Assembly: GCA_030372965.1 (NCBI GenBank)
Contig: JAUCQC010000228.1
Span: forward strand, 15,203-79,202
Source: a bacterium
GTDB taxonomy: Bacteria; Zhuqueibacterota; QNDG01; DTFT01
Reading direction: 5' to 3'
DNA length: 64,000 bases
Part shown: positions 1-64,000 of the stretch, one piece after another
Layout: each line of letters begins with the position of its first letter
How positions within the stretch are numbered: the first letter of the stretch is position 1
Notes under the pieces: generated by a model
What the model was told of the DNA's origin: nothing
What the model saw: only the letters and a program-made list of their open reading frames with translations
The model's database searches: none
Program-made: the position numbers and the translations under genes

Positions 1-1
1 G

Positions 2-1609
2 AAACTCGCGCCGGAGTCCATCGAAGACCTGACGGCCATGAACGCCCTGTACCGTCCGGGTCCGATGGAGATGATCGACGACTTCATCTCCCGGAAGCAC
101 GGTAAGACGCCGGTGCAGTACCTGCATCCGCTCTTGGAGCCGATTCTGCGGGAAACGCACGGCGTCATCGTCTATCAGGAGCAGGTCATGCAGATCGCTT
201 CCGCCGTAGGCGGGTTCAGCCTCGGCGAAGCCGACCTGCTTCGGCGCGCCATGGGGAAGAAAATGGTCGATCTGATGCAGGAACAGCGGGAGCGTTTCGT
301 CGAAGGCGCCGGGAAGAAAGGCGTGTCCAAGGAAACGGCCAACGCCATTTTCGACCTCATGGACAAATTCGCGGGATACGGATTCAACAAGTCCCACGCC
401 GCCTGTTATTCAGTGGTGGCCTACCAGACCGCGTATCTCAAGGCCCACCACCCGGTCGAATTCATGGCCGCGAACCTGACCAGCGAAATGGGCGACACCG
501 ACCGCGTGGTCATCCTGTTCGAGGAATGCCGCCGGATGGGCATACCGGTCCTGCCCCCGGACGTGAATTCAAGCGAGGCGGCATTTTCCGTTGAGGGCGA
601 GGCCATCCGCTTCGGCCTCGGCGCCGTGAAGAACGTCGGCCATCAGGCCATCGAATCCATCATCGAGGCGCGGCAGCGCCTGAGCCGCATGACGTCCCTT
701 TTCGAGTTCTGCGCCGCGGTGAACGGCCGCACGGTCAACCGGAAGGTCATCGAGAGCCTGATCGGTTCGGGGGCCATGGACGCGCTGGAAGGGACGCGCG
801 CTCAGAAAATCGCCGCGCTCAACCAGGCGCTGGCATTCGCCGCCGCCTCCGCCCGCTCCAACATGGAACAGCGCACCATCTTCGACGAGGAGGGCCTCGG
901 CCAGAAAGCCTATCCCGATCTGCCCGTCCTGCCCCCGCAGCCCCAGTCGGAAATACTGAAAACGGAAAAGGAACTCCTTGGGCTGTACCTCTCCGGACAT
1001 CCGCTCGAAAAGCACCGCCAGGAGATCGAGGCCTTCGCCAGTCCCCGCGCCGCGGAGCTGGAGGCCGTCGCGAGCGGCCAGACGGTCCGGATCTGCGGAC
1101 TCATCACGCAGGTCACCCAGCGTCTTGACCGCAAGGAAAAGGCGTACGCCTTTTTCCGCGTTGAGGATTTCACCGGAGGCGTCCGAGTCATCGCCTTTTC
1201 GGACATTTACGAAAAATACAGGTCCCTGATCCGGGATGACGCGATCGTGGTCGTCATTGGAAAGACGGACCGGCGGGAGGAGCGGGGCGAAACAAACGTG
1301 ATCGCCTGCGAGATCCTGCCGCTGGAGGACGCCGGCCGGCGTTTCACCCAGCGTCTGAGCGTCCGCATCGAGGATCCGGAACGAGTGCCCCGCCTGCAAA
1401 GCGCGGTCCAGCGTTCCCCGGGGGAAGTCCCCCTGATTTTTCACGTGGTCACACCCGAGGGCCGCACGGTGCGGCTGGTTTCGAAGAAATTCAGGATCAA
1501 TCCCACTCCCGAACTGATGACCCGGCTCCGCGAATGCCTGGGCCGCGAGAATGTGTGGATCGAATCTGTCAACGAGCGCAATTCCTCTCGTGGCGGGTCG
1601 AGGGTGTAG
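2..1609 (+). CDS. dnaE: DNA polymerase III alpha subunit, C-terminal part (5' end lies outside the window)
   Basis: Frame is open from the window edge. Motifs NALYRPGPME, VYQEQVMQ, GYGFNKSHAACY and LKAHHPVEFMAA, plus an OB-fold tail, are typical of DnaE. Confidence 0.95.
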   Translation, partial: KLAPESIEDLTAMNALYRPGPMEMIDDFISRKHGKTPVQYLHPLLEPILRETHGVIVYQEQVMQIASAVGGFSLGEADLLRRAMGKKMVDLMQEQRERFVEGAGKKGVSKETANAIFDLMDKFAGYGFNKSHAACYSVVAYQTAYLKAHHPVEFMAANLTSEMGDTDRVVILFEECRRMGIPVLPPDVNSSEAAFSVEGEAIRFGLGAVKNVGHQAIESIIEARQRLSRMTSLFEFCAAVNGRTVNRKVIESLIGSGAMDALEGTRAQKIAALNQALAFAAASARSNMEQRTIFDEEGLGQKAYPDLPVLPPQPQSEILKTEKELLGLYLSGHPLEKHRQEIEAFASPRAAELEAVASGQTVRICGLITQVTQRLDRKEKAYAFFRVEDFTGGVRVIAFSDIYEKYRSLIRDDAIVVVIGKTDRREERGETNVIACEILPLEDAGRRFTQRLSVRIEDPERVPRLQSAVQRSPGEVPLIFHVVTPEGRTVRLVSKKFRINPTPELMTRLRECLGRENVWIESVNERNSSRGGSRV

Positions 1610-1638
1610 TCGGCGAATATCATCCGTCGTTGCACGCA

Positions 1639-1852
1639 GATAGAAGATTCGCCGCTTGCCTTCAATACTCAAAAAATCCAATAAATTGGTCCCGCAAAGC
1701 GGGGCCTTCAATACTCAAAAAATCCAATAAATTGGTCCCGCAAAGCGGGGCCTTCAATACTCAAAAAATATATCCCGCAAAGCGGGTCTGTAACCATCCA
1801 GAAACCGATTCTCTCGATCCCGCGCAACGGGGCGGGCGGCGGGAATCTTCAA
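1639..1852. repeat. Inverted-repeat arms GATAGAAGATTCGCCGC (1639-1655) and GCGGCGGGAATCTTCAA (1836-1852) bracketing the tandem repeat
   Basis: The arms are reverse complements apart from a 2-nt bulge. The same GATAGAAGATTC / GGGAATCTTCAA ends form a tight hairpin at 13894-13933. Confidence 0.6.
1661..1786. repeat. 46-bp tandem direct repeat: two identical copies plus a third with an internal deletion
   Basis: The unit TTCAATACTCAAAAAATCCAATAAATTGGTCCCGCAAAGCGGGGCC starts at 1661 and 1707 (identical). The copy at 1753 keeps the first 17 nt and the CCCGCAAAGCGGG hairpin. Each unit carries two small palindromes, CCAATAAATTGG and CCCGC-AAA-GCGGG. Confidence 0.9.
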
Positions 1853-1871
1853 TTCCGGTGAGGAAAACCGC

Positions 1872-3707
1872 ATGATGCCTTTCAGGGAAAGCATCCAGAA
1901 AAGGCTCCACCTATTTGACGGCGCGATGGGAACCTATCTGTACCAGCGCGGCGTTTTCATCGACCGGTGCTACGACGAGCTGAACCTCAGCCGTCCCGAA
2001 TTGGTGCGCGACATACACCGGGAATACCTGGAGGCGGGCGCCACCGTCATCGAGGCCAACACCTTCGGCGCCAACTCAATCAAGCTGGAACGCCACAACC
2101 TGGCCGGCCGCGCCGCGGACATCAACCGGGAGGGCGTGCGTCTGGCCCGTGAGGCTTCTGCCGGCCGCGCCTACGTGGCCGGCTCCATGGGGCCTCTGGG
2201 AACGGCCGTTGAACCCCTCGGGAGCCTGTCCCTGGAACAGGCGTCAGCGGTTTTCGCCGGCCAGGCCCTGAGTCTGACCGAAGCGGGATCGGATCTGATC
2301 GTGCTCGAGACCTTTCACGATCTCCGTGAAATCGCCGCCGCGGTGGCCGCCGTGCGCTCCGTTTCGGATATTCCCCTGATCGCGCTGATGACGGTGCAGG
2401 AGGACGGTCGGACCCGGACCGGAGCCGACGTGGATGAGATCGCCCAGCGCCTGTCCGACATGCCTGTCGACGGCATCGGTCTCAACTGCACGGTCGGGCC
2501 CAAGTCGATGCTGGACTTTCTGGAACGCATGCTCCGCCTGTCCGGACGGCCGGTGGCCGTCCTGCCGAACGCGGGCCGCCCCCAATCCGTTGACGGCCGG
2601 ACTTTCTACATGTCCACGCCAGATTATTTTGGAGTCTACTGCAGGCGGTTCATCGATGCCGGCGCCCGCATCCTCGGCGGCTGCTGCGGAACGACGCCCG
2701 TTCACATCCGGAAAATGGCCGAGTCCCTGGCCCAGAAGCAGACCCGCGCCATTCTCCGCGAAACCCGTCGTGAAACCATGCGGGCCGAATGCCGTCCGCT
2801 CGACCCGGTCCCGAAGGAGCGGCGGTCGCGACTGGCGGCCAAACTTTCCTCCGGCGGATTCGTGCGCACGGTCGAGATGACGCCCCCGCGGGGCAGGGAC
2901 CTCACGCCGCACCTCGCCGGCGCGGAAAAATTGAAGACCGCCGGCATCGACGCCGTCAACATTCCGGATGGACCGAGGGCCTCGGCCCGGATGAACGGGC
3001 TCGCCATGGCGGTGAAACTCCAGGCCGAGATCGGGATCGAAACCGTGCTTCACATCGCCTGCCGGGACTACAGCCTGATCGGACTGCAGTCCTTCCTTCT
3101 CGGGGCTTCCGTGCTCGGGGTCCGGAATGTGCTTGCGATCACGGGCGATCCGCCCATGCTCGGCGACTACCCCCAGAGTTCCGCCGTCTTCGACGTGGAT
3201 TCCATCGGCCTGACGCGCCTGCTGAACAACCTCAACCACGGACTGGACATCGGAGACAAACCGATCGGATCGGTGACCGAGTTCTTCATCGGAGTGGGAG
3301 CGGACCCCAGCGCCGTGAATCCGGGACGGGAAAGGGACCGGCTGACCCTGAAAGCCGGCGCCGGAGCCGAATTCGTCATCACCCAGCCCGTTTTCGACAT
3401 CGCGCCGCTCGGCGCCTTCATCGAAAAAAGCGGACAACAGGGTCTTCCGTTCATCGCCGGCATCTGGCCGCTGGTGAGCTATCAGAACGCCGAATTCATG
3501 AAGAACGAAGTGCCGGGCGTCGTGGTACCGGATTCCGTGCTGGAACGCATCGGCCGGTTCCGGAACAAGGAAGATCAGCTGAAGATCGGTATAGAAATTG
3601 CTCAGGAGATGGTGCGACAGGTCAGACCGCTGGTTCAGGGGGTTCAGATCAGCGCACCGTTCGGCCGGGTGGACGCCGCGATCAGCGTGGCCGAAGCCGC
3701 CCGATGA
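1872..3707 (+). CDS. yitJ: Bifunctional homocysteine S-methyltransferase / 5,10-methylenetetrahydrofolate reductase (YitJ-type fusion)
   Basis: 611 aa. The N-terminal half has the HMT pattern ([27 protein letters not shown]). The C-terminal half is MetF-like ([28 protein letters not shown]). Confidence 0.85.
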
Positions 3708-3729
3708 CCCTTCTCGATCGGAGACCTCC

Positions 3730-5187
3730 ATGAATGAACCGCTGATTTTCGAGCTTTCCGCGCAGGGACGGGAGGGATTCTCTCTCCCGGACGCGGATGT
3801 CCCGGTCAAACCCGTCGATGCGCTCATCCCCGCGCGCCTGCGGAGGCGCATCCCGCCCCGTTTTCCGGAAATTTCGGAACTGGACGCAGTGCGCCATTTC
3901 GTACACCTGTCGGTCAAAAACCACCACCTGGACCGGGGATTCTACCCGCTCGGTTCCTGCACCATGAAGTACAATCCGAAGGTGAACGAAACCGCGGCCG
4001 GTCTGGACGGCTTTTCCGGTCTGCATCCCTTACAGCCGGAGAACGGCACCCGGGGCGCTTTGCGCCTGATGGGGGAGCTCGCGGAGTATCTCGGAGCCCT
4101 CGCCGGGATGGATGCCGTCACGCTCCAGCCTTCCGCCGGCGCGCACGGGGAGATGACGGGCTTGAAGATCGTGCGCGCCTTTCACGAAAGCCGGGGCAAT
4201 CCCCGGCGCACCGTTGTCCTTCCGGATTCCGCGCACGGCACCAATCCCGCGAGCGCCGCGGTCTCGGGGTATCACTGCGTTCAGGTCCGGTCCGACAGCC
4301 GCGGACTCGTGGATCTGGAAGACCTGGAGCGGCATCTCGACGGAGAGACGGCGGCGTTCATGCTGACGAATCCCAACACGCTCGGGCTCTTCGAGAGGCA
4401 GATCCGGCGCATCGCGGAGATGGTTCACAACCGCGGAGCGCTTCTCTACATGGACGGCGCCAACCTGAACGCCCTGCTCGGCATCGTGCGCCCCGGAGAC
4501 ATCGGTTTCGACGTGGTTCATTTCAACCTGCACAAGACATTCTCGACGCCGCACGGCGGTGGCGGTCCGGGATCGGGTCCCGTCGGTGTGCGTTCGCCGC
4601 TCGCGCCTTTTCTCCCGCGGCCGATGATCCGGCGTTCCGCGGGAGGCCGATTCGAATGGGACGACGAAACCGCGGATTCCTCGTCCATCGGAAAAATGAA
4701 CGCGTTCTACGGCCATTTCGCGGTGATGGTGCGCGCGTACGCGTATATCCGCATGCTCGGCGGCAGCGGCCTGCGGGCCGTATCGGAGAACGCCGTTCTG
4801 AATGCGAACTATCTCATGCGGCGGCTCGAGGCATCCGTCGATCTTCCGCATCCCGGACCCCACATGCACGAGTTCGTCCTGTCCGGAGACCGGCAGAAGG
4901 AGAGCGGCGTCCGGACGCTCGATATCGCCAAGCGCCTTCTGGACTTCGGCATACACGCGCCCACGGTCTACTTCCCGCTGATCGTGCACGAGGCTTTGAT
5001 GATCGAACCCACCGAGACCGAGTCCAAGGAGACCCTGGACGCGTTCGCGGCGGCCATGGAATCCATTCTCGGGGAAATCGCGGAAAATCCCGAGGCACTG
5101 CACGACGCGCCCCGGACCACCCCCGTGGGACGGCTGGATGAAGGCGCGGCCGCCAGGAATCTCGATGTCCGGTTCAGGCCGGAGTGA
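3730..5187 (+). CDS. gcvPB: Glycine dehydrogenase (decarboxylating) subunit 2
   Basis: [10 protein letters not shown]..., [13 protein letters not shown], and [18 protein letters not shown] containing the PLP lysine. I chose the ATG at 3730 because the longer 3598 ORF overlaps yitJ. Confidence 0.9.
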
Positions 5188-5202
5188 AGCGGAACCGTCT
5201 TC

Positions 5203-6189
5203 ATGAGCCCGGGTGAGTCCCATGCTCCCGAAGGAGGAGCCTTGCCGCGTCCGGAGCCTCAGGAAACCATCCTGGTGGTCGACGACAAGGCCAACAATCG
5301 CCTTCTGCTTCAAACCTATCTGGAATCGGCCGGATACCGCGTCCGTCTGGCGGCAAGCGGGGAAGAAGCGCTCCGCTGCATCACGGAGAACGCGCCGTCC
5401 CTCGTTCTGCTGGACGTGATGCTTCCGGGAATCAACGGGTACGAGGTGTGCCGGATCGTGAAACTATCAAAATCCCGCAGGGGCCTGCCCGTGGTGCTGG
5501 TCACGGCGCTCCAGGGCGAGGAGGAGCGCGTAAAGGGGATCGAGGCCGGCGCCGACGATTTCATCGGCCGCCCGATCCATCGGCTTGAACTGCTCACCCG
5601 TGTTCGGTCGCTGCTGCGGATCCGGCGTCTGCACGACGAGTTGGAGCAGAAAATCCTCGAGTTGGAGAAGGCCAAGATCCAGCTGCAGCAGCTGGCGGTC
5701 ACGGACGGCCTGACGGGCCTGTACAATTATCAGTACTTCAAACACAAACTGCAGACCGAGGTCGCCCGATCGCGGCGGCATGGCCTGCCGGTTTCCCTGC
5801 TGATGATGGACATCGATCACTTTAAAATGTACAACGATCATTTCGGGCACCCGTTGGGCGACCGGGTTCTGCGCCGCTTCGGAAACCTGCTGTTTGAGCA
5901 TGTGCGGCAGATCGACATCCTGTCCCGGTACGGGGGCGAGGAATTCGCCCTGATCCTGCCGGGCACTTCCAAGGACGCCTCGATGATCGTGGCCGAAAAG
6001 CTGAGGACCCTGATCGAGAAATCCTATTTCCCGCTGTCGGAAAAGCTGCCGTTCGGCAGGGTGACCATGAGCGTGGGAGCCGCCTGTTTTCCGGACGATG
6101 CCGCGAACGAGGAGGAACTGGTCCGGAAATCCGACGAAGCCCTGTACCGCGCGAAAAAAGAGGGCCGGAACCGGTCCGTTCCCGCATAG
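5203..6189 (+). CDS. Response regulator with GGDEF output (diguanylate cyclase, PleD/WspR-like)
   Basis: REC domain (ILVVDD, LVLLDVMLPG, VVLVTA), a coiled linker, GGDEF with an active-type GGEEF, and an RQID I-site five residues upstream. The conserved receiver Lys is Arg (GADDFIGRPI). Confidence 0.9.
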   Translation: MSPGESHAPEGGALPRPEPQETILVVDDKANNRLLLQTYLESAGYRVRLAASGEEALRCITENAPSLVLLDVMLPGINGYEVCRIVKLSKSRRGLPVVLVTALQGEEERVKGIEAGADDFIGRPIHRLELLTRVRSLLRIRRLHDELEQKILELEKAKIQLQQLAVTDGLTGLYNYQYFKHKLQTEVARSRRHGLPVSLLMMDIDHFKMYNDHFGHPLGDRVLRRFGNLLFEHVRQIDILSRYGGEEFALILPGTSKDASMIVAEKLRTLIEKSYFPLSEKLPFGRVTMSVGAACFPDDAANEEELVRKSDEALYRAKKEGRNRSVPA

Positions 6190-6190
6190 G

Positions 6191-8329
6191 ATGCATGTGA
6201 TGCCAGCCGCTTCCGCCAAGCCGAAATTCAACCGGTCCACTTTCGTCAAGCTCTGGATTCTTCTGTTCGCGGCCTCCGCACTCTCGGTCGTCGTGTTCAG
6301 GCTTGCCCAAAACGGAACCGCTTTCGGCAGGGGGGATGCCTGCGTCCGTGATCTGCTGAAATCCAGAGCCGAGTCCCTCTCCCGAATCGCCGAGGAGGCC
6401 ATGCTCGGGGATGTCCGGGACCTCTGGATGTCCGATTCTCCGGATCCGGACCAGGGCTCCTCATTTTTCACGGATTGGGAGACCCGGTACCCGTCGATCG
6501 TGACGGCGGATCTGTGGCGGACCGACGGTTCCGCCCCCGACCGCTGGATGCAGAACGCGCTTGCCGGCCGGATCCGGTCCGGCGTCGCCGACAACGACTC
6601 CCGAAACCGTCTGGACGCCTTCCTGTCGCCGAAACGCGTGTCCTGGACGCTCCGCAGGCAGACGCCGTACCAGGAAACGGCTTTCATCCTCAATCCGTTT
6701 CAAGGGTCCCTCGTGGGGATTCTGATCCCGCGGGAGACCCGGAAAAGCCGGTCGATTCTCTGGATACGCGTCATTGTCGCCGATCCGTCCGAGGCCGTCC
6801 GTGCGCGGCTGGATCCGGGGGAGACCGTCCGCCTGGTGGACGGAAACGCCACACTGATCGAATGGGAAATGCCGGCTTCGGGAACGCGCAACCGCGCCGG
6901 TTCGTCTCCGGAAACGTGGCGGGCATCCGCGCCGATGTCGATACTTTCCTGGCGGATCGAGATTCAGCGTCAGACCACAGCCGCCGTCCCGCCCGGAGGT
7001 TACGCCCGACCGCTGATTTTCGGCCTTCTGCTCCTTCTCCTGATCTCCGGGGCGGCCGCGTTCACGGGCGTCTGGTGGATCGAGCGTCCGTTCGAGCGGT
7101 TGATGTCCTCCGCCATTGAAATCGGAAGGGGCAATTTCGGAATCCGGATTTCCGATCAGAAGAACCGTTCCATGCACCGTCTCGCCAAACTGCTCAACTA
7201 CATGGCGACTGAGATGGACCATCTCCAGCGGATGAACGTGAGCGCGATCATCAACGAGAAGAACAAGACTGAAATCATGCTCCGGAACATCGCGGATGGC
7301 GTGCTCGTGCTGGACGAGGAGGGCCGGATCGTGCTGATGAACGAGGCAGCCTCGCGGTGGCTGCGTCTCAGCGAATCCGCGGTTCTCGGCAGGCCCTTCC
7401 AGGAGTGCATCCGCATCCGTCCCCTCACGACGCTGCTACGCGACGTTCTCAGGGACAAGCCGAACGCCTCCGATGAATTCGCGATCAAGGCCTCCGAAGA
7501 CCGCCAGACCCTGGTGCTCTCGGCGAACGCGGCCCGCGTCACCAATCGCGACGGACGGAATGTGGGAGCGGTCACCGTCCTGAGGGATGTGACCAAGGAG
7601 AAGGAAGCCGACCGCATCAAAACGGAACTCGTCTCCATGGTCGCGCACGAGCTGAAATCGCCGTTGACTTCCATCTATGGGTTCACGGAACTGCTGCTGG
7701 ATTCCGAGAGTAAAAACAAGAAGGCGGCCGAATACGCGCAGGTCATCCAGTCCGAAGTGAGCCGGCTGACCGACTTTGTCGACAAGTTCCTCAGCCTCTC
7801 CCGGCTGGAATCCGGGAAAATAAGGATCCAGATGGATCCGTTCGACCTCCGTTCTGTCGTCGAGAAAAGCGTGTCGGTGCTTCAGGGCCAGGCCGCCCGC
7901 AAGGATATCCTGATCGCGCTTCAACTCCCCGACTCCCTGCCGCTCACGGCGGGGGATCCGACACTGATCGAGCAGGTGCTGGTGAATCTCATCGGTAACG
8001 CCATCAAATACAGCCCGAGCCACTCCAAGATCGGCATCGAGACGACGGTCGGGTCGAAGGACGTGTCCATCCATGTCATCGACAACGGGTACGGCATCCC
8101 CAAGGAAGCCCTGCCGAGGATATTCGACAAGTTCTACCGCGTCGCGGAGATGCGCGAAAGCGGGGAAACGGAGGGATCGGGTCTGGGACTGGCCCTGGTC
8201 AAGGAAATCGTCGAAAAGCACGGCGGGTTCATCAAGGTGAAGAGCAAGCTGGGCGTGGGTTCCGTGTTTTCCTTCTCCCTGCTGCAGGCCGGGATGTTCC
8301 TGCGGCCGGGAAGCGGAGAAAACCGGTGA
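6191..8329 (+). CDS. Membrane sensor histidine kinase (extracytoplasmic sensor, HAMP, PAS, HisKA, HATPase_c)
   Basis: TM segment after the start, a second TM plus HAMP-like region around LIFGLLLLLLISG, PAS (NIADGVLVLDEEGRI), H-box VAHELKSPLTSIYGF, N-box NLIGNAIKYSP, and G-boxes DNGYGIP and GSGLGLAL. The ATG at 6191 lies 2 nt after the upstream stop. Confidence 0.9.
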   Translation: MHVMPAASAKPKFNRSTFVKLWILLFAASALSVVVFRLAQNGTAFGRGDACVRDLLKSRAESLSRIAEEAMLGDVRDLWMSDSPDPDQGSSFFTDWETRYPSIVTADLWRTDGSAPDRWMQNALAGRIRSGVADNDSRNRLDAFLSPKRVSWTLRRQTPYQETAFILNPFQGSLVGILIPRETRKSRSILWIRVIVADPSEAVRARLDPGETVRLVDGNATLIEWEMPASGTRNRAGSSPETWRASAPMSILSWRIEIQRQTTAAVPPGGYARPLIFGLLLLLLISGAAAFTGVWWIERPFERLMSSAIEIGRGNFGIRISDQKNRSMHRLAKLLNYMATEMDHLQRMNVSAIINEKNKTEIMLRNIADGVLVLDEEGRIVLMNEAASRWLRLSESAVLGRPFQECIRIRPLTTLLRDVLRDKPNASDEFAIKASEDRQTLVLSANAARVTNRDGRNVGAVTVLRDVTKEKEADRIKTELVSMVAHELKSPLTSIYGFTELLLDSESKNKKAAEYAQVIQSEVSRLTDFVDKFLSLSRLESGKIRIQMDPFDLRSVVEKSVSVLQGQAARKDILIALQLPDSLPLTAGDPTLIEQVLVNLIGNAIKYSPSHSKIGIETTVGSKDVSIHVIDNGYGIPKEALPRIFDKFYRVAEMRESGETEGSGLGLALVKEIVEKHGGFIKVKSKLGVGSVFSFSLLQAGMFLRPGSGENR

Positions 8330-10248
8330 AGGCGGGTTCCCGCAGACAGACGGTGCTGCTTCTCGACCCGGACGGCGCATCGGAAGCCGTCCTCCTCCGG
8401 GCCCTGGAGGGGACGGACACGGCCATCCGGCGCGCCCTTTCCCTCGAAGAGGCCGGCCGCCTGGCCGGCGAACTGCGTCCCGAACTGATCGTCGCCGAAT
8501 TCGACCCCGATTCCGCCGAGGGACTCCGCCTGTTCCGGATGATTCTCGAAGACCGGGAGTACCGCGACCGGTTTCCCGTGCCGTTCGTGATGATTTCGGA
8601 TCCGCCGACGCGCGAGCGACACGCGGAGGAGCTTTTTCCGCTCGGTCTCATGGGGTGGATCGTCCGTCCCCTGGATCCGGCGACGGTGCGCGAGGTTTTC
8701 CACAACTGGCTCTGGCTGCATGAGGCTTTCCGCAAAGCCCAGCGGTTGAAGCAGGAAGTCCGGAAATCCGAAGTCCGCTACCGGGATCTGCTGGAGAACG
8801 CCTCCGATTTCATTTTCACGCTGGATTCGGAAGGCCGTTTTCTGTATCTCAACAACCGCTTCAAATCCCTGACCGGATTCGAGAAAGAGGAATGGCTGGG
8901 CCGTCCGTTTCCCGATCTCTTCGAGGCCGAAGACCGGAAGACCGCCCGGGAACACTACGAACAGACCCACCAGGGAAGGTCCAGGGTATTCGAGGCCCAT
9001 GTCCTCCACAAGACCACCGCTCCCAACGTGCTGTCGATCAGCCTGACACCCATCGTCGAAGTCGCCTCCGTCACGGGAACCATGGGCATCGGACGGGACA
9101 TCCTCGAGCAGAAACGCATGGAACGGGAAATCCTCGATCTTGAAAATTTCAACGCGAGCATCATCGAAAGCATGGAGGCCGGTCTTCTGACCGTCGACCT
9201 CGACGGCATCATCACCTCCCTCAACACAGGAGGCCAGAATATACTGGAACGGGTGTCCGAGGAGGTTCTCGGGCGTCCCATCGGCGAGGTTCTGCCGCCC
9301 GCGGAGGCGGAAGCGCTTCTCTCCCCGGGCTCCGCGGACGACGGACTGCCGTCGCGCAGGGAGATGGAGCTGACCCTCAAGTCCGGACGCAAGGCCGCCA
9401 TCGGTTACACCGTGACCGACCGGGTGGACAACCAGAGGCGGAAAGTGGGGACGATTGTCTCCTTCCGCGACATCACCCTGATCAAACAGATGCAGAACGA
9501 GGTCATCCGGATGGACCGGCTGGCTTCGCTCGGCGTCCTGGCCTCCGGCATCGCGCATGAAATCAAGAATCCACTGGCCGGCATCAAGTCGCTGGCCCAG
9601 GCCTGCGAGGAGGAGTTCGAGGGGGAAGACCCTCGCCGTGAGTATCTGGCCCGGATCATCCGCCAGGTCAACCGCATGGACGACCTGCTGCGGACGTTCT
9701 TCGCCTACGCCAAGCCCAAACCGCCTGACCGGAAACCCGTTCCCCTCAGCGACATCATCCGGGAAGTCGGTCACCTGATGAATCGCAAGATGGACAAGGC
9801 GGGCATCCGCTATTCCGTGGAACTGGCCGACGTTCTACCGCCGGTGGTCGTCGACGGGCCGCAGATCCAGCAGGTTTTCCTGAACCTGATGCTCAACGCC
9901 GTGGACGCCATGCCCGGAGGGGGGACGCTGGCGATCCGCGCCGCGGTCGCGGGGCCGGACTTCAGGGGCCTGATGCGCCGGCGCACGCCGGACCCGCGTC
10001 CGGATCCGTCGCGGAAAGGGGCGTCCTACGTCGAAATCCGGATCTGCGATTCGGGCACCGGCATTCCGGAGGACAAACTGGAAACGATTTTCGACCCGTT
10101 CTTCACCACCAAGCCCGGCGGCCTCGGCCTCGGGCTGTCCATCGTCTACCGCATCATCGCCGAACACCAGGGGGACATCCGAGTCAAGAGCCGTCCCGAT
10201 CACGGGACGGAATTCAGCATTTATTTACCCACGGGAGATCCTTCATGA
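8326..10248 (+). CDS. Cytoplasmic histidine kinase with an N-terminal degenerate receiver-like domain and two PAS domains (NtrB/AtoS-like)
   Basis: The GTG start overlaps the upstream stop (GTGA). Receiver-like N-terminus (VLLLDPDG, LIVAEFD, FVMISD, Lys replaced by Arg in GWIVRPLD), PAS repeats, H-box GIAHEIKNPLAGI, N-box NLMLNAVDAM, and DSGTGIP/GGLGLGLS. Confidence 0.9.
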   Translation: MKAGSRRQTVLLLDPDGASEAVLLRALEGTDTAIRRALSLEEAGRLAGELRPELIVAEFDPDSAEGLRLFRMILEDREYRDRFPVPFVMISDPPTRERHAEELFPLGLMGWIVRPLDPATVREVFHNWLWLHEAFRKAQRLKQEVRKSEVRYRDLLENASDFIFTLDSEGRFLYLNNRFKSLTGFEKEEWLGRPFPDLFEAEDRKTAREHYEQTHQGRSRVFEAHVLHKTTAPNVLSISLTPIVEVASVTGTMGIGRDILEQKRMEREILDLENFNASIIESMEAGLLTVDLDGIITSLNTGGQNILERVSEEVLGRPIGEVLPPAEAEALLSPGSADDGLPSRREMELTLKSGRKAAIGYTVTDRVDNQRRKVGTIVSFRDITLIKQMQNEVIRMDRLASLGVLASGIAHEIKNPLAGIKSLAQACEEEFEGEDPRREYLARIIRQVNRMDDLLRTFFAYAKPKPPDRKPVPLSDIIREVGHLMNRKMDKAGIRYSVELADVLPPVVVDGPQIQQVFLNLMLNAVDAMPGGGTLAIRAAVAGPDFRGLMRRRTPDPRPDPSRKGASYVEIRICDSGTGIPEDKLETIFDPFFTTKPGGLGLGLSIVYRIIAEHQGDIRVKSRPDHGTEFSIYLPTGDPS

Positions 10249-11603
10249 ATTCCGCCAACATACTCGTCATCGAGGACAACGAAGACCTTTCGTTCACCAT
10301 ATCGAAGGTTCTGCAGAAGGAGGGGTTCAAGCCGTTCACGGCGAAGTCCGGCGAAGAAGGCCTTCTTCTGTTCCGGAAGGAGATCGTGGACCTGCTCCTG
10401 CTTGATCTGAAGCTCCCGAAGATGAACGGGCTCGAGGTGCTCTCCCGCGTCAAGGAGATGGACCCGGACCTTGCCGTCATCATTATGACGGCCTCCACCG
10501 ACCTCAAGCCCGCCATCGAAGCCAAGAAACGGGGCGCCACTGATTATCTCATGAAGCCGTTCGAACTGGACGAGATGAAACTGGTCGTCAGGAAGGCGCT
10601 GGAAATGCACCAGCTCAAGATCGAGGTGGCCCGTCTCCGGCGTGACCACGTCAAGGCGAATCCCCACGACACGCTGTACGGTGAAAGCCCGAGAATCAAG
10701 GAGATCCGCAAGCTCATCCAGATCGTGTCGGAGACCCCCCGAACGTCCGTTCTCATCCAGGGCGAAAGCGGCACGGGCAAGGAACTCGTCTCGAACGCCA
10801 TTCACACGGCCAGCAACCGGGCCGGCAAGCCGTACATCAAGATCAACTGCAGTGCCATTCCCGACAACCTGCTCGAAAGCGAGCTTTTCGGCCACGAGAA
10901 AGGCGCCTTCACGGACGCGAAACTCATGAAGAAGGGCCTTTTTGAGCTCGCCAACGGCGGCACGATTTTTCTCGATGAAATTTCCAGCATGAAGCTCGGA
11001 CTGCAGCCGAAGATTCTGCGCGTGCTCGAGACGCAGACGTTCCGCCGCATCGGCGGCATCGGCGACATCAAGATCGATATCCGGGTCATTGCCGCGTCCA
11101 ATACCGACCTTGGCGAACTGGTGAAGCTCAAGGAATTCCGGGACGATCTGTACTACCGCCTCAAAGTCATGGAAATCGACCTGCCGCCGCTCCGGGACCG
11201 CAAGGAAGACATCATGCTTCTCGCGAAGCTCTTCCTTCAGGAATTCAACAAGGAATTCAACAAGCGGGTTCAGAAATTCCACGCGAAGACCGAGGAACTT
11301 CTGACGGCCTACCATTGGCCGGGGAACGTCCGGGAGCTCAAAAACGTCATCGAACGCGCCGTGATTCTCACTCAGGACGACACCCTTCACCCGGATCACC
11401 TGCCGATCGAACTGAAGGAGGAGAAGCGCGCCTTCATGCCGGAAAGGGCCGCCATGGGCAGGATGTCTCTGGAGGAAATGGAAAAAATGCACATCGACCA
11501 GGTCCTGCAATCCGTCAAGGGCAACAAGTCCCAGGCCGCCAAAATACTGAACATCTCAAGATCGACGCTTCGGGAAAAACTGAAGGCCTATCAGATCGCT
11601 TGA
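10245..11603 (+). CDS. Sigma-54-dependent response regulator (NtrC/AtoC family bacterial enhancer-binding protein)
   Basis: ATGA overlap with the kinase gene. REC (ILVIEDNEDL, LLLLDLKLP, IIMTAS, YLMKPF), AAA+ (GESGTGKE, the GAFTDA sigma-54 contact loop, RVIAASN, ELFGHEKGAF), and a C-terminal Fis-type HTH (AAKILNISRSTLREKLK). Confidence 0.95.
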   Translation: MNSANILVIEDNEDLSFTISKVLQKEGFKPFTAKSGEEGLLLFRKEIVDLLLLDLKLPKMNGLEVLSRVKEMDPDLAVIIMTASTDLKPAIEAKKRGATDYLMKPFELDEMKLVVRKALEMHQLKIEVARLRRDHVKANPHDTLYGESPRIKEIRKLIQIVSETPRTSVLIQGESGTGKELVSNAIHTASNRAGKPYIKINCSAIPDNLLESELFGHEKGAFTDAKLMKKGLFELANGGTIFLDEISSMKLGLQPKILRVLETQTFRRIGGIGDIKIDIRVIAASNTDLGELVKLKEFRDDLYYRLKVMEIDLPPLRDRKEDIMLLAKLFLQEFNKEFNKRVQKFHAKTEELLTAYHWPGNVRELKNVIERAVILTQDDTLHPDHLPIELKEEKRAFMPERAAMGRMSLEEMEKMHIDQVLQSVKGNKSQAAKILNISRSTLREKLKAYQIA

Positions 11604-11635
11604 TGCTCTGATTTCGACCATGCCGGAGGAACCAG

Positions 11636-11653
11636 CGCCTGCGTAAGCAGGCG
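11636..11653. promoter_or_regulatory. Perfect palindrome CGCCTGC-GTAA-GCAGGCG: either a weak terminator of the activator gene or an enhancer (UAS) site
   Basis: 7-bp arms, 33 nt after the stop of the NtrC-type gene and about 75 nt upstream of the -24 element at 11727. There is no clear T-tract. Confidence 0.3.
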
Positions 11654-11726
11654 TATCTATATGGCTAAATCTACAAATAACAATAAATAAGGAGTCTTGC
11701 CGGTAATCCGTTTAAAATCTGTTTCC

Positions 11727-11741
11727 TGGTATGTATTTTGC
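11727..11741 (+). promoter_or_regulatory. Sigma-54 (-24/-12) promoter TGGTATGTATTTTGC
   Basis: GG (11728-29) and GC (11740-41) are separated by exactly 10 nt. It matches 9 of the 12 defined positions of TGGCACG-N4-TTGCW. It is preceded by an AT-rich stretch and sits directly downstream of an enhancer-binding-protein gene. Confidence 0.65.
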
Positions 11742-11787
11742 CCGACAAGGTGTCAGCAAATCACATCCGTACGAGGGAACAGACTTT

Positions 11788-12189
11788 TTGAGCACCTGGA
11801 AAAAAAGAGTGTTGATCGTGGACGATGAAGAGGATTTGACCTGGAGCATCGTCCGGGGCCTTTCGAAAGAACGGTCGGGCCTCGAAGTGCATTGCGCCAG
11901 TTCGGGTTCGGGCGCCCTGGATCTGATGGACCGCCATTCGTACGATCTGCTGGTCACGGACGTGCGAATGCCCGGTCTGGACGGAAAGGGACTCGTGCAA
12001 CGGGCGCGGTGCAAGCACCCCGGCCTGAGAATCATCCTGATGACCGCTTTTCCGTCTCCGGATGTACGGGAATTTGCGGAACGCTTCCGCGTGTCGGAAA
12101 CCGTGGAAAAGCCTTTTGAAATGGGGGAGTTCCGGCGCCTGATCGGGAGTCATCTGGAGACGGATTCCATTCCTTCCGGGACCGCCTGA
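11788..12189 (+). CDS. Single-domain CheY-like response regulator receiver
   Basis: All canonical receiver residues are present (VLIVDDEED, LLVTDVRMPG, IILMTAF, VEKPF). I prefer the TTG at 11788 (GAGGGA 9 nt upstream) because the tracked ATG at 11731 lies inside the sigma-54 promoter. A GTG at 11809 is an alternative. Confidence 0.85.
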   Translation: MSTWKKRVLIVDDEEDLTWSIVRGLSKERSGLEVHCASSGSGALDLMDRHSYDLLVTDVRMPGLDGKGLVQRARCKHPGLRIILMTAFPSPDVREFAERFRVSETVEKPFEMGEFRRLIGSHLETDSIPSGTA

Positions 12190-12232
12190 CCGGGAGTGTC
12201 CGTCTAAAACCGCCTTGGGGAGAAACGAATTC

Positions 12233-13819
12233 ATGAAAAACGTTCCCGCATCATCCGCCGCTCCGGACATACCGCCGGAACGGATGGATGTCTATCAGAC
12301 GTCCATCCGGGTTCTGGGGGCCGGAGGCGCCGGAAACAACACCATCGACCGCCTCCAGAGACTGGGCATCCGCAATGTGGAAACCATCGCGCTCAATACG
12401 GACGCGCAGCAGCTGCTCGAGACGCAAACCCAAAGGCGAATCCTGATCGGAAAGAACATCACGGCCGGGCTCGGATCCGGCGGGGACCCGCAGATCGGTG
12501 AGCGATCGGCCGAGGAGAATCATGCCGCGATACGATCCGCGATCGAGGGCGCGGATCTGCTGTTCATCACCGGCGGCCTCGGAGGGGGCACCGCCACGGG
12601 CTCCATCCCGATCATCGGGCGGGTGGCCCGGGAACAGGGCACCCTGACGATGGCCATCGTCACCATGCCCTTTTCAGAGGAAGGCATCGTGCGGTGGGAA
12701 AACGCCCAGATCGGACTCGAGAAAATCCGCAAGAACGTGGACACCGTGATCGTCCTGCGCAACGACAAGCTCCACGACCTGTATCCGGACACCACGCTGC
12801 TCGATGCCTTCCGCAAAGCCGACGAAATTCTCATCCACAGCCTCATCGGGCTGTCCGACCTGGTGCAGAAACGGGGCCTGATCAATCTCGATTTCGCCGA
12901 TATCCGTTCGGTTCTCACGGACGGGCCCAATGCCGTGGTCGGGCTGGGGGAAAGCAGTTCTGAGAACAGGGCCGAGGAAGCCGCGCGCCGCGCCTTCAGC
13001 CATCCCATGATGGACTTCGACATCACGGGCGCCCAGAGCGCCATGGTGCACATCACCGGCGGCCCCGACCTGACGCTGAAGGAATCCCGGCAGGTGGTTC
13101 AGGCGATCTCCCGCAAGCTGGACCCGGGAGCGAAAATCATCTGGGGCGTGACCATCGACAAATCGATCAAGGGATCGCTGAAAGTTCTGATCATCGTGAC
13201 CGGCCTCGTCGAAAAAGAGGATGATTTCCCGAAGCGTCTCGACGAGTCGGAAACCGTTCCCCGGACGTCCGTGGAGACGGAAGCGACCGCCCTCGGTCCG
13301 CTTCAGCCGATCCGCGACGACGGCAAGAGCATTTTCGACATCAAGGAATCCATCATGGCTTCCGGCGAGGAGACCACCACGCTGACGAAGCCCAGAAAGG
13401 CCGTCGCGCAGTCCTCGCAGATATTTTACACCATATTCGAGGAAGAGGCCGCCGCGGATTTGAAGCGCTTCGACCGGGCCGTCCATCTGCTCCGGGAGAC
13501 GCCGGACAGCCGCAAGGCCCTGCTGGACGCCCTGCAGTCCTGCAAAATGCTGTTCGCGTCCGCCCAGATGTTCGGATTCGACGAAACCTGCCAGCTTCTC
13601 GGCGCGGTTCAGGACATCCTGCAGAGCGTTCACGCGAAGGAAATCCAGATGAATCCGAGAATCCTGGACTCCATTACGCTGGCGATCGAGATGGTCGTGG
13701 ATCTGATGGAAAACCGCTGCGACGGGCGGGGCGAAACCGGGTACATTGTGGACCGGCTTCGTGATCTGAGGAGCGAGCAGATGGAATCCACGGCTCCCGC
13801 GGACGGAAACAAGCCTTGA
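12233..13819 (+). CDS. FtsZ-family GTPase fused to a C-terminal His-less HPt-like (CheA P1-like) domain
   Basis: FtsZ core: GAGGAGNNT (T1), GGLGGGTATGS (tubulin signature), NLDFADIRSV (T7), IIWGVTID and KVLIIVTG. It is followed by an acidic linker and then about 100 aa that align with CheA P1. ATG at 12233, with GGGGAGA 9 nt upstream. Confidence 0.85.
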   Translation: MKNVPASSAAPDIPPERMDVYQTSIRVLGAGGAGNNTIDRLQRLGIRNVETIALNTDAQQLLETQTQRRILIGKNITAGLGSGGDPQIGERSAEENHAAIRSAIEGADLLFITGGLGGGTATGSIPIIGRVAREQGTLTMAIVTMPFSEEGIVRWENAQIGLEKIRKNVDTVIVLRNDKLHDLYPDTTLLDAFRKADEILIHSLIGLSDLVQKRGLINLDFADIRSVLTDGPNAVVGLGESSSENRAEEAARRAFSHPMMDFDITGAQSAMVHITGGPDLTLKESRQVVQAISRKLDPGAKIIWGVTIDKSIKGSLKVLIIVTGLVEKEDDFPKRLDESETVPRTSVETEATALGPLQPIRDDGKSIFDIKESIMASGEETTTLTKPRKAVAQSSQIFYTIFEEEAAADLKRFDRAVHLLRETPDSRKALLDALQSCKMLFASAQMFGFDETCQLLGAVQDILQSVHAKEIQMNPRILDSITLAIEMVVDLMENRCDGRGETGYIVDRLRDLRSEQMESTAPADGNKP

Positions 13820-13826
13820 ATCTGAT

Positions 13827-13886
13827 CGCTCGCTTACCCCGCCGCTTGCAGTGGGGTAAGCGAGCGAATAGAATATGTTTTTTTTT
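13827..13886 (+). terminator. Rho-independent terminator after the FtsZ-like gene
   Basis: 14-bp perfect stem CGCTCGCTTACCCC / GGGGTAAGCGAGCG (13827-13840 and 13853-13866), followed by a run of nine T (13878-13886). Confidence 0.8.
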
Positions 13887-13897
13887 CACCACGGATA

Positions 13898-13931
13898 GAA
13901 GATTCCCCGCGGTTCGCCGCGGGGAATCTTC
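13898..13931. repeat. 15-bp perfect-stem hairpin GAAGATTCCCCGCGG-TTCG-CCGCGGGGAATCTTC (member of the GAAGATTC inverted-repeat family)
   Basis: Read directly from the sequence. The flanks GATA...AA match the arms at 1639-1655 and 1836-1852. Confidence 0.8.
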
Positions 13932-13949
13932 AACGGCGGATGCGCCGCC

Positions 13950-13987
13950 GCCCGTTTCCAGCCGGCCGGCAGGGAACGGGCTTTTTT
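13950..13987 (+). terminator. Second terminator-like hairpin with a T6 tail
   Basis: GCCCGTTTCC ... GGGAACGGGC (one mismatch), followed by TTTTTT at 13982-13987. Confidence 0.5.
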
Positions 13988-14030
13988 AATGAATCCGTCC
14001 GCGAGCGCATTCCCCGGTCCCGTCCCGCTG

Positions 14031-14126
14031 CGCGGGATCAAGCAACAGATGCCAGCTATTGAAGACTTCGCGGGATCAGGCAATTCTGTTGATGAACTAT
14101 TGAAGACATGCAGCGGAGCCTATAAT
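14031..14126 (+). promoter_or_regulatory. Imperfect ~40-bp tandem duplication plus a TATAAT -10 box upstream of the FAD oxidase gene
   Basis: CGCGGGATCA(A/G)GCA occurs at 14031 and 14069. CTATTGAAGAC occurs at 14056 and 14097. A perfect TATAAT lies at 14121-14126, with TATTGA 17 nt upstream. Confidence 0.45.
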
Positions 14127-14170
14127 GGGATTTGGATGATCGGCGCCGCCCGATTGATGGAGTGACCGGA

Positions 14171-15823
14171 ATGGACCCGTCCGTTCTGTATTCTGAAAAG
14201 CCCGGCCCATCCGATCCGAACCGCGGCACGGCAATGCGTGTCACCGGAGCCGAACGCGTCCGCGCGGACCATGAGCCGTATCTGACCGACGAGTCCCGGA
14301 TGCCGGGCGGTTTCGCGGATGAACTGGTGTTTGCGGCCGAAGAACAGCAGGTCTGCGAAACGCTGGCCGGAGCCGGCCGGAGCGGAACCCCGGTGACGGT
14401 TTCAGGCGCCAGGACGGGCATCGTCGGCGGCGCGGTCCCGTTCGGGGGAATTCTGCTGTCCATGGAATCCTTAAATGGATTTCTCGGCGCCCGCCGGCCG
14501 AAAGGGGAGGGCGACTGGCGGGTCCGGGTCCGGCCCGGACTGACGCTGGAAGCGTTGAACCGCATCCTCGAGACGGGAGTCCCTGCCGGAAACGGCGGGC
14601 CGGGTTATGACCCGGACCGGTTTCCGGATACACCCCGGTTCCTGGCGGAATCCGCGTCCTGGTTCTACCCGCCTGATCCCACCGAAAAGACCGCGCATCT
14701 CGGCGGAACCGCTGCCACCAACGCTTCCGGGTCGCGTTCCCTGAAATACGGACCCACGCGGAATTGGGTGACGGCGATGCGCCTCGCCCTGCCGGACGGG
14801 AGCGTGGTTGAACTCCGCAGAGGAGAATGCGTTTCCGAGGGAGGAGACGGACTGCGCATCCGAACCGGCGGTCAGGAGCGCGTCGTGCATCCTCCCCGGA
14901 TCCGTCCGGTCCGGGTCAAGTCCACGGCGGGGTACTGGGGCGGAATGCCGCTGGATTGGATCGATCTGTTCATTGGTTCCGAGGGAACGCTTGGGGTCAT
15001 CACGGAAATCGAACTCCGGCTGGCCCGCAAGCCGGAATCCGTGTTCGGCGGTCTCGCCTTTTTCCGCGCCGAGGAGCAGGCCCTCTCCTTTGTCCGGCGT
15101 GCGGTTTCGCAGGACGGTCCGCGGCCTTCCGTGCTCGAATTTTTTGACGCGGCCGGCATCCGACTCGCGGCCGGCCGTGAATCCGGGTCCGGACGGTCCG
15201 TCTCCTTTCCATTCGATCCCGAATCCGCGGGTTGCGCGGTGTATTTCGAACAGGAATGCGCCGCGGACCGCATGGAAGAATCGATGGAAGGGTACGGCCG
15301 GATGCTGTCCGGTTGCGGCAGTTCCCTGGACGAGGCCTGGGGCGCGATGGACGAGCGGGAATTGCGCAAAATCACGGACTTCAGGCACGCGTTGCCTGAG
15401 GCGATCAACACGGTGATCGGCCAGAGGAAGCGGACGCATCCGGCGATCCACAAGGTCAGCACGGATTTCGCGGTTCCCGAAGAATCCTTTCCCGGCCTGT
15501 TTCGGCTGTACCGGGAACGCCTGGATCCGACAGGCTTGGAATACGTACTATTCGGGCACATCGGCGAAAATCACGTGCATCTCAATGTTCTGCCCGGATC
15601 CGAGGAAGAACTGAAGGCCGCGGTAAAGGTAGGACGGGATCTCGCAACCGAAGTGGTGCGCCTGGGCGGCACGGTCAGCGCGGAGCATGGCATCGGAAAG
15701 CTTAAAAAACATCTACTTGCAATCCAATTCGCGCCTGAGGACCTGGATTCCATGATCCGCGTGAAGAAAGAACTGGATCCGGGCTGGATTCTCGGCAGAG
15801 GATCTCTTTTTGATATCCCCTAA
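14171..15823 (+). CDS. FAD-binding oxidoreductase (GlcD / D-lactate dehydrogenase family)
   Basis: FAD_binding_4 pattern (VTVSGARTGIVGGAVP, GILLSMESLN, PGLTLEAL), GTAATNASG, GSEGTLGVITE, and a C-terminal FAD-oxidase_C region (GTVSAEHGIGKLK). I prefer the ATG at 14171 (GGAG 8 nt upstream) because the tracked TTG at 14132 abuts the TATAAT box. Confidence 0.8.
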   Translation: MDPSVLYSEKPGPSDPNRGTAMRVTGAERVRADHEPYLTDESRMPGGFADELVFAAEEQQVCETLAGAGRSGTPVTVSGARTGIVGGAVPFGGILLSMESLNGFLGARRPKGEGDWRVRVRPGLTLEALNRILETGVPAGNGGPGYDPDRFPDTPRFLAESASWFYPPDPTEKTAHLGGTAATNASGSRSLKYGPTRNWVTAMRLALPDGSVVELRRGECVSEGGDGLRIRTGGQERVVHPPRIRPVRVKSTAGYWGGMPLDWIDLFIGSEGTLGVITEIELRLARKPESVFGGLAFFRAEEQALSFVRRAVSQDGPRPSVLEFFDAAGIRLAAGRESGSGRSVSFPFDPESAGCAVYFEQECAADRMEESMEGYGRMLSGCGSSLDEAWGAMDERELRKITDFRHALPEAINTVIGQRKRTHPAIHKVSTDFAVPEESFPGLFRLYRERLDPTGLEYVLFGHIGENHVHLNVLPGSEEELKAAVKVGRDLATEVVRLGGTVSAEHGIGKLKKHLLAIQFAPEDLDSMIRVKKELDPGWILGRGSLFDIP

Positions 15824-15846
15824 CCCGTTGTATTTATAAAATTTTC

Positions 15847-15875
15847 TTGACATTTGCCGTTTTTTGCATTAAATT
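15847..15875 (+). promoter_or_regulatory. Sigma-70-type promoter TTGACA-N17-TAAATT for tRNA-Val (and probably thrS)
   Basis: The hexamers are at 15847-15852 and 15870-15875. The tRNA starts 13 nt after the -10 box. Confidence 0.7.
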
Positions 15876-15887
15876 TGTGACACTTTC

Positions 15888-15961
<74 letters not shown>

Positions 15962-16003
15962 CTCGGTATTTTCCTGCTTAAAGGAGAGAATAAAGGACGC
16001 CGG

Positions 16004-17920
16004 TTGAGTCAAATCACGATCACATTCGAAGGCGGAACCCAAAAACAGGTTGAAAAAGGCATTTCCATCTTTCAGGCGGTTCAGCAGGCGCTCCCCGAAT
16101 TGGCCTCTTCCGCGATTGCCGCTGTAGTCAACGGAAAAATTACGGATTTACAGGATCGGATCGAATCGGACGCAACGGTTCAAATCGTCTCGGATAGCGA
16201 TCCGGCAGGCCTGCACGTATTCTGGCACAGCGCCTCCCATGTGATGGCCCAGGCGGTTCGCGCACTTTTCCCGGACGCCAAGCTGGGAATCGGCCCTTCC
16301 ATCGAGAACGGATTCTATTACGATTTCCGGATGGAAAGGACCCTCACCGCCGAGGATCTTCCAGCCATCGAAGCCAAGATGAAGGAAATCGTCAAAGCCA
16401 ATCAGCCCTTCATCCGCGACCGGCTGTCTCTGGAAGAGGCCGAGGCGTTGTTCAGAAGCCGGGGTGAGGATTTCAAACTCGAGCTGATACGCGACATTCC
16501 CGCCGACAGCCTCACCGTGTACCGCAACGGCGATTTTGTCGACCTGTGCCGAGGGCCCCATGTCCCGACGACCGGGCGGATCCGGCACTTCAAACTGCTC
16601 AGCGTGGCCGGCGCCTACTGGCGGGGCGACGAACGGAATGCCGTGATGCAGCGGATTTACGGTATCGCGTTCCGCGACAGCGAAACGCTGAAAAGCCATC
16701 TGGCCATGCTGGAAGAGGCCCGGAAGCGCGATCACCGAAAGCTGGGGAAAGAGCTGGACCTGTTCAGCTTCCAGCCAGAAGGTCCGGGATTCGCGTTCTG
16801 GCACCCGAACGGGATGTCGCTTTACAATTCCGCCATGGAGGCGGTGCGCGAAATCCTCATCCGCAAGGGTTACTCGGAGATCAAGACGCCGATCCTGCTC
16901 AACGAATCGCTGTGGCACCGGAGCGGACACTGGGATCATTACAAGGAGAACATGTACTTCACGAGCATCGACGAGCAGCCGTTCGCCGTGAAGCCCATGA
17001 ACTGCCCGGGATGTGTCCTCGTCTACCGCCACACGCCGCGTTCCTACCGTGATCTCCCCGTGAAATTCATGGAAATGGGGCTGGTGCACCGGCACGAGAA
17101 ATCGGGCGTTCTGCACGGCCTGTTCCGCGTCCGGCAGTTCACCCAGGACGATGCGCACGTGTTCTGCACCCCGGATCAGCTCGAGGCGGAAATTGGGAAA
17201 CTGATCGACCTCGTGGCCGAGGTGTACGCCCTGTTCGGATTCCACCGCTACCAGATCGAGGTCTCCACGCGGCCGTCGAAATCCATCGGATCCGATGAAA
17301 TGTGGCGGGCAGCCGAGGACGCTCTGACGCGCTCGCTCGCGTCCAAGGGAATCGCGTACTCGCTCAATCCCGGCGAGGGCGCCTTTTACGGTCCGAAGAT
17401 AGACTATCACATTCAGGATTCGCTCGGACGGACGTGGCAGTGCGGAACGATCCAGGTGGATTATTCAATGCCCGAACGGTTCGAACTTGAGTACGTCGGA
17501 GCGGACAACGCGAAACACAGGCCCGTCATGATCCACCGCGCCATCTTCGGCTCCATCGAGCGTTTCATCGGGATCCTGATCGAGCATTTCGGCGGGGCAT
17601 TCCCGCTCTGGCTGGCACCGGTGCAGTGCGTGGTGATCCCGATCACGGACAAGCATCACGCGGCGGCCGAGGCGGCGGCCGAACGGCTCGGTCGCGACGG
17701 CATCCGCGTCCGGGTCGACGGCCGCAACGAGAAGATGGGCTACAAAATCCGCGAGGCGGAGAAGCTGAAAATACCCGCGATGGCCGTGATCGGAGACCGG
17801 GAGGCGGAACAGGGAACCGTGTCCGTCCGCCGGCACGGGCGCGGCGATCTCGGCTCCCTGCCGCTCGGGGCATTCGCGGAATCCCTGAAGGACGAAATCG
17901 CAAGGAGGGCGAGCCATTAG
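16004..17920 (+). CDS. thrS: Threonine--tRNA ligase
   Basis: TGS domain, HSASHVMAQAV editing motif, and class II motifs (KPMNCPG, FRVRQFTQDDAH, GAFYGPKID). I chose the TTG at 16004 (AAAGGA 6 nt upstream) because the tracked start at 15920 lies inside the tRNA-Val gene. Confidence 0.93.
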   Translation: MSQITITFEGGTQKQVEKGISIFQAVQQALPELASSAIAAVVNGKITDLQDRIESDATVQIVSDSDPAGLHVFWHSASHVMAQAVRALFPDAKLGIGPSIENGFYYDFRMERTLTAEDLPAIEAKMKEIVKANQPFIRDRLSLEEAEALFRSRGEDFKLELIRDIPADSLTVYRNGDFVDLCRGPHVPTTGRIRHFKLLSVAGAYWRGDERNAVMQRIYGIAFRDSETLKSHLAMLEEARKRDHRKLGKELDLFSFQPEGPGFAFWHPNGMSLYNSAMEAVREILIRKGYSEIKTPILLNESLWHRSGHWDHYKENMYFTSIDEQPFAVKPMNCPGCVLVYRHTPRSYRDLPVKFMEMGLVHRHEKSGVLHGLFRVRQFTQDDAHVFCTPDQLEAEIGKLIDLVAEVYALFGFHRYQIEVSTRPSKSIGSDEMWRAAEDALTRSLASKGIAYSLNPGEGAFYGPKIDYHIQDSLGRTWQCGTIQVDYSMPERFELEYVGADNAKHRPVMIHRAIFGSIERFIGILIEHFGGAFPLWLAPVQCVVIPITDKHHAAAEAAAERLGRDGIRVRVDGRNEKMGYKIREAEKLKIPAMAVIGDREAEQGTVSVRRHGRGDLGSLPLGAFAESLKDEIARRASH

Positions 17921-18425
17921 CAAAGACGAAATCCGTCTCAACGAGGAGATCCCGTCCGAAACGATGCGGGTCATTGACGCGGACGGGAAGCAGATCGGCG
18001 TCCTGATCAAGTCGAGGGCGCTCGAACTGGCGGCCGAACGCAACCTGGATCTGGTGGAGATCGTCCCGAACGCGTCTCCGCCCGTCTGCCGCATCATGGA
18101 TTTCGGCAAGTACAAGTACCAGCTCAGCAAAAAAGAGAAGCTGAGCAAGAAGAAACAGCACGTCATTCATGTCAAGGAAATCCGGTTCCGTCCGACCATC
18201 GACAGTCACGATATCGAGACCAAGCTCAAGCAGGCCCGGAAATTCCTCGACATGGGCGACCATGTGCGTGTCCGCATCATGTTCCGCGGGCGCCAGATCG
18301 TGCATCCCGAACTCGGGCGCGCCGTCCTGGACCGGGTCCAGAAGGACCTGTCCGACATCGCCAAAATGGAAAAGGATGCGATCACCGAAGACCGCAGCAT
18401 CGTCGTCACCTTCATAAAAAAATAG
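17916..18425 (+). CDS. infC: Translation initiation factor IF-3, ATT start codon
   Basis: In-frame reading from the ATT at 17916 gives (M)SKDEIRLNEEIPSETMRVIDADGKQIGV, the conserved IF-3 N-terminus. The ATT overlaps the thrS TAG (17918-17920). Confidence 0.9.
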   Translation: MSKDEIRLNEEIPSETMRVIDADGKQIGVLIKSRALELAAERNLDLVEIVPNASPPVCRIMDFGKYKYQLSKKEKLSKKKQHVIHVKEIRFRPTIDSHDIETKLKQARKFLDMGDHVRVRIMFRGRQIVHPELGRAVLDRVQKDLSDIAKMEKDAITEDRSIVVTFIKK

Positions 18426-18445
18426 AGCAAAGGAGCCCTGATCCC

Positions 18446-18640
18446 ATGCCGAAAACCCGAACCCGGAGCGGCGTGAAGAAGCGGTTTTTCGCAACCGCGG
18501 GCAGCACCATCAAGCGCGATAAGGCGTACGCCCGCCACATTCTCACGTCCAAGTCCACCAAACGCAAACGCAAACTGCGCCAGTCGGACAGCGTGTCCCC
18601 GTCCGAGAGCCGCCGCGTCAAGCGGATGCTCGGCATCTGA
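18446..18640 (+). CDS. rpmI: 50S ribosomal protein L35
   Basis: 64 aa, MPKTRTRSGVKKRF... Confidence 0.95.
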   Translation: MPKTRTRSGVKKRFFATAGSTIKRDKAYARHILTSKSTKRKRKLRQSDSVSPSESRRVKRMLGI

Positions 18641-18687
18641 CGCCGGACCCGCTTCGCATCCGAACCGCATAAACCAGGAAGAACCGA

Positions 18688-19038
18688 ATGCCCAGATCAA
18701 CCAACAATGTCGCTTCGCGGGCGCGGAGGAAGAAAATCCTCAAGGCGGCCCGCGGCTATTTCGGTGGAAAAAGCAAGCTCATCAAGACGGCGAAGGAAGC
18801 CGTCCAGCGCTCCATGCGCTACGCGTATCGCGACCGCCGGACCCGGAAGCGGGAATACCGGACGCTCTGGATCGCCCGCATCAACGCGGCCGTGCGTCCG
18901 TTCGGCCTGAATTATTCGGGTTTCATCCGGAGCCTTGAAAAATCGAACATCGAGATCGACCGCAAACTGCTCGCCGATCTCGCGGTCACCGATCCGAAAG
19001 CCTTCGCCCGCATCGTCGAGCAGGTGAAGAACGCCTGA
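18688..19038 (+). CDS. rplT: 50S ribosomal protein L20
   Basis: 116 aa, with [16 protein letters not shown] and WIARINAA. Confidence 0.95.
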
Positions 19039-19054
19039 CCGGGAACCCGATTCC

Positions 19055-20077
19055 ATGGCAACGGAAAACCTGACCGGGGAAATCCGGAAGATAGACGAGG
19101 CGTTCCAGTCCAGTCTGGCCGGGGCGAAAGACGCGCCATCCCTGGAACGGATCCGCACGGATTTTCTCGGCCGAAAAGGCCGGATCGCCCGTCTGTTCGA
19201 GACACTGGGCGAAGCGGACCCCGCCGTCCGCCGGGAGGCGGGCCGCCTGCTGAACGAGCTGAAAAACCGGGCCCAGTCCGCCGTTCAGGAGCAAGCCGCC
19301 CGCGTCTCGGCGAAAGGATCCGAGGAAGACCGTCCGGATCTGACGCTTCCCGGATACGCGCCGCCGGTCGGCCGCCTGCACCCGCTGACCATCGTCATGC
19401 GCCGGGTCAAGTCCTGTTTCCAGAAGCTCGGTTTCGCGGTCGCCCAGGGACCGGAAGTCGAATCGGACTATTACAACTTCGAAGCGCTGAATATTCCGCC
19501 GGATCATCCGTCCCGGGACATGCAGGACACGCTGTACGTCAGCGACCGCGTGGTTCTGCGCACGCACACGTCCCCCGTCCAGATACGGGTGATGGAGAAG
19601 CAGAAACCGCCCGTCCGGATCATCGCCCCCGGGCGGGTTTACCGCCGCGACACGCCGGACGCGTCGCATTCTCCGGTTTTCCACCAGGTGGAGGGACTCT
19701 GCGTCGACGAGGGCGTGAGTTTCGCCGACCTGAAGGCGGTCATCCTGGCCTTCGCGCGGGAGATGTTCGGATCGGACATGACGATCCGTTTCCGGCCGAG
19801 TTTTTTCCCGTTCACGGAACCCAGCGCCGAGTACGACTTCGCCTGCGTCATCTGCAGGGGAAGAGGCTGCCGGGTCTGCAAGAACACGGGATGGGTGGAG
19901 ATTTCCGGAGCGGGCATGGTGAATCCCGAGGTGTTCCGCTTCGCGGGCATTGACAGCGAACGGTACACCGGATACGCCTTCGGCATGGGCGTTGAACGCC
20001 TCACCATGCTTTTATACGAGGTTCAGGACATCCGCGCATTCTATGAAAACGACCTCCGTTTTCTCGGGCAGTTCTAG
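19055..20077 (+). CDS. pheS: Phenylalanine--tRNA ligase alpha subunit
   Basis: HPSRDMQDTLY, LRTHTSPVQIR, FHQVEGL and FPFTEPSAE. Confidence 0.95.
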   Translation: MATENLTGEIRKIDEAFQSSLAGAKDAPSLERIRTDFLGRKGRIARLFETLGEADPAVRREAGRLLNELKNRAQSAVQEQAARVSAKGSEEDRPDLTLPGYAPPVGRLHPLTIVMRRVKSCFQKLGFAVAQGPEVESDYYNFEALNIPPDHPSRDMQDTLYVSDRVVLRTHTSPVQIRVMEKQKPPVRIIAPGRVYRRDTPDASHSPVFHQVEGLCVDEGVSFADLKAVILAFAREMFGSDMTIRFRPSFFPFTEPSAEYDFACVICRGRGCRVCKNTGWVEISGAGMVNPEVFRFAGIDSERYTGYAFGMGVERLTMLLYEVQDIRAFYENDLRFLGQF

Positions 20078-20086
20078 GGCGAAGCC

Positions 20087-22465
20087 ATGAAGATACCGCT
20101 GTCCTGGCTGCAGGACTGGATTCCCGTTCCCCTCGACGCGCAGGATATTGCGCGGCGCCTGACGCTGGCCGGCCTGGAAGTCGAATCCGTCGACGCCGTG
20201 GGCGGACGCTTCCGGGGCGTGGTGGTCGGACGCATCCTGTCCGTCGGGCCGGTGCCCGGAGCCGACAAACTCCGTCTGTGCCGGGTGGACGCCGGATCGG
20301 GTGAAATTCAAGTGGTCTGCGGCGCCCCGAACGTGCGAGATGGAATTCTCGTGCCGGTCGCCCTGGAAGGCGCCCAGTTGCCCGGCAACGTTAAAATCCG
20401 GCGCACAGTCATCCGGAACGCGGAATCAGCCGGCATGATCTGTTCCGTCCGGGAACTGGGCCTCGGCGACGACCATTCCGGCATTCTCGTCCTCGATGAT
20501 CCGTCGCTCCGGCCCGGTGACGCCTTCACGGACCCCGAGGGGACCGATTGGGTTCTTGACATCAACGTGACCCCCAACCGGCCGGATTGCCTTTGCGTCC
20601 GGGGGATCGCCCGGGAGGCGGCTCTTCTCCTCGGCTGCGGGCTCCGGTCTCCGGAGGCCGGAAAGCCCGTGGACGCGGCCGGCGACGCGGTTGACATCCG
20701 CGTCGAGGATCCGGTCGGCTGCAGCCGATACACGGCCCGCCGCCTGAAGGACGTCCGCATCGGGCCTTCGCCCGAGTGGATCCGGAAACGGATCGAAGCG
20801 GCCGGCATGCACGTCGTCAACAATATCGTCGACATCACCAATTACGTCATGCTGGAGACGGGTCAGCCGCTCCATGCGTTCGACGCGGATCTTCTGGACG
20901 GAGGCCGCATCGTCGTGCGCCGCGCCGGCGCGCTCGGCCAGTTCACGACGCTGGACGGCCAGGAACGAAAGCTCTCCGCCGAGGATCTTCTGATCTGCGA
21001 CGGCGCCCGTCCGGTCGCGCTGGCCGGCATCATGGGCGGGCGGAATTCCGAAGTGTCCGAGGGGACGCGCCGCATCCTTCTGGAAAGCGCCCATTTCGAT
21101 CCGATGACCATCCGGCGAACCGTCAAGCGGATCGGCATTTCCTCCGAGGCGAGCATTCGGATGGAGAAAGGCGTTGATCCCTCCGGCACCCGGGACGCGC
21201 TGGAACGGGCGATCGCGATGATGGTCGAATTATGCGGCGGACATCCGGATTCCGGCGTGACCGACGTCGAGGCGCGTCCGATCCGTCCGGTCCGTATCGC
21301 GCTCAGGCCGCGGCGCATTGGCAGAGTGCTCGGCGCTGAGATACCCCAGGCGGATGTCCTCCGCATCCTGTCCGGGCTCGGCATGACCGTCGAGGGGACG
21401 GATCCGTTCGAGGTCACGGTGCCGACCCGCAGGCCGGATGTGACCGGGGAGATCGATCTGATCGAGGAAGTGGTGCGTCATTTCGGGTACGACCGCATCG
21501 AACCCGCAGCCGCCACGAACGTGCCGACCGTCATCCATTCGAACCGGGAGGATGAATTCATCGAACGGCTCCGGGACATCCTCTCCGGCATGGGATTCAC
21601 GGAAGTGTTCAACAACAGCATGGTCGACCGGCAATCGACGGATCTTTTCTTCGCGCCGGTTCCGGCGGTCCCGGTGCGCAACCCGCTGAGCCCTGAAACC
21701 GCTTTTTTGCGCACCGCCCTCCTGCCCGGCCTGATGGAAAGCGTCCGCTGGAATCAGAACCGTTCCGTCTTCGATCTGCGTCTGTTCGAGGTCGGACACG
21801 TTTTCAAGCACCGGGAGGAGGGACTTCCGGAAGAACGGGTCCGCATCGCGGGCGTCATCAGCGAATCGGCCCGTCAGAAGGGGTACTGGAAATCCCGCTC
21901 GCCGCGATCCGACTGGTATGCCGTCAAGGGAACGTGTGAAGCCCTGGCGGAGGCGCTGCACCTCAAAGATGCGGCCTTCCGGCCGTCCCCCGAACGGGGA
22001 TGGGTTTCCGGATCCGCCGCGGTGTTTACCTCCGGGGGGAAGCGGATCGGCACCTTGGGTGAGGCGGATCCGTCCGTCCGCGCCGCGTGCGGGGTTTCGG
22101 AAAGGGTTTTCGGTTTCGAACTGGACGCTTCCGTGCTGTTGGAATGCCTGCCGCAATCCCCGGTCGCACGCCCGGTTCCCCGGTATCCCGCCGTGCGGCG
22201 GGATCTCGCCCTGGTGGTCGACGCCGGGGTGCCGGTGGGTTCGATACAGGAAACCCTGTTCCTGAACGGAGGCGGCCTGCTCGTGTCCGCCGATCTTTTT
22301 GATCTGTACCAGGGAAAACAGATTCCCGCCGGGCGGAAAAGCCTCGCCTTCACTCTCGCTTTTCTGTCGCCGGAACGCACGCTCACGGACGCCGACGTCG
22401 ACCCCGTGATGAACGGAATCGTCCGTTCCCTCGAGTCGGTTCACGGCGCATCCCTGCGGTCTTGA
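20087..22465 (+). CDS. pheT: Phenylalanine--tRNA ligase beta subunit
   Basis: MKIPLSWLQDW, a tRNA-binding domain, and B3/4, B5 and FDX-ACB domains. 792 aa. Confidence 0.95.
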   Translation: MKIPLSWLQDWIPVPLDAQDIARRLTLAGLEVESVDAVGGRFRGVVVGRILSVGPVPGADKLRLCRVDAGSGEIQVVCGAPNVRDGILVPVALEGAQLPGNVKIRRTVIRNAESAGMICSVRELGLGDDHSGILVLDDPSLRPGDAFTDPEGTDWVLDINVTPNRPDCLCVRGIAREAALLLGCGLRSPEAGKPVDAAGDAVDIRVEDPVGCSRYTARRLKDVRIGPSPEWIRKRIEAAGMHVVNNIVDITNYVMLETGQPLHAFDADLLDGGRIVVRRAGALGQFTTLDGQERKLSAEDLLICDGARPVALAGIMGGRNSEVSEGTRRILLESAHFDPMTIRRTVKRIGISSEASIRMEKGVDPSGTRDALERAIAMMVELCGGHPDSGVTDVEARPIRPVRIALRPRRIGRVLGAEIPQADVLRILSGLGMTVEGTDPFEVTVPTRRPDVTGEIDLIEEVVRHFGYDRIEPAAATNVPTVIHSNREDEFIERLRDILSGMGFTEVFNNSMVDRQSTDLFFAPVPAVPVRNPLSPETAFLRTALLPGLMESVRWNQNRSVFDLRLFEVGHVFKHREEGLPEERVRIAGVISESARQKGYWKSRSPRSDWYAVKGTCEALAEALHLKDAAFRPSPERGWVSGSAAVFTSGGKRIGTLGEADPSVRAACGVSERVFGFELDASVLLECLPQSPVARPVPRYPAVRRDLALVVDAGVPVGSIQETLFLNGGGLLVSADLFDLYQGKQIPAGRKSLAFTLAFLSPERTLTDADVDPVMNGIVRSLESVHGASLRS

Positions 22466-22480
22466 GTCACGCGGGAGGGC

Positions 22481-22765
22481 ATGATGGATCTTCAGTTCAT
22501 CGACATGCTGGAAGAGAAGGTGAACCGGATGGTTCAGCAGCTCGGACAGCTCAAGACGGAGAACCGCGAACTCCGGATGCGGAACCAGGAATTGCAGGCC
22601 ATCCTGGAGGATAAGGAACGCGCGGTGTACACCCTGCGGACCGAACTCGACCAGTCCAGGGCCGTCCAGGGGGAAATCGAGAATTATCGCAAGAGCCAGG
22701 ACCGGATACGGTCCAAAGTTGAGACACTGCTGGAGAAGCTGAAGGATTTCGAGAATATCCCCTGA
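22481..22765 (+). CDS. Small coiled-coil protein, ZapB-like (putative division-associated)
   Basis: 94 aa, heptad-rich (LEEKVNRMVQQLGQLKTENRELRMRNQELQ), located directly upstream of zapA. Confidence 0.45.
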   Translation: MMDLQFIDMLEEKVNRMVQQLGQLKTENRELRMRNQELQAILEDKERAVYTLRTELDQSRAVQGEIENYRKSQDRIRSKVETLLEKLKDFENIP

Positions 22766-22837
22766 CGCGCCGTCCGCGCGTCTGGGGCGCAGACCCGGTC
22801 ACGTTGAAGGAATTTGAAATCGAACGGGGTCGTTCCG

Positions 22838-23140
22838 ATGGAATCTGACAAAAACGTTCTGAAAGTCAGAATCTACGGCGCCGAATACTTGATCCGAGGA
22901 CAGGCGGACGTCAATTACATGCAGTCGGTTGCTGAATACGTGAATGACAAGATGCTTGAAATCGATCAGACGATTCGGACCGATTCCTCGCTCAAAGTGG
23001 CCATACTCGCCACACTGAACATCACCGACGAGCTGTTCCGTGAGCGGTCGGAATCGGAAGCCATTCGGAACGAACTCGAAAATAAAATACGGGAGCTGAA
23101 TCTTCTGATCGACCGGCAGTTGTCCGCATCGGACGTGTGA
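22838..23140 (+). CDS. zapA: Cell division protein ZapA
   Basis: VRIYGAEYLIRG..., VAILATLNITDEL, and a C-terminal coiled coil. I prefer the ATG at 22838 over the tracked TTG at 22814. Confidence 0.8.
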   Translation: MESDKNVLKVRIYGAEYLIRGQADVNYMQSVAEYVNDKMLEIDQTIRTDSSLKVAILATLNITDELFRERSESEAIRNELENKIRELNLLIDRQLSASDV

Positions 23141-23262
23141 GCCGGCCGGTCCTCCGCTCCTCCTTCCTTCAACCTCCTCTTCACCGAAGTCCCGCCTGAC
23201 CGGCGTGATCGACCGGGTCCTCCATCATTTTCCGCGACTGGTGCACATAGATCGGAGGCACT

Positions 23263-24828
23263 ATGATTCCATTGGTTTGGGTGATTATCGGATTTCTGCT
23301 GACATCCGTATTGTTCTTCTTTCTGGGATGGGTCGTCAACAACAAGCTTGGACAGGGCAAGATCGCGAGCGCAGAGAAGCTGGCGGCTAAAATCATTTCG
23401 GAATCGGAGAAAGAGGCCGAATCCCTCAAGAACCAGAAACTCATTGAAGCGAAGGATGAATCCATCCGGCTTCGCCAGAATGTCGAGCGCGAGACGCGCA
23501 ACCAGCGCCAGGAGATCGACAAGCAGAAGCGGAAGCTGGAATTCAAGGAAATCGAGCTCGACCGCCGGCTGAACCACCTGAACCAGCGCGAGACCGAGCT
23601 TAAAAAGCTGGAACAGAGCCTGAAGGACCGCAACGACCACCTCTCGAAAAAAGGGGAGGAGCTGGACCAGGTGATCGCCGAGCAGAACGACCGCCTCACC
23701 CGGATTTCCGGCATGAGCCACGAAGAGGCCCTGAAGGAGCTGAAATCCAACCTGCTGGCCAAGGCGAAGCAGGAATCCGCCCAGATCATCAAGGAGATCA
23801 AGGACCAGGCCCGGCTGACCGCGAACAAGGAGGCGAAGGAAATCATCATTTCGTCGATCCAGCGCACCGCCGCCGACCATTCGACGGAGGCCACAGTCTC
23901 GGTCGTCCATCTGCCGAGCGACGAGATGAAGGGAAGGATCATCGGCAGGGAGGGACGGAACATCCGAGCCTTCGAGAACGCGACGGGCATCGACATGATC
24001 GTGGATGACACCCCGGAAGCGGTCATTCTGTCGGGTTTTGATCCGCTGCGCCGGGAAATCGCCAAACGGGCCCTCGAGAAACTGATTGCCGACGGCCGGA
24101 TCCACCCCGGGCGCATCGAGGAAGTCGTCGAGAAGACCAAGAAGGAGATGGAGGAGGTCATCCTTCAGCTCGGCGAGCAGGCTCTGTTCGAGACGGGCGT
24201 TCACGGAATCCATCCCGAGCTCGTCCGGCTTCTCGGAAAGCTGAATTTCCGGACCAGCTACGGGCAGAACGTTCTGCAGCACAGCGTGGAGATGGCCCAT
24301 TTGTCCGGCCTGATGGCCGCGGAACTCGGCCTTGACGCCGTGATCGCCAAGCGCGCCGCGCTGCTCCACGACATCGGGAAGGCCGTGGACAAGGAGACGG
24401 AGGGCACCCATTTCCAGATCGGCGCCGACCTGGTCAAGAAATACGGGGAAGGGGCCATTGTGCAGAACGCCGTCGCCTCGCATCACGGGGACGTCGAGAT
24501 GATTTCGCCGATTTCGGCCCTCGTTCAGGCGTCAGACTCGATCTCCGGTTCCCGTCCGGGCGCCCGGCGGGAGACCCTCGAAGGGTACATCAAGCGTCTT
24601 GAAAAGCTGGAGGAGATCGCGGAGTCCTTCCAGGGTGTTTCGAAGACCTATGCCATCCAGGCGGGCCGGGAGATCCGGGTTCTGGTCGAGCCCGACCGCA
24701 TCAGCGACGCGTTGGCCGATCAGCTTGCGACGGACATTTCCGAAAAGATTCAGTCTGAGATGGAATACCCCGGACAGATCCGGGTGACGGTGATCCGGGA
24801 GTACCGCTCGACCCAGTACGCGAAGTGA
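23263..24828 (+). CDS. rny: Ribonuclease Y
   Basis: N-terminal TM helix, a long K/E coiled coil, KH domain ([15 protein letters not shown]), and HD domain ([18 protein letters not shown]). Confidence 0.95.
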
Positions 24829-24846
24829 ACCGAACATCCCGATTGT

Positions 24847-25656
24847 GTGAGGAAGAACTTGGCACCGCTTCGCATTCTCTTCATCGGGGACGTCATCGGC
24901 AATTCCGGCGTGTCCCTGCTGCAATCCTCCCTGAGCCGGCTGCAGAGCCGGACGGGCGCGGACATCACCGTCCTGAACGCGGAAAACGCGTCCGCGGGCA
25001 GGGGGTTGACGCCGTCGATGGCCGCAACCCTGTTCGGACTCGGCGTGGACGTGCTGACCAGCGGCAACCACATCTGGAACAAAGACAAGATATTTCCCGT
25101 CCTGGAGGAGCAGCCGTACCTGCTGCGCCCCCTGAATGTTCCTCCGGGAGCGCCCGGGCACGGCGTCTGCGTTTTCCGGACCGCGGCCGGAGAACCGGTG
25201 GCCGTGATGAACCTTCAGGGGCGCAGCTTTATGATGCCGATCGAATGCCCGTTCCGGGCGGCGGACGCTGAAATCGACCGACTGAACCGCGAAGGGGTCC
25301 GGGTCATATTCGTCGATTTTCACGCCGAGGCCACGGCCGAAAAAATCGCGTTGGGACGTTATCTGGACGGACGGATCACGGCTCTAGTCGGCACCCATAC
25401 GCACGTCCAGACGGCGGACGAAACCCTGCTGCCGAAAGGGACGGCTTATATCACGGATGCCGGAATGACCGGACCCGTCGACTCTGTCATCGGCATGGAC
25501 ACGGATACCGCCATTCTCCGTTTCAGGAGCCAGCTGCCGGTTCCATACCGCGCTTCCGAGTCCGCCGCTTCCCTCAACGGGGTCGTCATCGAGGCGGATG
25601 CGTCCAGCGGCAGGGCGGTCCGAATCGAACGCCTGCGGGAAACGCAACCTCAATGA
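24847..25656 (+). CDS. ymdB: YmdB-family metallophosphoesterase (TIGR00282 type)
   Basis: GTG start. ILFIGDVIGNSG, NAENASAGRGLT, SGNHIWNK, VDFHAEATAEK and GTHTHVQTADE. The rny-ymdB pairing is conserved. Confidence 0.9.
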   Translation: MRKNLAPLRILFIGDVIGNSGVSLLQSSLSRLQSRTGADITVLNAENASAGRGLTPSMAATLFGLGVDVLTSGNHIWNKDKIFPVLEEQPYLLRPLNVPPGAPGHGVCVFRTAAGEPVAVMNLQGRSFMMPIECPFRAADAEIDRLNREGVRVIFVDFHAEATAEKIALGRYLDGRITALVGTHTHVQTADETLLPKGTAYITDAGMTGPVDSVIGMDTDTAILRFRSQLPVPYRASESAASLNGVVIEADASSGRAVRIERLRETQPQ

Positions 25657-25669
25657 ACGGGAGGCTGTT

Positions 25670-26566
25670 TTGGCCCAGTTGATAGACGGAAAAGCCATCG
25701 CCGCGGCCATTCGGGCCGAGACTGCGGCTGAATCGGCCGCGTTCCGGTCGGCCGGGGTGACGCCGAGACTCGCGGTCGTACTGGTGGGCGACGACCCGGC
25801 TTCGGGACAGTACGTCCGCAACAAGGAAAAGGCCTGCGCCGAGGCGGGCATTGTCTCCGAGACCGTCCGGCTTCCCCAATCGACGGATACCGCCGGGCTT
25901 CTCGATACGATACGCCGCCTGAATGCCGATCCCATGGTGCATGGACTGCTGGTTCAGGTGCCGCTTCCGAAACAGATCGACGAAGCCGCGGTCCTTCTGG
26001 CCGTTTCCCCCGAGAAGGACGTGGACTGCTTTCACCCCCTCAACGTGGGACGGCTGATCTCCGGATTCGACGCGGACAGTTTTGTCCCATGCACTCCGGC
26101 GGGGATCGTGGAGATGCTGATGCGATCCGGAAATCCGCCGGCCGGCAAACGGGTTGTCATCGTCGGCCGCAGCGCGATCGTGGGCAAACCGCTCGCGCTT
26201 TTGCTGATGGGGAAGGGCCCCTCCGCCGACGCCACGGTCACGGTCTGTCACACGCGCACGCCCGATCTGGCCGTCTTCACCCGCGCCGCGGACATCCTCG
26301 TCGCCGCGGCCGGACGTCCGGAGATGATCCGCGGCGACATGGTACGTCCCGGCGCCGTGGTGATCGACGTGGGCACCAACCGGGTTTCCGATCCGACCGG
26401 AGCAAAGCCGTTCCGCTGGGTCGGAGACGTCTGCTTCGAGGAGGTCGCCCCGAAGGCGTCGCACATCTCTCCCGTTCCGGGCGGAGTCGGCCCCATGACC
26501 ATCGCGATGCTCCTGAAAAACACCCTGACGGCCTGCCGCCGAAGCGAAAGGAGTCGAAAGACTTGA
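25670..26566 (+). CDS. folD: Bifunctional methylenetetrahydrofolate dehydrogenase/cyclohydrolase
   Basis: LIDGKAIA, LVGDDPASGQYV, GLLVQVPLP, VVIVGRSAIVGKP and PVPGGVGPMTIAML. TTG at 25670, with GGGAGG 5 nt upstream. Confidence 0.92.
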   Translation: MAQLIDGKAIAAAIRAETAAESAAFRSAGVTPRLAVVLVGDDPASGQYVRNKEKACAEAGIVSETVRLPQSTDTAGLLDTIRRLNADPMVHGLLVQVPLPKQIDEAAVLLAVSPEKDVDCFHPLNVGRLISGFDADSFVPCTPAGIVEMLMRSGNPPAGKRVVIVGRSAIVGKPLALLLMGKGPSADATVTVCHTRTPDLAVFTRAADILVAAAGRPEMIRGDMVRPGAVVIDVGTNRVSDPTGAKPFRWVGDVCFEEVAPKASHISPVPGGVGPMTIAMLLKNTLTACRRSERSRKT

Positions 26567-28275
26567 AACTGTCCCGCGCCTTTTTGCCCACACTCAAGGA
26601 GACTCCCGCGGACGCGGTGATTCCGAGCCACCGTCTCATGATCCGGGCGGGTCTCATCCGCCCGCTGGCCGCTGGCGTCTACTCCATCCTGCCGCTCGGC
26701 TGGAAGGTCCTGAAGAAGATCATGGCCATCGTACGCGAGGAGATGGACCGGATCGGCGGCCAGGAGCTTCACATGCCCGCTCTGAATCCGGCCGAAATCT
26801 GGGACGAGACGGGCCGGAACGCGGACTTCGGGGACGAGATTTTCCGTCTCAAGGACCGTAAGGACCGCCCCCTCGTTCTGGCGCCCACGCACGAGGAAAT
26901 CATCTGCGACCTGGCCCGGAAGTTCGTCAAGTCCTACAAGGATCTTCCGCAGATGTGGTACCAGATCCAGAACAAATTCCGGGACGAACCGCGCCCCCGG
27001 TCGGGTGTCATCCGGACCCGTCAGTTCTTCATGAAGGACTCCTACAGTCTGGACAGCGACGAGGAGGGTCTCGACCTTTCCTACCGGCTGCACGCGGACG
27101 CCTACCGGGCCATCTTCAGCCGCTGCGGCCTCGATTTCCACGTGGTCGGCGCGTCGAGCGGTCTGATGGGGGGGAAGGTTTCGCAGGAATTCATGTTCGA
27201 GTCCGAATTCGGAGAGGACACGCTGGCCATCTGCGAATGCGGGTACGCGGCCAACCTGGAGGTCGCGTCCGCCAGAATCGAGACGGCTGAGTATCCGTCC
27301 GCTCCGCTCCAGCGGGTCGAAACGCCCGGAAAAAGGACCATCGGGGAAGTGGCCGGTTTTCTCAAAAAAGAGCCCCTTCGTTTCGCCAAGGCCGTTGTGA
27401 TGGTCGCGGACGGGAAAACCGTCATGGTCCTCGTCCGGGGCGACCACGAACTCAATGAAAACAAGCTCCAGTCGTTCCTTGGCGCGGCCGTCCGGCCCGC
27501 GCATCCGGAGGAGATTCTCGCGGCCTGCGGAGCGGAGGCCGGATTCGTGGGGCCGGTTCAGCCGTCCGGACCGGTCCGCATCCTGGCCGATCAGGCCCTG
27601 GCCGGACAACGGGACCTGGTCGTCGGCGCGAATCTGCGGGATCACCATTACACCGGCGCCGAACCCGGCCGCGATTTCAAGGTCGACGCCTTCGGCGATT
27701 TCCGGAATGTCTCCCCGGGAGACGCCTGCGTTTCCTGCGGCCGGCCGCTCCGCGTCGCGAACGCCATTGAACTCGGACACATCTTCAAGCTCGGCACCAA
27801 GTATTCATCCGCCATGAAGGCCACCTTTCTGGACCGCAACGGAAAGGAAAAGCCGATCATCATGGGCAGTTACGGCATCGGCATCGAACGGATTCTGGCC
27901 GCGGCGATCGAGCAGGGACATGACGAAAAGGGCCTGATCTGGAATTCCGTGCTCACGCCCTATCACGTCCACCTGATTCCCGTGAAGATGGACAACCCGG
28001 AGATCGTCCGCGTTTCGGAATCGCTGTACGGCACGCTCGGCGCGGAGTCGTGGGAATGCCTGCTGGACGACCGGTCCGCCTCGCCGGGCTTCAAATTCAA
28101 GGATGCCGATCTGATCGGCATCCCTTTGCAGGTGGTCATCGGAGACCGCTGGATCCGGGAGAAAAAGCTGGAACTCCGGATCCGCCGCACGGGAGAAACG
28201 ACGCTGATCGACGAAAACGAATTGTCGCCGCGGATCCGCGACTATTTCGGAGCGGAACGGGAGGGAGCATGCTGA
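26563..28275 (+). CDS. proS: Proline--tRNA ligase (bacterial type)
   Basis: The TTG at 26563 overlaps the folD TGA (TTGA), with AAAGGAG 9 nt upstream. KLSRAFLPTLKE, MIRAGLIR, PTHEE, FRDEPRPRSGVIRTRQF, and an anticodon-binding C-terminus. Confidence 0.92.
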   Translation: MKLSRAFLPTLKETPADAVIPSHRLMIRAGLIRPLAAGVYSILPLGWKVLKKIMAIVREEMDRIGGQELHMPALNPAEIWDETGRNADFGDEIFRLKDRKDRPLVLAPTHEEIICDLARKFVKSYKDLPQMWYQIQNKFRDEPRPRSGVIRTRQFFMKDSYSLDSDEEGLDLSYRLHADAYRAIFSRCGLDFHVVGASSGLMGGKVSQEFMFESEFGEDTLAICECGYAANLEVASARIETAEYPSAPLQRVETPGKRTIGEVAGFLKKEPLRFAKAVVMVADGKTVMVLVRGDHELNENKLQSFLGAAVRPAHPEEILAACGAEAGFVGPVQPSGPVRILADQALAGQRDLVVGANLRDHHYTGAEPGRDFKVDAFGDFRNVSPGDACVSCGRPLRVANAIELGHIFKLGTKYSSAMKATFLDRNGKEKPIIMGSYGIGIERILAAAIEQGHDEKGLIWNSVLTPYHVHLIPVKMDNPEIVRVSESLYGTLGAESWECLLDDRSASPGFKFKDADLIGIPLQVVIGDRWIREKKLELRIRRTGETTLIDENELSPRIRDYFGAEREGAC

Positions 28276-29630
28276 AGATCCCCGGTTCGAAATCCGTCCA
28301 GACGGTCCTGAAGGTCTCCGAGATACAGGCCGACCCCGAACTCTTCGCGATTCCCGGCGAGACGCCCTCACCCGAGGACATCCGGTCGCTCCTGGAGAAG
28401 CGGTACGCGACGGATTTCGGAAAACTGACGGTCTCCCTGGAGGACGACGTCATCCGCATTTCATTCAAGCCCCGGTCCGTCGACGTGAACGCCGAGCAGA
28501 TCCACAGCGCCGCCGTCCGTCTCGCCCGACAGCGTCAGTTCGAACCGGCCCTGGAAAAATGGAAGCAGGCCGTGTCGGTGAATCCGGACGATTTCGAATA
28601 CCATTACCACATCGGTCTCGTTCTGTACGAGCAGCGGCGTTACGACGAATCCGGCCGGGCCCTCGAACGGGCCGTCCGCATCTGTCCGATCCATTACAAG
28701 TCGCATCTCGCGCTCGGATTGAGCCGGATAAAAATGAACCGGCTCGACGAAGCGGTCCGTCATTTCGCGGAATCCGTGCGCCTGCACCGCGAAAACGTGC
28801 TCGGCTACCTGAATCTCGGCGCCGTGGCCAGCCTGCAGAAACGCCATAATGAGGCCATCGAAGCCTTCAATCACGCCATCCAGTACAATCCCCGGGAAAG
28901 CCGAGCGTATCTCGGAATCGCGAAAATCTACGTTCACCTGAACGACACCGAGGCCGCGAACAGCTATTTCAAGAAAGTCATCGAACTGGCTCCGGGCACG
29001 CCCATCGCGGAATTCGCGAAGAAGTCAATATCCGAGTCAACGGCGGAAACCGCGACGGAAGTGCTGCAGGGAGACCGACTGGCGGCCCTCTCCAAGGGTA
29101 CCGGATACGCGCTGGCCGGCAATTACACGGCGGCCGCCGAACATTACCAGATCTATCTTCGCAACCAGACTTCGGACGATTTTGCCTGGTACCTGCTCGG
29201 AGAAGCCGAAATCCGGAAAGGACGGCTGGACGAAGCCGCGGACGACTTTCGGAAATGTGTCCGTTTGAATCCGAAAAAAGGCCTGTACCAGAAAGCACTC
29301 GGCACGATTTACCATTTCCAGAAGAAACCCGCGGAAAGCGCCGAATGTTTCAAGCGGGCGATTGAACTCGGAAAGATCGATCCGATGGTGGTGACGCTGT
29401 ACGGCATACAACTCCTGCGCCTTCGCAAAATAGACGAGGCCATGCACCAGTTCCGCATGGCCCTGAAGAAAAATCAGAACAATCCGCTGGCCATGTACCA
29501 GCTTGCCTACGCGTATTCACTGAAGAACGACAATAAAAAGGCGATGGAATGGCTGGACAAGGTGAACGCGGTGGAATTCTTCGCGCCGATCAAGGAGCAC
29601 GCCAGAAGGCTGGTAAATTCCCTGAAATAA
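28269..29630 (+). CDS. Tetratricopeptide-repeat protein
   Basis: The ATG at 28269 overlaps the end of proS. Repeated 34-aa A..Y/F..A pattern (e.g. WKQAVSVNPDDFEYHYHIGLVLY, AIEAFNHAIQYNPRESRAYLGIAKIY). Confidence 0.8.
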   Translation: MLKIPGSKSVQTVLKVSEIQADPELFAIPGETPSPEDIRSLLEKRYATDFGKLTVSLEDDVIRISFKPRSVDVNAEQIHSAAVRLARQRQFEPALEKWKQAVSVNPDDFEYHYHIGLVLYEQRRYDESGRALERAVRICPIHYKSHLALGLSRIKMNRLDEAVRHFAESVRLHRENVLGYLNLGAVASLQKRHNEAIEAFNHAIQYNPRESRAYLGIAKIYVHLNDTEAANSYFKKVIELAPGTPIAEFAKKSISESTAETATEVLQGDRLAALSKGTGYALAGNYTAAAEHYQIYLRNQTSDDFAWYLLGEAEIRKGRLDEAADDFRKCVRLNPKKGLYQKALGTIYHFQKKPAESAECFKRAIELGKIDPMVVTLYGIQLLRLRKIDEAMHQFRMALKKNQNNPLAMYQLAYAYSLKNDNKKAMEWLDKVNAVEFFAPIKEHARRLVNSLK

Positions 29631-29653
29631 GATGGTTCCGATCCATTGATGTA

Positions 29654-29681
29654 GCTTCGCATAAGATGTATTATGTATACT
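29654..29681. other. dif-like XerC/XerD recombination site candidate GCTTCGCATAA-GATGTA-TTATGTATACT
   Basis: 28-bp layout of two 11-bp arms around a 6-bp core, with the inner CATAA-N6-TTATG palindrome. By hand it matches 20/28 positions of E. coli dif and 21/28 of B. subtilis dif, both recalled from memory. It lies in the AT-rich gap where gene orientation flips. Confidence 0.55.
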
Positions 29682-30035
29682 TATTGATCGTCATTTTGTT
29701 TTGAAACCCAAGACAATGTCATTCTCTATACTTCCTCATCATTCCCCTGATCATGACTTCCCTTTCATTTAATTTATTATTATCAGTATGTTAAGCCGCC
29801 TTTCTGACGGTTTGCGATCTGAAACAGTTCGCATCTATTTTTTTCGCATCTGACATTCTAATAAGCATCCTCTTTATTCGGATTCATTTATTGATGACCG
29901 TTATTCTCGAACCAATTCTCCAGGTCGTGATTTATAGATATTGTGAGATTCACGAGATTCAATCACTGAACGTGATCGAGTCCTAAACAGTTCACTTTAT
30001 GTCCGTCATTTTTGCGGAATGCACATTTATTACCT

Positions 30036-30066
30036 AAAAATAAAATCCCGGCATGAAAGCCGGGAT
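30036..30066 (-). terminator. Rho-independent terminator downstream of tRNA-Arg
   Basis: On the - strand: ATCCCGGC-TTTCAT-GCCGGGAT, followed by TTTTATTTTT. Confidence 0.75.
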
Positions 30067-30083
30067 GGATTGCGTATACCGGG

Positions 30084-30157
<74 letters not shown>

Positions 30158-30173
30158 GTTCAGACGGCAGGGA

Positions 30174-30202
30174 AATTTAGCCAATTGACGTAGCAAAGTC
30201 AA
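30174..30202 (-). promoter_or_regulatory. Sigma-70-type promoter TTGACT-N17-TAAATT for tRNA-Arg
   Basis: The hexamers on the - strand are at 30202-30197 and 30179-30174. The tRNA 5' end is 17 nt downstream of the -10 box. Confidence 0.65.
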
Positions 30203-30220
30203 TAGCCAATAAACGCCAGT

Positions 30221-32167
30221 CTACTGCGTCCGCAAAGCCGCCACAGTCAATCCCCTGGGTATCGCGGGCGGGGTCAAATGGATTTCGACCGTTTCTCCCG
30301 AACGAATTTCGGATGAAACCGTTGATTGCGAATTCATCATTCCATTGTCAGGCAGCCGGTAATGGGCTGTTCCCTCTGCTACGGAGCCATCCAGGGCCAG
30401 CGAACCCGTGAAGACGGTTCCGGGAACGGTTCCGGTCAGAGGAATGGTTGATACGGTTCCATCCGCTTCATCCATGTACAGGGGGCCGGGATTTTTGACA
30501 ACGGGTTCCGAAGCGGTCAACTCAACGCTCAGCACCTTTTTCAGAAGCCGGAGGGATTGAATCGTCGCGTAGAGTTCCTTCTCCGTGACCGGCACTGGAT
30601 CCGGATCGACTTGCGGAAAGTAAAGCGGTTCGTATTCAAAAGCGCCGATATCCGGATTCTGTCCGTTGTACGGATAGGAAACGCCGTCCCCGGCCTTCCA
30701 GGATATGCTGCGGTCGATGGTGATGCGGTTGTTCGCGTAATCCGCCGAGAGGATCAACAGATTCTTCTGAGCGCCGATCTGGATGACATCTCCCTGACCG
30801 GGAATGCCGAACCCGTCCGTGAGACACCGCGCGGATTCCAGCGCCACAACGGTTCCCGATCCCGCGGAGACGGTCCGGGTCAGCACGGTTCCCTGATCGA
30901 TGCAACCGGACTCTTTTTTCAGCTTGAAATTGTACAGGCCGGCGTCCATGTCGATCCATTCGAGTCCGTGAAAGGTCGTTTTCCTCGAGTCAAAGGGGGC
31001 CGAGACAAAACCCGGCTGGCCCGTGAGGGTCGTCGGCGCGAACCTTCTTTTCCATTCCGCGAGTGACATGAATCCGAGCCAGTAGATCTCCGTCGCGTCG
31101 CCGAGTTCGCCCCAGACCCAGTTATTCTCGGACTTGATCCCGGTCTGATTGTCCGCGTCCTCGAGAATGATCGGGCAGATTTGATCGTACCGCGCCGTGC
31201 GTTTGCGCCCGTAAATGATATTGTTCTTCAGTATGGCGTTGTGAACCCACTGATCCGTCAGGTACAATTCGGCCATGTTCTGGCAGCGGTTGGTATCGGC
31301 CATGTTCCGGAAGAGAATGTTGTGGGTCATGGCCAGATTCCCGGTGTTGTTGTTCAGGACGCCGGCGCCTCCATTGTTATAGAAGATGTTCCGGGTCATC
31401 TGGTGAAGACCGTCCGTCCCGGCGAGATCCCAGGTGAATCCGTTTCCGTCCCAGTAGGACCCGTCCCGTTTCTGCCAGTTCGCGTACATGACGTTCCGGC
31501 GGACGATCGAGAACCATCGGATGCCGGAATCGAGCAGTTCCCGGTTGTTGATGGAGGCGCCGTCCCCCCACCCGCTGTCTCCGTCCGCCTTCCACCCGTT
31601 GTGGTGGAGAACGCAGTCCTGTATGAGGACATGATTCGATCCGACGGTGTTTAGCCCGGCGTTTCCATTGTCGTACGCGACGAGATCATCCAGAAACACG
31701 TAGTCCGCGTAGTAAACCGATATCCCGTCCTGCTGATAGCCGTGAAAGGAGAGATTCCGGATATGGAAATGGGTTTTCGTGAACGGCGTCGAAAGCTGCC
31801 CCTGAATGATAAATCCGTACTGTCCTGAACCCGTGATGTCGGGGCGGGTTCCGGGGTCTCCGATCACCGTGATCCACTTTCCGGGAGCGCCTGAATTCGC
31901 GAACGGAATGTCGCTCTCCACGTAGGTGCCGGCCAGAACGATCAGGCTGTCTCCGGCGGCCAGTATTGAAGCGGCTTTCCGTATGGTTTTCCAGGGCGTG
32001 GAACGGTTCATGGCCTGGCTGTTCGTCCGGCCGTCGTTTCCGGACGGTGAAACAAAATAAGTGGATGCCGTCAAGGTGGCCGACCAGAAGCCCAAGAGCA
32101 GAATCGGAAAAACTTTCCCGCAACCGTTTCCGACCGCCACGAATCGGGGCAAATATTTCCTTTTCAT
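30221..32167 (-). CDS. Secreted right-handed parallel beta-helix repeat protein (pectate-lyase-fold; possible polysaccharide lyase/hydrolase)
   Basis: Signal peptide (LLLGFWSATLTAS). YFVSPSGNDGRT...PWKTIRKAASILAAGDSLIVLAGTY is typical of DUF1565/PbH1 N-termini. Repeated GN/HN-rich beta-helix rungs (NGNAGL, HHNGW, YNNGGAGV, NNII). Confidence 0.7.
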   Translation of the reverse strand: MKRKYLPRFVAVGNGCGKVFPILLLGFWSATLTASTYFVSPSGNDGRTNSQAMNRSTPWKTIRKAASILAAGDSLIVLAGTYVESDIPFANSGAPGKWITVIGDPGTRPDITGSGQYGFIIQGQLSTPFTKTHFHIRNLSFHGYQQDGISVYYADYVFLDDLVAYDNGNAGLNTVGSNHVLIQDCVLHHNGWKADGDSGWGDGASINNRELLDSGIRWFSIVRRNVMYANWQKRDGSYWDGNGFTWDLAGTDGLHQMTRNIFYNNGGAGVLNNNTGNLAMTHNILFRNMADTNRCQNMAELYLTDQWVHNAILKNNIIYGRKRTARYDQICPIILEDADNQTGIKSENNWVWGELGDATEIYWLGFMSLAEWKRRFAPTTLTGQPGFVSAPFDSRKTTFHGLEWIDMDAGLYNFKLKKESGCIDQGTVLTRTVSAGSGTVVALESARCLTDGFGIPGQGDVIQIGAQKNLLILSADYANNRITIDRSISWKAGDGVSYPYNGQNPDIGAFEYEPLYFPQVDPDPVPVTEKELYATIQSLRLLKKVLSVELTASEPVVKNPGPLYMDEADGTVSTIPLTGTVPGTVFTGSLALDGSVAEGTAHYRLPDNGMMNSQSTVSSEIRSGETVEIHLTPPAIPRGLTVAALRTQ

Positions 32168-32203
32168 GGCAAATACCCCTTTCGATAACCCCTTGTTTTC
32201 CTG

Positions 32204-32232
32204 TATATAAGCCTATTACCATTTCTTCACAA
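32204..32232 (-). promoter_or_regulatory. Possible promoter TTGTGA-N17-TATATA for the beta-helix gene
   Basis: The hexamers on the - strand are at 32232-32227 and 32209-32204, 37 nt upstream of the ATG. It lies downstream of the terminator hairpin at 32268-32297. Confidence 0.35.
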
Positions 32233-32260
32233 TCCTATATATAGGCAAAGCAGGGGCCAA

Positions 32261-32297
32261 TAAAAATCCCCGTGAAAACGACTTCTGTTTCACGGGG
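32261..32297 (-). terminator. Rho-independent terminator ending the polysaccharide operon
   Basis: 10-bp perfect stem CCCCGTGAAA/TTTCACGGGG (32268-32297), followed on the - strand by ATTTTTAT. Confidence 0.7.
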
Positions 32298-32322
32298 CGG
32301 GCGCGGGGGCTCTGATCCAATG

Positions 32323-33264
32323 TCAACCCGAATTCGGGCTCCATTCTCTCAGGATGCGGTCGTAGGGCGCGACCCACAATCGATCCTTCAGAGAACCCAG
32401 AAATCGGATGAAATCCCTGAACCGGCCGAGTCGACCGATGTCAGCCGGGTCGAAATACAGATTCACGTACGACCCCGTGTCCAGGGCGGTTCTTATGACT
32501 CTTTCGATCCTGTCGAAAAAAGCGGTTTCCCGGTCATGTGGAACCGGCCCGTTCGTTCTTGGAAGACGGTTGTACGCGTCAAAACAGGTGTTCGGATAGG
32601 CCGGGTCGAAAGACAGCGGAAATTCCCAGATTCCGCACGATTCCCGGTACGGCATTCCGTGTCCGGGGCACTGGATGGAAATTCTGGAACTGGAGTACTG
32701 GTAGCCGAGTCCGGCCAGAATCGGGTACACGTCCCGCGTGTGGGAGTCGCCGAAATGAGGCGTGCGGAAACCCGACGGACGGTAATTCAGCCGGCCGCGG
32801 AAGATGCGGTCCGCGTTGACAATCTCCGCCCGTCTGTCTTCAGGGGATATCTCATTGAACCGCTCGTCCGGATGAAAACGGCTGTTGCTGGGATGGGTGT
32901 GGGTGTGGTTGACCAGTTCGTGGCCGCGGCGGATCAGTTCCAGGTGGCTGTCCGGATCCAATTCAACCCATTTCGCGATGCAGGCGAACGAGGCGGCCAG
33001 CCCCTCCCCTGCCAGAGCGTCGAGCAGGTCCGGCATCGCCCGGTAATCGGCCTCATGGTCGCAGTCGAAAGACAGGGTGAGACACGCCTGTTTTCCCGGC
33101 CAGGGCATGTGTTCCCCCCGGTTGTGCGCGTGGAATGCGGAGTTGAACCCGTCGGACCAGATGCGTCCGACGATCCGGCGGAGCGCTTTCGCCGCGATTC
33201 CAGGTTTGTCCCTCCGGAATGCGGAGGCCACGAGTTCCGCCATCTTCATACTGATTTTCAACAT
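32323..33264 (-). CDS. Polysaccharide deacetylase (NodB-homology, CE4-like)
   Basis: LTLSFDCDHEADY, FACIAKWVE, GHELVNHTHTHP, and FRTPHFGDSH. Confidence 0.8.
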   Translation of the reverse strand: MLKISMKMAELVASAFRRDKPGIAAKALRRIVGRIWSDGFNSAFHAHNRGEHMPWPGKQACLTLSFDCDHEADYRAMPDLLDALAGEGLAASFACIAKWVELDPDSHLELIRRGHELVNHTHTHPSNSRFHPDERFNEISPEDRRAEIVNADRIFRGRLNYRPSGFRTPHFGDSHTRDVYPILAGLGYQYSSSRISIQCPGHGMPYRESCGIWEFPLSFDPAYPNTCFDAYNRLPRTNGPVPHDRETAFFDRIERVIRTALDTGSYVNLYFDPADIGRLGRFRDFIRFLGSLKDRLWVAPYDRILREWSPNSG

Positions 33265-34154
33265 TTCTCCCTGTCGTTTCCAAACGAGCGTATGCCCCGG
33301 ATCAGGGTGTCGGTTTCATTGTCCGGCAGAAGACGCACGAGTTTGCCTCCCGCTTCCCGGAGCACCTTGAGGTCGGTCGCCAGGATGGGAAGCCCCATCG
33401 CCGCCGCCTCGGCGAACTTGATGGGCGTCACGTGTTCCGTAACCGCGTTCCTGGGCCTCGGCACCACGACCGCGTCGGCGCGTTCGGCCAGAATCCGGAT
33501 CATTTCCGAATGGGGAACGCTCTCGTGAAAACGGACATTTTTCGTGTCGGTGCCGCGGATGCCGTAGCAGTGGAGCTGATAGAGGGGATCGGATTCGAGC
33601 CGGGCGAACGCCTCGATCAGGTTCCGGAACCCCTGCCAGGGCTTTTCGGATCCCATGTAGACGAAATGAAGCCGTCCGTCCGACGGGCCTTTCCGGCGGA
33701 TCGCCGGAAGACGAACGGGGATGGGCAGCACGAACATCCGATTCTCCGGAAATCGGAATCCGGTTCTGAGATGACCGCGCATGGACTCGCTGAGAACGCG
33801 GACCACGGCGGTTTTCAGCGCGAGTTCAAACGTCAGGCGGGACAGCGCGATTCGGCCGCGCGATCGGCCCGCCATTTCAAGCTCGAGCCACGGGAAGGAA
33901 GCGAGATCGTACACGGTGATCCTGCGGGCCAGCAGGCAGAAAATGATCCATCGGAGAAACAGTTTCTCGGAGCGGATCCACACGACCTCCGCGCTCCGCA
34001 GGTCACGGAACCGGGCTCGGCCGGTGAGACGCACACGGTTCCATTGCCCGAGAAAATCCGCCAGGTAGCGCATGTGGATGGTGTGTCCGCAGACCTTTTC
34101 GGGATCGTTGTCCGAAAGGATCAGGATGTTCCGGTCTCGAAAGGGCGGGTTCAT
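33258..34154 (-). CDS. Glycosyltransferase, GT-B fold (GT4/GT1-like, short)
   Basis: C-terminal half has FVYMGSEKPWQGF, VVVPRPRN and KFAEAAAMGLPILATD (E-x7-E-like region). Confidence 0.7.
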   Translation of the reverse strand: MNPPFRDRNILILSDNDPEKVCGHTIHMRYLADFLGQWNRVRLTGRARFRDLRSAEVVWIRSEKLFLRWIIFCLLARRITVYDLASFPWLELEMAGRSRGRIALSRLTFELALKTAVVRVLSESMRGHLRTGFRFPENRMFVLPIPVRLPAIRRKGPSDGRLHFVYMGSEKPWQGFRNLIEAFARLESDPLYQLHCYGIRGTDTKNVRFHESVPHSEMIRILAERADAVVVPRPRNAVTEHVTPIKFAEAAAMGLPILATDLKVLREAGGKLVRLLPDNETDTLIRGIRSFGNDREKC

Positions 34155-35527
34155 CCGGACTCCGGGCCGGCGGGGTGGATTTCGGAGACGAACGCCCGGT
34201 GCTTGCCGCTGGCGTCCGGCGGGATGGAATCGGGGAACCGGACGTCCAGGCGAACCAGGCCGTCGAAGTCCTCTTCGAAGGCCTTCCGGAAATAGGCTTC
34301 CACCTCGGACTGATCGTCCGGATTGCAGACCGCCTCCACATCAAATCGGTCCAGGCTCTTCTGGATGATCCGGTACTGCCTGATTTTCCTGCCGATCTCG
34401 TAGAAGCTGTACTGTCCCATGTGGCAGAAGAGGACCGGGGAAACGCGCGAACCGTCGGGAAGATACACCACATCGGATTCCCTTCCAATGTCGACCCGGA
34501 TCCGGGCGAGCCCCGATCCGCAGGCGCAGGGTTCCGGATCGGGACGCACCAGGTCTCCGACCTCGTAGCGCAGCAGGGGCGTCGCGCGGTTGTTCAAATC
34601 GGTCAGGATCAAGCTTTTCGCGTCCGCGGGTCCCGGCCGGGGCGGATCCGCGAATTCCGCGATGAGGTTCTCCTCCATCAGGTGCATGCCGCCGGAAGGG
34701 CATTGAAACGCGATGATGCCGACCTCGCTGGCTCCGTATTCGTCGATCACGGGACAACCGAACGCCGACTCCAGGAAACGACGCTGGTACTCGTAGAGGC
34801 GTTCGGAAGTGGTGCAGACGGCGCGGATGCCCAGCTCGGCCGGGTTGCGTCCGCTTTCCTCGAAAAGCCGGGCGATGCCGAAGATGGAGGTGACGTAACC
34901 GCGGACGTAGGCGCCCCGGTGTTTCCGAAGAACGTCCCAGGTTTCGGCTGCCGTGGCGTCCGTCAGCCGCATGACCGAATGGCGGAAACGGTTCTCAATC
35001 CAGCTCATGCGAAGGGTCCGCTTCAGCGACGGCCGGAGATGGTAGGTGCCCCAGATCTCCAGGACAGGCGCGCCGATGTCCCACCCCCACCATCGGCGGC
35101 TCCGGAACAGGGCCGCCATCCGGTGGCTTTCGGCTTCCGTGTCCGCGCAGAGCACCTTGGGCTCCCCGGTCGAACCGCTGGACTGGTGACAGTACGTCCT
35201 GCGGAAGAGTCCGGGAACGCTGATCGCTTCCTTGTTTTCCCGCAGAAGGGACTTGGTAAGCACCGGCAGACGGGACAGATCGTCCTGAGAGCGGAATGAA
35301 CCGGCGGTGAGGCCGTTCCGCTTCAGCAATTCCCGGTAATAGGGCGTTCGGGCGCCGCAGTCCGCGATGAGGGAACGGAGTTTTTCAAGCTGATGCTCCC
35401 GGATCTGCTCCGGGGTCCTGTTCGCGCCGGCTTCGAGCTCCCGGAGTTTGGACCGCACCGTCAGGCCCCGCGATTTTTCGTACAGCGGGTATGAGACGGT
35501 CCGGATGAACCATTGCTTCAGTCTCAT
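34151..35527 (-). CDS. Adenylate-forming ligase of the PaaK / coenzyme F390 synthetase / CapK family
   Basis: YYRELLKRNG, LPVLTKSLLREN and the SSGSTGEP P-loop. The ATG at 35527 overlaps the upstream stop (ATGA). The longer tracked ORF (to 35809) overlaps the flippase gene. Confidence 0.8.
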   Translation of the reverse strand: MRLKQWFIRTVSYPLYEKSRGLTVRSKLRELEAGANRTPEQIREHQLEKLRSLIADCGARTPYYRELLKRNGLTAGSFRSQDDLSRLPVLTKSLLRENKEAISVPGLFRRTYCHQSSGSTGEPKVLCADTEAESHRMAALFRSRRWWGWDIGAPVLEIWGTYHLRPSLKRTLRMSWIENRFRHSVMRLTDATAAETWDVLRKHRGAYVRGYVTSIFGIARLFEESGRNPAELGIRAVCTTSERLYEYQRRFLESAFGCPVIDEYGASEVGIIAFQCPSGGMHLMEENLIAEFADPPRPGPADAKSLILTDLNNRATPLLRYEVGDLVRPDPEPCACGSGLARIRVDIGRESDVVYLPDGSRVSPVLFCHMGQYSFYEIGRKIRQYRIIQKSLDRFDVEAVCNPDDQSEVEAYFRKAFEEDFDGLVRLDVRFPDSIPPDASGKHRAFVSEIHPAGPESG

Positions 35528-36954
35528 GCCGTATTTTCCCTTCGACTGAGCAGTTCCCGGAACATGCGGATCTCGCCGGTTCCGAATGTCCGGATCGCGA
35601 GGAGCATGGCCAGGTAGGCCAGCCCGTACACGCACAGAAGAATGAGGGGCGGGTGTTGACGGAAAGGCAGGAGCGCGGCGCCCAGGGCTCCCGCCGAAAT
35701 CAGCGCGCGGGCGTGTATTTTCACCGGGTGGACGCCCGGTATCCGAGATGACAGCCACGCCGCCGAGAGGATCGTGATGAGCGCCTGGGACGCCGCGCTC
35801 GCGGCGCACAGACCGATGCCGCCGGTAGACGGGATCAGCAGGAGCGCGAGAATGACATTGAACGCGGTGCCGAAGGCCTGGAAACGGACGAAAACCGATT
35901 CGCGGTCCATGGACGAAAACGCGACCATGAAAGCCTGGTTGAGAAAGGCGAACACGAGCATCCAGAGCAGGATTCGCAGCATCGGAACCGAAGGGCCGAA
36001 AGACGATCCGTACAGAAGCCGGATGATCGGACCGGCGAGGACGGAGAAACTGACCGCGATGGGGATGACGAGAATGAAAAGGTATTTCATGGATTTTTCG
36101 TAACTCTGGCGGAAGGAGTCATCGTCTCCCGCCTCGCGGAACTTCGACATGGCGGGCAGCACGGCGCTGGTGAACGCCATGGGCAGGAAGGTCAGAACCC
36201 CGCAGATCCGGAGGGCCGCGGAAAAGTAACCGGTTTCGGATTCCCCCTTGAAGAAGGTCAGCAGAATCGTTCCGATCTGGGTGTTGACGGTCACGATGAT
36301 TCCGAGGGCGGCGAAGGGCAGGGCCGATCGGAACAGGCCGGCGTAGAAACCGGTCCGCCGCGTGAAAACCGGCCGGCTGTAGCGGCTCACGAGGATCCTG
36401 AGGCCGGCCATGAAAAACACCGCGTACAGGACGAGGCGGACGGCCAGCATCGGCAGGATTCCGTACCCCATCCAGATGACGGCCACGCCGGTGACCGAAA
36501 CGGACAGATTGAGCCCGATCTTGTTGAAAACCTCGTGAACGGCGTTCTGATGGGCCCGGTAAATCGCGTAGAAAACGTCGAGGACGGAGGAAAAAACGAG
36601 TATGCCGGCGCTGACGAGGACCACGGCGCTCTTATCCGCGCCGGTTCGCATCAGGAGCAGGGTGAACCAGACCGCGGCCAGAACCGCCGCGCCCATGAAG
36701 GTTTCAAGAACGAGAAGATCGCCGAGAACGGGCCCGGTGCGATCCGGGTGCCGGGCCAGGTCCCGCACGATCATGGTTCGGAAACCGAAACGCGTGATGA
36801 ACCCGAAAAGTTCGGTGAAGGAGAGGGCGAACGCCAGAAGGCCGAGTTTTTCGGCTCCGAGCCTGCGCGCGATCAGGATGGTCAGGAGCGCTCCAAGCGC
36901 GCGCGTGACGACTTCCGCGGATACGAGAAGCGTGGTGTTCCGCGCGATGACCAT
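35524..36954 (-). CDS. Oligosaccharide flippase (Wzx, MOP/PST family)
   Basis: About 12 predicted TM segments. N-terminal IARNTTLLVSAEVVTRALGALLTILIARRLGAEKLG is typical of PST flippases. I prefer the ATG at 36954, just after the upstream TAA. Confidence 0.8.
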   Translation of the reverse strand: MVIARNTTLLVSAEVVTRALGALLTILIARRLGAEKLGLLAFALSFTELFGFITRFGFRTMIVRDLARHPDRTGPVLGDLLVLETFMGAAVLAAVWFTLLLMRTGADKSAVVLVSAGILVFSSVLDVFYAIYRAHQNAVHEVFNKIGLNLSVSVTGVAVIWMGYGILPMLAVRLVLYAVFFMAGLRILVSRYSRPVFTRRTGFYAGLFRSALPFAALGIIVTVNTQIGTILLTFFKGESETGYFSAALRICGVLTFLPMAFTSAVLPAMSKFREAGDDDSFRQSYEKSMKYLFILVIPIAVSFSVLAGPIIRLLYGSSFGPSVPMLRILLWMLVFAFLNQAFMVAFSSMDRESVFVRFQAFGTAFNVILALLLIPSTGGIGLCAASAASQALITILSAAWLSSRIPGVHPVKIHARALISAGALGAALLPFRQHPPLILLCVYGLAYLAMLLAIRTFGTGEIRMFRELLSRRENTA

Positions 36955-36955
36955 T

Positions 36956-38458
36956 TTATCGGAGGCCAATGGGACCCCCTTCCCCGCCGCCGGCCGGGCT
37001 CTCGATTTGCGGCGCACCGGACAGGGCGACGATTGCCGCGGCGAACAGCCAGAAAGCCAGGAAGGCCTCGGAATCGATGGTCGCGTTGTTGACGGTGTGG
37101 TGGATCAGGAGCCCGGTGATCCCGCTGATGAAGCCGATGATCAGCTGTTTGGAACGGTCCGGCAAAGGCGCGGAAAGGGAACGCGCCGCCCGGACGTACA
37201 ATCCAAGGGTGAACGCGAGAAACGCGACGAGTCCCGGAAGACCGATCTCGGCCGCCAGTTGAAGATAGACATTGTGAACCGGGTGAAAAAAGTCAAGCGT
37301 CAGACCGGTCTTGTCGAACGGGGCCATGGACAGGGTGTAATTGTTCAGGCCGACCCCCAGCCAGGGGAATTTACGGATCATGCCCAGCGCGATTTGCATC
37401 ATCGGTATTCTCGACTGCGCGGATCCGTAATCCTCGCCCGTGAAGCGCAGGAGGATGAAGTCGCGGAGCAGCCAGAGAACCAGGGACAGGACGGACAGAA
37501 CGATCAGCCCCCGGAACAGGGCCCGGCTCCGGTTCTCGGCGATCCGCCAGTGGAGAAATGCGAAAACGAGCAGGCCGGCGGCGAAGCCGATCCATCCGCC
37601 GCGGCTGAACGTGAAAACGAGCAGCATGGTGCCCGCGAGAACGGCCGCCATCAGGAGGAGTCGCGGAAGCGCCCGTTTGAGCGAGGACCACCAGCCCATG
37701 AACAGGAGCAGCATCATGACCAGATAGCTCGCGAAACGGTCCGATCCTTCGAGTGTGCCGGAAACGCTGATCATGGAACGATCGCCGATGCGCCGGACGC
37801 TGTTGGTCGTGGCGTTCGTCAGGATGCCGAGGGCGACATCGCGGTTGAGCGCGTACTGGACGGTCCCGACCGCGAGCTCGATAAGGTAGACGACCAGAAG
37901 CACCGTCAGGGCGGTGGATACGGCCCCGCGGTCCCGGAACGCGTCGGACAGGACCAGAAAAAGCAGAATCGCCTTGGTCAGCTCCAGAAGCTGGTACAGG
38001 CCGAGTCGAGGATTGACCGCCTGTGTCAGGGAAAAAGCCGAAAAGGCGAAAAGCAGAAGAAGCGGAACCCAGACCCACATCGGTGATCCGGGCCTCCCGG
38101 ACCGCATTCCGAGGAAGGACGGGGGGCGAAGCGCGACGAAACCCAGCAGCACGATGTTCCAGAGCGCCACGATAACGCCCTTGGCGCCTCCGGAATGATC
38201 CGGATTCAGAAAAAACGTCTTGTCGATATTGATGATCAGCGTCGCGATGAGGAGTGAAAACAGGGCGGCGCCGGTTTTACGGAACAGAAAGGCCGCCAGA
38301 CCGGCTCCCGCGGCGAGAAGGCCGAAGAGGACGAGGACCGGGGGCAGAGAGAGGAACCGCATGGCCGCCGCTCCGGCCAGGACACCGGCCGTGAATCCGG
38401 GCAGCAGGATGCGGATGAACCGGCCGCCCGGTCCGCTGACGCGTGCCCGGCCGCTCAT
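36956..38458 (-). CDS. O-antigen ligase/polymerase family membrane protein (Wzy-like)
   Basis: Polytopic membrane protein with the Wzy_C-like segment FTFSRGGWIGFAAGLLVF. The ATG at 38458 overlaps the upstream TGA (ATGA). Confidence 0.7.
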   Translation of the reverse strand: MSGRARVSGPGGRFIRILLPGFTAGVLAGAAAMRFLSLPPVLVLFGLLAAGAGLAAFLFRKTGAALFSLLIATLIINIDKTFFLNPDHSGGAKGVIVALWNIVLLGFVALRPPSFLGMRSGRPGSPMWVWVPLLLLFAFSAFSLTQAVNPRLGLYQLLELTKAILLFLVLSDAFRDRGAVSTALTVLLVVYLIELAVGTVQYALNRDVALGILTNATTNSVRRIGDRSMISVSGTLEGSDRFASYLVMMLLLFMGWWSSLKRALPRLLLMAAVLAGTMLLVFTFSRGGWIGFAAGLLVFAFLHWRIAENRSRALFRGLIVLSVLSLVLWLLRDFILLRFTGEDYGSAQSRIPMMQIALGMIRKFPWLGVGLNNYTLSMAPFDKTGLTLDFFHPVHNVYLQLAAEIGLPGLVAFLAFTLGLYVRAARSLSAPLPDRSKQLIIGFISGITGLLIHHTVNNATIDSEAFLAFWLFAAAIVALSGAPQIESPAGGGEGGPIGLR

Positions 38459-39813
38459 CGGCCGGCCTCCCGGTTTTCCTCCGCGGCCAGGCCGGCGGAA
38501 AGGCCGTAGAAAGCCCAAGCCTGGGACCAGCGCATGTACGGAATCCGGATGCGGTAATGCCGGTGTGTCTGGTAGTAGAAGAAACCCGACGGGTCCTGCA
38601 TGTGCGTCACCAGCCAGCGGATCAGGGATCGTCTTCTGAGACGGACCGTGTCATCCTGTGGAACCGCGCTGAGGGCGTAAACCGCGGCAAAGGCGTGGAT
38701 ATCCTTGGGGAACGTGCGGTCGTGCCAGAGAGAAGCCGATCCGTCTTCCCTGAAGAATGTCCGCAGAAAGTATGCCGTTCCCCTCTCGAGGATCGAAGCG
38801 AACGCGGGGTCCCCGGCACAGGTCTGGTAGCGGCACAGGCTTTCCAGGATGAAAGCGGTGTGGTGCAGATCGATCCAGTTCTGGGAAGGGGACTCGCCGT
38901 AGACCCAGGATCCGTCTGGAGACTGATGCTCGGCGACATAGTTCATCATCCGGCGGGCAGAACGAAGCCACTCACGACGATCCAGCATCGACCCGATCCG
39001 GGCGAGAAAGGAGGCGCCGATTGCATTTGAGTTGAAAATCCGCGACCGGTCGAGCGGCGTGTATCCGAGGCAGAGCCGGACGCCGTCATCCACGACCCGC
39101 GGCAGGTCTTCCAGAATGAAGCGCGCCGACCCCTCGGCCATCGCGAGAGGCCCGGGGTCGCCTGTCGCGGCATGAGCGTCCAGGAGCGCGTGGCCCGCGA
39201 AACCGGTGTTGACGATGGTCGGCGTGTAGGCGGGATACAGCTGGTTCCGGTTCTGCCAAGGGAAATGATAACCCCAGCAGGGATGGTCAAATCCCGGAGA
39301 CCGGTTCTCCCGGAGCAGACGGACCAGCAGGCGGATCCGCTCCTCCCGGTGGTCCGGAACGGAGGCGGCCGGCTGAATCGCGTACCCGCTCAGGAAGAGC
39401 GCCAGGCCTTTCGGGTTGAGGCCGCCGGGTATGCCCAGCATCGGGCGCAGGTTGAACGGGAGGCGTCGCATGACCTGGGTGAAACCGATCCGCGCCAGAG
39501 GATGGTTGAAAGGAAAGCGCGACGCGGCCGGCGCCAGAAGGGCGTCATATGGATCGAACCCGCGGTACGATTCGCGCTCGACGTACACGGTCAGGAGCGA
39601 GAGGGATTTCCGGATGAGGGCGCTGAAACGGCCGTCGCTCAACGGTCCGGTTCGCCGCGGATCCGGAACGGGGCAGCCGGCGAATGGCCGGTCCTCCGTC
39701 CGGTTCCGGACGCTCCGCTCAGGCCGGAAGCCCGGGACGCGGTGTTCCGCGGACACGCGCTTCTTCGAACCGCGCGCAAACCGCCCGGCCGGGGAATCAG
39801 CGCCCGGTGACAT
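38455..39813 (-). CDS. Hypothetical protein, possibly alpha/alpha-toroid fold (function unknown)
   Basis: Periodic helical-hairpin-like motifs (GFDPYDALLAP, GYHFPWQNR, DGSWVYGE...HHTAFILESL). I recognise no confident family. The N-terminal ~50 aa are R/P-rich, so the true start may lie further downstream. Confidence 0.5.
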   Translation of the reverse strand: MSPGADSPAGRFARGSKKRVSAEHRVPGFRPERSVRNRTEDRPFAGCPVPDPRRTGPLSDGRFSALIRKSLSLLTVYVERESYRGFDPYDALLAPAASRFPFNHPLARIGFTQVMRRLPFNLRPMLGIPGGLNPKGLALFLSGYAIQPAASVPDHREERIRLLVRLLRENRSPGFDHPCWGYHFPWQNRNQLYPAYTPTIVNTGFAGHALLDAHAATGDPGPLAMAEGSARFILEDLPRVVDDGVRLCLGYTPLDRSRIFNSNAIGASFLARIGSMLDRREWLRSARRMMNYVAEHQSPDGSWVYGESPSQNWIDLHHTAFILESLCRYQTCAGDPAFASILERGTAYFLRTFFREDGSASLWHDRTFPKDIHAFAAVYALSAVPQDDTVRLRRRSLIRWLVTHMQDPSGFFYYQTHRHYRIRIPYMRWSQAWAFYGLSAGLAAEENREAGR

Positions 39814-41212
39814 GCACCTCCGGCGCCTTCAGGCGGTTCCACGGAAAAGAGACCGAACGCCGGCCGCTCTCATCGGCCGGATTCATGCGGAGATTTCGGA
39901 CGGCTTCCCCCTTTACCAGAACCCGGACCGGTTTTCCGTCCGGAACATGGAAGGTGATGCCCTGGAGGCTCACGCTGTCGGCTTCCATCTCACCGAGAAG
40001 CGGGTCGCGTATTCCGTGTATCCGTATGGCGATTCCCGCGGAATCCTCGTCGAAGGACCAGCGGATCGCGTTGCGGACCGTGACGTAATTCAGCAGTTTG
40101 GATGTGGTCGTGACGAGAATTCGTCCCTCCTTCGAATGGGCGGAGAGATTGCGCAGCGCGACCGCGGTTTCGGGGGCCACCCACGGCGCTCCTTCCCCGT
40201 TTTTCCCGAGATGCGTGTAGACGATGCCCGTTCCGCCGACCTCCACGAGTCGCCTCAGAACGGCCTCGGAGATGTTGTCGGACAGTCCGCGGCTGTTCGC
40301 GCCGTATCCGATACCGTCCGGATGGACGTCGAATCGCATGAATTCATAGACGCGCCTGCCGTCCTCCAATCGCCGGACGCCGATCAGGGCATTGTCCCGA
40401 TGCAGAAAATAACGCGTTCCGCAGAGTCCGAACCTCGACAGAACCCTCTTGAGGAATGACTTGCCCGCGTTCCGCAGGGACTTGGGACATCGGTTCCGCC
40501 CGGGCGAGAGATAGGACCGCCAGGAGACCGGGGCGTCCTGTCCGATGATGGAGGTGCTGCTCCCGCAGCTGATGTACCGCACGGAGTACGGAATCGTCAG
40601 GTCCGCGTGATAGGCCGCGTCGCCGATCCGGTCGCCGCGGTTCGTGGGGAACCATTTCGACAGATTGGAGCGCGCGTCGCTGTGGTTGATCCAGACCGGC
40701 ACGCGGCAGCCGTCGCGCTCCAGTGCCCGGAGCGCGTCCACGGCCTGCACCCGGGTCGTGCATCCTTCGCCGTACGAGTGCAGACAGTCGATAATCCCGG
40801 CGCGGATGAAGTCACGGATGATCCGCCTGTCCTCCGGCCGGTCCGAAAACCAGGAGAACTCATTCCGGCCCGGGCGGTCGAACAGGTAGAAGCTGTTACC
40901 GATCTCCAGCCCGACGCCCCGGCCGAAGGCGGTTTCGTGATCCGTATTGAGGAATTCCTGTATGGCGAGGAATTCCTCCGGCGTTTCCGTGTTGTCTATG
41001 TCGCTGCAGACACTGAGCGCGGCGCGGTACGGATACGGGAATTTCCGCAACGAGACCGGCGCACGGCTCCGCGCATCCTCCCGGTACAGCCGGCCGGTGC
41101 GCGAAAAATCCCATTGAACGGCCAGGATCAGGAAGACCGGAATCAGGGCCGTGACCGCGAGGCTTCTGAGCAGGGTCCGCCGCGGCGGACGATTGGAATC
41201 GGGCCGGTTCAC
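39797..41212 (-). CDS. Hypothetical membrane-anchored protein (function unknown; possibly deacetylase/hydrolase-like)
   Basis: Single N-terminal TM (LLRSLAVTALIPVFLILAV), then FPYPYRAALSVCSDIDNT and WINHSD motifs. The GTG at 41212 overlaps the upstream TGA (GTGA). The tracked 581-aa ORF overlaps the glycosyltransferase gene. Confidence 0.5.
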   Translation of the reverse strand: MNRPDSNRPPRRTLLRSLAVTALIPVFLILAVQWDFSRTGRLYREDARSRAPVSLRKFPYPYRAALSVCSDIDNTETPEEFLAIQEFLNTDHETAFGRGVGLEIGNSFYLFDRPGRNEFSWFSDRPEDRRIIRDFIRAGIIDCLHSYGEGCTTRVQAVDALRALERDGCRVPVWINHSDARSNLSKWFPTNRGDRIGDAAYHADLTIPYSVRYISCGSSTSIIGQDAPVSWRSYLSPGRNRCPKSLRNAGKSFLKRVLSRFGLCGTRYFLHRDNALIGVRRLEDGRRVYEFMRFDVHPDGIGYGANSRGLSDNISEAVLRRLVEVGGTGIVYTHLGKNGEGAPWVAPETAVALRNLSAHSKEGRILVTTTSKLLNYVTVRNAIRWSFDEDSAGIAIRIHGIRDPLLGEMEADSVSLQGITFHVPDGKPVRVLVKGEAVRNLRMNPADESGRRSVSFPWNRLKAPEVHVTGR

Positions 41213-42354
41213 GGCGCCCCCGTCGAAGCGAGACGGTAGCAGGCGCCGAAGATTTTCTCCGCGTTTTTCATGCCGTACAGCCGGATCGCTTTCTCGCGGT
41301 TGTGTTTTCCCATCCGCTTTCGGAGGGACGGACGGGAAATGAGAGCGGCCAATGCACGGGCCAGGCCCTCCGGATCGCGCGGGGGAACCAGCAAACCGCC
41401 CGTGCCTTCCTCGACCATTTCCGGAACGGCCCCCACCCTCGTCGCCGCCACAGGGAGACCCGCGGACATGGCTTCGAGCACGGACATGGGAAATCCCTCG
41501 CCATGGCTGGGCAACGTGAAGATGTCCGCGGCCGACATCCATTCGCGGACGGCCGGCGGGGACAGGTTTCCGGTGAAGAGCACGCGTTCCCCCCCCCGCA
41601 TGGACTTCCCGATCCGCCTGAGTTCACCTTCCGCTCCTCCCCCGCCGATCACGCAGAACCGGAGTTCCGGGCGCGACGGCAAAAGGATTTCGGCCGCGCG
41701 GATCAGTTCAAACACCCCTTTGGCCGGGTACAGGTGCGGAGCGGCGAACAGAACGACACAGGCCCCGGATGGAATCCCGAGTTCGGACCGTGTCTTACTC
41801 CGGGGCGGCGGTTCCTCCGTTTCCACGAGGTTCGGGACACGGTCGATCCGGTCTCTCCGCCCCAGGGCGCGGAGCGGCCGCTCCTGCATCGCGGAGAGAA
41901 CGCCGATCCGCGTCGGAAGCGACAGAAGAATGCGCGGCGCGGATCCCGCGGCCGGATGCCGGCGCATGAACGATTCCAGGTCTCCGCCGTGGATCTGCAG
42001 AAAAACGGGCTTGCCCGCGAGCCGCGAAAGGATCACGTACATCGAATCCCGCCAGAATGACCAGTCGCCGAAGGACGTGTGCACATGCACCAGGTGCGGG
42101 GTCCTTCGAACGAGAAACTGGATGAAACGGGCCAGGTCCGACAGCACCCGTGCCGCTTTCACCGGGACGGATTCCGCCTCGTAAGATGCGGATCCGCCCT
42201 TCCGTGAATAGGTGTGGAAGGGCAGAAGCGCGTGCCTGCGGTTCAGGTTGGAACGCATCAGGTTGCCGATGCAGGCTGAGATTCCGCCGATGGCCGGGGG
42301 AAAAGCGCCGAGCATGGCGACGCGGACGCGCATTCGGCCTCTCCCCTCAGGCAT
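41209..42354 (-). CDS. Glycosyltransferase family 4 (GT-B, GT1-type)
   Basis: GGISACIGNL N-terminus, LFTGNLSPP, LPSHGEGFPMSVLEAMSAGLPVAATRVGAVPEMV (E-x7-E). The start may be the ATG at 42333. Confidence 0.85.
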   Translation of the reverse strand: MPEGRGRMRVRVAMLGAFPPAIGGISACIGNLMRSNLNRRHALLPFHTYSRKGGSASYEAESVPVKAARVLSDLARFIQFLVRRTPHLVHVHTSFGDWSFWRDSMYVILSRLAGKPVFLQIHGGDLESFMRRHPAAGSAPRILLSLPTRIGVLSAMQERPLRALGRRDRIDRVPNLVETEEPPPRSKTRSELGIPSGACVVLFAAPHLYPAKGVFELIRAAEILLPSRPELRFCVIGGGGAEGELRRIGKSMRGGERVLFTGNLSPPAVREWMSAADIFTLPSHGEGFPMSVLEAMSAGLPVAATRVGAVPEMVEEGTGGLLVPPRDPEGLARALAALISRPSLRKRMGKHNREKAIRLYGMKNAEKIFGACYRLASTGAP

Positions 42355-43456
42355 GCCCTGGGACGGTTCGGATCAGCTCGCGGGCCAGAAGGCCGGACAG
42401 GTCGGCATGCCCGCTCCCGGCGGCAGGCCGGATCCGCTTCCCGATCCGGATCCGCCCGATTTCCGATTCGTTCTCAATGAAGACCAGCCGTCCGGCGCGG
42501 TTCAGGTAACGGTCCACGGCCCCGCTCCTGCCCCGGAATATCGAGTACACCGGAACGCCCAGGGCCGCCGCTTCGCGGTTCATGGTGCCTCCCCCTCCGA
42601 CGACCAGATCCGAATGCCAGATCCAGTTCAGGCCGTCCACCGCGCGGTCCGGGACGATGAGCCTGCCCGGCAGACCGGAAACCCGTTGCCGCAGACTCGC
42701 AGCGTCGTCGATCGAACGCGGAAGGAACAGCACCGTGACGCCGCGCCGGCTCAGAAGGTATTCCGCCACCCGGTAAAAAAGGGTCTCGCTTTCGGGATTC
42801 CGGTAATGGGCCGAGAAGGACGGGGCGCGCAGCGTCACGATCACGGAATCCCGCGGAATTTTGAGCCGGTCGAATGCGGCCGAGTCTGGCCTGAAACGGT
42901 GGACATAGGCGTCCTCTTTCAAGCCGGGATAGGCGAATATTTTGGACCGGGGAACGCCCTTCTCCAGCAGAACGCGTTCCGGTATCGCGGATGGAAAGAA
43001 GAGCCGGGTCGCGAGACGGTTGGCGACGGCGAGAAAAACATGCTCGTAATCGGTCATGAAGACAGAGGGCATGCCGAGAAACGAGGCGGCCACGACCTGG
43101 TAGGTGGAACCCTGGCTGACCGCCAGGGACAGCCGCCGTCCCCGGCACGCGCGGACCAGCTGGGCGGTTCGAACGAGGAATCCGGCCGCTTTCGCGGCGG
43201 AATGTTTTCCGTAATCCCGTCCGATGACGAGAAAATCGAGGCCGTGCAGTCCGCACAGTTCCTTCACCTGAAACCGGTCCCGGACCGTGATGAAACACCG
43301 GTGTCCCATGCTCTCAAGAGCCCGTATCTGGGGAGAGAAGAAGAGGACGTGCGGCGGATGGCAGAGATCGAACCAAAAAGTCAAACGAGGGCCTCCCGGT
43401 TTGGCGACGCCCAGGCTCCGGCGGGAAACAGGAAGGCCGCCGGTCATGGGGGGCAT
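42347..43456 (-). CDS. DUF354-family protein (GT-B-like, uncharacterised)
   Basis: FWFDLCHPPHVLFFSPQIRALESMGHRCFITVRDRFQVKELCGLHGLDF matches my recollection of the DUF354 N-terminal signature (xWxDIxxxPHVxFF...GHEVxITxRD). Confidence 0.65.
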   Translation of the reverse strand: MPPMTGGLPVSRRSLGVAKPGGPRLTFWFDLCHPPHVLFFSPQIRALESMGHRCFITVRDRFQVKELCGLHGLDFLVIGRDYGKHSAAKAAGFLVRTAQLVRACRGRRLSLAVSQGSTYQVVAASFLGMPSVFMTDYEHVFLAVANRLATRLFFPSAIPERVLLEKGVPRSKIFAYPGLKEDAYVHRFRPDSAAFDRLKIPRDSVIVTLRAPSFSAHYRNPESETLFYRVAEYLLSRRGVTVLFLPRSIDDAASLRQRVSGLPGRLIVPDRAVDGLNWIWHSDLVVGGGGTMNREAAALGVPVYSIFRGRSGAVDRYLNRAGRLVFIENESEIGRIRIGKRIRPAAGSGHADLSGLLARELIRTVPGHA

Positions 43457-43479
43457 TGGATGCGGCCGACGGCAAAAAG

Positions 43480-45798
43480 TCAGGATGCGCCGTAATAATC
43501 CCGGTATGAACGGCGTTCGCCCCGGTCCGCGCCCGTGAGCACGGCTCCGGCGACACGGGCGCCGACCCCCTGAAAGCGGTCGACGGTCTCCTGGAGCTGT
43601 TTCAGACTCGACTTTCCCAGACGAACGACCACCAGAACCGCGTCTGTCAGGGGGGAAAGAACCAGAGCGTCCGTGACCGGCAGCAGGGGCGGGCTGTCCA
43701 GGATCACCATGCCGTATCTCTTCTGGGTTTCCCGCAGGAACAGTTTCATGGCGGATGATCCGAGTATTTCAGGCGCGTTTTTCACGGCCGGTCCCGCGGC
43801 CAGGAAATCAAGGTTTTTCATCGTGGTTTCACGGACGAGCGATTCCCACCCCGTTTTCTGACTCAGAACGGAGGTCAGACCCGTTTTCATCTCGGAACCC
43901 ATGAAAAGCAGGTCGAGCGCCGGTTTCCGCAGATCGGCATCCACCAGAAGCGTGGAGATTCCGTTTTCGGCAAAGGCGATGGCGAGATTCGCCGCGGTGG
44001 TTGTTTTTCCATCCGACGGTTCCGGACTGGTGACGAGCAGGGTTTTCCATCGGTTCTGGCGCATGGAGTAATAGAGAGAGGTACGGACCGCCCGGTAGAC
44101 TTCCCGGAGTTCAGGTTCGTCGTTCCCGAAACCGACCAGGAACGGGTAAATGCGCCGCGCCCGCTGTGTCCGGGCCTCCCCTTCCCCGCGGGAAACGGCC
44201 TTGCGCGCAGCCGGTCGCAATTCCGGAACCGCCCCCAGCACCGGAACGCCCAGGGGGGCCAGATCTTCGGCCGATCCGACCGCGCCGAAAAGCGCCTGCT
44301 TCACGAAGACCGTCCCGGCCGCGAGCATGGCGCCCATCAGGACAGCCAGGATGACATTCAGGCGGACATTGGGACGGAAAGGTGTTGAAGGAGGGACGGC
44401 GCGGTCCAGCACCCGGATCAGGCCGGACTGCCCGTTCTCTCCGATCCGCGTCTGCTCGTACTTTTCCTTGAGCATGGAATATATTTTTGTGTTGAGCTGA
44501 ACGTCCCGTTCGAGCCGGGCCAGCTCGAGGCTCTTATCAGGGAGGCGGTCCAGTTTTTTCGAATAGTCGTTGACGATGGATTTGAGGGCCGACATCCGGG
44601 CCGTCCAGGACGACTGCTGGGTCCGAATTTCGAGGATGGAAGTGATCAGATTCTCGGAAAAGGCCAGGGGGTCGGCAGGGGGAATCTCCGCCTTCAGCAG
44701 ACGGCGGGTCTCCTCTTCGATCCGGTTCTTGAGACCGCGGATCCGGTTCTCCATCTGGGCCATCCGGGGGTCGTCCGCAGGGCTGTACCCGGCGCCGGAG
44801 AGCTGCGCTTCGTAGGCCACCCGCTGGGCTTCCGTTTCGGCAAGCTGTTTCTGAAGTTCGGCCAGAACGGGGTTGGACTGCCGGGTCATGTTCTCCACGA
44901 TGTGTTTCCGGCTTTCGTCCAGCTGTTCCTTGAGGAATGCGAGCTGGTTCTGCAAGGCCTCGGATTCGGTCTTGGCCTGGTTGTACTGCGATTCGAAGCC
45001 GGCCAGCTGCTGGACGAGCTGCGCGGTCTCTTCCGGAAGGGAAACCACGTTGCTGCGTTTCTGATAGATCTTCAGTTTTTCCTCGGATTCGGCGAGCGCC
45101 TTCTCCATCTCCTGCAGCTTGACCTCAAGAAAATTCTTGACCTGGATGACCTCGCCCCGGTTGTCCGACCGGTTGTAATCCCTGTAGGCGTCGACCCAGA
45201 CGTTGACCAGAAGAGCCGCTTCGCGGGCCGAGCGGGCCCGGCCTTTCAGGTATAGGATGTCCGAATCCCTGCCGTATGAAACTCGCGTGGACGCGTAAAA
45301 ACGCTCGATCCATTCTTCCGGACCCGCCGTCTTCGGAACGACCTTCGGTTCAGGCCCGCCGCCGGACAGCCTGGCCTTGATGCCGTCGATCCAGCCCGGA
45401 CGGGCAGGCTGCAGTATGTCGAGGGAATCGGCGTTCTTGGAGGCCGCGAGACGGTTGACGACATCGGCGGTGAGGGTCCGGCTTTCGAGGATGGTCACCT
45501 GGTTCTTGATCCAGTACTGCTGTTGGGCTTCAGCGGCGAGATTGAATATCTTCTCGTTCCAGCCGGGCTGTTCCTGAATGGAGAGGGTGGCCGAGGCTTC
45601 GTACTCCCGGGGGGCGCGCACCGAAAGGACCGTGACGGCCGCCACGAAACCGGCCCACACGGCGAAGAACAATCCGGCGTTCCGCCGGAGAACGCGGACC
45701 CAGCGGAACAGATCGGCGGCGGATTTTGAGACGGATTTCTCCGGCGGCCCGTTTTTTTCGCTGAGCGTCCCGTTCAAGGCGCGGCGGCTCCCCGGCAT
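43480..45798 (-). CDS. Polysaccharide co-polymerase / tyrosine autokinase (Wzc/GumC/EpsG-like BY-kinase)
   Basis: Wzz-like N-terminus with two TMs and a long coiled periplasmic region. C-terminal P-loop kinase (VTSPEPSDGKTTTAANLA, LLVDADLRKP, ILDSPPLLPVTD) and a Tyr-rich tail (SYRDYYGAS). Confidence 0.88.
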   Translation of the reverse strand: MPGSRRALNGTLSEKNGPPEKSVSKSAADLFRWVRVLRRNAGLFFAVWAGFVAAVTVLSVRAPREYEASATLSIQEQPGWNEKIFNLAAEAQQQYWIKNQVTILESRTLTADVVNRLAASKNADSLDILQPARPGWIDGIKARLSGGGPEPKVVPKTAGPEEWIERFYASTRVSYGRDSDILYLKGRARSAREAALLVNVWVDAYRDYNRSDNRGEVIQVKNFLEVKLQEMEKALAESEEKLKIYQKRSNVVSLPEETAQLVQQLAGFESQYNQAKTESEALQNQLAFLKEQLDESRKHIVENMTRQSNPVLAELQKQLAETEAQRVAYEAQLSGAGYSPADDPRMAQMENRIRGLKNRIEEETRRLLKAEIPPADPLAFSENLITSILEIRTQQSSWTARMSALKSIVNDYSKKLDRLPDKSLELARLERDVQLNTKIYSMLKEKYEQTRIGENGQSGLIRVLDRAVPPSTPFRPNVRLNVILAVLMGAMLAAGTVFVKQALFGAVGSAEDLAPLGVPVLGAVPELRPAARKAVSRGEGEARTQRARRIYPFLVGFGNDEPELREVYRAVRTSLYYSMRQNRWKTLLVTSPEPSDGKTTTAANLAIAFAENGISTLLVDADLRKPALDLLFMGSEMKTGLTSVLSQKTGWESLVRETTMKNLDFLAAGPAVKNAPEILGSSAMKLFLRETQKRYGMVILDSPPLLPVTDALVLSPLTDAVLVVVRLGKSSLKQLQETVDRFQGVGARVAGAVLTGADRGERRSYRDYYGAS

Positions 45799-46817
45799 TC
45801 CACGCCATCATTGTCGGAATCTTCGAATTCCGCGGGAACGGGAATTCCGGAGGAGATCGCTCCCCCTGAAGATTCCACGCTCCGGAGCCATTCATAGGTG
45901 CGCGTGAGTCCCTCCTTCAGGCTGACCCGGGGCGTCCACCGGACAATGCGGCGGATTTTCTCGATGTTGACGACGCGACGCCGGATATTGTCGATGTCGC
46001 GGCGGTCGATGTGGACCGGTTTCTGGTCGGATCCGAATATCGCCAGAATGGTCCGGGCCAGCTTGTTGACGCTCGTTTCACGGCCGGATCCCACGTTGAA
46101 AATGTCGCCCACGGCCTTGGGATTGAGCGCGGCCATCAGGGTGGCCTCCACCACGTCCGACACGTACGTGAAATCGCGTGTCTGTTCGCCGTCCCCGTGG
46201 ATGAGCGGCGGCACGCCGCTCATCAGTTTCTCGAAGAATTTGGAAACCACGCCGCAGTACGGATTGGTCGGAGACTGGTTCAGGCCGTACACGTTCGAAT
46301 AGCGCAGGATGACGACCGGGACGCCGTAGGTTTCGAAGAAGGAGGAACAGAAGTTTTCGCCGGAGAGCTTGCTCGCCGCGTAGGGATTGATGATGCTCAG
46401 GCGGTCGTCCTCATTGACCGGAATGTAGCGGGCGTTTCCGTAAACGGACGCCGAAGAGGCATAGACGATTTTCTCGATCCCGTGCTGCTTCGCTGCGAGC
46501 AGCACGTTGAAGACGCCGCCGGTGTTGACCAGGAAATCGAGCCGCGGCGAGCGGGTGGAGACGATGATGTTCCGGACGGCGAGGTTGAAGACGATATCGG
46601 ACTCCTGGACCAGCCGGGAAACCAGATCGAACCGGGTCACCGATCCCTGGATGAAACGAATGCGGTCCAATTGCCGGATGTTCTCCCTTCGGCCGGTGAA
46701 AAGGTCGTCCAGAACCGTGACCTGGGCGCCCTCTTCGACCAGCCGGTCCGTCAGATTGGATCCGATGAATCCGGCCCCGCCAGTGACCAGAACCCGTTTA
46801 CCCGCGAACCTCGTCAT
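45774..46817 (-). CDS. NAD-dependent epimerase/dehydratase (SDR; UDP-sugar 4-epimerase or decarboxylase type)
   Basis: VLVTGGAGFIGSNL Rossmann motif, the YAASK catalytic motif, and RYSNVYG. An extra C-terminal tail of about 35 aa overlaps the wzc-like start. Confidence 0.88.
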   Translation of the reverse strand: MTRFAGKRVLVTGGAGFIGSNLTDRLVEEGAQVTVLDDLFTGRRENIRQLDRIRFIQGSVTRFDLVSRLVQESDIVFNLAVRNIIVSTRSPRLDFLVNTGGVFNVLLAAKQHGIEKIVYASSASVYGNARYIPVNEDDRLSIINPYAASKLSGENFCSSFFETYGVPVVILRYSNVYGLNQSPTNPYCGVVSKFFEKLMSGVPPLIHGDGEQTRDFTYVSDVVEATLMAALNPKAVGDIFNVGSGRETSVNKLARTILAIFGSDQKPVHIDRRDIDNIRRRVVNIEKIRRIVRWTPRVSLKEGLTRTYEWLRSVESSGGAISSGIPVPAEFEDSDNDGVECRGAAAP

Positions 46818-46838
46818 AAGGAAGTTGATCCCCCTTGA

Positions 46839-47600
46839 TCAAGTGGCGTCCCGCATGGAAAGGACGAACGGAACAGTCATCATCAGAATACGAAAATCCA
46901 GAAGCAGGCTCCAATGGTCCACGTACCAGAGATCGTGCAGAATGGCTTCTTCGTAGTTGTCGGGCGTGAAGCGCAGATTCAGCTTGGACCATCCGGTGAG
47001 ACCCGGCTTCACCTGAAGACGCCGGTGGTACCATTTCTTGTAGGATTCCACCTCATAGGTCGGATGGGGCCTGGGGCCGACCAGGCTCATCTCTCCGGTC
47101 AGGATGTTGAAAATCTGGGGAAGCTCGTCGAGACTGCTCGCGCGGAGAAAACGACCGACCCGGGTGATTCTCCGGTTGAGGTAATCCACGTACCGCTCCA
47201 CCCGATCCGTCTGTCCGGATTCATCCGATCCGGACAGCAGGGATTCGACGTAGGCCTTGTGCTCCTTCTCCCCGTCGTCGGCCCGCATGGTCCTGAATTT
47301 CCAGATACGGAATTTCCTGCCCCGGTACCCCACCCGCTCCTGGCGGAAAAAAACGGGACCGGCCGAAGTCGTCTTGATCAGGACCGCGATCACCAGAAAA
47401 ACGGGCAGGCTGACAGCCAGAAAGACGGTGGCGAAAACGAGGTCGAAAATCCGCTTGACGGCCTGACGGAGTCCGATCCCGATTTCCCCGGCGATTCCCG
47501 TCCGCAGCGCAGACGCCCCGCCGATCCGGCAATCCCCGAGGGATGCCGCGATCTGGTCATCGATGGCGTGATGGAAGGATTTGAAGGGCGCCGGTTTCAT
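46839..47600 (-). CDS. Undecaprenyl-phosphate sugar phosphotransferase (bacterial sugar transferase, WbaP/EpsL C-terminal type)
   Basis: KRIFDLVFATVFL, GPVFFRQERVGYRGRKFRIWKFRTM, DELPQIFNILTGEMSLVGPRP. Confidence 0.9.
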   Translation of the reverse strand: MKPAPFKSFHHAIDDQIAASLGDCRIGGASALRTGIAGEIGIGLRQAVKRIFDLVFATVFLAVSLPVFLVIAVLIKTTSAGPVFFRQERVGYRGRKFRIWKFRTMRADDGEKEHKAYVESLLSGSDESGQTDRVERYVDYLNRRITRVGRFLRASSLDELPQIFNILTGEMSLVGPRPHPTYEVESYKKWYHRRLQVKPGLTGWSKLNLRFTPDNYEEAILHDLWYVDHWSLLLDFRILMMTVPFVLSMRDAT

Positions 47601-47627
47601 GTTCCCCGAAATGGTCGCTATCCTGGA

Positions 47628-48311
47628 TCAGGCGAAACGGTATCCCATCCCGTGTATGGTCTGAATGTACCGGGAGGGGTTGGTTTTCTCTCCGAGTTTC
47701 TCTCTGAGGCGCTTGACATGGACGTCCACGGTTCTGTCCGTGACGTAGACATTCTCTCCCCAGACCTTTCCGAGAATTTCCTCCCGTGAAAAAATCGTGT
47801 CCCGGTGCGTGACCAGGAGGTACAGGAGCTTGAACTGGGTGTAGGTGAGGTCCACCGGCCTGCCGTTCTTCATGACCTCATGGGTCTCGAGATTGATTTC
47901 AATGTCCTTGATCTGGATGGTGTTCGGCGACGTGTCGACCAGATCGATGCGCCGGATCAGCGCCTTGACCTTGGCCACCAGTTCCTCGAAGGCTTCGGTC
48001 CCGGACAGGCATTCATCCGCGCCGTTTTCAAGCGCGCTGATGCGGTCCGACGATTTTCGGCTTCCGGTCAGCACGACCAGAGCGGTTTTCCGGTTCGTTT
48101 CCCGCAATAAACGGTTGATTTCGTCGATTTTACCGTGCGTGGCGGCGTAATCAACCACAAACGCACGCGGATTCTCCTTTTTTAAAACCGGCAGCGCATC
48201 CTGATCCGGCGGAACTGTGACCACCCTGAATCCCGCGGAAGAGAAATGTCTTTCGATCTCCTGTTGGACGCTGAGATCGGGCGTGGCGACGAGTACTTTG
48301 GGTGCGATCAT
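47628..48311 (-). CDS. OmpR-family winged-helix regulator with an atypical (probably non-phosphorylated) receiver domain
   Basis: The C-terminal trans_reg_C domain is clear (LTYTQFKLLYLLVTH, VWGENVYVTDRTVDVHVKRLREKL, IQTIHGMGYRF). The receiver lacks the DD acidic pair (KVLVATPDLS) and the conserved Lys (GADECLSGTEAF). Confidence 0.85.
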   Translation of the reverse strand: MIAPKVLVATPDLSVQQEIERHFSSAGFRVVTVPPDQDALPVLKKENPRAFVVDYAATHGKIDEINRLLRETNRKTALVVLTGSRKSSDRISALENGADECLSGTEAFEELVAKVKALIRRIDLVDTSPNTIQIKDIEINLETHEVMKNGRPVDLTYTQFKLLYLLVTHRDTIFSREEILGKVWGENVYVTDRTVDVHVKRLREKLGEKTNPSRYIQTIHGMGYRFA

Positions 48312-48365
48312 GGCGGCATCCGTTTGTTAATGAAACATCACAAATGTGAACGACAGGTCATGAAA

Positions 48366-48381
48366 TGCAAGTTCCATGCCA
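48366..48381 (-). promoter_or_regulatory. Sigma-54 (-24/-12) promoter TGGCATGGAACTTGCA
   Basis: On the - strand it matches 11 of the 12 defined positions of TGGCACG-N4-TTGCW with GG-N10-GC spacing. It is 55 nt upstream of the regulator ATG (48311). Confidence 0.7.
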
Positions 48382-48521
48382 CCCAAATGCTGAACAATTC
48401 AGGCTAAACAGACATCCTCGATCGTTGTCAGGAGGGAAAAACAGGGTGAGGGGAGGAAAAAAATGCCTGTTCCCGTGACGATTCATGCCTCCTTTCAGGT
48501 CATCCGCCTGCGGTTGACGGG

Positions 48522-49364
48522 TCAACGGCTGCCCGGCAGAACCCACCAGAACAGGACCGCGTAAACAATCGGCGCCACTAATATGGGCGCGTCAAAACGG
48601 TCGAACATGCCGCCGTGGCCGGGAAGGAGATCCGAAGAATCCTTGACGCCTGCGTCCCTTTTGAAAACGGATTCGGTCAGGTCGCCGATTTGCGCGAATA
48701 CGCCGATGAGCGCGCCGATCAGGACCGCGTCGGTTGTGTTCATCATCGGGAGGGCCCGGTTCTGAATGAACACGCTGACCAGCGGAGCGGAAACAAATCC
48801 TGCAAGCCCCCCCTCCCACGTCTTCTTCGGGCTGACCCTCGGGAAAAGTTTGTGCCGGCCGAAGCTGGAGCCGACAAAGTAAGCCGCCGTGTCGCAGACC
48901 CAGATCGTCAGAACGGTCATCAGAAGGATCCATCCCCCGGCGGCGTACGGCCATCCCGCGTTCACCGGCAGCTCCCGTATCGGGATGAAAAAGGAGAAAA
49001 GGCCGATATAGAAAAAACCGGCGATGGACGCGGAGGCATTGGCGATGGCGCCGGGCTTTCCGCGGAAAAGTTCAACGAGCAGAGATAGCACGAGAAAGCA
49101 TCCCGCGACGCGTGCGGCGGCCGGTGTCCCGCTGAAATACCAGAACGCATTGAGCGCCGGGAACGCGGCCAGACCGGGCCAGACGGCCGGCTCAATTCCC
49201 TTCCGCCTCGAAAGGCCGCGCCATTCCCAGTACGACACCGCCTGGACAATGGTGATCAGGACGGGCAGGGCCAGACGGCCGATCCAGAGGGATCCCAGGA
49301 CGACCGGTATGCCGAACACCGCCACCGCGATCCTCTTCGGAAGGGTGGAATAGGCTGAACTCAT
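48522..49364 (-). CDS. cdsA: Phosphatidate cytidylyltransferase
   Basis: Polytopic membrane protein with the signature SVFKRDAGVKDSSDLLPGHGGMFDRFD. The ATG at 49364 overlaps the upstream TGA (ATGA). The tracked 714-aa ORF is an artefactual extension. Confidence 0.9.
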   Translation of the reverse strand: MSSAYSTLPKRIAVAVFGIPVVLGSLWIGRLALPVLITIVQAVSYWEWRGLSRRKGIEPAVWPGLAAFPALNAFWYFSGTPAAARVAGCFLVLSLLVELFRGKPGAIANASASIAGFFYIGLFSFFIPIRELPVNAGWPYAAGGWILLMTVLTIWVCDTAAYFVGSSFGRHKLFPRVSPKKTWEGGLAGFVSAPLVSVFIQNRALPMMNTTDAVLIGALIGVFAQIGDLTESVFKRDAGVKDSSDLLPGHGGMFDRFDAPILVAPIVYAVLFWWVLPGSR

Positions 49365-50902
49365 GTGCGTCTCTCTCCAGCATTGGTGAGATAAATGCCC
49401 TTCAAACCCTCGACCGGGCAGCGCACGGCGCAGATGCCGCATCCCACGCAGGCGTCCTCGACCACATAGGGCTGCAGCACCTTGTTCTCCCGGCCGTCGA
49501 TGGTCATCACGGTCACTTCGCGGAAGCGGATGGCTTTTTCCGGGATGGGGCAATGCTCCTCGCAGACCATGCAGTTCTCGCCGTAATACCACGGGATGCA
49601 CCGTGTCTTGTCGAAGTGCGCGGTGCCCATTTTGACCGACTGTTTCTCCTCCACGGATAGACGGGGAATGGCGCCCGTCGGGCAGACCTGCCCGCAGAGA
49701 TTGCATTCGTGTTCGCAATATCCCCTGGGAGGCGACAGCACCGGGGACCCCAATCCGTCCCATCCCGATTGAAGGCCGGCCAGTTGCAGACCCTGCCCGG
49801 AGGTCGAACAGACGCGCACGCATTCGCCGCACCGGATGCACCGGTCGAGAAACGCTTCCTCGGCCAGGGCCGCGGGCGGACGGATCACCAGGCCGCTGCG
49901 GACCGGGTCGGTGAAACGCGTCCGCGCCAGCCCCGCGGCGAAGAGACCGGTCAATCCGGCGCCCAGCAGTTTTCTGCGCGACAGGTCGATCGGAGCCGGG
50001 GAGGGTTTTCCGACAAAACGAAAACGGACGACGTGTTCCGGGCAATCGGCCTGGCAGTCCATGCAATTGATGCATTCCGCGTGGCGGGTCGTCACGTAAT
50101 CCGGAGGAATGGCGTCCATCCTGCACCCGGCCGCGCAGATTCCGCAGGCACGGCATTGGTTTCCGACCGTGCGACGGTACCAGCGAAAACGCGACAGAAA
50201 ACCGAGAAGACCGCCCAGCGGACACAGGTACCGGCACCAGAAACGCCTCCGGATCAGGCCGGTCAGGAGAATGGCCAGGAACAGAACGGCGATCCAGAAC
50301 GCGCCGCTGAAATCGGACGGCGCCACGGGAAGAACGGATCCGCGCAACCAGTCCTCCAGCCGGCTGGACGCGGCGTCCAGGAAAGGGATGCCGGACAGAA
50401 GGGCCAGAAAGCCTTCGGTCATCCAGACGAAGAACGGAAAAATGACGGCCGTCAAAGTGCGCGTGAGGATTGAGATCGGGTCGAACCATCCCGCGATCTG
50501 GACGGAAAAAACCGCCGCGGTCACAAGCGCGGCAAGCAGGAAATATTTGACGCTTCTGAGCCGGCTGGAATCCGTGTCGGCGGAAGCGCCCGCTCCCCTG
50601 CGGCCGCGTTTCCGGCCGGGGCGCACGCGGTTGTCGAAACCGTCGATGACCGTGCCCATCGGGCACACCCAGCCGCAGAAGAACCGTCCGAGCAGGACGC
50701 CCGCCGCGACGAGCCCCAGCGCCCAGAGGCAGGCCGGAATCCAGGAACGGGCGGCGACGGCCGAGGTGAGAGTGCCGAGCGGGCTCAATCGGAGAAACGC
50801 GTCCACGGGAAGCCCGGTGGCCAGCGGATAGGAGGCCTTGATCCAGAACAGGATGAAAAGCAGAAGGAAAAAAATCTGCGAGATCCGTCTTGCGGTGCGC
50901 AT
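49361..50902 (-). CDS. Membrane polyferredoxin (NapH/MauN-like TM region plus three 2x[4Fe-4S] domains)
   Basis: GRFFCGWVCPMG and RRFWCRYLCPLG membrane CxxC motifs, then six CxxCxxCxxxCP-type motifs (CRACGICAAGC, CINCMDCQADCP, CIRCGECVRVC, CNLCGQVCP, CMVCEEHCP, CVGCGICAVRCP). Confidence 0.85.
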   Translation of the reverse strand: MRTARRISQIFFLLLFILFWIKASYPLATGLPVDAFLRLSPLGTLTSAVAARSWIPACLWALGLVAAGVLLGRFFCGWVCPMGTVIDGFDNRVRPGRKRGRRGAGASADTDSSRLRSVKYFLLAALVTAAVFSVQIAGWFDPISILTRTLTAVIFPFFVWMTEGFLALLSGIPFLDAASSRLEDWLRGSVLPVAPSDFSGAFWIAVLFLAILLTGLIRRRFWCRYLCPLGGLLGFLSRFRWYRRTVGNQCRACGICAAGCRMDAIPPDYVTTRHAECINCMDCQADCPEHVVRFRFVGKPSPAPIDLSRRKLLGAGLTGLFAAGLARTRFTDPVRSGLVIRPPAALAEEAFLDRCIRCGECVRVCSTSGQGLQLAGLQSGWDGLGSPVLSPPRGYCEHECNLCGQVCPTGAIPRLSVEEKQSVKMGTAHFDKTRCIPWYYGENCMVCEEHCPIPEKAIRFREVTVMTIDGRENKVLQPYVVEDACVGCGICAVRCPVEGLKGIYLTNAGERRT

Positions 50903-50913
50903 GGGGCCGTCCG

Positions 50914-51822
50914 CTACGCGCCGAGGCTCACGGTCCTGACGGACACGCGGCTGAGATCATTCTCGCCGAGTCCCCTGCGTTTGGCCTCGGTCAGGAAGGG
51001 AAGCCGGCCGGGATTCAGGCTGAACAGGGTCGCGCCGAACGCGTCCACCGCGACGGGATCCGAGCCGGCGATGACGGTTCGTCGGAGCGAGACGTCCGAG
51101 AGATTGCCGCCGCTCGGCCCGTTCCGCGTCAGAACGCGAAAGGCGTCCAGGACGACGAGGTCGGGACGGATTCGGGCGTTGAGATCGGCGATCTTCGGGG
51201 CGAAATCACGGTGGAATTGCCCACGGTTTCCACCGATGACGCCCATCAGGTTTTTCATGCCCAGGGAGACGCCCGCGTCCGGAACGCTGTGGTGCTTGGC
51301 CGCCGGGACATTGATGAGCCGGTCCGCCTCCAGCACGTCTTCGTAGATTTCCCACGACCGGATCCTCTCGCCATCCGGGAAGGAGACGGACTTGAACTTT
51401 CGTTCTGACACGAAGGAGACCTCGGCGCCGGCCCCGCGGGCGGCCTGTTCGATGCCGGTCCGCTTGTAGCAGCGCCTGGGTTCGTTGAGCGTGAAGTCGA
51501 AAACGCGGACCTTCTTCGCCCCCGCTTCAATGGCCATGCGGACCACTTCGCCCACCACGTCCGGATTCGTGGTGGCGCCCTGCTCCGGAACGCGGTCCCA
51601 GGCGATGTTGGGTTTCACCACGACCACGTCCCCGGGTTTGACGAATTTCCGCATGCCCCCGATCTCTTCGACCGCGCGGCGGGCGAGCGCGGCGGGTGAA
51701 CCGTCCCGGGCCACGGCGATCTCGGGCTGTGGCGCGGCATGCGCCGTGTCGCTTTTACGGAGGATCAGGGAACCCGCGGCCGCCCAAAGGGCGGATCGTT
51801 CAAGGAACTGGCGTCTGTCCAT
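50914..51822 (-). CDS. DUF362-domain protein with twin-arginine (Tat) signal peptide
   Basis: MDRRQFLERSALWAAAGSLIL...AHA Tat leader. VVVKPNI, GAKKVRVFD and NVPAAKHH are typical of DUF362. Confidence 0.75.
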   Translation of the reverse strand: MDRRQFLERSALWAAAGSLILRKSDTAHAAPQPEIAVARDGSPAALARRAVEEIGGMRKFVKPGDVVVVKPNIAWDRVPEQGATTNPDVVGEVVRMAIEAGAKKVRVFDFTLNEPRRCYKRTGIEQAARGAGAEVSFVSERKFKSVSFPDGERIRSWEIYEDVLEADRLINVPAAKHHSVPDAGVSLGMKNLMGVIGGNRGQFHRDFAPKIADLNARIRPDLVVLDAFRVLTRNGPSGGNLSDVSLRRTVIAGSDPVAVDAFGATLFSLNPGRLPFLTEAKRRGLGENDLSRVSVRTVSLGA

Positions 51823-51839
51823 GGCGCTTCCGGTCCCGT

Positions 51840-54311
51840 CTAGTTGGTGTCCTGGGGCTTCACCGATTTGGGATGCTCGGCTTTTTTCTTGACCGATTCG
51901 GCGTCCACGAACTCGAGCCCGTCGTCCTTGCAGCGGACCAGGATCTGGGCGCCTCCGGGGAAGCGGTTTTTCAGGAGTTCCTCGGCGATCGGATCCTCCA
52001 CGTATTTCCGGACGATGCGCCGGACCTGACGGGCGCCGTAGGTGGGGTCGTATCCCTTGTCCACGAGGAATTCCTTGGCCTTGTCCGTGAAAACCACCTG
52101 CACGTTCCGGTCCCGCAGTTCCTTCAGGCTGGACTGAAGCGCCAGATCGACGATGCGGAGCATGTGCTCCCTGCGGAGCGGACGGAACACCACGCTCTCG
52201 TCGATCCGATTGATGAATTCCGGGTTGAACAGCCGCTTGGTCTCCTCCAGCATGACGGACCGCATCGATTCGTAGTCGATCTCGTCATCCTTGGCGCTGA
52301 ATCCGTACGACCCCTTTCGGATCGCCCGGGTGCCGATGTTGGAGGTCATGATCAGAATCGTGTTCTTGAAGTCGACTTTCCGGCCGAGTCCGTCGGTGAG
52401 ATGGCCGTCGTCGAGAATCTGAAGGAGCAGATTGAAGACGTCCGGATGCGCCTTCTCGATCTCGTCCAGCAGAACGACGGAATAGGGCCGACGCCGCACC
52501 TTTTCCGTCAGCTGGCCCCCCTCCTCGTAACCGACGTAGCCGGGAGGCGCCCCGGTCATCCGGGAGACGGCGAATTTCTCCATGAATTCCGACATGTCCA
52601 TGCGGATCAGGGCGTTCTCGTCGTCGAACAGGTACTCGGCGAGCACCTTCGCCAGATACGTCTTGCCGACTCCGGTGGGCCCCAGGAAGAGAAACGAGCC
52701 GATCGGCCGCCTGGGATCCTTGAGACCCGCGCGCGTCCGGCAGATGGCGCGGCTCAGGATGTCGATGCTCTCGTCCTGGCCGATCACGCGCTGCTTCAGA
52801 ACCGAGGACATGGCGAGCAATTTCTCGGATTCGGACTGGGCGACGCGGGAGATGGGAATGCCGGTCATCATCGAGACGACTTCCGCGATGTCGTCGGTCG
52901 TGACCGTGGCGAGAGCCTCCCCTTCCTCCTCCTCCCAGCGTTTCCGGGCGTCTTCGAGATCCGTCTGGAGTTTTTTCTCGCGGTCCCGCAGAACAGCGGC
53001 CTTCTCGAACTCCTGGTTCCGGATCACGTTTTCCTTCTCGGTGCGGATGACCTTGAGACGCTCCTCGAACATGGTGATCTCGCGCGGGACGGCGATGTTG
53101 GCGAGATGCACCTTGGATCCGGCCTCGTCCAGCACGTCGATGGCCTTGTCCGGCAGAAATTTGTCCGTGATGTACCGGTCGGACAGCCGCACGCACGACT
53201 CGACGGCGTCCTCGGAATATCGAATCCGGTGATGCTTTTCGTAACGCTCGCGCAGGCCGTACAGGATGCGGACCGTGTCCTCCACCGACGGCGGGTCGAC
53301 GATCACCTTCTGGAAACGGCGCTCCAATGCCCCGTCCTTCTCGATGTACTGCCGGTACTCGTCCAGCGTGGTGGCGCCGATGCACTGCAGTTCGCCGCGG
53401 GCCAGCGCGGGCTTGAACATGTTCGAGGCGTCCAGCGATCCCGACGCGCCGCCGGCCCCGACGATCGTGTGCAGTTCGTCGATGAAGAGGATGATGTTCT
53501 TCGATTTGCCGAGTTCGTTCATGATGGCTTTCATGCGCTCTTCGAACTGGCCGCGGTATTTCGTGCCCGCCACGATGGCGCCGAGGTCCAGCGTCACCAC
53601 GCGTTTGTTGTGCAGGACGCGCGACACGTTCTTTTCGATGATGCGCATGGCCAGGCCCTCGGCGATGGCCGTTTTGCCGACGCCCGGTTCGCCGATGAGG
53701 ACGGGATTGTTCTTCTTGCGCCGGGAGAGGATCTGGGCGACCCGCCGTATCTCGTTTTCGCGGCCGATGACGGGATCAAGTTCCCCTTTCTGGGCGAGCA
53801 CGGTCAGGTCCCGGCCGAAATGGTCGAGTGCCGGCGTCTGCGATTTTCCCTTCGGCTCCTTCTGGTTGGAAGTGCCCCGCAGGACGTTTTCCAGCTCTTC
53901 GAGAACGGCCTCGTAGGTGACATCGAAGCTCGAAAGAACCTGCGCGGCGATGCCTTCCTGGTCGCGGAGCAGGGCCAGAAGAAGGTGTTCGGTTCCGATC
54001 ACGTTGGATTTGAACCGCTCGGCTTCCGCGGTGGCCACCCGGAGCACCCGCTCGGCCCGCTTCGTGAACGGAATATTGCCCACGGTGATGGTGCCTCCGG
54101 AGGACTTGACCGTGTCCTCGACCGCTTTTTTCAGTTCCTCGAGGTCCAGGTCCATGTTCTGAAAGATCTCGATGGCCACTCCACCGCCCTCCTTGATGAG
54201 GCCGAGCAGGAGGTGCTCCGTGCCGATGTAGTCGTGGCCGAGCCGCAACGCTTCTTCCCTCGAAAGCTGAATGACGAGCTGTACGCGTTGCGAAAAATTA
54301 TTCTTGATCAT
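51840..54311 (-). CDS. clpC: ATP-dependent Clp protease ATP-binding subunit ClpC
   Basis: Clp_N repeats ([14 protein letters not shown]), two AAA+ modules ([18 protein letters not shown]), a UVR-like [14 protein letters not shown] segment. 823 aa. Confidence 0.93.
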
Positions 54312-54357
54312 GGCGTAAGTCCTTTATTCTGAGAAAAATGGCAACCCGTAAATGTCA

Positions 54358-54373
54358 TGCAAATATCAGGCCA
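54358..54373 (-). promoter_or_regulatory. Sigma-54-like -24/-12 element TGGCCTGATATTTGCA upstream of clpC
   Basis: On the - strand it matches 10 of the 12 defined consensus positions with GG-N10-GC spacing. It is 47 nt upstream of the clpC ATG. Confidence 0.45.
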
Positions 54374-54421
54374 TAAAACCGGGTGCGTCCTCGCCCAAAA
54401 AGGCGCCTAACATCATATTTT

Positions 54422-55117
54422 TCATGGCTGCTTGACTCGACCATCTATCATTTCGATGACCCGGTCCGCCTTTTTGGCCAGGTCTGGATTGTGAGTGACC
54501 ACCACAAACGACATGTTTTCCTGCCGGACCCGGTTCCACATGAGTTCATGCAACGCGTCGCTGTTGGCGCGGTCGAGGTTGCCCGAGGGCTCGTCCGCCA
54601 GAACCAGAACCGGGTTGTTGACCAGCGCGCGCGCGAACGCCACCCGCTGCTGTTCGCCGCCGGACATCTCTCTCGGTTTGTGGAACCTGCGCTTCGAAAG
54701 GCCCATGGCGTCGAGCAGGATTCCGGATCTCCTGAATGCCTTGTCCGGCGTTTCACGGGCGATCAGAGCCGGCAGGGCGACGTTCTCCTCCGCGGTGAAG
54801 TCCGGCAGGAGATGATGGAACTGAAAGACGAATCCGATCCGCCGGTTCCTGAAAGCGGACAGGCGCGCGTCGTTCATCGAAAACACCGGAACGGATTCAA
54901 TGGAAACCCTGCCCTGCGTGGGACGGTCCAGAGCGCCGAGGATGTGCAGGAGGGTGCTCTTGCCCGCGCCGGACGGGCCGATCACGGCGAGTATCTCCCC
55001 CCGCACGATCTTCAGATCGATCCCCTTCAGGACCGGAAGCGACCGGTTGCCCGCGATCGGGAAGGATTTGTGGATGCCTTCGGCGGAGAGCAGCACGTTG
55101 GATTCGGCTCTATTCAT
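54422..55117 (-). CDS. lolD: ABC transporter ATP-binding protein, LolD/MacB-type
   Basis: GPSGAGKSTLL Walker A, LSGGEQQRVAFARAL signature, LVLADEPSGNLD Walker B. Confidence 0.8.
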   Translation of the reverse strand: MNRAESNVLLSAEGIHKSFPIAGNRSLPVLKGIDLKIVRGEILAVIGPSGAGKSTLLHILGALDRPTQGRVSIESVPVFSMNDARLSAFRNRRIGFVFQFHHLLPDFTAEENVALPALIARETPDKAFRRSGILLDAMGLSKRRFHKPREMSGGEQQRVAFARALVNNPVLVLADEPSGNLDRANSDALHELMWNRVRQENMSFVVVTHNPDLAKKADRVIEMIDGRVKQP

Positions 55118-56357
55118 ACCGGATGGCCTCCACGGGAACCAGGTCGGCCGCTTTCTTTGCCGGATAGATCGAGGCGACGAGGCAGATCAGAACGGACGCG
55201 AGGCCGATGTACAGAAAGTCCGTCGCCTGCATCCGGACGGGCATGACGCTGATGAAGTAGACGTCTCCGGGAAGCGAGATGAACTTGTAGGTCTGCTGGG
55301 CCCAGCACAGGCCGTATCCGACGGCCAGGCCGAGCGCGGTGCCGACGATTCCCACGCCCACGCCGAGGCAGAGAAACAGCCGCATCACCCCTCCGGAGGT
55401 CGCGCCGATGGATTTCAGGATGCCGATTTCCTTGGTTTTCTCCATGACGACCATGATGATGGTGCTGATGATGTTGAAGGCCGCCACCATGATGATCAGG
55501 GACAGGATGATGAACATGGCGATTTTTTCGAGCTGCATCCAGGAAAACAGGTTTTTCCGCATCTCGAACCAGGTCATCGGATAATAGGGGAATCCGAGTC
55601 GTTTCTCGATGGTGTCCACCACGGCGTCCGCCTTGTACAGGTCGTCCAGCCGCACTTCGATGCCCGAGACGCGTCCGCCCATCCGGAAAAGCTCCTGCGC
55701 GGCCGCGTTCGAGATGTAGACATAGGTGTTGTCGTATTCGTACATGCCGGTCTCGAAGTATCCCGTGACGATGAACTGTTTGACCGGGGGCATCTGCAGC
55801 ATGGAACGGATGCCCGACGGGCTGAACACGGTGACCACATCGCCGGGTTCCGCGAGGAGCCGGTCGGCCAGATAGCGTCCGAGAACGATGCCGGGCAGCG
55901 TCCGGCCGTCGCCGCGCGAAACGGGGCCCAGATCGAGCCGGCCGTATGCCATGTTGCGTGAGAGGTCGGAGACCTGGTCCAGGGTTTCGGGATCCGCGCC
56001 CCGAATGAGGCAGCCGTCGTTCCGGTCGCCCGCCTGAATCATCCCTTTTTCCAGAATGTAGGGAGAGAGGCCGATGACGTGCGGAATGCCCCGGATCTGC
56101 TCCATGACGGCGGCCGGGTTGGAGATTCCGTCGTCGTGATAGCTGCGGACCCGGATGTGCGTGTCGAAACCGATGATGCGCGACCGGACCTCGGATTCGA
56201 AGCCGTTCATGACCGACAGGACGATGATCAGGGCCGCCACGCCGATGGTGACTCCGAGGATCGAGATCCAGGCGATCAGGGTGATGAAACCCGTCCGCCG
56301 CCGGGCGCTGAGGTACCGGCGTGCGACGAACCATTCGTACGGGATCCAGTTCTTCAT
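55110..56357 (-). CDS. Lipoprotein-releasing system permease, LolC/LolE family (FtsX-like)
   Basis: FVARRYLSARRRTGFI, a MacB-like periplasmic domain, and a C-terminal FtsX TM bundle. It overlaps lolD by 8 nt. Confidence 0.8.
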   Translation of the reverse strand: MKNWIPYEWFVARRYLSARRRTGFITLIAWISILGVTIGVAALIIVLSVMNGFESEVRSRIIGFDTHIRVRSYHDDGISNPAAVMEQIRGIPHVIGLSPYILEKGMIQAGDRNDGCLIRGADPETLDQVSDLSRNMAYGRLDLGPVSRGDGRTLPGIVLGRYLADRLLAEPGDVVTVFSPSGIRSMLQMPPVKQFIVTGYFETGMYEYDNTYVYISNAAAQELFRMGGRVSGIEVRLDDLYKADAVVDTIEKRLGFPYYPMTWFEMRKNLFSWMQLEKIAMFIILSLIIMVAAFNIISTIIMVVMEKTKEIGILKSIGATSGGVMRLFLCLGVGVGIVGTALGLAVGYGLCWAQQTYKFISLPGDVYFISVMPVRMQATDFLYIGLASVLICLVASIYPAKKAADLVPVEAIRYE

Positions 56358-56382
56358 CGGGTTCGGTTCTCCGGCCGGCGCA

Positions 56383-57885
56383 TCACGCGGACCGTTCCGG
56401 CCGCATCGCCGGGAAGAGGATGACGTCCCGGATGGTGGGCGCGTCCGTGAGCAGCATGGTCAGCCGGTCGACCCCGATGCCCAGCCCTGCCGTCGGCGGC
56501 ATGCCGTATTCCAGGGCCCTCAGAAAATCCTCGTCCAGCAGCATGGCCTCTTCATCTCCGGCCGCGCGGAGTCCCGCCTGCTCCTGAAAGCGCCGCCTCT
56601 GGTCGAGCGGGTCATTCAGTTCGCTGAACGCGTTGCAGAGCTCGCGGCCCGCGACGAACCCCTCGAACCGTTCGACCAGACCGGGCGAGGACCGGTGTTT
56701 CTTCGCCAGCGGCGACAGTTCGATCGGGTAATCCGTGATGAACGTCGGCTGGACCAGGTGCGGCTGAACGGTCTGCGAGAATATTTCATCCAGCCATTTT
56801 CCCCGGCCCGGGCTGCCTTCGATCTGAAGACGCAGTCCGGCCGCGAGCGCCTTCAGCGCGGGAATGTCCATTCCGGAGCAGTCCTCCCCCGTTCGCCGCC
56901 GGATCGCCTCGAAGAACGGAATCCTCTCCCAGGGCGGCTCGAAGCGGAGTTCGGTCCCCTGGTGACTGACCGTTCCGGCGCCGAGGACGTTCAGGCAGAC
57001 CGAATGGACCATGTCCTCGACCAGGGACTGCATGAAGCCGTAGTCGCGGTAGGCGACGTACAGCTCCATCATGGTGAATTCGGGGTTGTGGTCCCGGTCC
57101 ATCCCCTCATTGCGGAAATCCTTGGCGATTTCGAAAACGCCCTCGAATCCGCCGACCAGGAGCCTTTTCAGGTACAGTTCGTCCGCGATGCGCAGGTACA
57201 GGGGCATGTCCAGGGCGTGGTGGTGGGTGGTGAAAGGGCGGGCGAAGGCGCCTCCGTACTGCGGCTGAAGCGCCGGCGTCTCCACCTCGAGGTAACCCCG
57301 GCCCTCCAGATACCGCCGCATTTCCGAGACGATCCGGGAACGCAGGACGAAGGTTCTGCGCACGTCCGGGTTGACGGCCAGGTCGGCGTAACGCTGGCGG
57401 TACCGTGTTTCCTTGTCGGCGAAAGCGTCGTACACGGTTTTTTCGTCGCCTTCGATTTTCTCCTTGACGATGGGCAGGGGTCTCAGGGATTTGGACAGAA
57501 GCGTCAGCTCCGCGGCCTGAATCGTGGTCTCCCCGGTCCGGGTCCTGAAAACCTCCCCTTTCACGCCGATGAAATCCCCGAGGTCCAGAAGGCGGAAAAC
57601 CGCGTACCCGGCCTCGCCCAGCCGGTCCTGGGCGAAATAAACCTGAATGCGGCCGGAGGCGTCGGCGATGTGGGCGAAGCTCGCCTTTCCCATGCGCCGG
57701 AGCGACACCAGGCGGCCCGCGACGGCCACGGTCAGGGACGCCGCGCCGTCCGGCTCGAAGGCGCCGAGGACTTCGGCGGCCGAGTGGGTCCGGTCGAAAG
57801 CGTGGGCGTAGGGATTGACGCCGAGGGATTCCAGCTTTTCGAGCTTTTCGATGCGCTGCCGGCGCAATTCGTCCAGAGGGTCCAA
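56383..57885 (-). CDS. lysS: Lysine--tRNA ligase (class II)
   Basis: RRQRIEKLEKLESLGVNPY, an OB-fold, and class II motifs (FRNEG, ELSPLAK, GLGIGVDRLTMLLT). TTG at 57885, with AGGAGA 7 nt upstream. The tracked longer ORF overlaps prfB. Confidence 0.92.
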   Translation of the reverse strand: MDPLDELRRQRIEKLEKLESLGVNPYAHAFDRTHSAAEVLGAFEPDGAASLTVAVAGRLVSLRRMGKASFAHIADASGRIQVYFAQDRLGEAGYAVFRLLDLGDFIGVKGEVFRTRTGETTIQAAELTLLSKSLRPLPIVKEKIEGDEKTVYDAFADKETRYRQRYADLAVNPDVRRTFVLRSRIVSEMRRYLEGRGYLEVETPALQPQYGGAFARPFTTHHHALDMPLYLRIADELYLKRLLVGGFEGVFEIAKDFRNEGMDRDHNPEFTMMELYVAYRDYGFMQSLVEDMVHSVCLNVLGAGTVSHQGTELRFEPPWERIPFFEAIRRRTGEDCSGMDIPALKALAAGLRLQIEGSPGRGKWLDEIFSQTVQPHLVQPTFITDYPIELSPLAKKHRSSPGLVERFEGFVAGRELCNAFSELNDPLDQRRRFQEQAGLRAAGDEEAMLLDEDFLRALEYGMPPTAGLGIGVDRLTMLLTDAPTIRDVILFPAMRPERSA

Positions 57886-57896
57886 ACCGTTTTCTC

Positions 57897-58995
57897 CTAT
57901 CGGTTGAATTCGAGCAGATAAGCCTTGATGAAGGCGTCCAGGTCCCCGTCCATGACGGACTGCACGTCGGACGTCTCGGTGTCGGTCCGGTGATCCTTCA
58001 CCATGTTGTAGGGATGGAAAACGTAGGAGCGGATCTGATTGCCCCAAGAAATGTCCTTCTTCTGCTTCTCCATCGCCTCGAGCTTCCGGCCCTCCTCCTC
58101 CTTCCGGAGCTGGTAGAGGCGGGCCGTCAGCATCTTCATCGCGTTCGCCTTGTTCTGGTGCTGGGACCGTTCGTTCTGGCACTGCGTCACGATCCCCGTC
58201 GGGATGTGGGTGATCCGCACGGCGGAACTGGTCTTGTTGACGTGCTGGCCGCCCGCGCCCGAGGACCGGAACGTGTCGATCCGGAGATCCGAGGGATCGA
58301 TGGTGACGGTGATCGATTCGTCGATTTCCGGGTAGACGAAAACGGACGCGAAGGACGTGTGCCTCCGCTTGTTCGCGTCGAACGGGGAAATGCGGACAAG
58401 CCGGTGAACGCCGGCCTCGGCTTTCAGGTATCCGTAGGCGTTCGGGCCCTTGATTTCGATGGAGGCGCTCTTCAGGCCGGCTTCGTCCCCGTCCTGGTAG
58501 TCCATGACTTCGGCCTGGAATTGACGGCGCTGGGCGAAGCGGAGATACATCCGGAAGAGCATTTCCGCCCAGTCCTGCGATTCGGTGCCGCCGGCGCCCG
58601 GATGGATGGTGAGGATGGCGTTCCGGCCGTCATCCTCGCCGCTCAGCATCCGCCTCAGTTCCAGTTCGTCCAGCGCCTGGCCGAGGCGGACCCGTCCCCG
58701 TTCCACCTCCGCGAGGGCCGCCGCGTCGTTCTCTTCGGCCGCCAGACTGAGAAATCCGGACAGGTCGTCGAGCTGGGCGCGGATCGAATCCCACTGGCCG
58801 GTCCAGCTTTTCAGTTCGGTGATCTGCCTCAGGATGCCCTGGGCCTTCTCGTTGTCGTTCCAGAAATCGGGCTGCGCGGTCAGTTGTTCGAGTTGAAGCG
58901 CTTTTTCCTTGCGGGAGGCGATGTCAAAGATGCCTCCAGAGATTCTGGATGCGTTCTTCGTCGGATGCGAGCAGGCGCTTGAGTTCTTCGGACAT
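57897..58995 (-). CDS. prfB: Peptide chain release factor 2, requires a programmed +1 frameshift at CTT TGA C (58929-58923)
   Basis: Frame 0 reads MSEELKRLLASDEERIQNLWRHL, then TGA. After the +1 shift it continues DIASRKEKALQLEQLTAQPDFWND... into the tracked ORF, which has SPF, GGQHVN and the rest of RF2. The joined length is 365 aa. An internal GGAGG lies 3 nt before CTT. Confidence 0.93.
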
Positions 58996-59030
58996 GCGGT
59001 TCAGTTCCTCTCGGTTTTCGGGATGGCCGG

Positions 59031-60275
59031 TCAGGGCACTGTGATGACGCCGGCCAGGGCGGATTCGGCCACCGTAGCCGGACTGGCGAGGTATACTTCG
59101 GACAGGGGCGAACCCATCCGTCCCTTGAAATTCCGGTTGGTCGTTGAGATGCAGACTTCTCCGTCGGCCAGGATGCCCTGATGCGCGCCCAGGCACGGGC
59201 CGCAGCCGGGATTGCAGACCGTGACACCCGCGGCGAGCAGGGTTTCCAGAACGCCCCCGGACGCCATGCTCCGAAGGATATCTCGCGACGCGGGGATGGC
59301 GATGCAGCGCACGTCCGGATGAATCCGTTTGCCCGCCATCCGATCGGCCGCGATCCTGAAGTCATCGAGCCTTCCGTTCGTGCAGGATCCTAGGAACGCC
59401 TGGTGGATGCGTCGTCCGGCCATCTCGGCGACCGGCTTCACGTTGTCCACCCGGTGGGGACAGGCGATTTGAGGGACCAGTTCATCCGCGCGGACCGTGA
59501 AAGCGGACCGGACGTCCGCGTCCGGATCCGGGGACGGCGCGTCCGGCACCCTGCCGGCCGCGGACCCGAGAAAAGCGGCGGTGGTCCGGTCCCAGGGGAC
59601 AAACGCGCATTTCGCTCCCATTTCCATGGACAGGTTGCAGAGGGTGAAGCGTTCGGAAACACTCATGGCGTCGACGGTGCTGCCGCTGAATTCGACACTG
59701 CGGTAATCGGCCCCGTCGCTCCCGAGCCGGCCGATCAGAGAAAGGATCAGGTCCTTCGCGTACACGTTTCCGGGCAGACGTCCATCGACGCGGATCCGTA
59801 TGGTCTCGGGAACCCGGAGCCAGGTCTTCCCCGTCGCCCAGACCGCGGCCATCTCGGTTGCGCCGATGCCCGCGGACAGCACGCAGACACAGCCATAGGA
59901 AGTCGTGTGGGAATCCGTGCCGAGAATCAGCCGCCCGGGAAGGGCGTGCCCTTTTTCCAGCATGATCTGATGGCAGATCCCTTCACCGATGTCGTAAAAA
60001 CGGCGTATGCCCTGCTGTTTCACGAATTCACGGATCGTTTTGTGAGCGTTGGCGGTTTTCAGTGATTCCGCCGGAGTCCGGTGATCCAGCGGGATGACGA
60101 TTTTATCCGGATTCCAGACGGATGGAACGCCGATTTCCTCGAATTGCCGTATCACCAGAGCCGCGTTGTCATGGGACATGACCATGTCGGGTTCAACGAC
60201 AACGATTTCACCCGTCCGCACCGAATCCTTCCCGGCTTTTCTCGCAAGTATTTTCTGAACAAGGGTTTGGCCCAT
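59031..60275 (-). CDS. Aconitase-family dehydratase large subunit (3-isopropylmalate dehydratase / homoaconitase, ~415-aa short type)
   Basis: TLVQKILA, MSHDNAA, GTDSHTTSYG, FLGSCTNGR and NPGCGPCLG (Fe-S ligand Cys residues). No small-subunit gene is adjacent. Confidence 0.85.
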   Translation of the reverse strand: MGQTLVQKILARKAGKDSVRTGEIVVVEPDMVMSHDNAALVIRQFEEIGVPSVWNPDKIVIPLDHRTPAESLKTANAHKTIREFVKQQGIRRFYDIGEGICHQIMLEKGHALPGRLILGTDSHTTSYGCVCVLSAGIGATEMAAVWATGKTWLRVPETIRIRVDGRLPGNVYAKDLILSLIGRLGSDGADYRSVEFSGSTVDAMSVSERFTLCNLSMEMGAKCAFVPWDRTTAAFLGSAAGRVPDAPSPDPDADVRSAFTVRADELVPQIACPHRVDNVKPVAEMAGRRIHQAFLGSCTNGRLDDFRIAADRMAGKRIHPDVRCIAIPASRDILRSMASGGVLETLLAAGVTVCNPGCGPCLGAHQGILADGEVCISTTNRNFKGRMGSPLSEVYLASPATVAESALAGVITVP

Positions 60276-60310
60276 ATCGATTCCGGCTTTGAATGACTCC
60301 TGGAAAAATA

Positions 60311-60339
60311 AATTTACCGAAAAAGCGCATTAAAGTCAA
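60311..60339 (-). promoter_or_regulatory. Sigma-70-type promoter TTGACT-N17-TAAATT for the LeuC-type gene
   Basis: The hexamers on the - strand are at 60339-60334 and 60316-60311, 36 nt upstream of the ATG at 60275. Confidence 0.6.
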
Positions 60340-60357
60340 GGCAATAACCAATTGAAA

Positions 60358-60401
60358 ATCAAAAAAATAAAAGGCTGTCCCGGCAAAACCGGAAACAGCC
60401 T
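60358..60401 (-). terminator. Rho-independent (bidirectional-looking) terminator after dapD
   Basis: Stem AAGGCTGT...ACAGCCTT (60370-60401) with an inner CCGG-CAAAA-CCGG. It is flanked by an A-run on one side and a T-run on the other. Confidence 0.7.
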
Positions 60402-60424
60402 TGTTTTTGTCCTTCATTCACGGA

Positions 60425-61258
60425 TCAACGCAATAAATCCTCGAGCTGAACCGATCGGTCTGTTTTTTCATCCCGGTATTTGACCAGTATGGGCGTGTAC
60501 ACGGAAAGCCCCCTATCGCGGCCCGGACCAGACTGAATGGGCCTCGTTCCGGGAATGACCACGGCATTCGGCGGAATGGTCAGCGGCCCGTCACCGGACC
60601 GGGACAGGATGCGGTCATGAACGAGATCGTAAACGGGCGTGGAACCGGTGAGGATGGTCCCGGCCCCGATCACGGCACCGGCGCCGACCACGGTCCCTTC
60701 ATAAACACCGCAGTTTCCGCCGATGAGCACGTCGTCCTCGATGATGACCGGAAGGGATCCGACGGGTTCCAGCACACCGCCGATCTGCGATCCGGCGCTG
60801 ATGTGGACGCGCCGGCCGATCTGCGCGCAGGACCCCACCAGCGCGTGCGAATCGATCATGGTGCCGTCGTCGACATAAGCGCCGACGTTCACGTACATCG
60901 GCGGCATGCAGGTCACGTTGCGCCCGATGTGCGCGCCGTCCCGGATGGCCGAACCGCCCGGGACGATGCGCACGCCGTCCCCGATGCCGATGGCCTTCGG
61001 GGGAAACGTGTCCTTGTCGTAGAAGACAAAACGGTCGTCCACGGAATAGTCGGTCAGGACGCCGAGACGGAAACCGAGAAGAATGCCCTGCTTCACCCAC
61101 GCGTTCACCGTCCATCGGCCCCCGGATTTCTCGGCCGCGCGCGCGCGTCCCGCGTTCAATTCGTCCATGAAGGTCCGGAACAGGGCGCGGTCCCCGGCGG
61201 ACGGCGCTCCCGACTGCGGGCGGGAGTACGCCTCTTCGACACGTTCCCTCAGGTTCAC
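60425..61258 (-). CDS. dapD: 2,3,4,5-tetrahydropyridine-2,6-dicarboxylate N-succinyltransferase
   Basis: WVKQGILLGFR, left-handed beta-helix hexapeptide repeats (VNVGAYVDDGTMIDSHALVGSCAQIG), and the GTG at 61258 overlapping the dapA TGA (GTGA). Confidence 0.85.
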   Translation of the reverse strand: MNLRERVEEAYSRPQSGAPSAGDRALFRTFMDELNAGRARAAEKSGGRWTVNAWVKQGILLGFRLGVLTDYSVDDRFVFYDKDTFPPKAIGIGDGVRIVPGGSAIRDGAHIGRNVTCMPPMYVNVGAYVDDGTMIDSHALVGSCAQIGRRVHISAGSQIGGVLEPVGSLPVIIEDDVLIGGNCGVYEGTVVGAGAVIGAGTILTGSTPVYDLVHDRILSRSGDGPLTIPPNAVVIPGTRPIQSGPGRDRGLSVYTPILVKYRDEKTDRSVQLEDLLR

Positions 61259-62172
61259 GCGGATTCCTTTCCGCCCTCCGGGGCCAGTCCGAGATCCGAG
61301 AGAACCTTGAAGATGGCGGCCCGGCTCTCGTGCCGGACCGGTACCAGCGGGAGACGGAGCACCTCCCGTATCCGGCCCATGCGGGCGAGCGCGGCCTTGA
61401 CCGGGGCCGGGCTTGTTTCGATGAAATTGACGCGCATCAGCGGGTAAATCCTTTTCTGTATCTCCATCGCGCGGCGCAGGTCGCCGTCCAGGCACGCCCT
61501 GACCAGCGCCGACATTTCGGCCGGGACCTCGTTCGACACGACCGAAATCAGCCCAACGCCCCCCAGGGACAGGATCGGAACCGTGATCCCGTCGTCGCCG
61601 GAGAGCAGCGTGAAGGAATCCGGTTTTTTCACGGCCAGTTCCGCGATCTGGTCGATGTTGCCGCAGGCTTCCTTGATTCCGGCGATGTTGGGGACGGCCG
61701 CGAGACGCACCGCGGTGTCGGGCAGCAGGTTCACGCCCGTCCGGGATGGGACGTTGTAGAGGAATACCGGCGCCTTGACGGACGCGGCCACGGTCTCGTA
61801 ATGACGGAAGAGCCCCTCCTGCGTCGGCCGGTTGTAATACGGGGTGACCGACAGCACGGCGTCGGCGCCGGCCTCCTCGATGACGGCCCGGGCCGCCTCC
61901 GCGACGCGGGCCGTGTTGTTGCCGCCGGCTCCGGCCATCACGGGCACGCGTCCGGCCGCGGTCTCCACCGTGATCCGGACCACGGCCAGTTGCTCCTCAC
62001 GGCTCAGGACGGCGCTCTCGCCCGTGCTGCCGCAGGGCACCAGGAAATCGATGCCCTCCGCAATCTGCCACTCCACGAGGCGCCGCAGGGCGTCCTCATC
62101 GAGCGATCCGTCGTCCCGGAAGGGCGTGACGAGCGCGGTGCCGCATCCTCTGAAACTGATTGGGCCGGTCAT
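61255..62172 (-). CDS. dapA: 4-hydroxy-tetrahydrodipicolinate synthase
   Basis: GCGTALVTPF, VPCGSTGE, TPYYNRP, YNVPSRTG and IAGIKEA (catalytic Lys). ATGA overlap with dapB. Confidence 0.93.
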   Translation of the reverse strand: MTGPISFRGCGTALVTPFRDDGSLDEDALRRLVEWQIAEGIDFLVPCGSTGESAVLSREEQLAVVRITVETAAGRVPVMAGAGGNNTARVAEAARAVIEEAGADAVLSVTPYYNRPTQEGLFRHYETVAASVKAPVFLYNVPSRTGVNLLPDTAVRLAAVPNIAGIKEACGNIDQIAELAVKKPDSFTLLSGDDGITVPILSLGGVGLISVVSNEVPAEMSALVRACLDGDLRRAMEIQKRIYPLMRVNFIETSPAPVKAALARMGRIREVLRLPLVPVRHESRAAIFKVLSDLGLAPEGGKESA

Positions 62173-62879
62173 GGTGTCCTCTCTGCGAGTATCTGCTCCA
62201 ACACGTCGCTGAAATGATGGAATCCGGACCGGCCGCGGATCCATTCGGCGGCCAGAAGCGCGCCCGCGGCCAGGCCTTCGCGTCCGCGGGCGGTGTGCGT
62301 CAGCGTCACCGTGTCCGCGGCCGAGTCGAAGCTCACGGTGTGCCGCCCCGGGATGTACCCCGCTCGCACGCTGGTGATCGGCACGTCGCGGTCCGGGTAG
62401 GAACGGGACAGGAGGCCGCGCAATTCAAGCGCCGTGCCGGACGGGGCGTCCTTCTTGAACTGATGGTGCGCCTCCTCGATGAAGGGATCATACTGGCGGA
62501 AGGCGGAAAACAATTGGCCGGCGCGTTCCGCCACGCGGTAAAAAAGGTTGACGCCCAGGGAGAAATTGGCCGCGTGAACGAACCCGATTCCGGAACGCCG
62601 CACCTCCGTTTCCGCCTCTTTCAGAAAACCGGACCACCCCGTTGTTCCCTCCACCATCGGAAGGCGGAGTGCCGACGCGGCCCGGATGTTGCCGGGCACG
62701 GCTTCGGCCGACGAGAAATCGATCAGCACTTCGACGCCCGCCAGCGCCTCGCGGCATTCCGCGTCAGGCCTGATCGGACGGGCGTCCCAAAACCGGGCGA
62801 GGACGGAGTGCCCCCTCTCCACGGCGAGTCGTTCCAGCGTTCCGCCCATCCGTCCCGTTCCGATGATTCCCAATTTCAT
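62169..62879 (-). CDS. dapB: 4-hydroxy-tetrahydrodipicolinate reductase
   Basis: MKLGIIGTGRMG, VEGTTGW, EEAHHQFKKDAPSGTA. ATGA overlap with lysC. Confidence 0.9.
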   Translation of the reverse strand: MKLGIIGTGRMGGTLERLAVERGHSVLARFWDARPIRPDAECREALAGVEVLIDFSSAEAVPGNIRAASALRLPMVEGTTGWSGFLKEAETEVRRSGIGFVHAANFSLGVNLFYRVAERAGQLFSAFRQYDPFIEEAHHQFKKDAPSGTALELRGLLSRSYPDRDVPITSVRAGYIPGRHTVSFDSAADTVTLTHTARGREGLAAGALLAAEWIRGRSGFHHFSDVLEQILAERTP

Positions 62880-64000
62880 GGCCGAGCCCCGTCTGGAGTG
62901 GTTTCGAACATCCCGGAATCCGGATCCGAGAAGAAATGCCGGTGCAGGCGCCTGACCCGGTCCTCGGCCGCGTCGGCCCGGACGATCAGAACGCAGGAAA
63001 CCGGAGACACGCCGCAGAAGAAACCTTCGTCCGCCGGATCCAGCGCGCCGCCGATCCAATCGTTCAGGGCTCCCCGGTCCGCATCCAGGCCGGCTCCGAC
63101 CAGCGCGACAGCGGCCCGCTCCGCCCGGATGACGGGCCGGCCGAGCCGGTTCAGTGATTCCAGGAAGGTTTCGGCGCCGGGTCCCGGTGAAAAAGTCAGC
63201 GACACGTCGTGACCGGCCGCGGCCGCGAGTCCCAGTTCGACGCCCGCTTTTTCCGCCTCGAGAACCGCCCGTGCCAGAAGGTCCCACCCCGGGGATTTTC
63301 CCGAGGACAGACGGATCCAGGTCACCGGAGACCGGAAGGAGATGGATTTAATGCGGTTCCGTCCGGCCGTCTCCCGGGCCGAAACGATCGTGCCCGCCGC
63401 GTCGGGCCTACCGGTGTGCGCGATCCGGATCGGAATGCCGCAGCGGACCGCCGGATCGACGGCTTTCGGATGCAGGACGCGGGCTCCCCAGAATGTGAGT
63501 TCGGCCGCCTCACGGTACGAGACGGACTTGACGGTGAGGACGCCACGCACGCGTTCCGGATCCGCGGTCATGATGCCCGGGACGTCTTTCCATATCTGTA
63601 TCTCGGACACGCCGGCCGCGGCTCCGGTCAGGGCCGCGGTGTAGTCGGATCCCTCGAATCCCAGCGTCGTGGTGAGCCCTCGCCGCGTGGAGCCGATGTA
63701 TCCCTGAAGAACCGGGACGCGGCCTTTCTCCACGGACCGGAGGACGGCTTCGCGCAGACGGTCGGACGACTCCCCCTCCAGGCAGGCCGCGCGGGTGAAG
63801 CGGTCGTCCGTGAGAACCAGCCGCCGCGAGTCGAGCCACTCGGCGTCGATGCCGGCGCTCCGCAGCGCCCCGCACATCAGAAGGGAAGAGAGCAGTTCCC
63901 CGTAGGACAGAACCTTGTCCTGGGACTGCGGGGACAATTCCCCCAGGACCGCGATTCCCCCCAGCAGGCGCTCCAGCTCCCTGAAGCAGTCCTGAAACCG
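62876..64000 (-). CDS. lysC: Aspartate kinase, C-terminal part (5' end lies outside the window)
   Basis: The frame stays open to the window edge. LSYGELLSS, GSTRRGLTTTLGFEGSDYTAA, VPGIMTADP, and two ACT-like regions (VALVGAGL). Confidence 0.88.
   Translation of the reverse strand, partial: RFQDCFRELERLLGGIAVLGELSPQSQDKVLSYGELLSSLLMCGALRSAGIDAEWLDSRRLVLTDDRFTRAACLEGESSDRLREAVLRSVEKGRVPVLQGYIGSTRRGLTTTLGFEGSDYTAALTGAAAGVSEIQIWKDVPGIMTADPERVRGVLTVKSVSYREAAELTFWGARVLHPKAVDPAVRCGIPIRIAHTGRPDAAGTIVSARETAGRNRIKSISFRSPVTWIRLSSGKSPGWDLLARAVLEAEKAGVELGLAAAAGHDVSLTFSPGPGAETFLESLNRLGRPVIRAERAAVALVGAGLDADRGALNDWIGGALDPADEGFFCGVSPVSCVLIVRADAAEDRVRRLHRHFFSDPDSGMFETTPDGARP

What the first reader, a model, noticed from the sequence alone, without database searches (positions are those of the whole stretch)
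13421..13714. C-terminal domain of the FtsZ-like protein aligns with CheA P1/HPt but has Lys at the phospho-His position
Residues ~403-500 (numbered from the 12215 ORF) read IFYTIFEEEAAADLKRFDRAVHLLRETPDSRKALLDALQSCKMLFASAQMFGFDETCQLLGAVQDILQSVHAKEIQMNPRILDSITLAIEMVVDLME. They align almost without gaps to my recollection of E. coli CheA P1: FYQTFFDEADELL...LNAIFRAAHSIKGGAGTFGFSVLQETTHLMENLLDEARRGEMQLNTDIINLFLETKDIM. FY.tF.eEA, the FGF turn and the E(I/M)Q(M/L)N helix are shared. The phospho-accepting His aligns with Lys (AAA at 13544-13546), and the following K-G aligns with F-A. This suggests a pseudo-HPt that may still bind a receiver but cannot relay phosphate.
Basis: partly seen in the sequence, partly recalled or inferred. 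Interest (0 to 1): 0.8.

Follow-up and report, generated by a model that had tools for sequence, protein, structure and literature searches.

The report
FtsZ paralogue carrying a dead HPt domain
The tail of this FtsZ-type cytoskeletal protein is a real but phosphorylation-dead copy of the CheA histidine-phosphotransfer domain. It marks a large, undescribed clade of FtsZ proteins from uncultured bacteria that are always wired to a two-component signalling locus, which suggests a direct link from signalling to the cytoskeleton.

Summary
Residues ~404-521 of ORF 12215..13819 are homologous to the CheA P1 / HPt domain. The profile-profile match to canonical P1 domains has probability 99.6% and E 7.7e-25. 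The AlphaFold model is a five-helix bundle, and its nine best PDB matches are all CheA P1. Lys444 (AAA 13544-13546) sits exactly on the phospho-His column.

None of 117 related FtsZ fusions has His at that column (K96, R3, S9, Q3, I2, V2, E1, A1), and no other His is conserved. The Lys pairs with the CheA Glu70-equivalent, and one lineage shows an E/K charge swap.

The FtsZ core scores better against archaeal FtsZ1 than against any bacterial FtsZ in the PDB. A disordered ~65-residue linker with a conserved IFDIKES motif joins the core to the pseudo-HPt.

The gene is co-transcribed with a canonical CheY-like receiver. The promoter is sigma-54 type, is conserved, and lies directly downstream of two histidine kinases and an NtrC-type activator. 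This arrangement holds in about 20 KSB1-type loci. It recurs in a divergent subfamily whose operon adds a MinD/ParA-like ATPase, a lytic transglycosylase and two further pseudo-HPt proteins.

The most likely role is a docking module that couples FtsZ to the receiver. That role is inferred, not shown. I found no description of the fusion in the literature.

The parts
6098..8329 (+). Histidine kinase 1 (PAS-HisKA-HATPase_c). First gene of the conserved regulatory module.
   Evidence: Pfam domains. Conserved upstream in orthologous loci.
8326..10248 (+). Histidine kinase 2. It has a degenerate receiver-like N-terminus, two PAS domains, HisKA and HATPase_c. Probable cognate kinase of the receiver.
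   Evidence: Pfam domains. 47-95% identical orthologues sit in the same position in every locus. Its distance matrix correlates best with that of the REC (r 0.83).
10245..11603 (+). NtrC-type sigma-54 activator (REC, Sigma54_activat AAA+, HTH_8).
   Evidence: Pfam domains. Conserved immediately upstream of the REC-ftsZ pair and present in divergent-subfamily loci.
11727..11742 (+). Sigma-54 (-24/-12) promoter TGGTATGTATTTTGCC for the REC-ftsZ operon.
   Evidence: Pattern match. TGGTA(T/C)-N5-TTGC is found at the same intergenic place in 16 of 17 orthologous loci. TGGCAT-N5-TTGCA heads the divergent operons.
11788..12189 (+). Single-domain CheY-like receiver. The mechanical ORF starts at 11731, inside the promoter. 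TTG 11788, preceded by GAGGGA, is the likely start.
   Evidence: Pfam Response_reg E 1.9e-19. The DD, D57, T87 and K109 equivalents and the alpha1 motif DDEEDLTWSI are invariant in 18 orthologues.
12215..13819 (+). Complete FtsZ~pseudo-HPt ORF (534 aa from TTG 12215). ATG 12233, preceded by GGGGAG, is the likely start (528 aa).
   Evidence: ORF list and sequence. TIGR00065 ftsZ scores 368 bits.
12305..13207 (+). FtsZ GTPase core (Tubulin domain residues 31-190, FtsZ_C residues 240-331). It scores better against archaeal FtsZ1 than against any bacterial FtsZ in the PDB. T4 loop reads GGGTATG; T7 loop reads NLDFAD.
   Evidence: Pfam domains. PDB phmmer gives 341.7 bits for M. jannaschii FtsZ1 and at most 272 bits for the chains I recognise as bacterial (S. 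aureus, B. subtilis and others); 9v7v (297 bits) was not identified. AF2 pLDDT is about 90.
13208..13423 (+). Disordered C-terminal linker (residues ~332-403).
   Evidence: AF2 pLDDT below 50. Sequence is variable among orthologues.
13331..13357 (+). Conserved short linear motif IFDIKESIM inside the linker.
   Evidence: I376, K377 and I380 are invariant in 25 orthologues. A short helix is predicted but is not confidently docked. The same motif occurs in the FtsZ linkers and the partner proteins of the divergent subfamily.
13424..13777 (+). Pseudo-HPt domain. A CheA-P1-type five-helix bundle covering residues ~404-521.
13544..13546 (+). Lys444 codon (AAA) at the phospho-His position on helix B.
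13610..13612 (+). Gln466, the equivalent of CheA Glu70. It is E/D in most orthologues and is the ion-pair partner of Lys444.
   Evidence: E/D in 27/35 sequences, with an E/K swap in L020. K pairs with E/D in 74/96 sequences, with an E/K swap in P0252.
13721..13759 (+). Invariant loop and helix-E motif DGRGETGYIVDRL.
   Evidence: D503, G504, G506, E507, T508, G509, V512, R514 and L515 are invariant in 25 orthologues.
13821..13886 (+). Probable terminator of the REC-ftsZ operon. A 21-pair stem-loop (17 contiguous pairs in its core; 13821-13872) followed by a T9 run (13878-13886).
   Evidence: RNA fold -38.2 kcal/mol, z -6.3. T-run read from the sequence. The simple terminator scan did not report it; I assume this is because the T-run starts 6 nt after the stem.

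Best explanation
ORF 12215..13819 encodes an FtsZ paralogue in three parts. The first is a GTPase core that scores better against archaeal FtsZ1 than against bacterial FtsZ. The second is a disordered linker of about 65 residues carrying a conserved IFDIKES motif. The third is a folded C-terminal domain, a degenerate CheA-P1-type histidine phosphotransfer domain (pseudo-HPt).

The phospho-accepting His and the HxxKG motif are gone. Lys444 takes the His position and forms an ion pair with the residue equivalent to CheA Glu70. The domain therefore cannot take part in a His-Asp phosphorelay.

The gene is the second cistron of a two-gene operon (CheY-like receiver, then ftsZ~pseudo-HPt). The operon is driven by a sigma-54 promoter and lies directly downstream of two histidine kinases and an NtrC-type activator.

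Proposed mechanism (inferred, not shown):
1. The kinases phosphorylate NtrC, which switches on the operon.
2. The kinases also phosphorylate the small receiver.
3. The pseudo-HPt has kept the one generic function of HPt domains, binding a receiver domain. It docks the receiver onto the FtsZ tail.
4. The receiver's phosphorylation state then controls assembly, bundling or placement of this FtsZ polymer.

What is shown: homology, fold, loss of His, strong conservation, operon structure, promoter, and a receiver with an intact phospho-acceptor site. What is inferred: the receiver-pseudo-HPt contact and its effect on polymerisation.
For: Homology and fold.

Loss of His:
- The phospho-His column is K96, R3, S9, Q3, I2, V2, E1, A1 in 117 fusion proteins, with no His.
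- 367 of 412 HPt domains in unrelated CheA/ChpA-like proteins have His at the same column.
- No other His is conserved in the domain.

K-E ion pair: E/D sits at the Glu70-equivalent position in 74/96 Lys-bearing proteins, with an E/K charge swap in L020 and P0252.

Purifying selection: mean pairwise distance is 0.46 for the pseudo-HPt, 0.52 for the FtsZ core and 0.75 for the REC.

Operon:
- The REC stop and the ftsZ start are -26 to +135 nt apart in 17 loci.
- The sigma-54 promoter is conserved in the window and in 16/17 loci.
- No sigma-70-like promoter was found in 11400-14300.
- A strong hairpin and T9 run follow ftsZ.

Synteny: HK-HK-NtrC-REC-FtsZ~pHpt holds in all KSB1-type loci down to 53% identity.

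Divergent subfamily (about 40-45% identity): the operon is again sigma-54 driven, lies near HK and NtrC genes, and includes a receiver. Three of those receivers carry the same alpha1 motif, DDEEDL(T/R)WS.

Receiver: all phospho-acceptor residues are retained. Its distances track kinase 2 (r 0.83), so it is a live signalling protein.

Established knowledge: receiver domains are the universal partners of HPt domains, and no CheA-type kinase (P4/P5) is encoded nearby.

Precedent: P. aeruginosa FimL has two HPt-like domains with Gln at the acceptor site (PMC3019171). Polar localisation of the CheY-like PilG depends on FimV and FimL (PMC12632253).
Against: - No direct evidence of a REC-pseudo-HPt contact exists.
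- The mirror-tree test shows no excess co-variation between REC and pseudo-HPt once phylogeny is controlled (partial r -0.05).
- The residue at the CheA Lys51 position, next to the former active site, varies freely (L/H/Y/Q/F/G/N). That argues against a tightly constrained surface there.
- In the divergent subfamily the residue at the His column is S/I/V/Q/A/N/T, so a positive charge there is not a general requirement.
- The divergent operon encodes two more pseudo-HPt proteins and repeats the FDIKE motif. The domain could instead bind those.
- Whether this is the organism's only FtsZ could not be determined.
Confidence: 0.5

Rival explanations
1. The pseudo-HPt is a receiver-independent scaffold or tether module. 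It binds the conserved FDIKE linker motif or other pseudo-HPt domains, in cis or in trans. This would crosslink FtsZ filaments or attach them to a membrane anchor, replacing the canonical FtsZ C-terminal peptide. The two-component system would then act only through transcription.
For: - The divergent operon encodes two additional pseudo-HPt proteins, both hit by the pHpt HMM (E 9e-8 and 1e-7).
- One of them also carries a (V/L)FDI(K/V)E motif and a C-terminal amphipathic helix typical of membrane-targeting sequences.
- The FtsZ linkers of both subfamilies carry the same motif.
- The canonical FtsA/ZipA-binding peptide is absent.
- There is no REC-pHpt co-evolution signal.
Against: - The KSB1-type loci and the 64-kb window lack the partner proteins but always keep the receiver.
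- AF2 does not dock the IFDIKES helix onto the bundle (pLDDT about 40-59).
- This reading does not explain why a single-domain receiver is co-transcribed in both subfamilies.
Confidence: 0.3
2. The pseudo-HPt docks on the receiver domain of NtrC or of kinase 2, or on a kinase itself. The FtsZ polymer would then feed back on the signalling pathway, acting as a decoy, sequestering agent or localiser, rather than being regulated by it.
For: - NtrC, and the N-terminus of kinase 2 in orthologous loci, carry receiver domains.
- HK and NtrC genes accompany the fusion in both subfamilies, even where the small REC lies further away.
- Plant pseudo-HPt proteins of the AHP6 type are, to my knowledge, competitive inhibitors of phosphorelay. 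The term is in use in the plant literature.
Against: The tightest and most conserved neighbour is the single-domain receiver, not NtrC. There is no direct evidence.
Confidence: 0.1
3. The domain is still an active phosphotransfer site that uses a non-canonical residue. Candidates are phospho-Lys444, His424, or the His found at position +3 in some orthologues.
For: - ChpA-type kinases contain Ser/Thr 'Xpt' domains (PMC12632253).
- His occurs at position 447 in 7 of 25 orthologues and at 424 in 17 of 25.
Against: - No candidate residue is invariant.
- The HxxKG motif is destroyed.
- Lys444 is replaced by R, E or Q within the KSB1-type subfamily and by S, I, V, A, Q, N or T in the divergent one.
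- The E/K swap shows a structural ion pair, not chemistry.
- No hybrid kinase in the locus needs a relay.
Confidence: 0.03
4. The similarity is a chance match of a generic helical bundle, or the domain is a decaying relic with no function.
For: Pfam Hpt is below its gathering score (16.6 against 24.6 bits). Designed four-helix bundles also appear among the Foldseek matches.
Against: - hhalign E 7.7e-25 over 119 columns.
- The nine best structural matches are all CheA P1.
- The domain evolves more slowly than the FtsZ core.
- It is present in 117 of the 119 closest FtsZ relatives.
Confidence: 0.01

Closest known systems
CheA P1 domain (HPt, Pfam PF01627; structures 1I5N, 1TQG, 2LD6, 3KYI)
   Same: It has the same five-helix architecture and is clearly homologous. 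Helix-A F..F.EEA.E.L, the helix-B/C turn (M/F)GF, and the Glu70-equivalent acid in most orthologues are retained.
   Different: The phospho-His and the HxxKG motif are absent; the sequence reads K-x-x-(variable)-A. The domain sits at the C-terminus of an FtsZ rather than the N-terminus of a CheA kinase. No P2-P5 domains are present.
FimL and the non-phosphorylatable 'Xpt' domains of ChpA (Pseudomonas aeruginosa)
   Same: These are CheA-type HPt-like domains without the acceptor His. FimL has Gln there (PMC3019171). Together with FimV, FimL is needed for polar localisation of the CheY-like PilG (PMC12632253). The best non-family sequence matches of this domain are giant multi-HPt CheA/ChpA-like proteins.
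   Different: FimL is a free-standing scaffold of the type IV pilus / cAMP system. Here the dead HPt is fused to a tubulin-family GTPase and co-transcribed with its candidate receiver.
Plant pseudo-HPt proteins (AHP6 type)
   Same: They have an HPt fold with the His replaced, and are thought to act by binding partners without phosphotransfer. This is from my own knowledge; the term is attested.
   Different: They belong to the Ypd1/AHP branch of HPt rather than the CheA P1 branch. They are single-domain proteins that inhibit a phosphorelay and have no cytoskeletal link.
FtsZ (TIGR00065), in particular archaeal FtsZ1, and known bacterial FtsZ paralogues such as FtsZm
   Same: It has a complete Tubulin/FtsZ GTPase domain plus FtsZ_C, an intact T7 loop NLDFAD, and the layout of core, disordered linker and C-terminal binding module.
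   Different: - It scores higher against M. jannaschii FtsZ1 than against any bacterial FtsZ in the PDB.
- It lies outside a dcw cluster.
- The C-terminal FtsA/ZipA-binding peptide is replaced by the IFDIKES motif and a folded 120-residue pseudo-HPt.
- The conserved IPN(D/E)KL motif reads (R/K/Q/E)NDKL.
- Transcription is sigma-54 dependent.
- A survey of the FtsZ/tubulin family does not mention HPt or CheA (PMC9871819).

Membership tests
HPt domain / CheA P1 (PF01627) | Significant sequence or profile similarity to HPt/P1 domains | tested here: met
   hhalign probability 99.6%, E 7.7e-25. NCBIfam CheA_Halo E 7.3e-7. PDB phmmer E 1.6e-4. Pfam Hpt itself is below its gathering score (16.6 < 24.6 bits).
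HPt domain / CheA P1 (PF01627) | Up-down helical bundle with the active site on helix B | tested here: met
   AF2 gives five helices with pLDDT 90-96. The nine best Foldseek matches are all CheA P1, with TM up to 0.88.
HPt domain / CheA P1 (PF01627) | Phospho-accepting His in an HxxKG motif | tested here: not met
   Lys444 occupies the column, followed by M-L-F-A. His is absent in all 117 family members.
HPt domain / CheA P1 (PF01627) | Phosphotransfer between a kinase and a receiver | not testable with these tools
   Requires biochemistry. Predicted to be absent.
Pseudo-HPt scaffolds (FimL-like) | HPt-like fold lacking the acceptor His | tested here: met
   FimL description in PMC3019171.
Pseudo-HPt scaffolds (FimL-like) | Binds a CheY-like receiver | not testable with these tools
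   Only contextual support is available: a co-transcribed receiver. The mirror-tree test was neutral.
FtsZ (TIGR00065) | Tubulin/FtsZ GTPase domain plus FtsZ_C domain above the family cut-off | tested here: met
   368.4 bits against a cut-off of 295.2. Pfam Tubulin E 1.9e-42 and FtsZ_C E 1.9e-30.
FtsZ (TIGR00065) | Tubulin signature GGGTG(T/S)G and T7 loop N.DFAD | tested here: inconclusive
   The window and its three closest relatives read GGGTATG. All other orthologues read GGGTGTG. The T7 loop NLDFAD is intact.
FtsZ (TIGR00065) | Conserved C-terminal peptide (D-I/L-P-x-F-L-R/K) that binds FtsA/ZipA/SepF | tested here: not met
   No such peptide is present. The linker motif IFDIKES and the pseudo-HPt take its place.
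FtsZ (TIGR00065) | Housekeeping division gene in a dcw cluster, or the sole FtsZ of the genome | tested here: inconclusive
   No dcw genes lie within the 64-kb window, and the neighbours are thrS-infC-pheST. The rest of the genome could not be searched.
Sigma-54-dependent operon | A -24 GG / -12 GC promoter with an adjacent bacterial enhancer-binding protein | tested here: met
   TGGTATGTATTTTGC at 11727-11741, conserved in 16/17 loci. NtrC-type activator at 10245..11603. The same holds in divergent loci.

The most novel reading that the evidence does not exclude
This clade is a self-contained, signal-induced FtsZ machine, distinct from the housekeeping divisome. Its assembly would be gated post-translationally by a phosphorylated CheY-like receiver docking on a dead HPt domain at the FtsZ tail. 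The full version of the machine would comprise a MinD/ParA-like ATPase, a lytic transglycosylase, three pseudo-HPt proteins and a membrane-anchoring partner. It would be the first case of a two-component phospho-signal read directly by a tubulin-family polymer. The FtsZ core may have come from archaea.
Probability: 0.3. Interest if true: 0.85.

Novelty: new variant of a known kind. Interest (0 to 1): 0.72.

Why it matters
FtsZ regulation is normally described in terms of protein partners that bind a short C-terminal peptide. Two-component systems are thought to reach the division apparatus mainly through transcription or through indirect factors.

Here the peptide is replaced by a folded signalling-derived domain, and the gene is co-transcribed with a live receiver under a sigma-54 activator. 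This points to a direct physical link between phospho-signalling and a cytoskeletal polymer.

The arrangement also gives a clean natural example of how an HPt domain loses catalysis but is kept under strong selection. The His-Glu hydrogen bond has been converted into a Lys-Glu ion pair.

Finally, it identifies more than 100 sequence clusters, annotated in public databases simply as 'cell division protein FtsZ', that are unlikely to behave like canonical FtsZ. It also defines a conserved operon (REC, MinD-like, SLT, pseudo-HPt proteins, FtsZ) whose cell-biological role in KSB1 and related uncultured bacteria is unknown.

Tried and rejected
- The profile search of the 5.8-billion-protein database with the divergent-subfamily alignment A3 returned one short hit. 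It gave no context. The metagenome DNA scan and look-ups of individual proteins were used instead.
- The simple terminator scan found nothing after ftsZ. Folding showed a strong hairpin followed by a T9 run that starts 6 nt after the stem, which I assume is why the scan did not report it.
- Alternative phospho-sites were considered and rejected because none is conserved: His424, His473, and the His at position 447 in some orthologues.
- A direct role for a positive charge at the phospho-site in reading the receiver's acyl-phosphate was considered. It was downgraded because the divergent subfamily has S/I/V/Q/N/T there, and because the E/K swap points to a structural ion pair.
- The mirror-tree co-evolution test between REC and pseudo-HPt gave no signal beyond phylogeny. 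It neither supports nor excludes binding, because the candidate interface residues are almost invariant.
- A fused REC-linker-pHpt AlphaFold job was considered and not run. The tool returns no contacts or PAE, so an interface could not have been evaluated.
- I could not establish whether these genomes have a second, dcw-linked ftsZ.
- Literature searches for FtsZ with HPt, histidine phosphotransfer, KSB1 or a second FtsZ found nothing relevant.
Full report

ORF 12215..13819 (+) encodes 534 residues.

Residues 31-331 are a complete FtsZ. Pfam Tubulin matches at E 1.9e-42 and FtsZ_C at E 1.9e-30. TIGR00065 scores 368 bits against a cut-off of 295.

The C-terminal 150 residues match HPt/CheA P1 by several independent routes:
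- NCBIfam CheA_Halo positions 8-125, E 7.3e-7.
- Pfam Hpt, E 0.0095, below its gathering score.
- phmmer against PDB sequences: T. maritima CheA P1 at E 1.6e-4 and 6.2e-4, Salmonella P1 at E 7.7e-3.
- hhalign of a 25-orthologue profile against an independently aligned set of 15 canonical N-terminal CheA P1 domains: probability 99.6%, E 7.7e-25, 119 aligned columns.

An AlphaFold2 model built from 11 sequences is a five-helix bundle. Its nine best Foldseek matches in the PDB are all CheA P1 domains, including R. sphaeroides CheA3 P1 bound to CheY6 (TM 0.83, rmsd 2.2 Å) and T. maritima P1 (TM 0.88, rmsd 1.2 Å). A second model, of the whole protein from 108 sequences, gives pLDDT 90-96 for the domain.

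**2. The phospho-site**

Every alignment places Lys444 on the phospho-accepting His. Phe447 falls on CheA Lys51 and Ala448 on Gly52.

- In 35 orthologues the column is K33, R1, E1.
- In the 117 pseudo-HPt-bearing proteins among the 119 closest FtsZ-core relatives in a 5.8-billion-protein database it is K96, R3, S9, Q3, I2, V2, E1, A1. His never occurs.
- As a control, the same HMM column is His in 367 of 412 HPt domains found in unrelated CheA/ChpA-like proteins.
- No other His is conserved. H424 is 68% conserved, H473 is Gln in most orthologues, and position 447 is His in only 7 of 25.

The residue equivalent to CheA Glu70 hydrogen-bonds the phospho-His in CheA (my knowledge of the P1 literature). 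It is Glu or Asp in 74 of 96 Lys-bearing proteins. The window's own clade has Gln there. The one lineage with Glu at the His position has Lys at the Glu70 position (L020 and P0252). This charge swap indicates that Lys444 makes a structural ion pair across helices B and C. It does not indicate chemistry.

**3. Architecture of the protein**

The full-length model shows a confident FtsZ core and a disordered linker (residues ~332-397, pLDDT below 50). The pseudo-HPt folds independently; pTM is 0.59, as expected for two untethered domains.

Inside the linker the motif IFDIKESI is almost invariant. It forms a short helix that is not confidently docked.

After helix D comes the invariant stretch D-G-x-G-E-T-G-Y-I-V-D-R-L. 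I cannot explain its conservation.

The canonical FtsZ C-terminal peptide is absent.

The core scores 341.7 bits against M. jannaschii FtsZ1, and about 270 bits or less against the chains I recognise as bacterial (S. aureus, B. subtilis and others); one 297-bit entry (9v7v) was not identified. This suggests an archaeal-type origin but does not prove one.

The window's clade has GGGTATG in the T4 loop where other orthologues have GGGTGTG. The whole family has (R/K/Q/E)NDKL where FtsZ normally has PN(D/E)KL (the canonical motifs are from my own knowledge).

**4. Genomic context in the window**

The gene order upstream is as follows:

| Coordinates | Gene |
|---|---|
| 5203..6189 | RR-GGDEF |
| 6098..8329 | PAS histidine kinase |
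| 8326..10248 | second PAS histidine kinase |
| 10245..11603 | NtrC-type sigma-54 activator |
| 11731..12189 | single-domain receiver (mechanical ORF) |
| 12215..13819 | ftsZ~pseudo-HPt |

- A sigma-54 promoter, TGGTATGTATTTTGCC, lies at 11727-11742. The motif TGGTA(T/C)-N5-TTGC is found at the same intergenic position in 16 of 17 orthologous loci.
- The promoter overlaps the ATG of the mechanical receiver ORF. The real start is probably TTG 11788.
- No sigma-70-like promoter was detected.
- A 21-pair stem-loop (17 contiguous pairs in its core; -38.2 kcal/mol, z -6.3) followed by T9 lies just after ftsZ.

The unit is therefore a two-gene sigma-54 operon.

The receiver keeps the DD, D57, T87 and K109 equivalents and an invariant alpha1 motif, DDEEDLTWSI, in 18 orthologues. 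Its evolutionary distances track kinase 2 (r 0.83), as expected for a cognate pair.

Further downstream are a FAD-linked oxidase, thrS, infC, pheST, zapB, zapA, rny, ymdB and proS. No dcw genes lie within the window.

**5. Distribution**

A scan of one genome per GTDB species found 21 loci (20 carrying the fusion; L021 is a weak 23-residue match next to a thrS homologue, from the same MAG as L018). All are in MAGs and two are labelled candidate division KSB1. Public names for the protein are 'cell division protein FtsZ [candidate division KSB1 bacterium]' or '[bacterium]'.

In every locus with enough flanking sequence the order HK-HK-NtrC-REC-FtsZ~pHpt-(FAD oxidase)-thrS is kept, down to 53% identity.

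An exhaustive profile search of 1.84 billion representative proteins found only about six clusters of this subfamily. After those came multi-HPt CheA/ChpA-like giants from E 4e-20.

**6. A divergent subfamily and the fuller system**

The exhaustive search, a metagenome scan and contig look-ups revealed a second subfamily. It is about 40-45% identical overall, 570-613 residues long, and has S/I/V/Q/A/N/T at the His column.

Its operon, again headed by a consensus sigma-54 promoter (TGGCAT-N5-TTGCA), reads:
1. receiver
2. MinD/ParA-like ATPase
3. SLT lytic transglycosylase
4. a 700-784-residue protein with a C-terminal pseudo-HPt (Tyr at the His column in L023 and L025)
5. FtsZ~pseudo-HPt
6. a partner protein with an N-terminal pseudo-HPt, a (V/L)FDI(K/V)E motif and a C-terminal amphipathic helix

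(REC-)PAS kinases and an NtrC-type activator lie upstream or downstream.

Three of the receivers in this subfamily carry the same DDEEDL(T/R)WS motif as the KSB1 receiver.

The KSB1-type locus looks like a reduced version that keeps only the receiver and the FtsZ. Homologues of the partner proteins are absent from the window and from the KSB1-type loci.

**7. How it most likely works**

Shown:
- The domain is a homologue of CheA P1 that has lost the phospho-acceptor.
- It is under stronger purifying selection than the FtsZ core (mean distance 0.46 against 0.52).
- It is tethered by a flexible linker.
- It is always co-expressed with a live receiver under sigma-54/NtrC control.

Inferred: receiver domains are the universal partners of HPt domains, and no CheA-type kinase is nearby. 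The pseudo-HPt therefore most likely docks the co-transcribed receiver. The kinases would then control this FtsZ twice, transcriptionally through NtrC and post-translationally through the receiver.

FimL of P. aeruginosa is a precedent. It has two HPt-like domains with Gln at the acceptor site (PMC3019171). Polar localisation of the CheY-like PilG depends on FimV and FimL (PMC12632253).

The main rival is a receiver-independent scaffold that binds the FDIKE motif or other pseudo-HPt domains. The divergent operon and the neutral mirror-tree result (partial r -0.05) favour it. The reduced KSB1 operon disfavours it.

Active phosphotransfer through another residue, chance similarity, and a functionless relic are effectively excluded.

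**8. Comparison with what is known, and novelty**

The domain belongs to the HPt superfamily by descent and by fold. It fails the defining catalytic feature, so it is a pseudo-HPt.

The protein passes the FtsZ family threshold. It lacks the canonical C-terminal peptide and a dcw context.

Full-text searches found no description of an FtsZ-HPt fusion. A survey of the FtsZ/tubulin family does not mention HPt or CheA.

I rate it a new variant of known kinds: an FtsZ paralogue and a pseudo-HPt scaffold, combined in an undescribed architecture within a conserved sigma-54/two-component operon.

The main open question is whether these bacteria also have a canonical dcw-linked FtsZ. I could not test this.

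Noticed in passing
window 11727-11742 and 11731-11790: The ATG that opens the mechanical receiver ORF lies inside the conserved sigma-54 promoter. The true start is probably TTG 11788, preceded by GAGGGA, which gives a receiver of about 133 aa rather than 152 aa.
   Followed up: partly
window 12566-12586 (residues 118-124): The tubulin signature in the T4 loop reads GGGTATG in the window and its three closest relatives. All other orthologues have the canonical GGGTGTG. This Gly-to-Ala change in the GTP-binding loop might alter nucleotide handling.
   Followed up: partly
window ~12755-12772 (VLRNDKL): The whole fusion family replaces the Pro of the FtsZ motif IPN(D/E)KL with R, K, Q or E. This is a family hallmark of unknown significance.
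   Followed up: no
window 13721-13759: The loop and helix-E motif DGRGETGYIVDRL is the most conserved stretch of the whole C-terminal region, with three invariant Gly. It has no counterpart in CheA P1, and I have no explanation for it. The divergent subfamily instead ends in a V.D.V.YV.NLL(K/R)G peptide after a second long linker.
   Followed up: partly
window 22481-22765 and 22814-23140: ZapB and ZapA homologues (Pfam E 8e-9 and 8e-18) lie after pheT, 9 kb downstream of the ftsZ fusion. The same arrangement is seen in L035. The organism therefore has Z-ring accessory proteins, but which FtsZ they serve is unknown.
   Followed up: partly
window 48366-48381 (- strand): A perfect sigma-54 consensus, TGGCATGGAACTTGCA, lies about 55 nt upstream of an OmpR-type response regulator (47628..48311, -). 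That gene heads an exopolysaccharide cluster (Bac_transf, epimerase, Wzz/GNVR tyrosine kinase, Wzy_C). Divergent-subfamily loci L031 and L036 also place polysaccharide export genes next to the FtsZ system.
   Followed up: no
window 8326-8700 (N-terminus of kinase 2): The first ~125 residues look like a degenerate receiver domain (LLLDPD...IVAEFDP) that Pfam does not detect here. The orthologues in L034, L035 and L022 do hit Response_reg.
   Followed up: no
window 5203-6189: A REC-GGDEF diguanylate cyclase sits immediately upstream of the two kinases, and is conserved in L035. This suggests a c-di-GMP output of the same signalling module.
   Followed up: no
L028 1424-2104; L032 5145-5849; L036 5266-5961: In some divergent loci the receiver is about 230 aa long. 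The L028 copy hits DUF4388 (PATAN-like) in its C-terminal part, and the L032 copy has a comparable tail that was not scanned. It retains the DDEEDLTWSI alpha1 motif of the KSB1 receiver.
   Followed up: partly
L023 1555-3396; L032 7646-9982; L034 7687-10038: Large (613-784 aa) acidic proteins encoded just upstream of the divergent ftsZ fusions end in a pseudo-HPt. In L023 and L025 it has Tyr at the His column and retains the Lys of HxxK (ACYSLKIL). The rest of the protein has no Pfam match.
   Followed up: partly

Follow-up and report, generated by a model that had tools for sequence, protein, structure and literature searches.

The window analysed here, a 64-kb stretch of DNA, consists largely of two long runs of co-oriented genes that converge on a short intergenic region (Table 1). 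Context was annotated by simple gene calling and Pfam scans, the latter covering about 40 ORFs of the window. The left side opens with the end of dnaE, a homocysteine S-methyltransferase/MTHFR fusion, two histidine kinase genes and a sigma-54 activator gene, and continues with an FtsZ-like gene, tRNA-Val and a conserved block in the order thrS-infC-rpmI-rplT-pheST-zapB-zapA-rny-ymdB-folD-proS-TPR, which ends at a candidate dif site. The site follows the stop codon of the TPR gene by 23 bp and precedes tRNA-Arg(TCT) by 400 bp. Beyond the tRNA lie a polysaccharide-synthesis cluster, clpC, an ABC transporter, lysS, prfB and lysine-pathway genes, all on the reverse strand. The preliminary description had placed the site where gene orientation switches, and the annotation agrees, with the forward block ending and the reverse block beginning there. 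Chromosomal housekeeping genes in the window comprise dnaE, ftsZ, the aminoacyl-tRNA synthetase genes thrS, pheST, proS and lysS, ribosomal protein genes, and prfB. Tyrosine-recombinase and FtsK domains were sought, and no xerC, xerD or ftsK was found among the approximately 40 ORFs of the window or in the 10-kb flanks of the relatives' loci.

Table 1. Coordinates of features in the 64-kb window.
Feature	Position	Strand	Remarks
Gene block left of the site	6-29.6 kb	+	24 kb co-oriented
FtsZ-like gene	12215-13819		534 aa
zapB and zapA	22481-23140		
TPR-repeat protein gene	28269-29630	+	Last of block; Pfam TPR matches; orthologues at 95% to 40% identity
Candidate dif 28-mer GCTTCGCATAAGATGTATTATGTATACT	29654-29681	+	Read directly from the window sequence
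Left 11-bp arm GCTTCGCATAA, putative XerC-binding	29654..29664	+	10/11 match to family consensus ACTTCGCATAA
6-bp central region GATGTA, putative strand-exchange region	29665..29670	+	Clade consensus GATATA
Right 11-bp arm TTATGTATACT, putative XerD-binding	29671..29681	+	10/11 match to general consensus TTATGTAAACT
AT-rich non-coding spacer abutting the XerD arm	29682..30044		363 bp, 36% GC
Terminator-like hairpin of tRNA-Arg(TCT)	30045-30066	-	Terminator scan; conserved in L122 and L124
tRNA-Arg(TCT)	30082-30157	-	First feature of the reverse block; ARAGORN and Rfam; conserved in L122 and L124
Gene block right of the site	30.1-64 kb	-	34 kb co-oriented
Polysaccharide cluster	30221-47600	-	
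prfB (release factor 2)	57897-59000	-	
+1 programmed frameshift site of prfB	~58929-58923	-	CTT TGA C
Long ORF	4030-5313	-	
Long ORF	34151-35809	-	
Long ORF	38455-39813	-	
Long ORF	39797-41542	-	

Several features of the window are of separate interest. The FtsZ-like gene and the zapB and zapA genes lie 7-17 kb from dif, an arrangement kept in the distant relatives L144 and L145; in E. coli, the products of zapB, zapA and ftsZ link the Z ring to the terminus region. The polysaccharide cluster encodes a beta-helix protein, a deacetylase, glycosyltransferases, a flippase, Wzy, a Wzz/tyrosine-kinase-like protein, an epimerase and a sugar transferase; it is shared by the close relatives L122 and L124 but not by more distant ones. 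Its beta-helix protein has no exact match on record, and GC content is lower (0.52-0.59) in the first few kb right of the site. The frameshift site of prfB is of the classical type and is preceded by a short first frame, MSEELKRLLASDEERIQNLWRHL, closed by a stop. The four long ORFs listed individually in Table 1 gave no Pfam family at the thresholds used and have a good codon-position GC pattern.

The 28-mer at the centre of the locus reads exactly as the preliminary description had given it, with two 11-bp arms around a 6-bp core. With up to three mismatches allowed, it occurs once in the 64-kb window and in none of 100 shuffles, and the same counts were obtained for the core CATAA-N6-TTATG. 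Kono et al. (2011) characterise dif by more than four complementary pairs between positions 7-12 and positions 17-22 (PMC3025954), and in the window site five of the six pairs between these positions (CATAAG and ATTATG) are complementary. An independent metagenome assembly, from run X1, carries an identical site sequence on one contig only, at a depth equal to that of its flanks. A hairpin or terminator at the site was considered and rejected, the fold of -1.3 kcal/mol being no better than that of shuffled sequence (z = 0.58); a known RNA was likewise discarded, as the site has no RNA family match.

A search of one genome per species (GTDB representatives) was performed with the pattern TTCGCATAA-N6-TTATGTAWAC, which matched at least 120 DNA stretches, once per stretch, against approximately nine expected at uniform composition. 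The 120 stretches listed represent 119 different assemblies, with L019 and L114 being two contigs of one MAG. Individual family members are identical to the window site at 20-26 of 28 positions (120 matches listed). Among the matches listed, A stands at position 1 in 76% and at position 24 in 100%, C at position 2 in 58% and T at position 28 in 81%, and the pattern leaves these positions free. The central region of these matches varies but is rich in A and T, with (T/G)ATATA as a rough consensus. The T that the window has at position 24, in its XerD arm, is therefore found in 0 of the 120 family members among the matches listed, all of which have A. Since the pattern-free positions are also conserved, the matches constitute a true family with the consensus ACTTCGCATAA-N6-TTATGTAAACT, which is dif. 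The MAGs among the matches listed are labelled as delta proteobacteria, Binataceae, Myxococcales/Polyangiaceae, Gemmatimonadota and Fibrobacteria, and the same matches include Xanthomonadales-type genera (Luteimonas, Luteibacter and Lysobacter) and many Bacillota. The dif-type site lies at 51.6% of the record in the complete chromosome of Luteibacter sp. E-22 and at 63% of the record in Luteimonas sp. R10. A weight matrix made from the 120 dif-type sites among the matches listed gives the window site 42.7 bits, within the family range of 38-57, a score that is partly circular because the family was gathered with a pattern derived from the window site. The weight-matrix scan detected no second dif-like site above 5 bits in the 64-kb window.

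The organism is represented by metagenomes only, from industrial waste, activated sludge and anaerobic digesters. The RNase Y of the window is most similar to proteins that carry the label 'bacterium' or candidate division KSB1, with 65-81% identity to the KSB1 proteins; one protein of the window was recovered from a 6.6-kb Logan contig only, and the largest recorded contig carrying the gene for an identical TPR protein is ~86 kb. Syntenic contigs of relatives were fetched via the TPR protein or RNase Y and scanned with the 120-site weight matrix. In eight related lineages the conserved thrS...proS-TPR block is followed by a nearly identical 28-mer in the same orientation, and, among the fetched loci, each lineage that keeps the block has one dif-type site at the block end. 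The site is ACTTCGCATAAGATATATTATGTATACT in L122, L124, L141 and L128, whose TPR proteins exhibit 95%, 85%, 53% and 51% identity to that of the window, respectively, and L142 (TPR 93%) differs from this sequence by a final base C. More distant TPR proteins accompany the sites ACTGCGTATAATATATATTATGTATAAT in L130 (45%) and ACTTCGCATAAGATATATTATGTTAACT in L132 (40%). Among the loci fetched via RNase Y, L144 (76%) has the site GGTTCACATAAGATATATTATGTTTACC, and in L145 (74%) the left arm has changed from ACTTCGCATAA to ACTTCGTATAA, the full site being ACTTCGTATAATATATATTATGTTAACT. In the most distant of the fetched loci, L146 (RNase Y 65%), the block is interrupted after folD, and there is no site within 10 kb. 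GC content of the relatives' loci ranges from 0.46 to 0.62. When the site is aligned together with 40 nt of either flank (A1), 20 of its 28 columns do not vary, and the flanking sequence is unalignable. The dif-like XerC/D reading put forward in the preliminary description is upheld by this 28-bp island of conservation in eight related lineages, together with the cross-phylum family.

Positions 3-11 of the left arm are identical in L122, L124, L128, L132, L141 and L142, the six relatives whose left arm is that of the clade consensus, and L130, L144 and L145 each have one or two differences within these positions. The right arm TTATGTATA, with T at position 24, is common to L122, L124, L128, L130, L141 and L142. 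Given that T at position 24 is conserved across the closer lineages of the clade, it is the normal clade state rather than a defect. Two positions alone set the window site apart from the clade consensus: position 1 and, in the central region, position 15, which is G in the window. The T-variant pattern gave 0 matches in 2.9 million viral contigs, and a metagenome scan for it returned only 10 contigs, two of which are from the clade of the window.

The left flank is common to all site-bearing lineages, whereas the right flank differs between lineages. The window, L122 and L124 have the polysaccharide cluster on this side; L128 has a different set, with MBOAT acyltransferase, beta-helix and glycosyltransferase genes; L130 has a response regulator and a histidine kinase; L132 has an NHL protein with frr, pyrH, tsf and rpsB; and L145 has tatA, pssA, psd, purC and purB. 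At least five right flanks that are unrelated and come from different lineages have genes mostly on the reverse strand, pointing to the site. L141 and L144 have one forward gene after the site, and so the site is not always exactly at the convergence. The post-dif spacers of these two lineages also contain a 64-nt stretch of 89% identity (5754-5817 in L141 and 16233-16296 in L144), which may be a shared promoter or leader. In the relatives that keep the block, dif remains with the genes ftsZ...zapB-zapA...proS-TPR and the opposite flank is reshuffled, an attachment that, if true, would amount to strongly one-sided evolution of the terminus.

The spacer that abuts the XerD arm is highly variable. 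In the window, it contains no ORF longer than 53 aa and has no RNA family match. In runs X3 and X4, contigs of close relatives follow the window sequence as far as 29682, one base past the last base of the site, beyond which 184-190 unrelated bp replace 355-359 bp; alignment resumes at 30038-30042, at the tRNA terminator. No similarity was detectable between the spacers of the window, L122, L124 and L142. Spacer sizes among close relatives are 187, 363 and 508 bp where the DNA is readable, and in P0004, a 78%-identical relative for which annotation only was used, the TPR gene is followed by a gap of ~1.3 kb that contains three small ORFs. The L124 spacer (11423-11930) contains two extra copies of the XerD arm at 11585-11608, one exact and one with a single mismatch, as well as a 55-nt direct repeat at 11505 and 11709, and L128 has a copy of the XerD arm with one mismatch at ~4242. 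No element genes adjoin the window site, and no IMEX bounded by two dif-like sites was found there. Within the window, 19 nt are directly repeated at 29679 and 29994 with 79% identity, and this repeat was judged too weak to represent the remains of an att site. The AT-rich spacer is most simply read as fast-evolving, unconstrained terminus DNA, and it may hold scars of elements integrated at dif via Xer. A broader proposal, that the DNA touching the XerD arm is a graveyard of small elements that were Xer-integrated at dif in this uncultivated lineage, is tentative and rather doubtful. Phage and plasmid records were also queried with the site and spacer, and the sole match was an unannotated phage record from human faeces (MT835876.1, 12636-12665), with 93% identity over 30 nt to dif alone (E = 0.01); this may be a dif-like attachment site or chance.

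Signals of the replication terminus were sought in base composition and in oriented motifs. The local GC skew shows no switch in the direction expected of a terminus, the skew to the left minus that to the right of the site being -0.04 over 10 kb, -0.03 over 29 kb and -0.003 over 3 kb. In other genomes, 72 dif-type loci were measured with 3 kb on either side, and the skew difference is positive in 74% of them, with a mean of +0.065; among the relatives it is +0.11 in L130 and +0.02 in L132, and the closest relatives are without a terminus signal. AT skew in the window simply tracks gene orientation. Kono et al. report a distance between dif and the skew shift point of 0-1.39% of the genome at 1 sigma, with a maximum of 3% (PMC3025954). 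Since dif can be up to 3% of the genome from the shift point, a local GC-skew test is weak, and the shift point could fall outside the window. The known FtsK/SpoIIIE-orienting motifs GGGNAGGG, GAGAAGGG and GAAGAAG were counted, from which the motif of this lineage may differ, and gene orientation confounds a de novo search for such motifs. The KOPS-like polarity raised in the preliminary description was borne out for GGGNAGGG on the left of the site, with five forward and no reverse occurrences as expected, but not on the right, where the counts are six and five; the motif may not be the one used by the lineage. A position of the site at the terminus is suggested by convergent gene orientation only.

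The 28-mer at 29654-29681 is well supported as a genuine dif-type Xer site under functional constraint, and it very probably serves as the chromosomal dif of an uncultivated relative of candidate division KSB1. Membership of the sequence family, architecture, a single copy in the window, the phylogenetic footprint and the convergence of gene orientation all support dif. The strongest evidence is comparative, namely the 28-mer at the same block end in eight related lineages. Resolution by Xer/dif is well-established biology, in which chromosome dimers are separated before cell division. By analogy with established XerCD/dif systems, the left arm would be bound by a XerC-type recombinase and the right arm by one of the XerD type. 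Should homologous recombination fuse the sister chromosomes into a dimer, an FtsK-type translocase would bring the two dif copies together at the division septum, and the recombinases would exchange strands across the 6-bp central region to give two monomers again. For this bacterium, recombinase binding, FtsK dependence and a position at the replication terminus are presumed. Only three features are mildly out of the ordinary: a T at position 24 that is specific to the clade, the lasting association of dif with one conserved gene block, and the hypervariable spacer on the XerD side.

The main alternative is that the locus carries a secondary dif-like site, either an IMEX attachment or junction remnant or a pseudo-dif, with the true dif elsewhere on the chromosome. 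This is unlikely, although a T in the XerD arm that is absent from all 120 family members among the matches listed, the replacement in close relatives of the DNA directly 3' of that arm, the extra XerD-arm copies in the L124 spacer and a local GC skew without a terminus mark are each consistent with it. The same T is, however, the conserved state in six lineages (L122, L124, L128, L130, L141 and L142), and its pattern is missing from the viral contigs searched. Moreover, the syntenic place of the site is constant across deep divergence, which is not expected of mobile-element junctions, and given that no other dif-like site exceeds 5 bits in the 64 kb, there is no element bracketed by two such sites.

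It is very unlikely that the 28-mer is instead a conserved chromosomal Xer-type site away from the end of replication, with the gene convergence reflecting operon layout only. At least five unrelated right flanks are also mostly oriented to the site, and growth is reduced when dif is moved closer to the origin, a finding that Kono et al. cite (PMC3025954); these points have to be set against GC skew and GGGNAGGG counts that lack a terminus signal, and against a left block that is one conserved gene cluster, so that its orientation counts as a single observation. An origin as a chance AT-rich palindrome, a transcription-factor operator or a terminator of the TPR gene would suit an inverted repeat (CATAA / TTATG) so soon after a stop codon, but is scarcely credible for a sequence whose asymmetric outer arms are conserved across phyla and whose 28 bp are conserved where the surrounding intergenic DNA has diverged.

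Read as a chromosomal dif site, the locus is an ordinary example of a well-known element, and is a landmark rather than a discovery. The dif consensus for the KSB1-like group, ACTTCGCATAAGATATATTATGTATACT, was not found in the searched literature; it can be used to find the terminus when genomes of KSB1-like uncultivated bacteria are assembled or oriented, and it also marks where to seek mobile elements that exploit Xer.

IMEX insert at dif, and a second dif-like site that is partly degenerate stays behind (PMC5357621); examples are the CTX, VGJ and TLC phages, the gonococcal genetic island and EludIMEX-1. The variable XerD-side spacer and the duplicated XerD arms of L124 resemble the scars of such insertions, whereas the window has neither a second dif-like site nor element genes beside the site. 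A plasmid multimer-resolution site of the cer/psi type was rejected, given the housekeeping genes in the window and 0 matches in 72,556 plasmid records. XerC/XerD sites of the ACTTCGCATAA-N6-TTATGTAAACT type have the 11-6-11 layout and the AT-rich centre in common with the window site, which differs from them in having G for A at position 1 and T for A at position 24. In E. coli, the recombinases that act at dif are XerC and XerD, activated by FtsK, and in B. subtilis they are CodV and RipX. The window site is identical to E. coli dif (GGTGCGCATAATGTATATTATGTTAAAT) at 20 of 28 positions, with the inner palindrome CATAA/TTATG shared, and to B. subtilis dif (ACTTCCTAGAATATATATTATGTAAACT) at 21 of 28, including 10 of the 11 positions of the XerD arm; the outer left arm and the central region differ from both. 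The preliminary description had counted these identities correctly, and the two reference sequences that it used are given in identical form by Kono et al. 2011 (PMC3025954). The difSL/XerS, difH/XerH and archaeal dif/XerA systems perform the same role at short sites composed of two inverted arms around a centre (PMC5357621). Their consensus sequences are other than that of the window site. At 31 bp, difSL is also longer than 28 bp. The fit of the window site to the classical 28-bp XerCD consensus would make a two-recombinase system the likelier partner.
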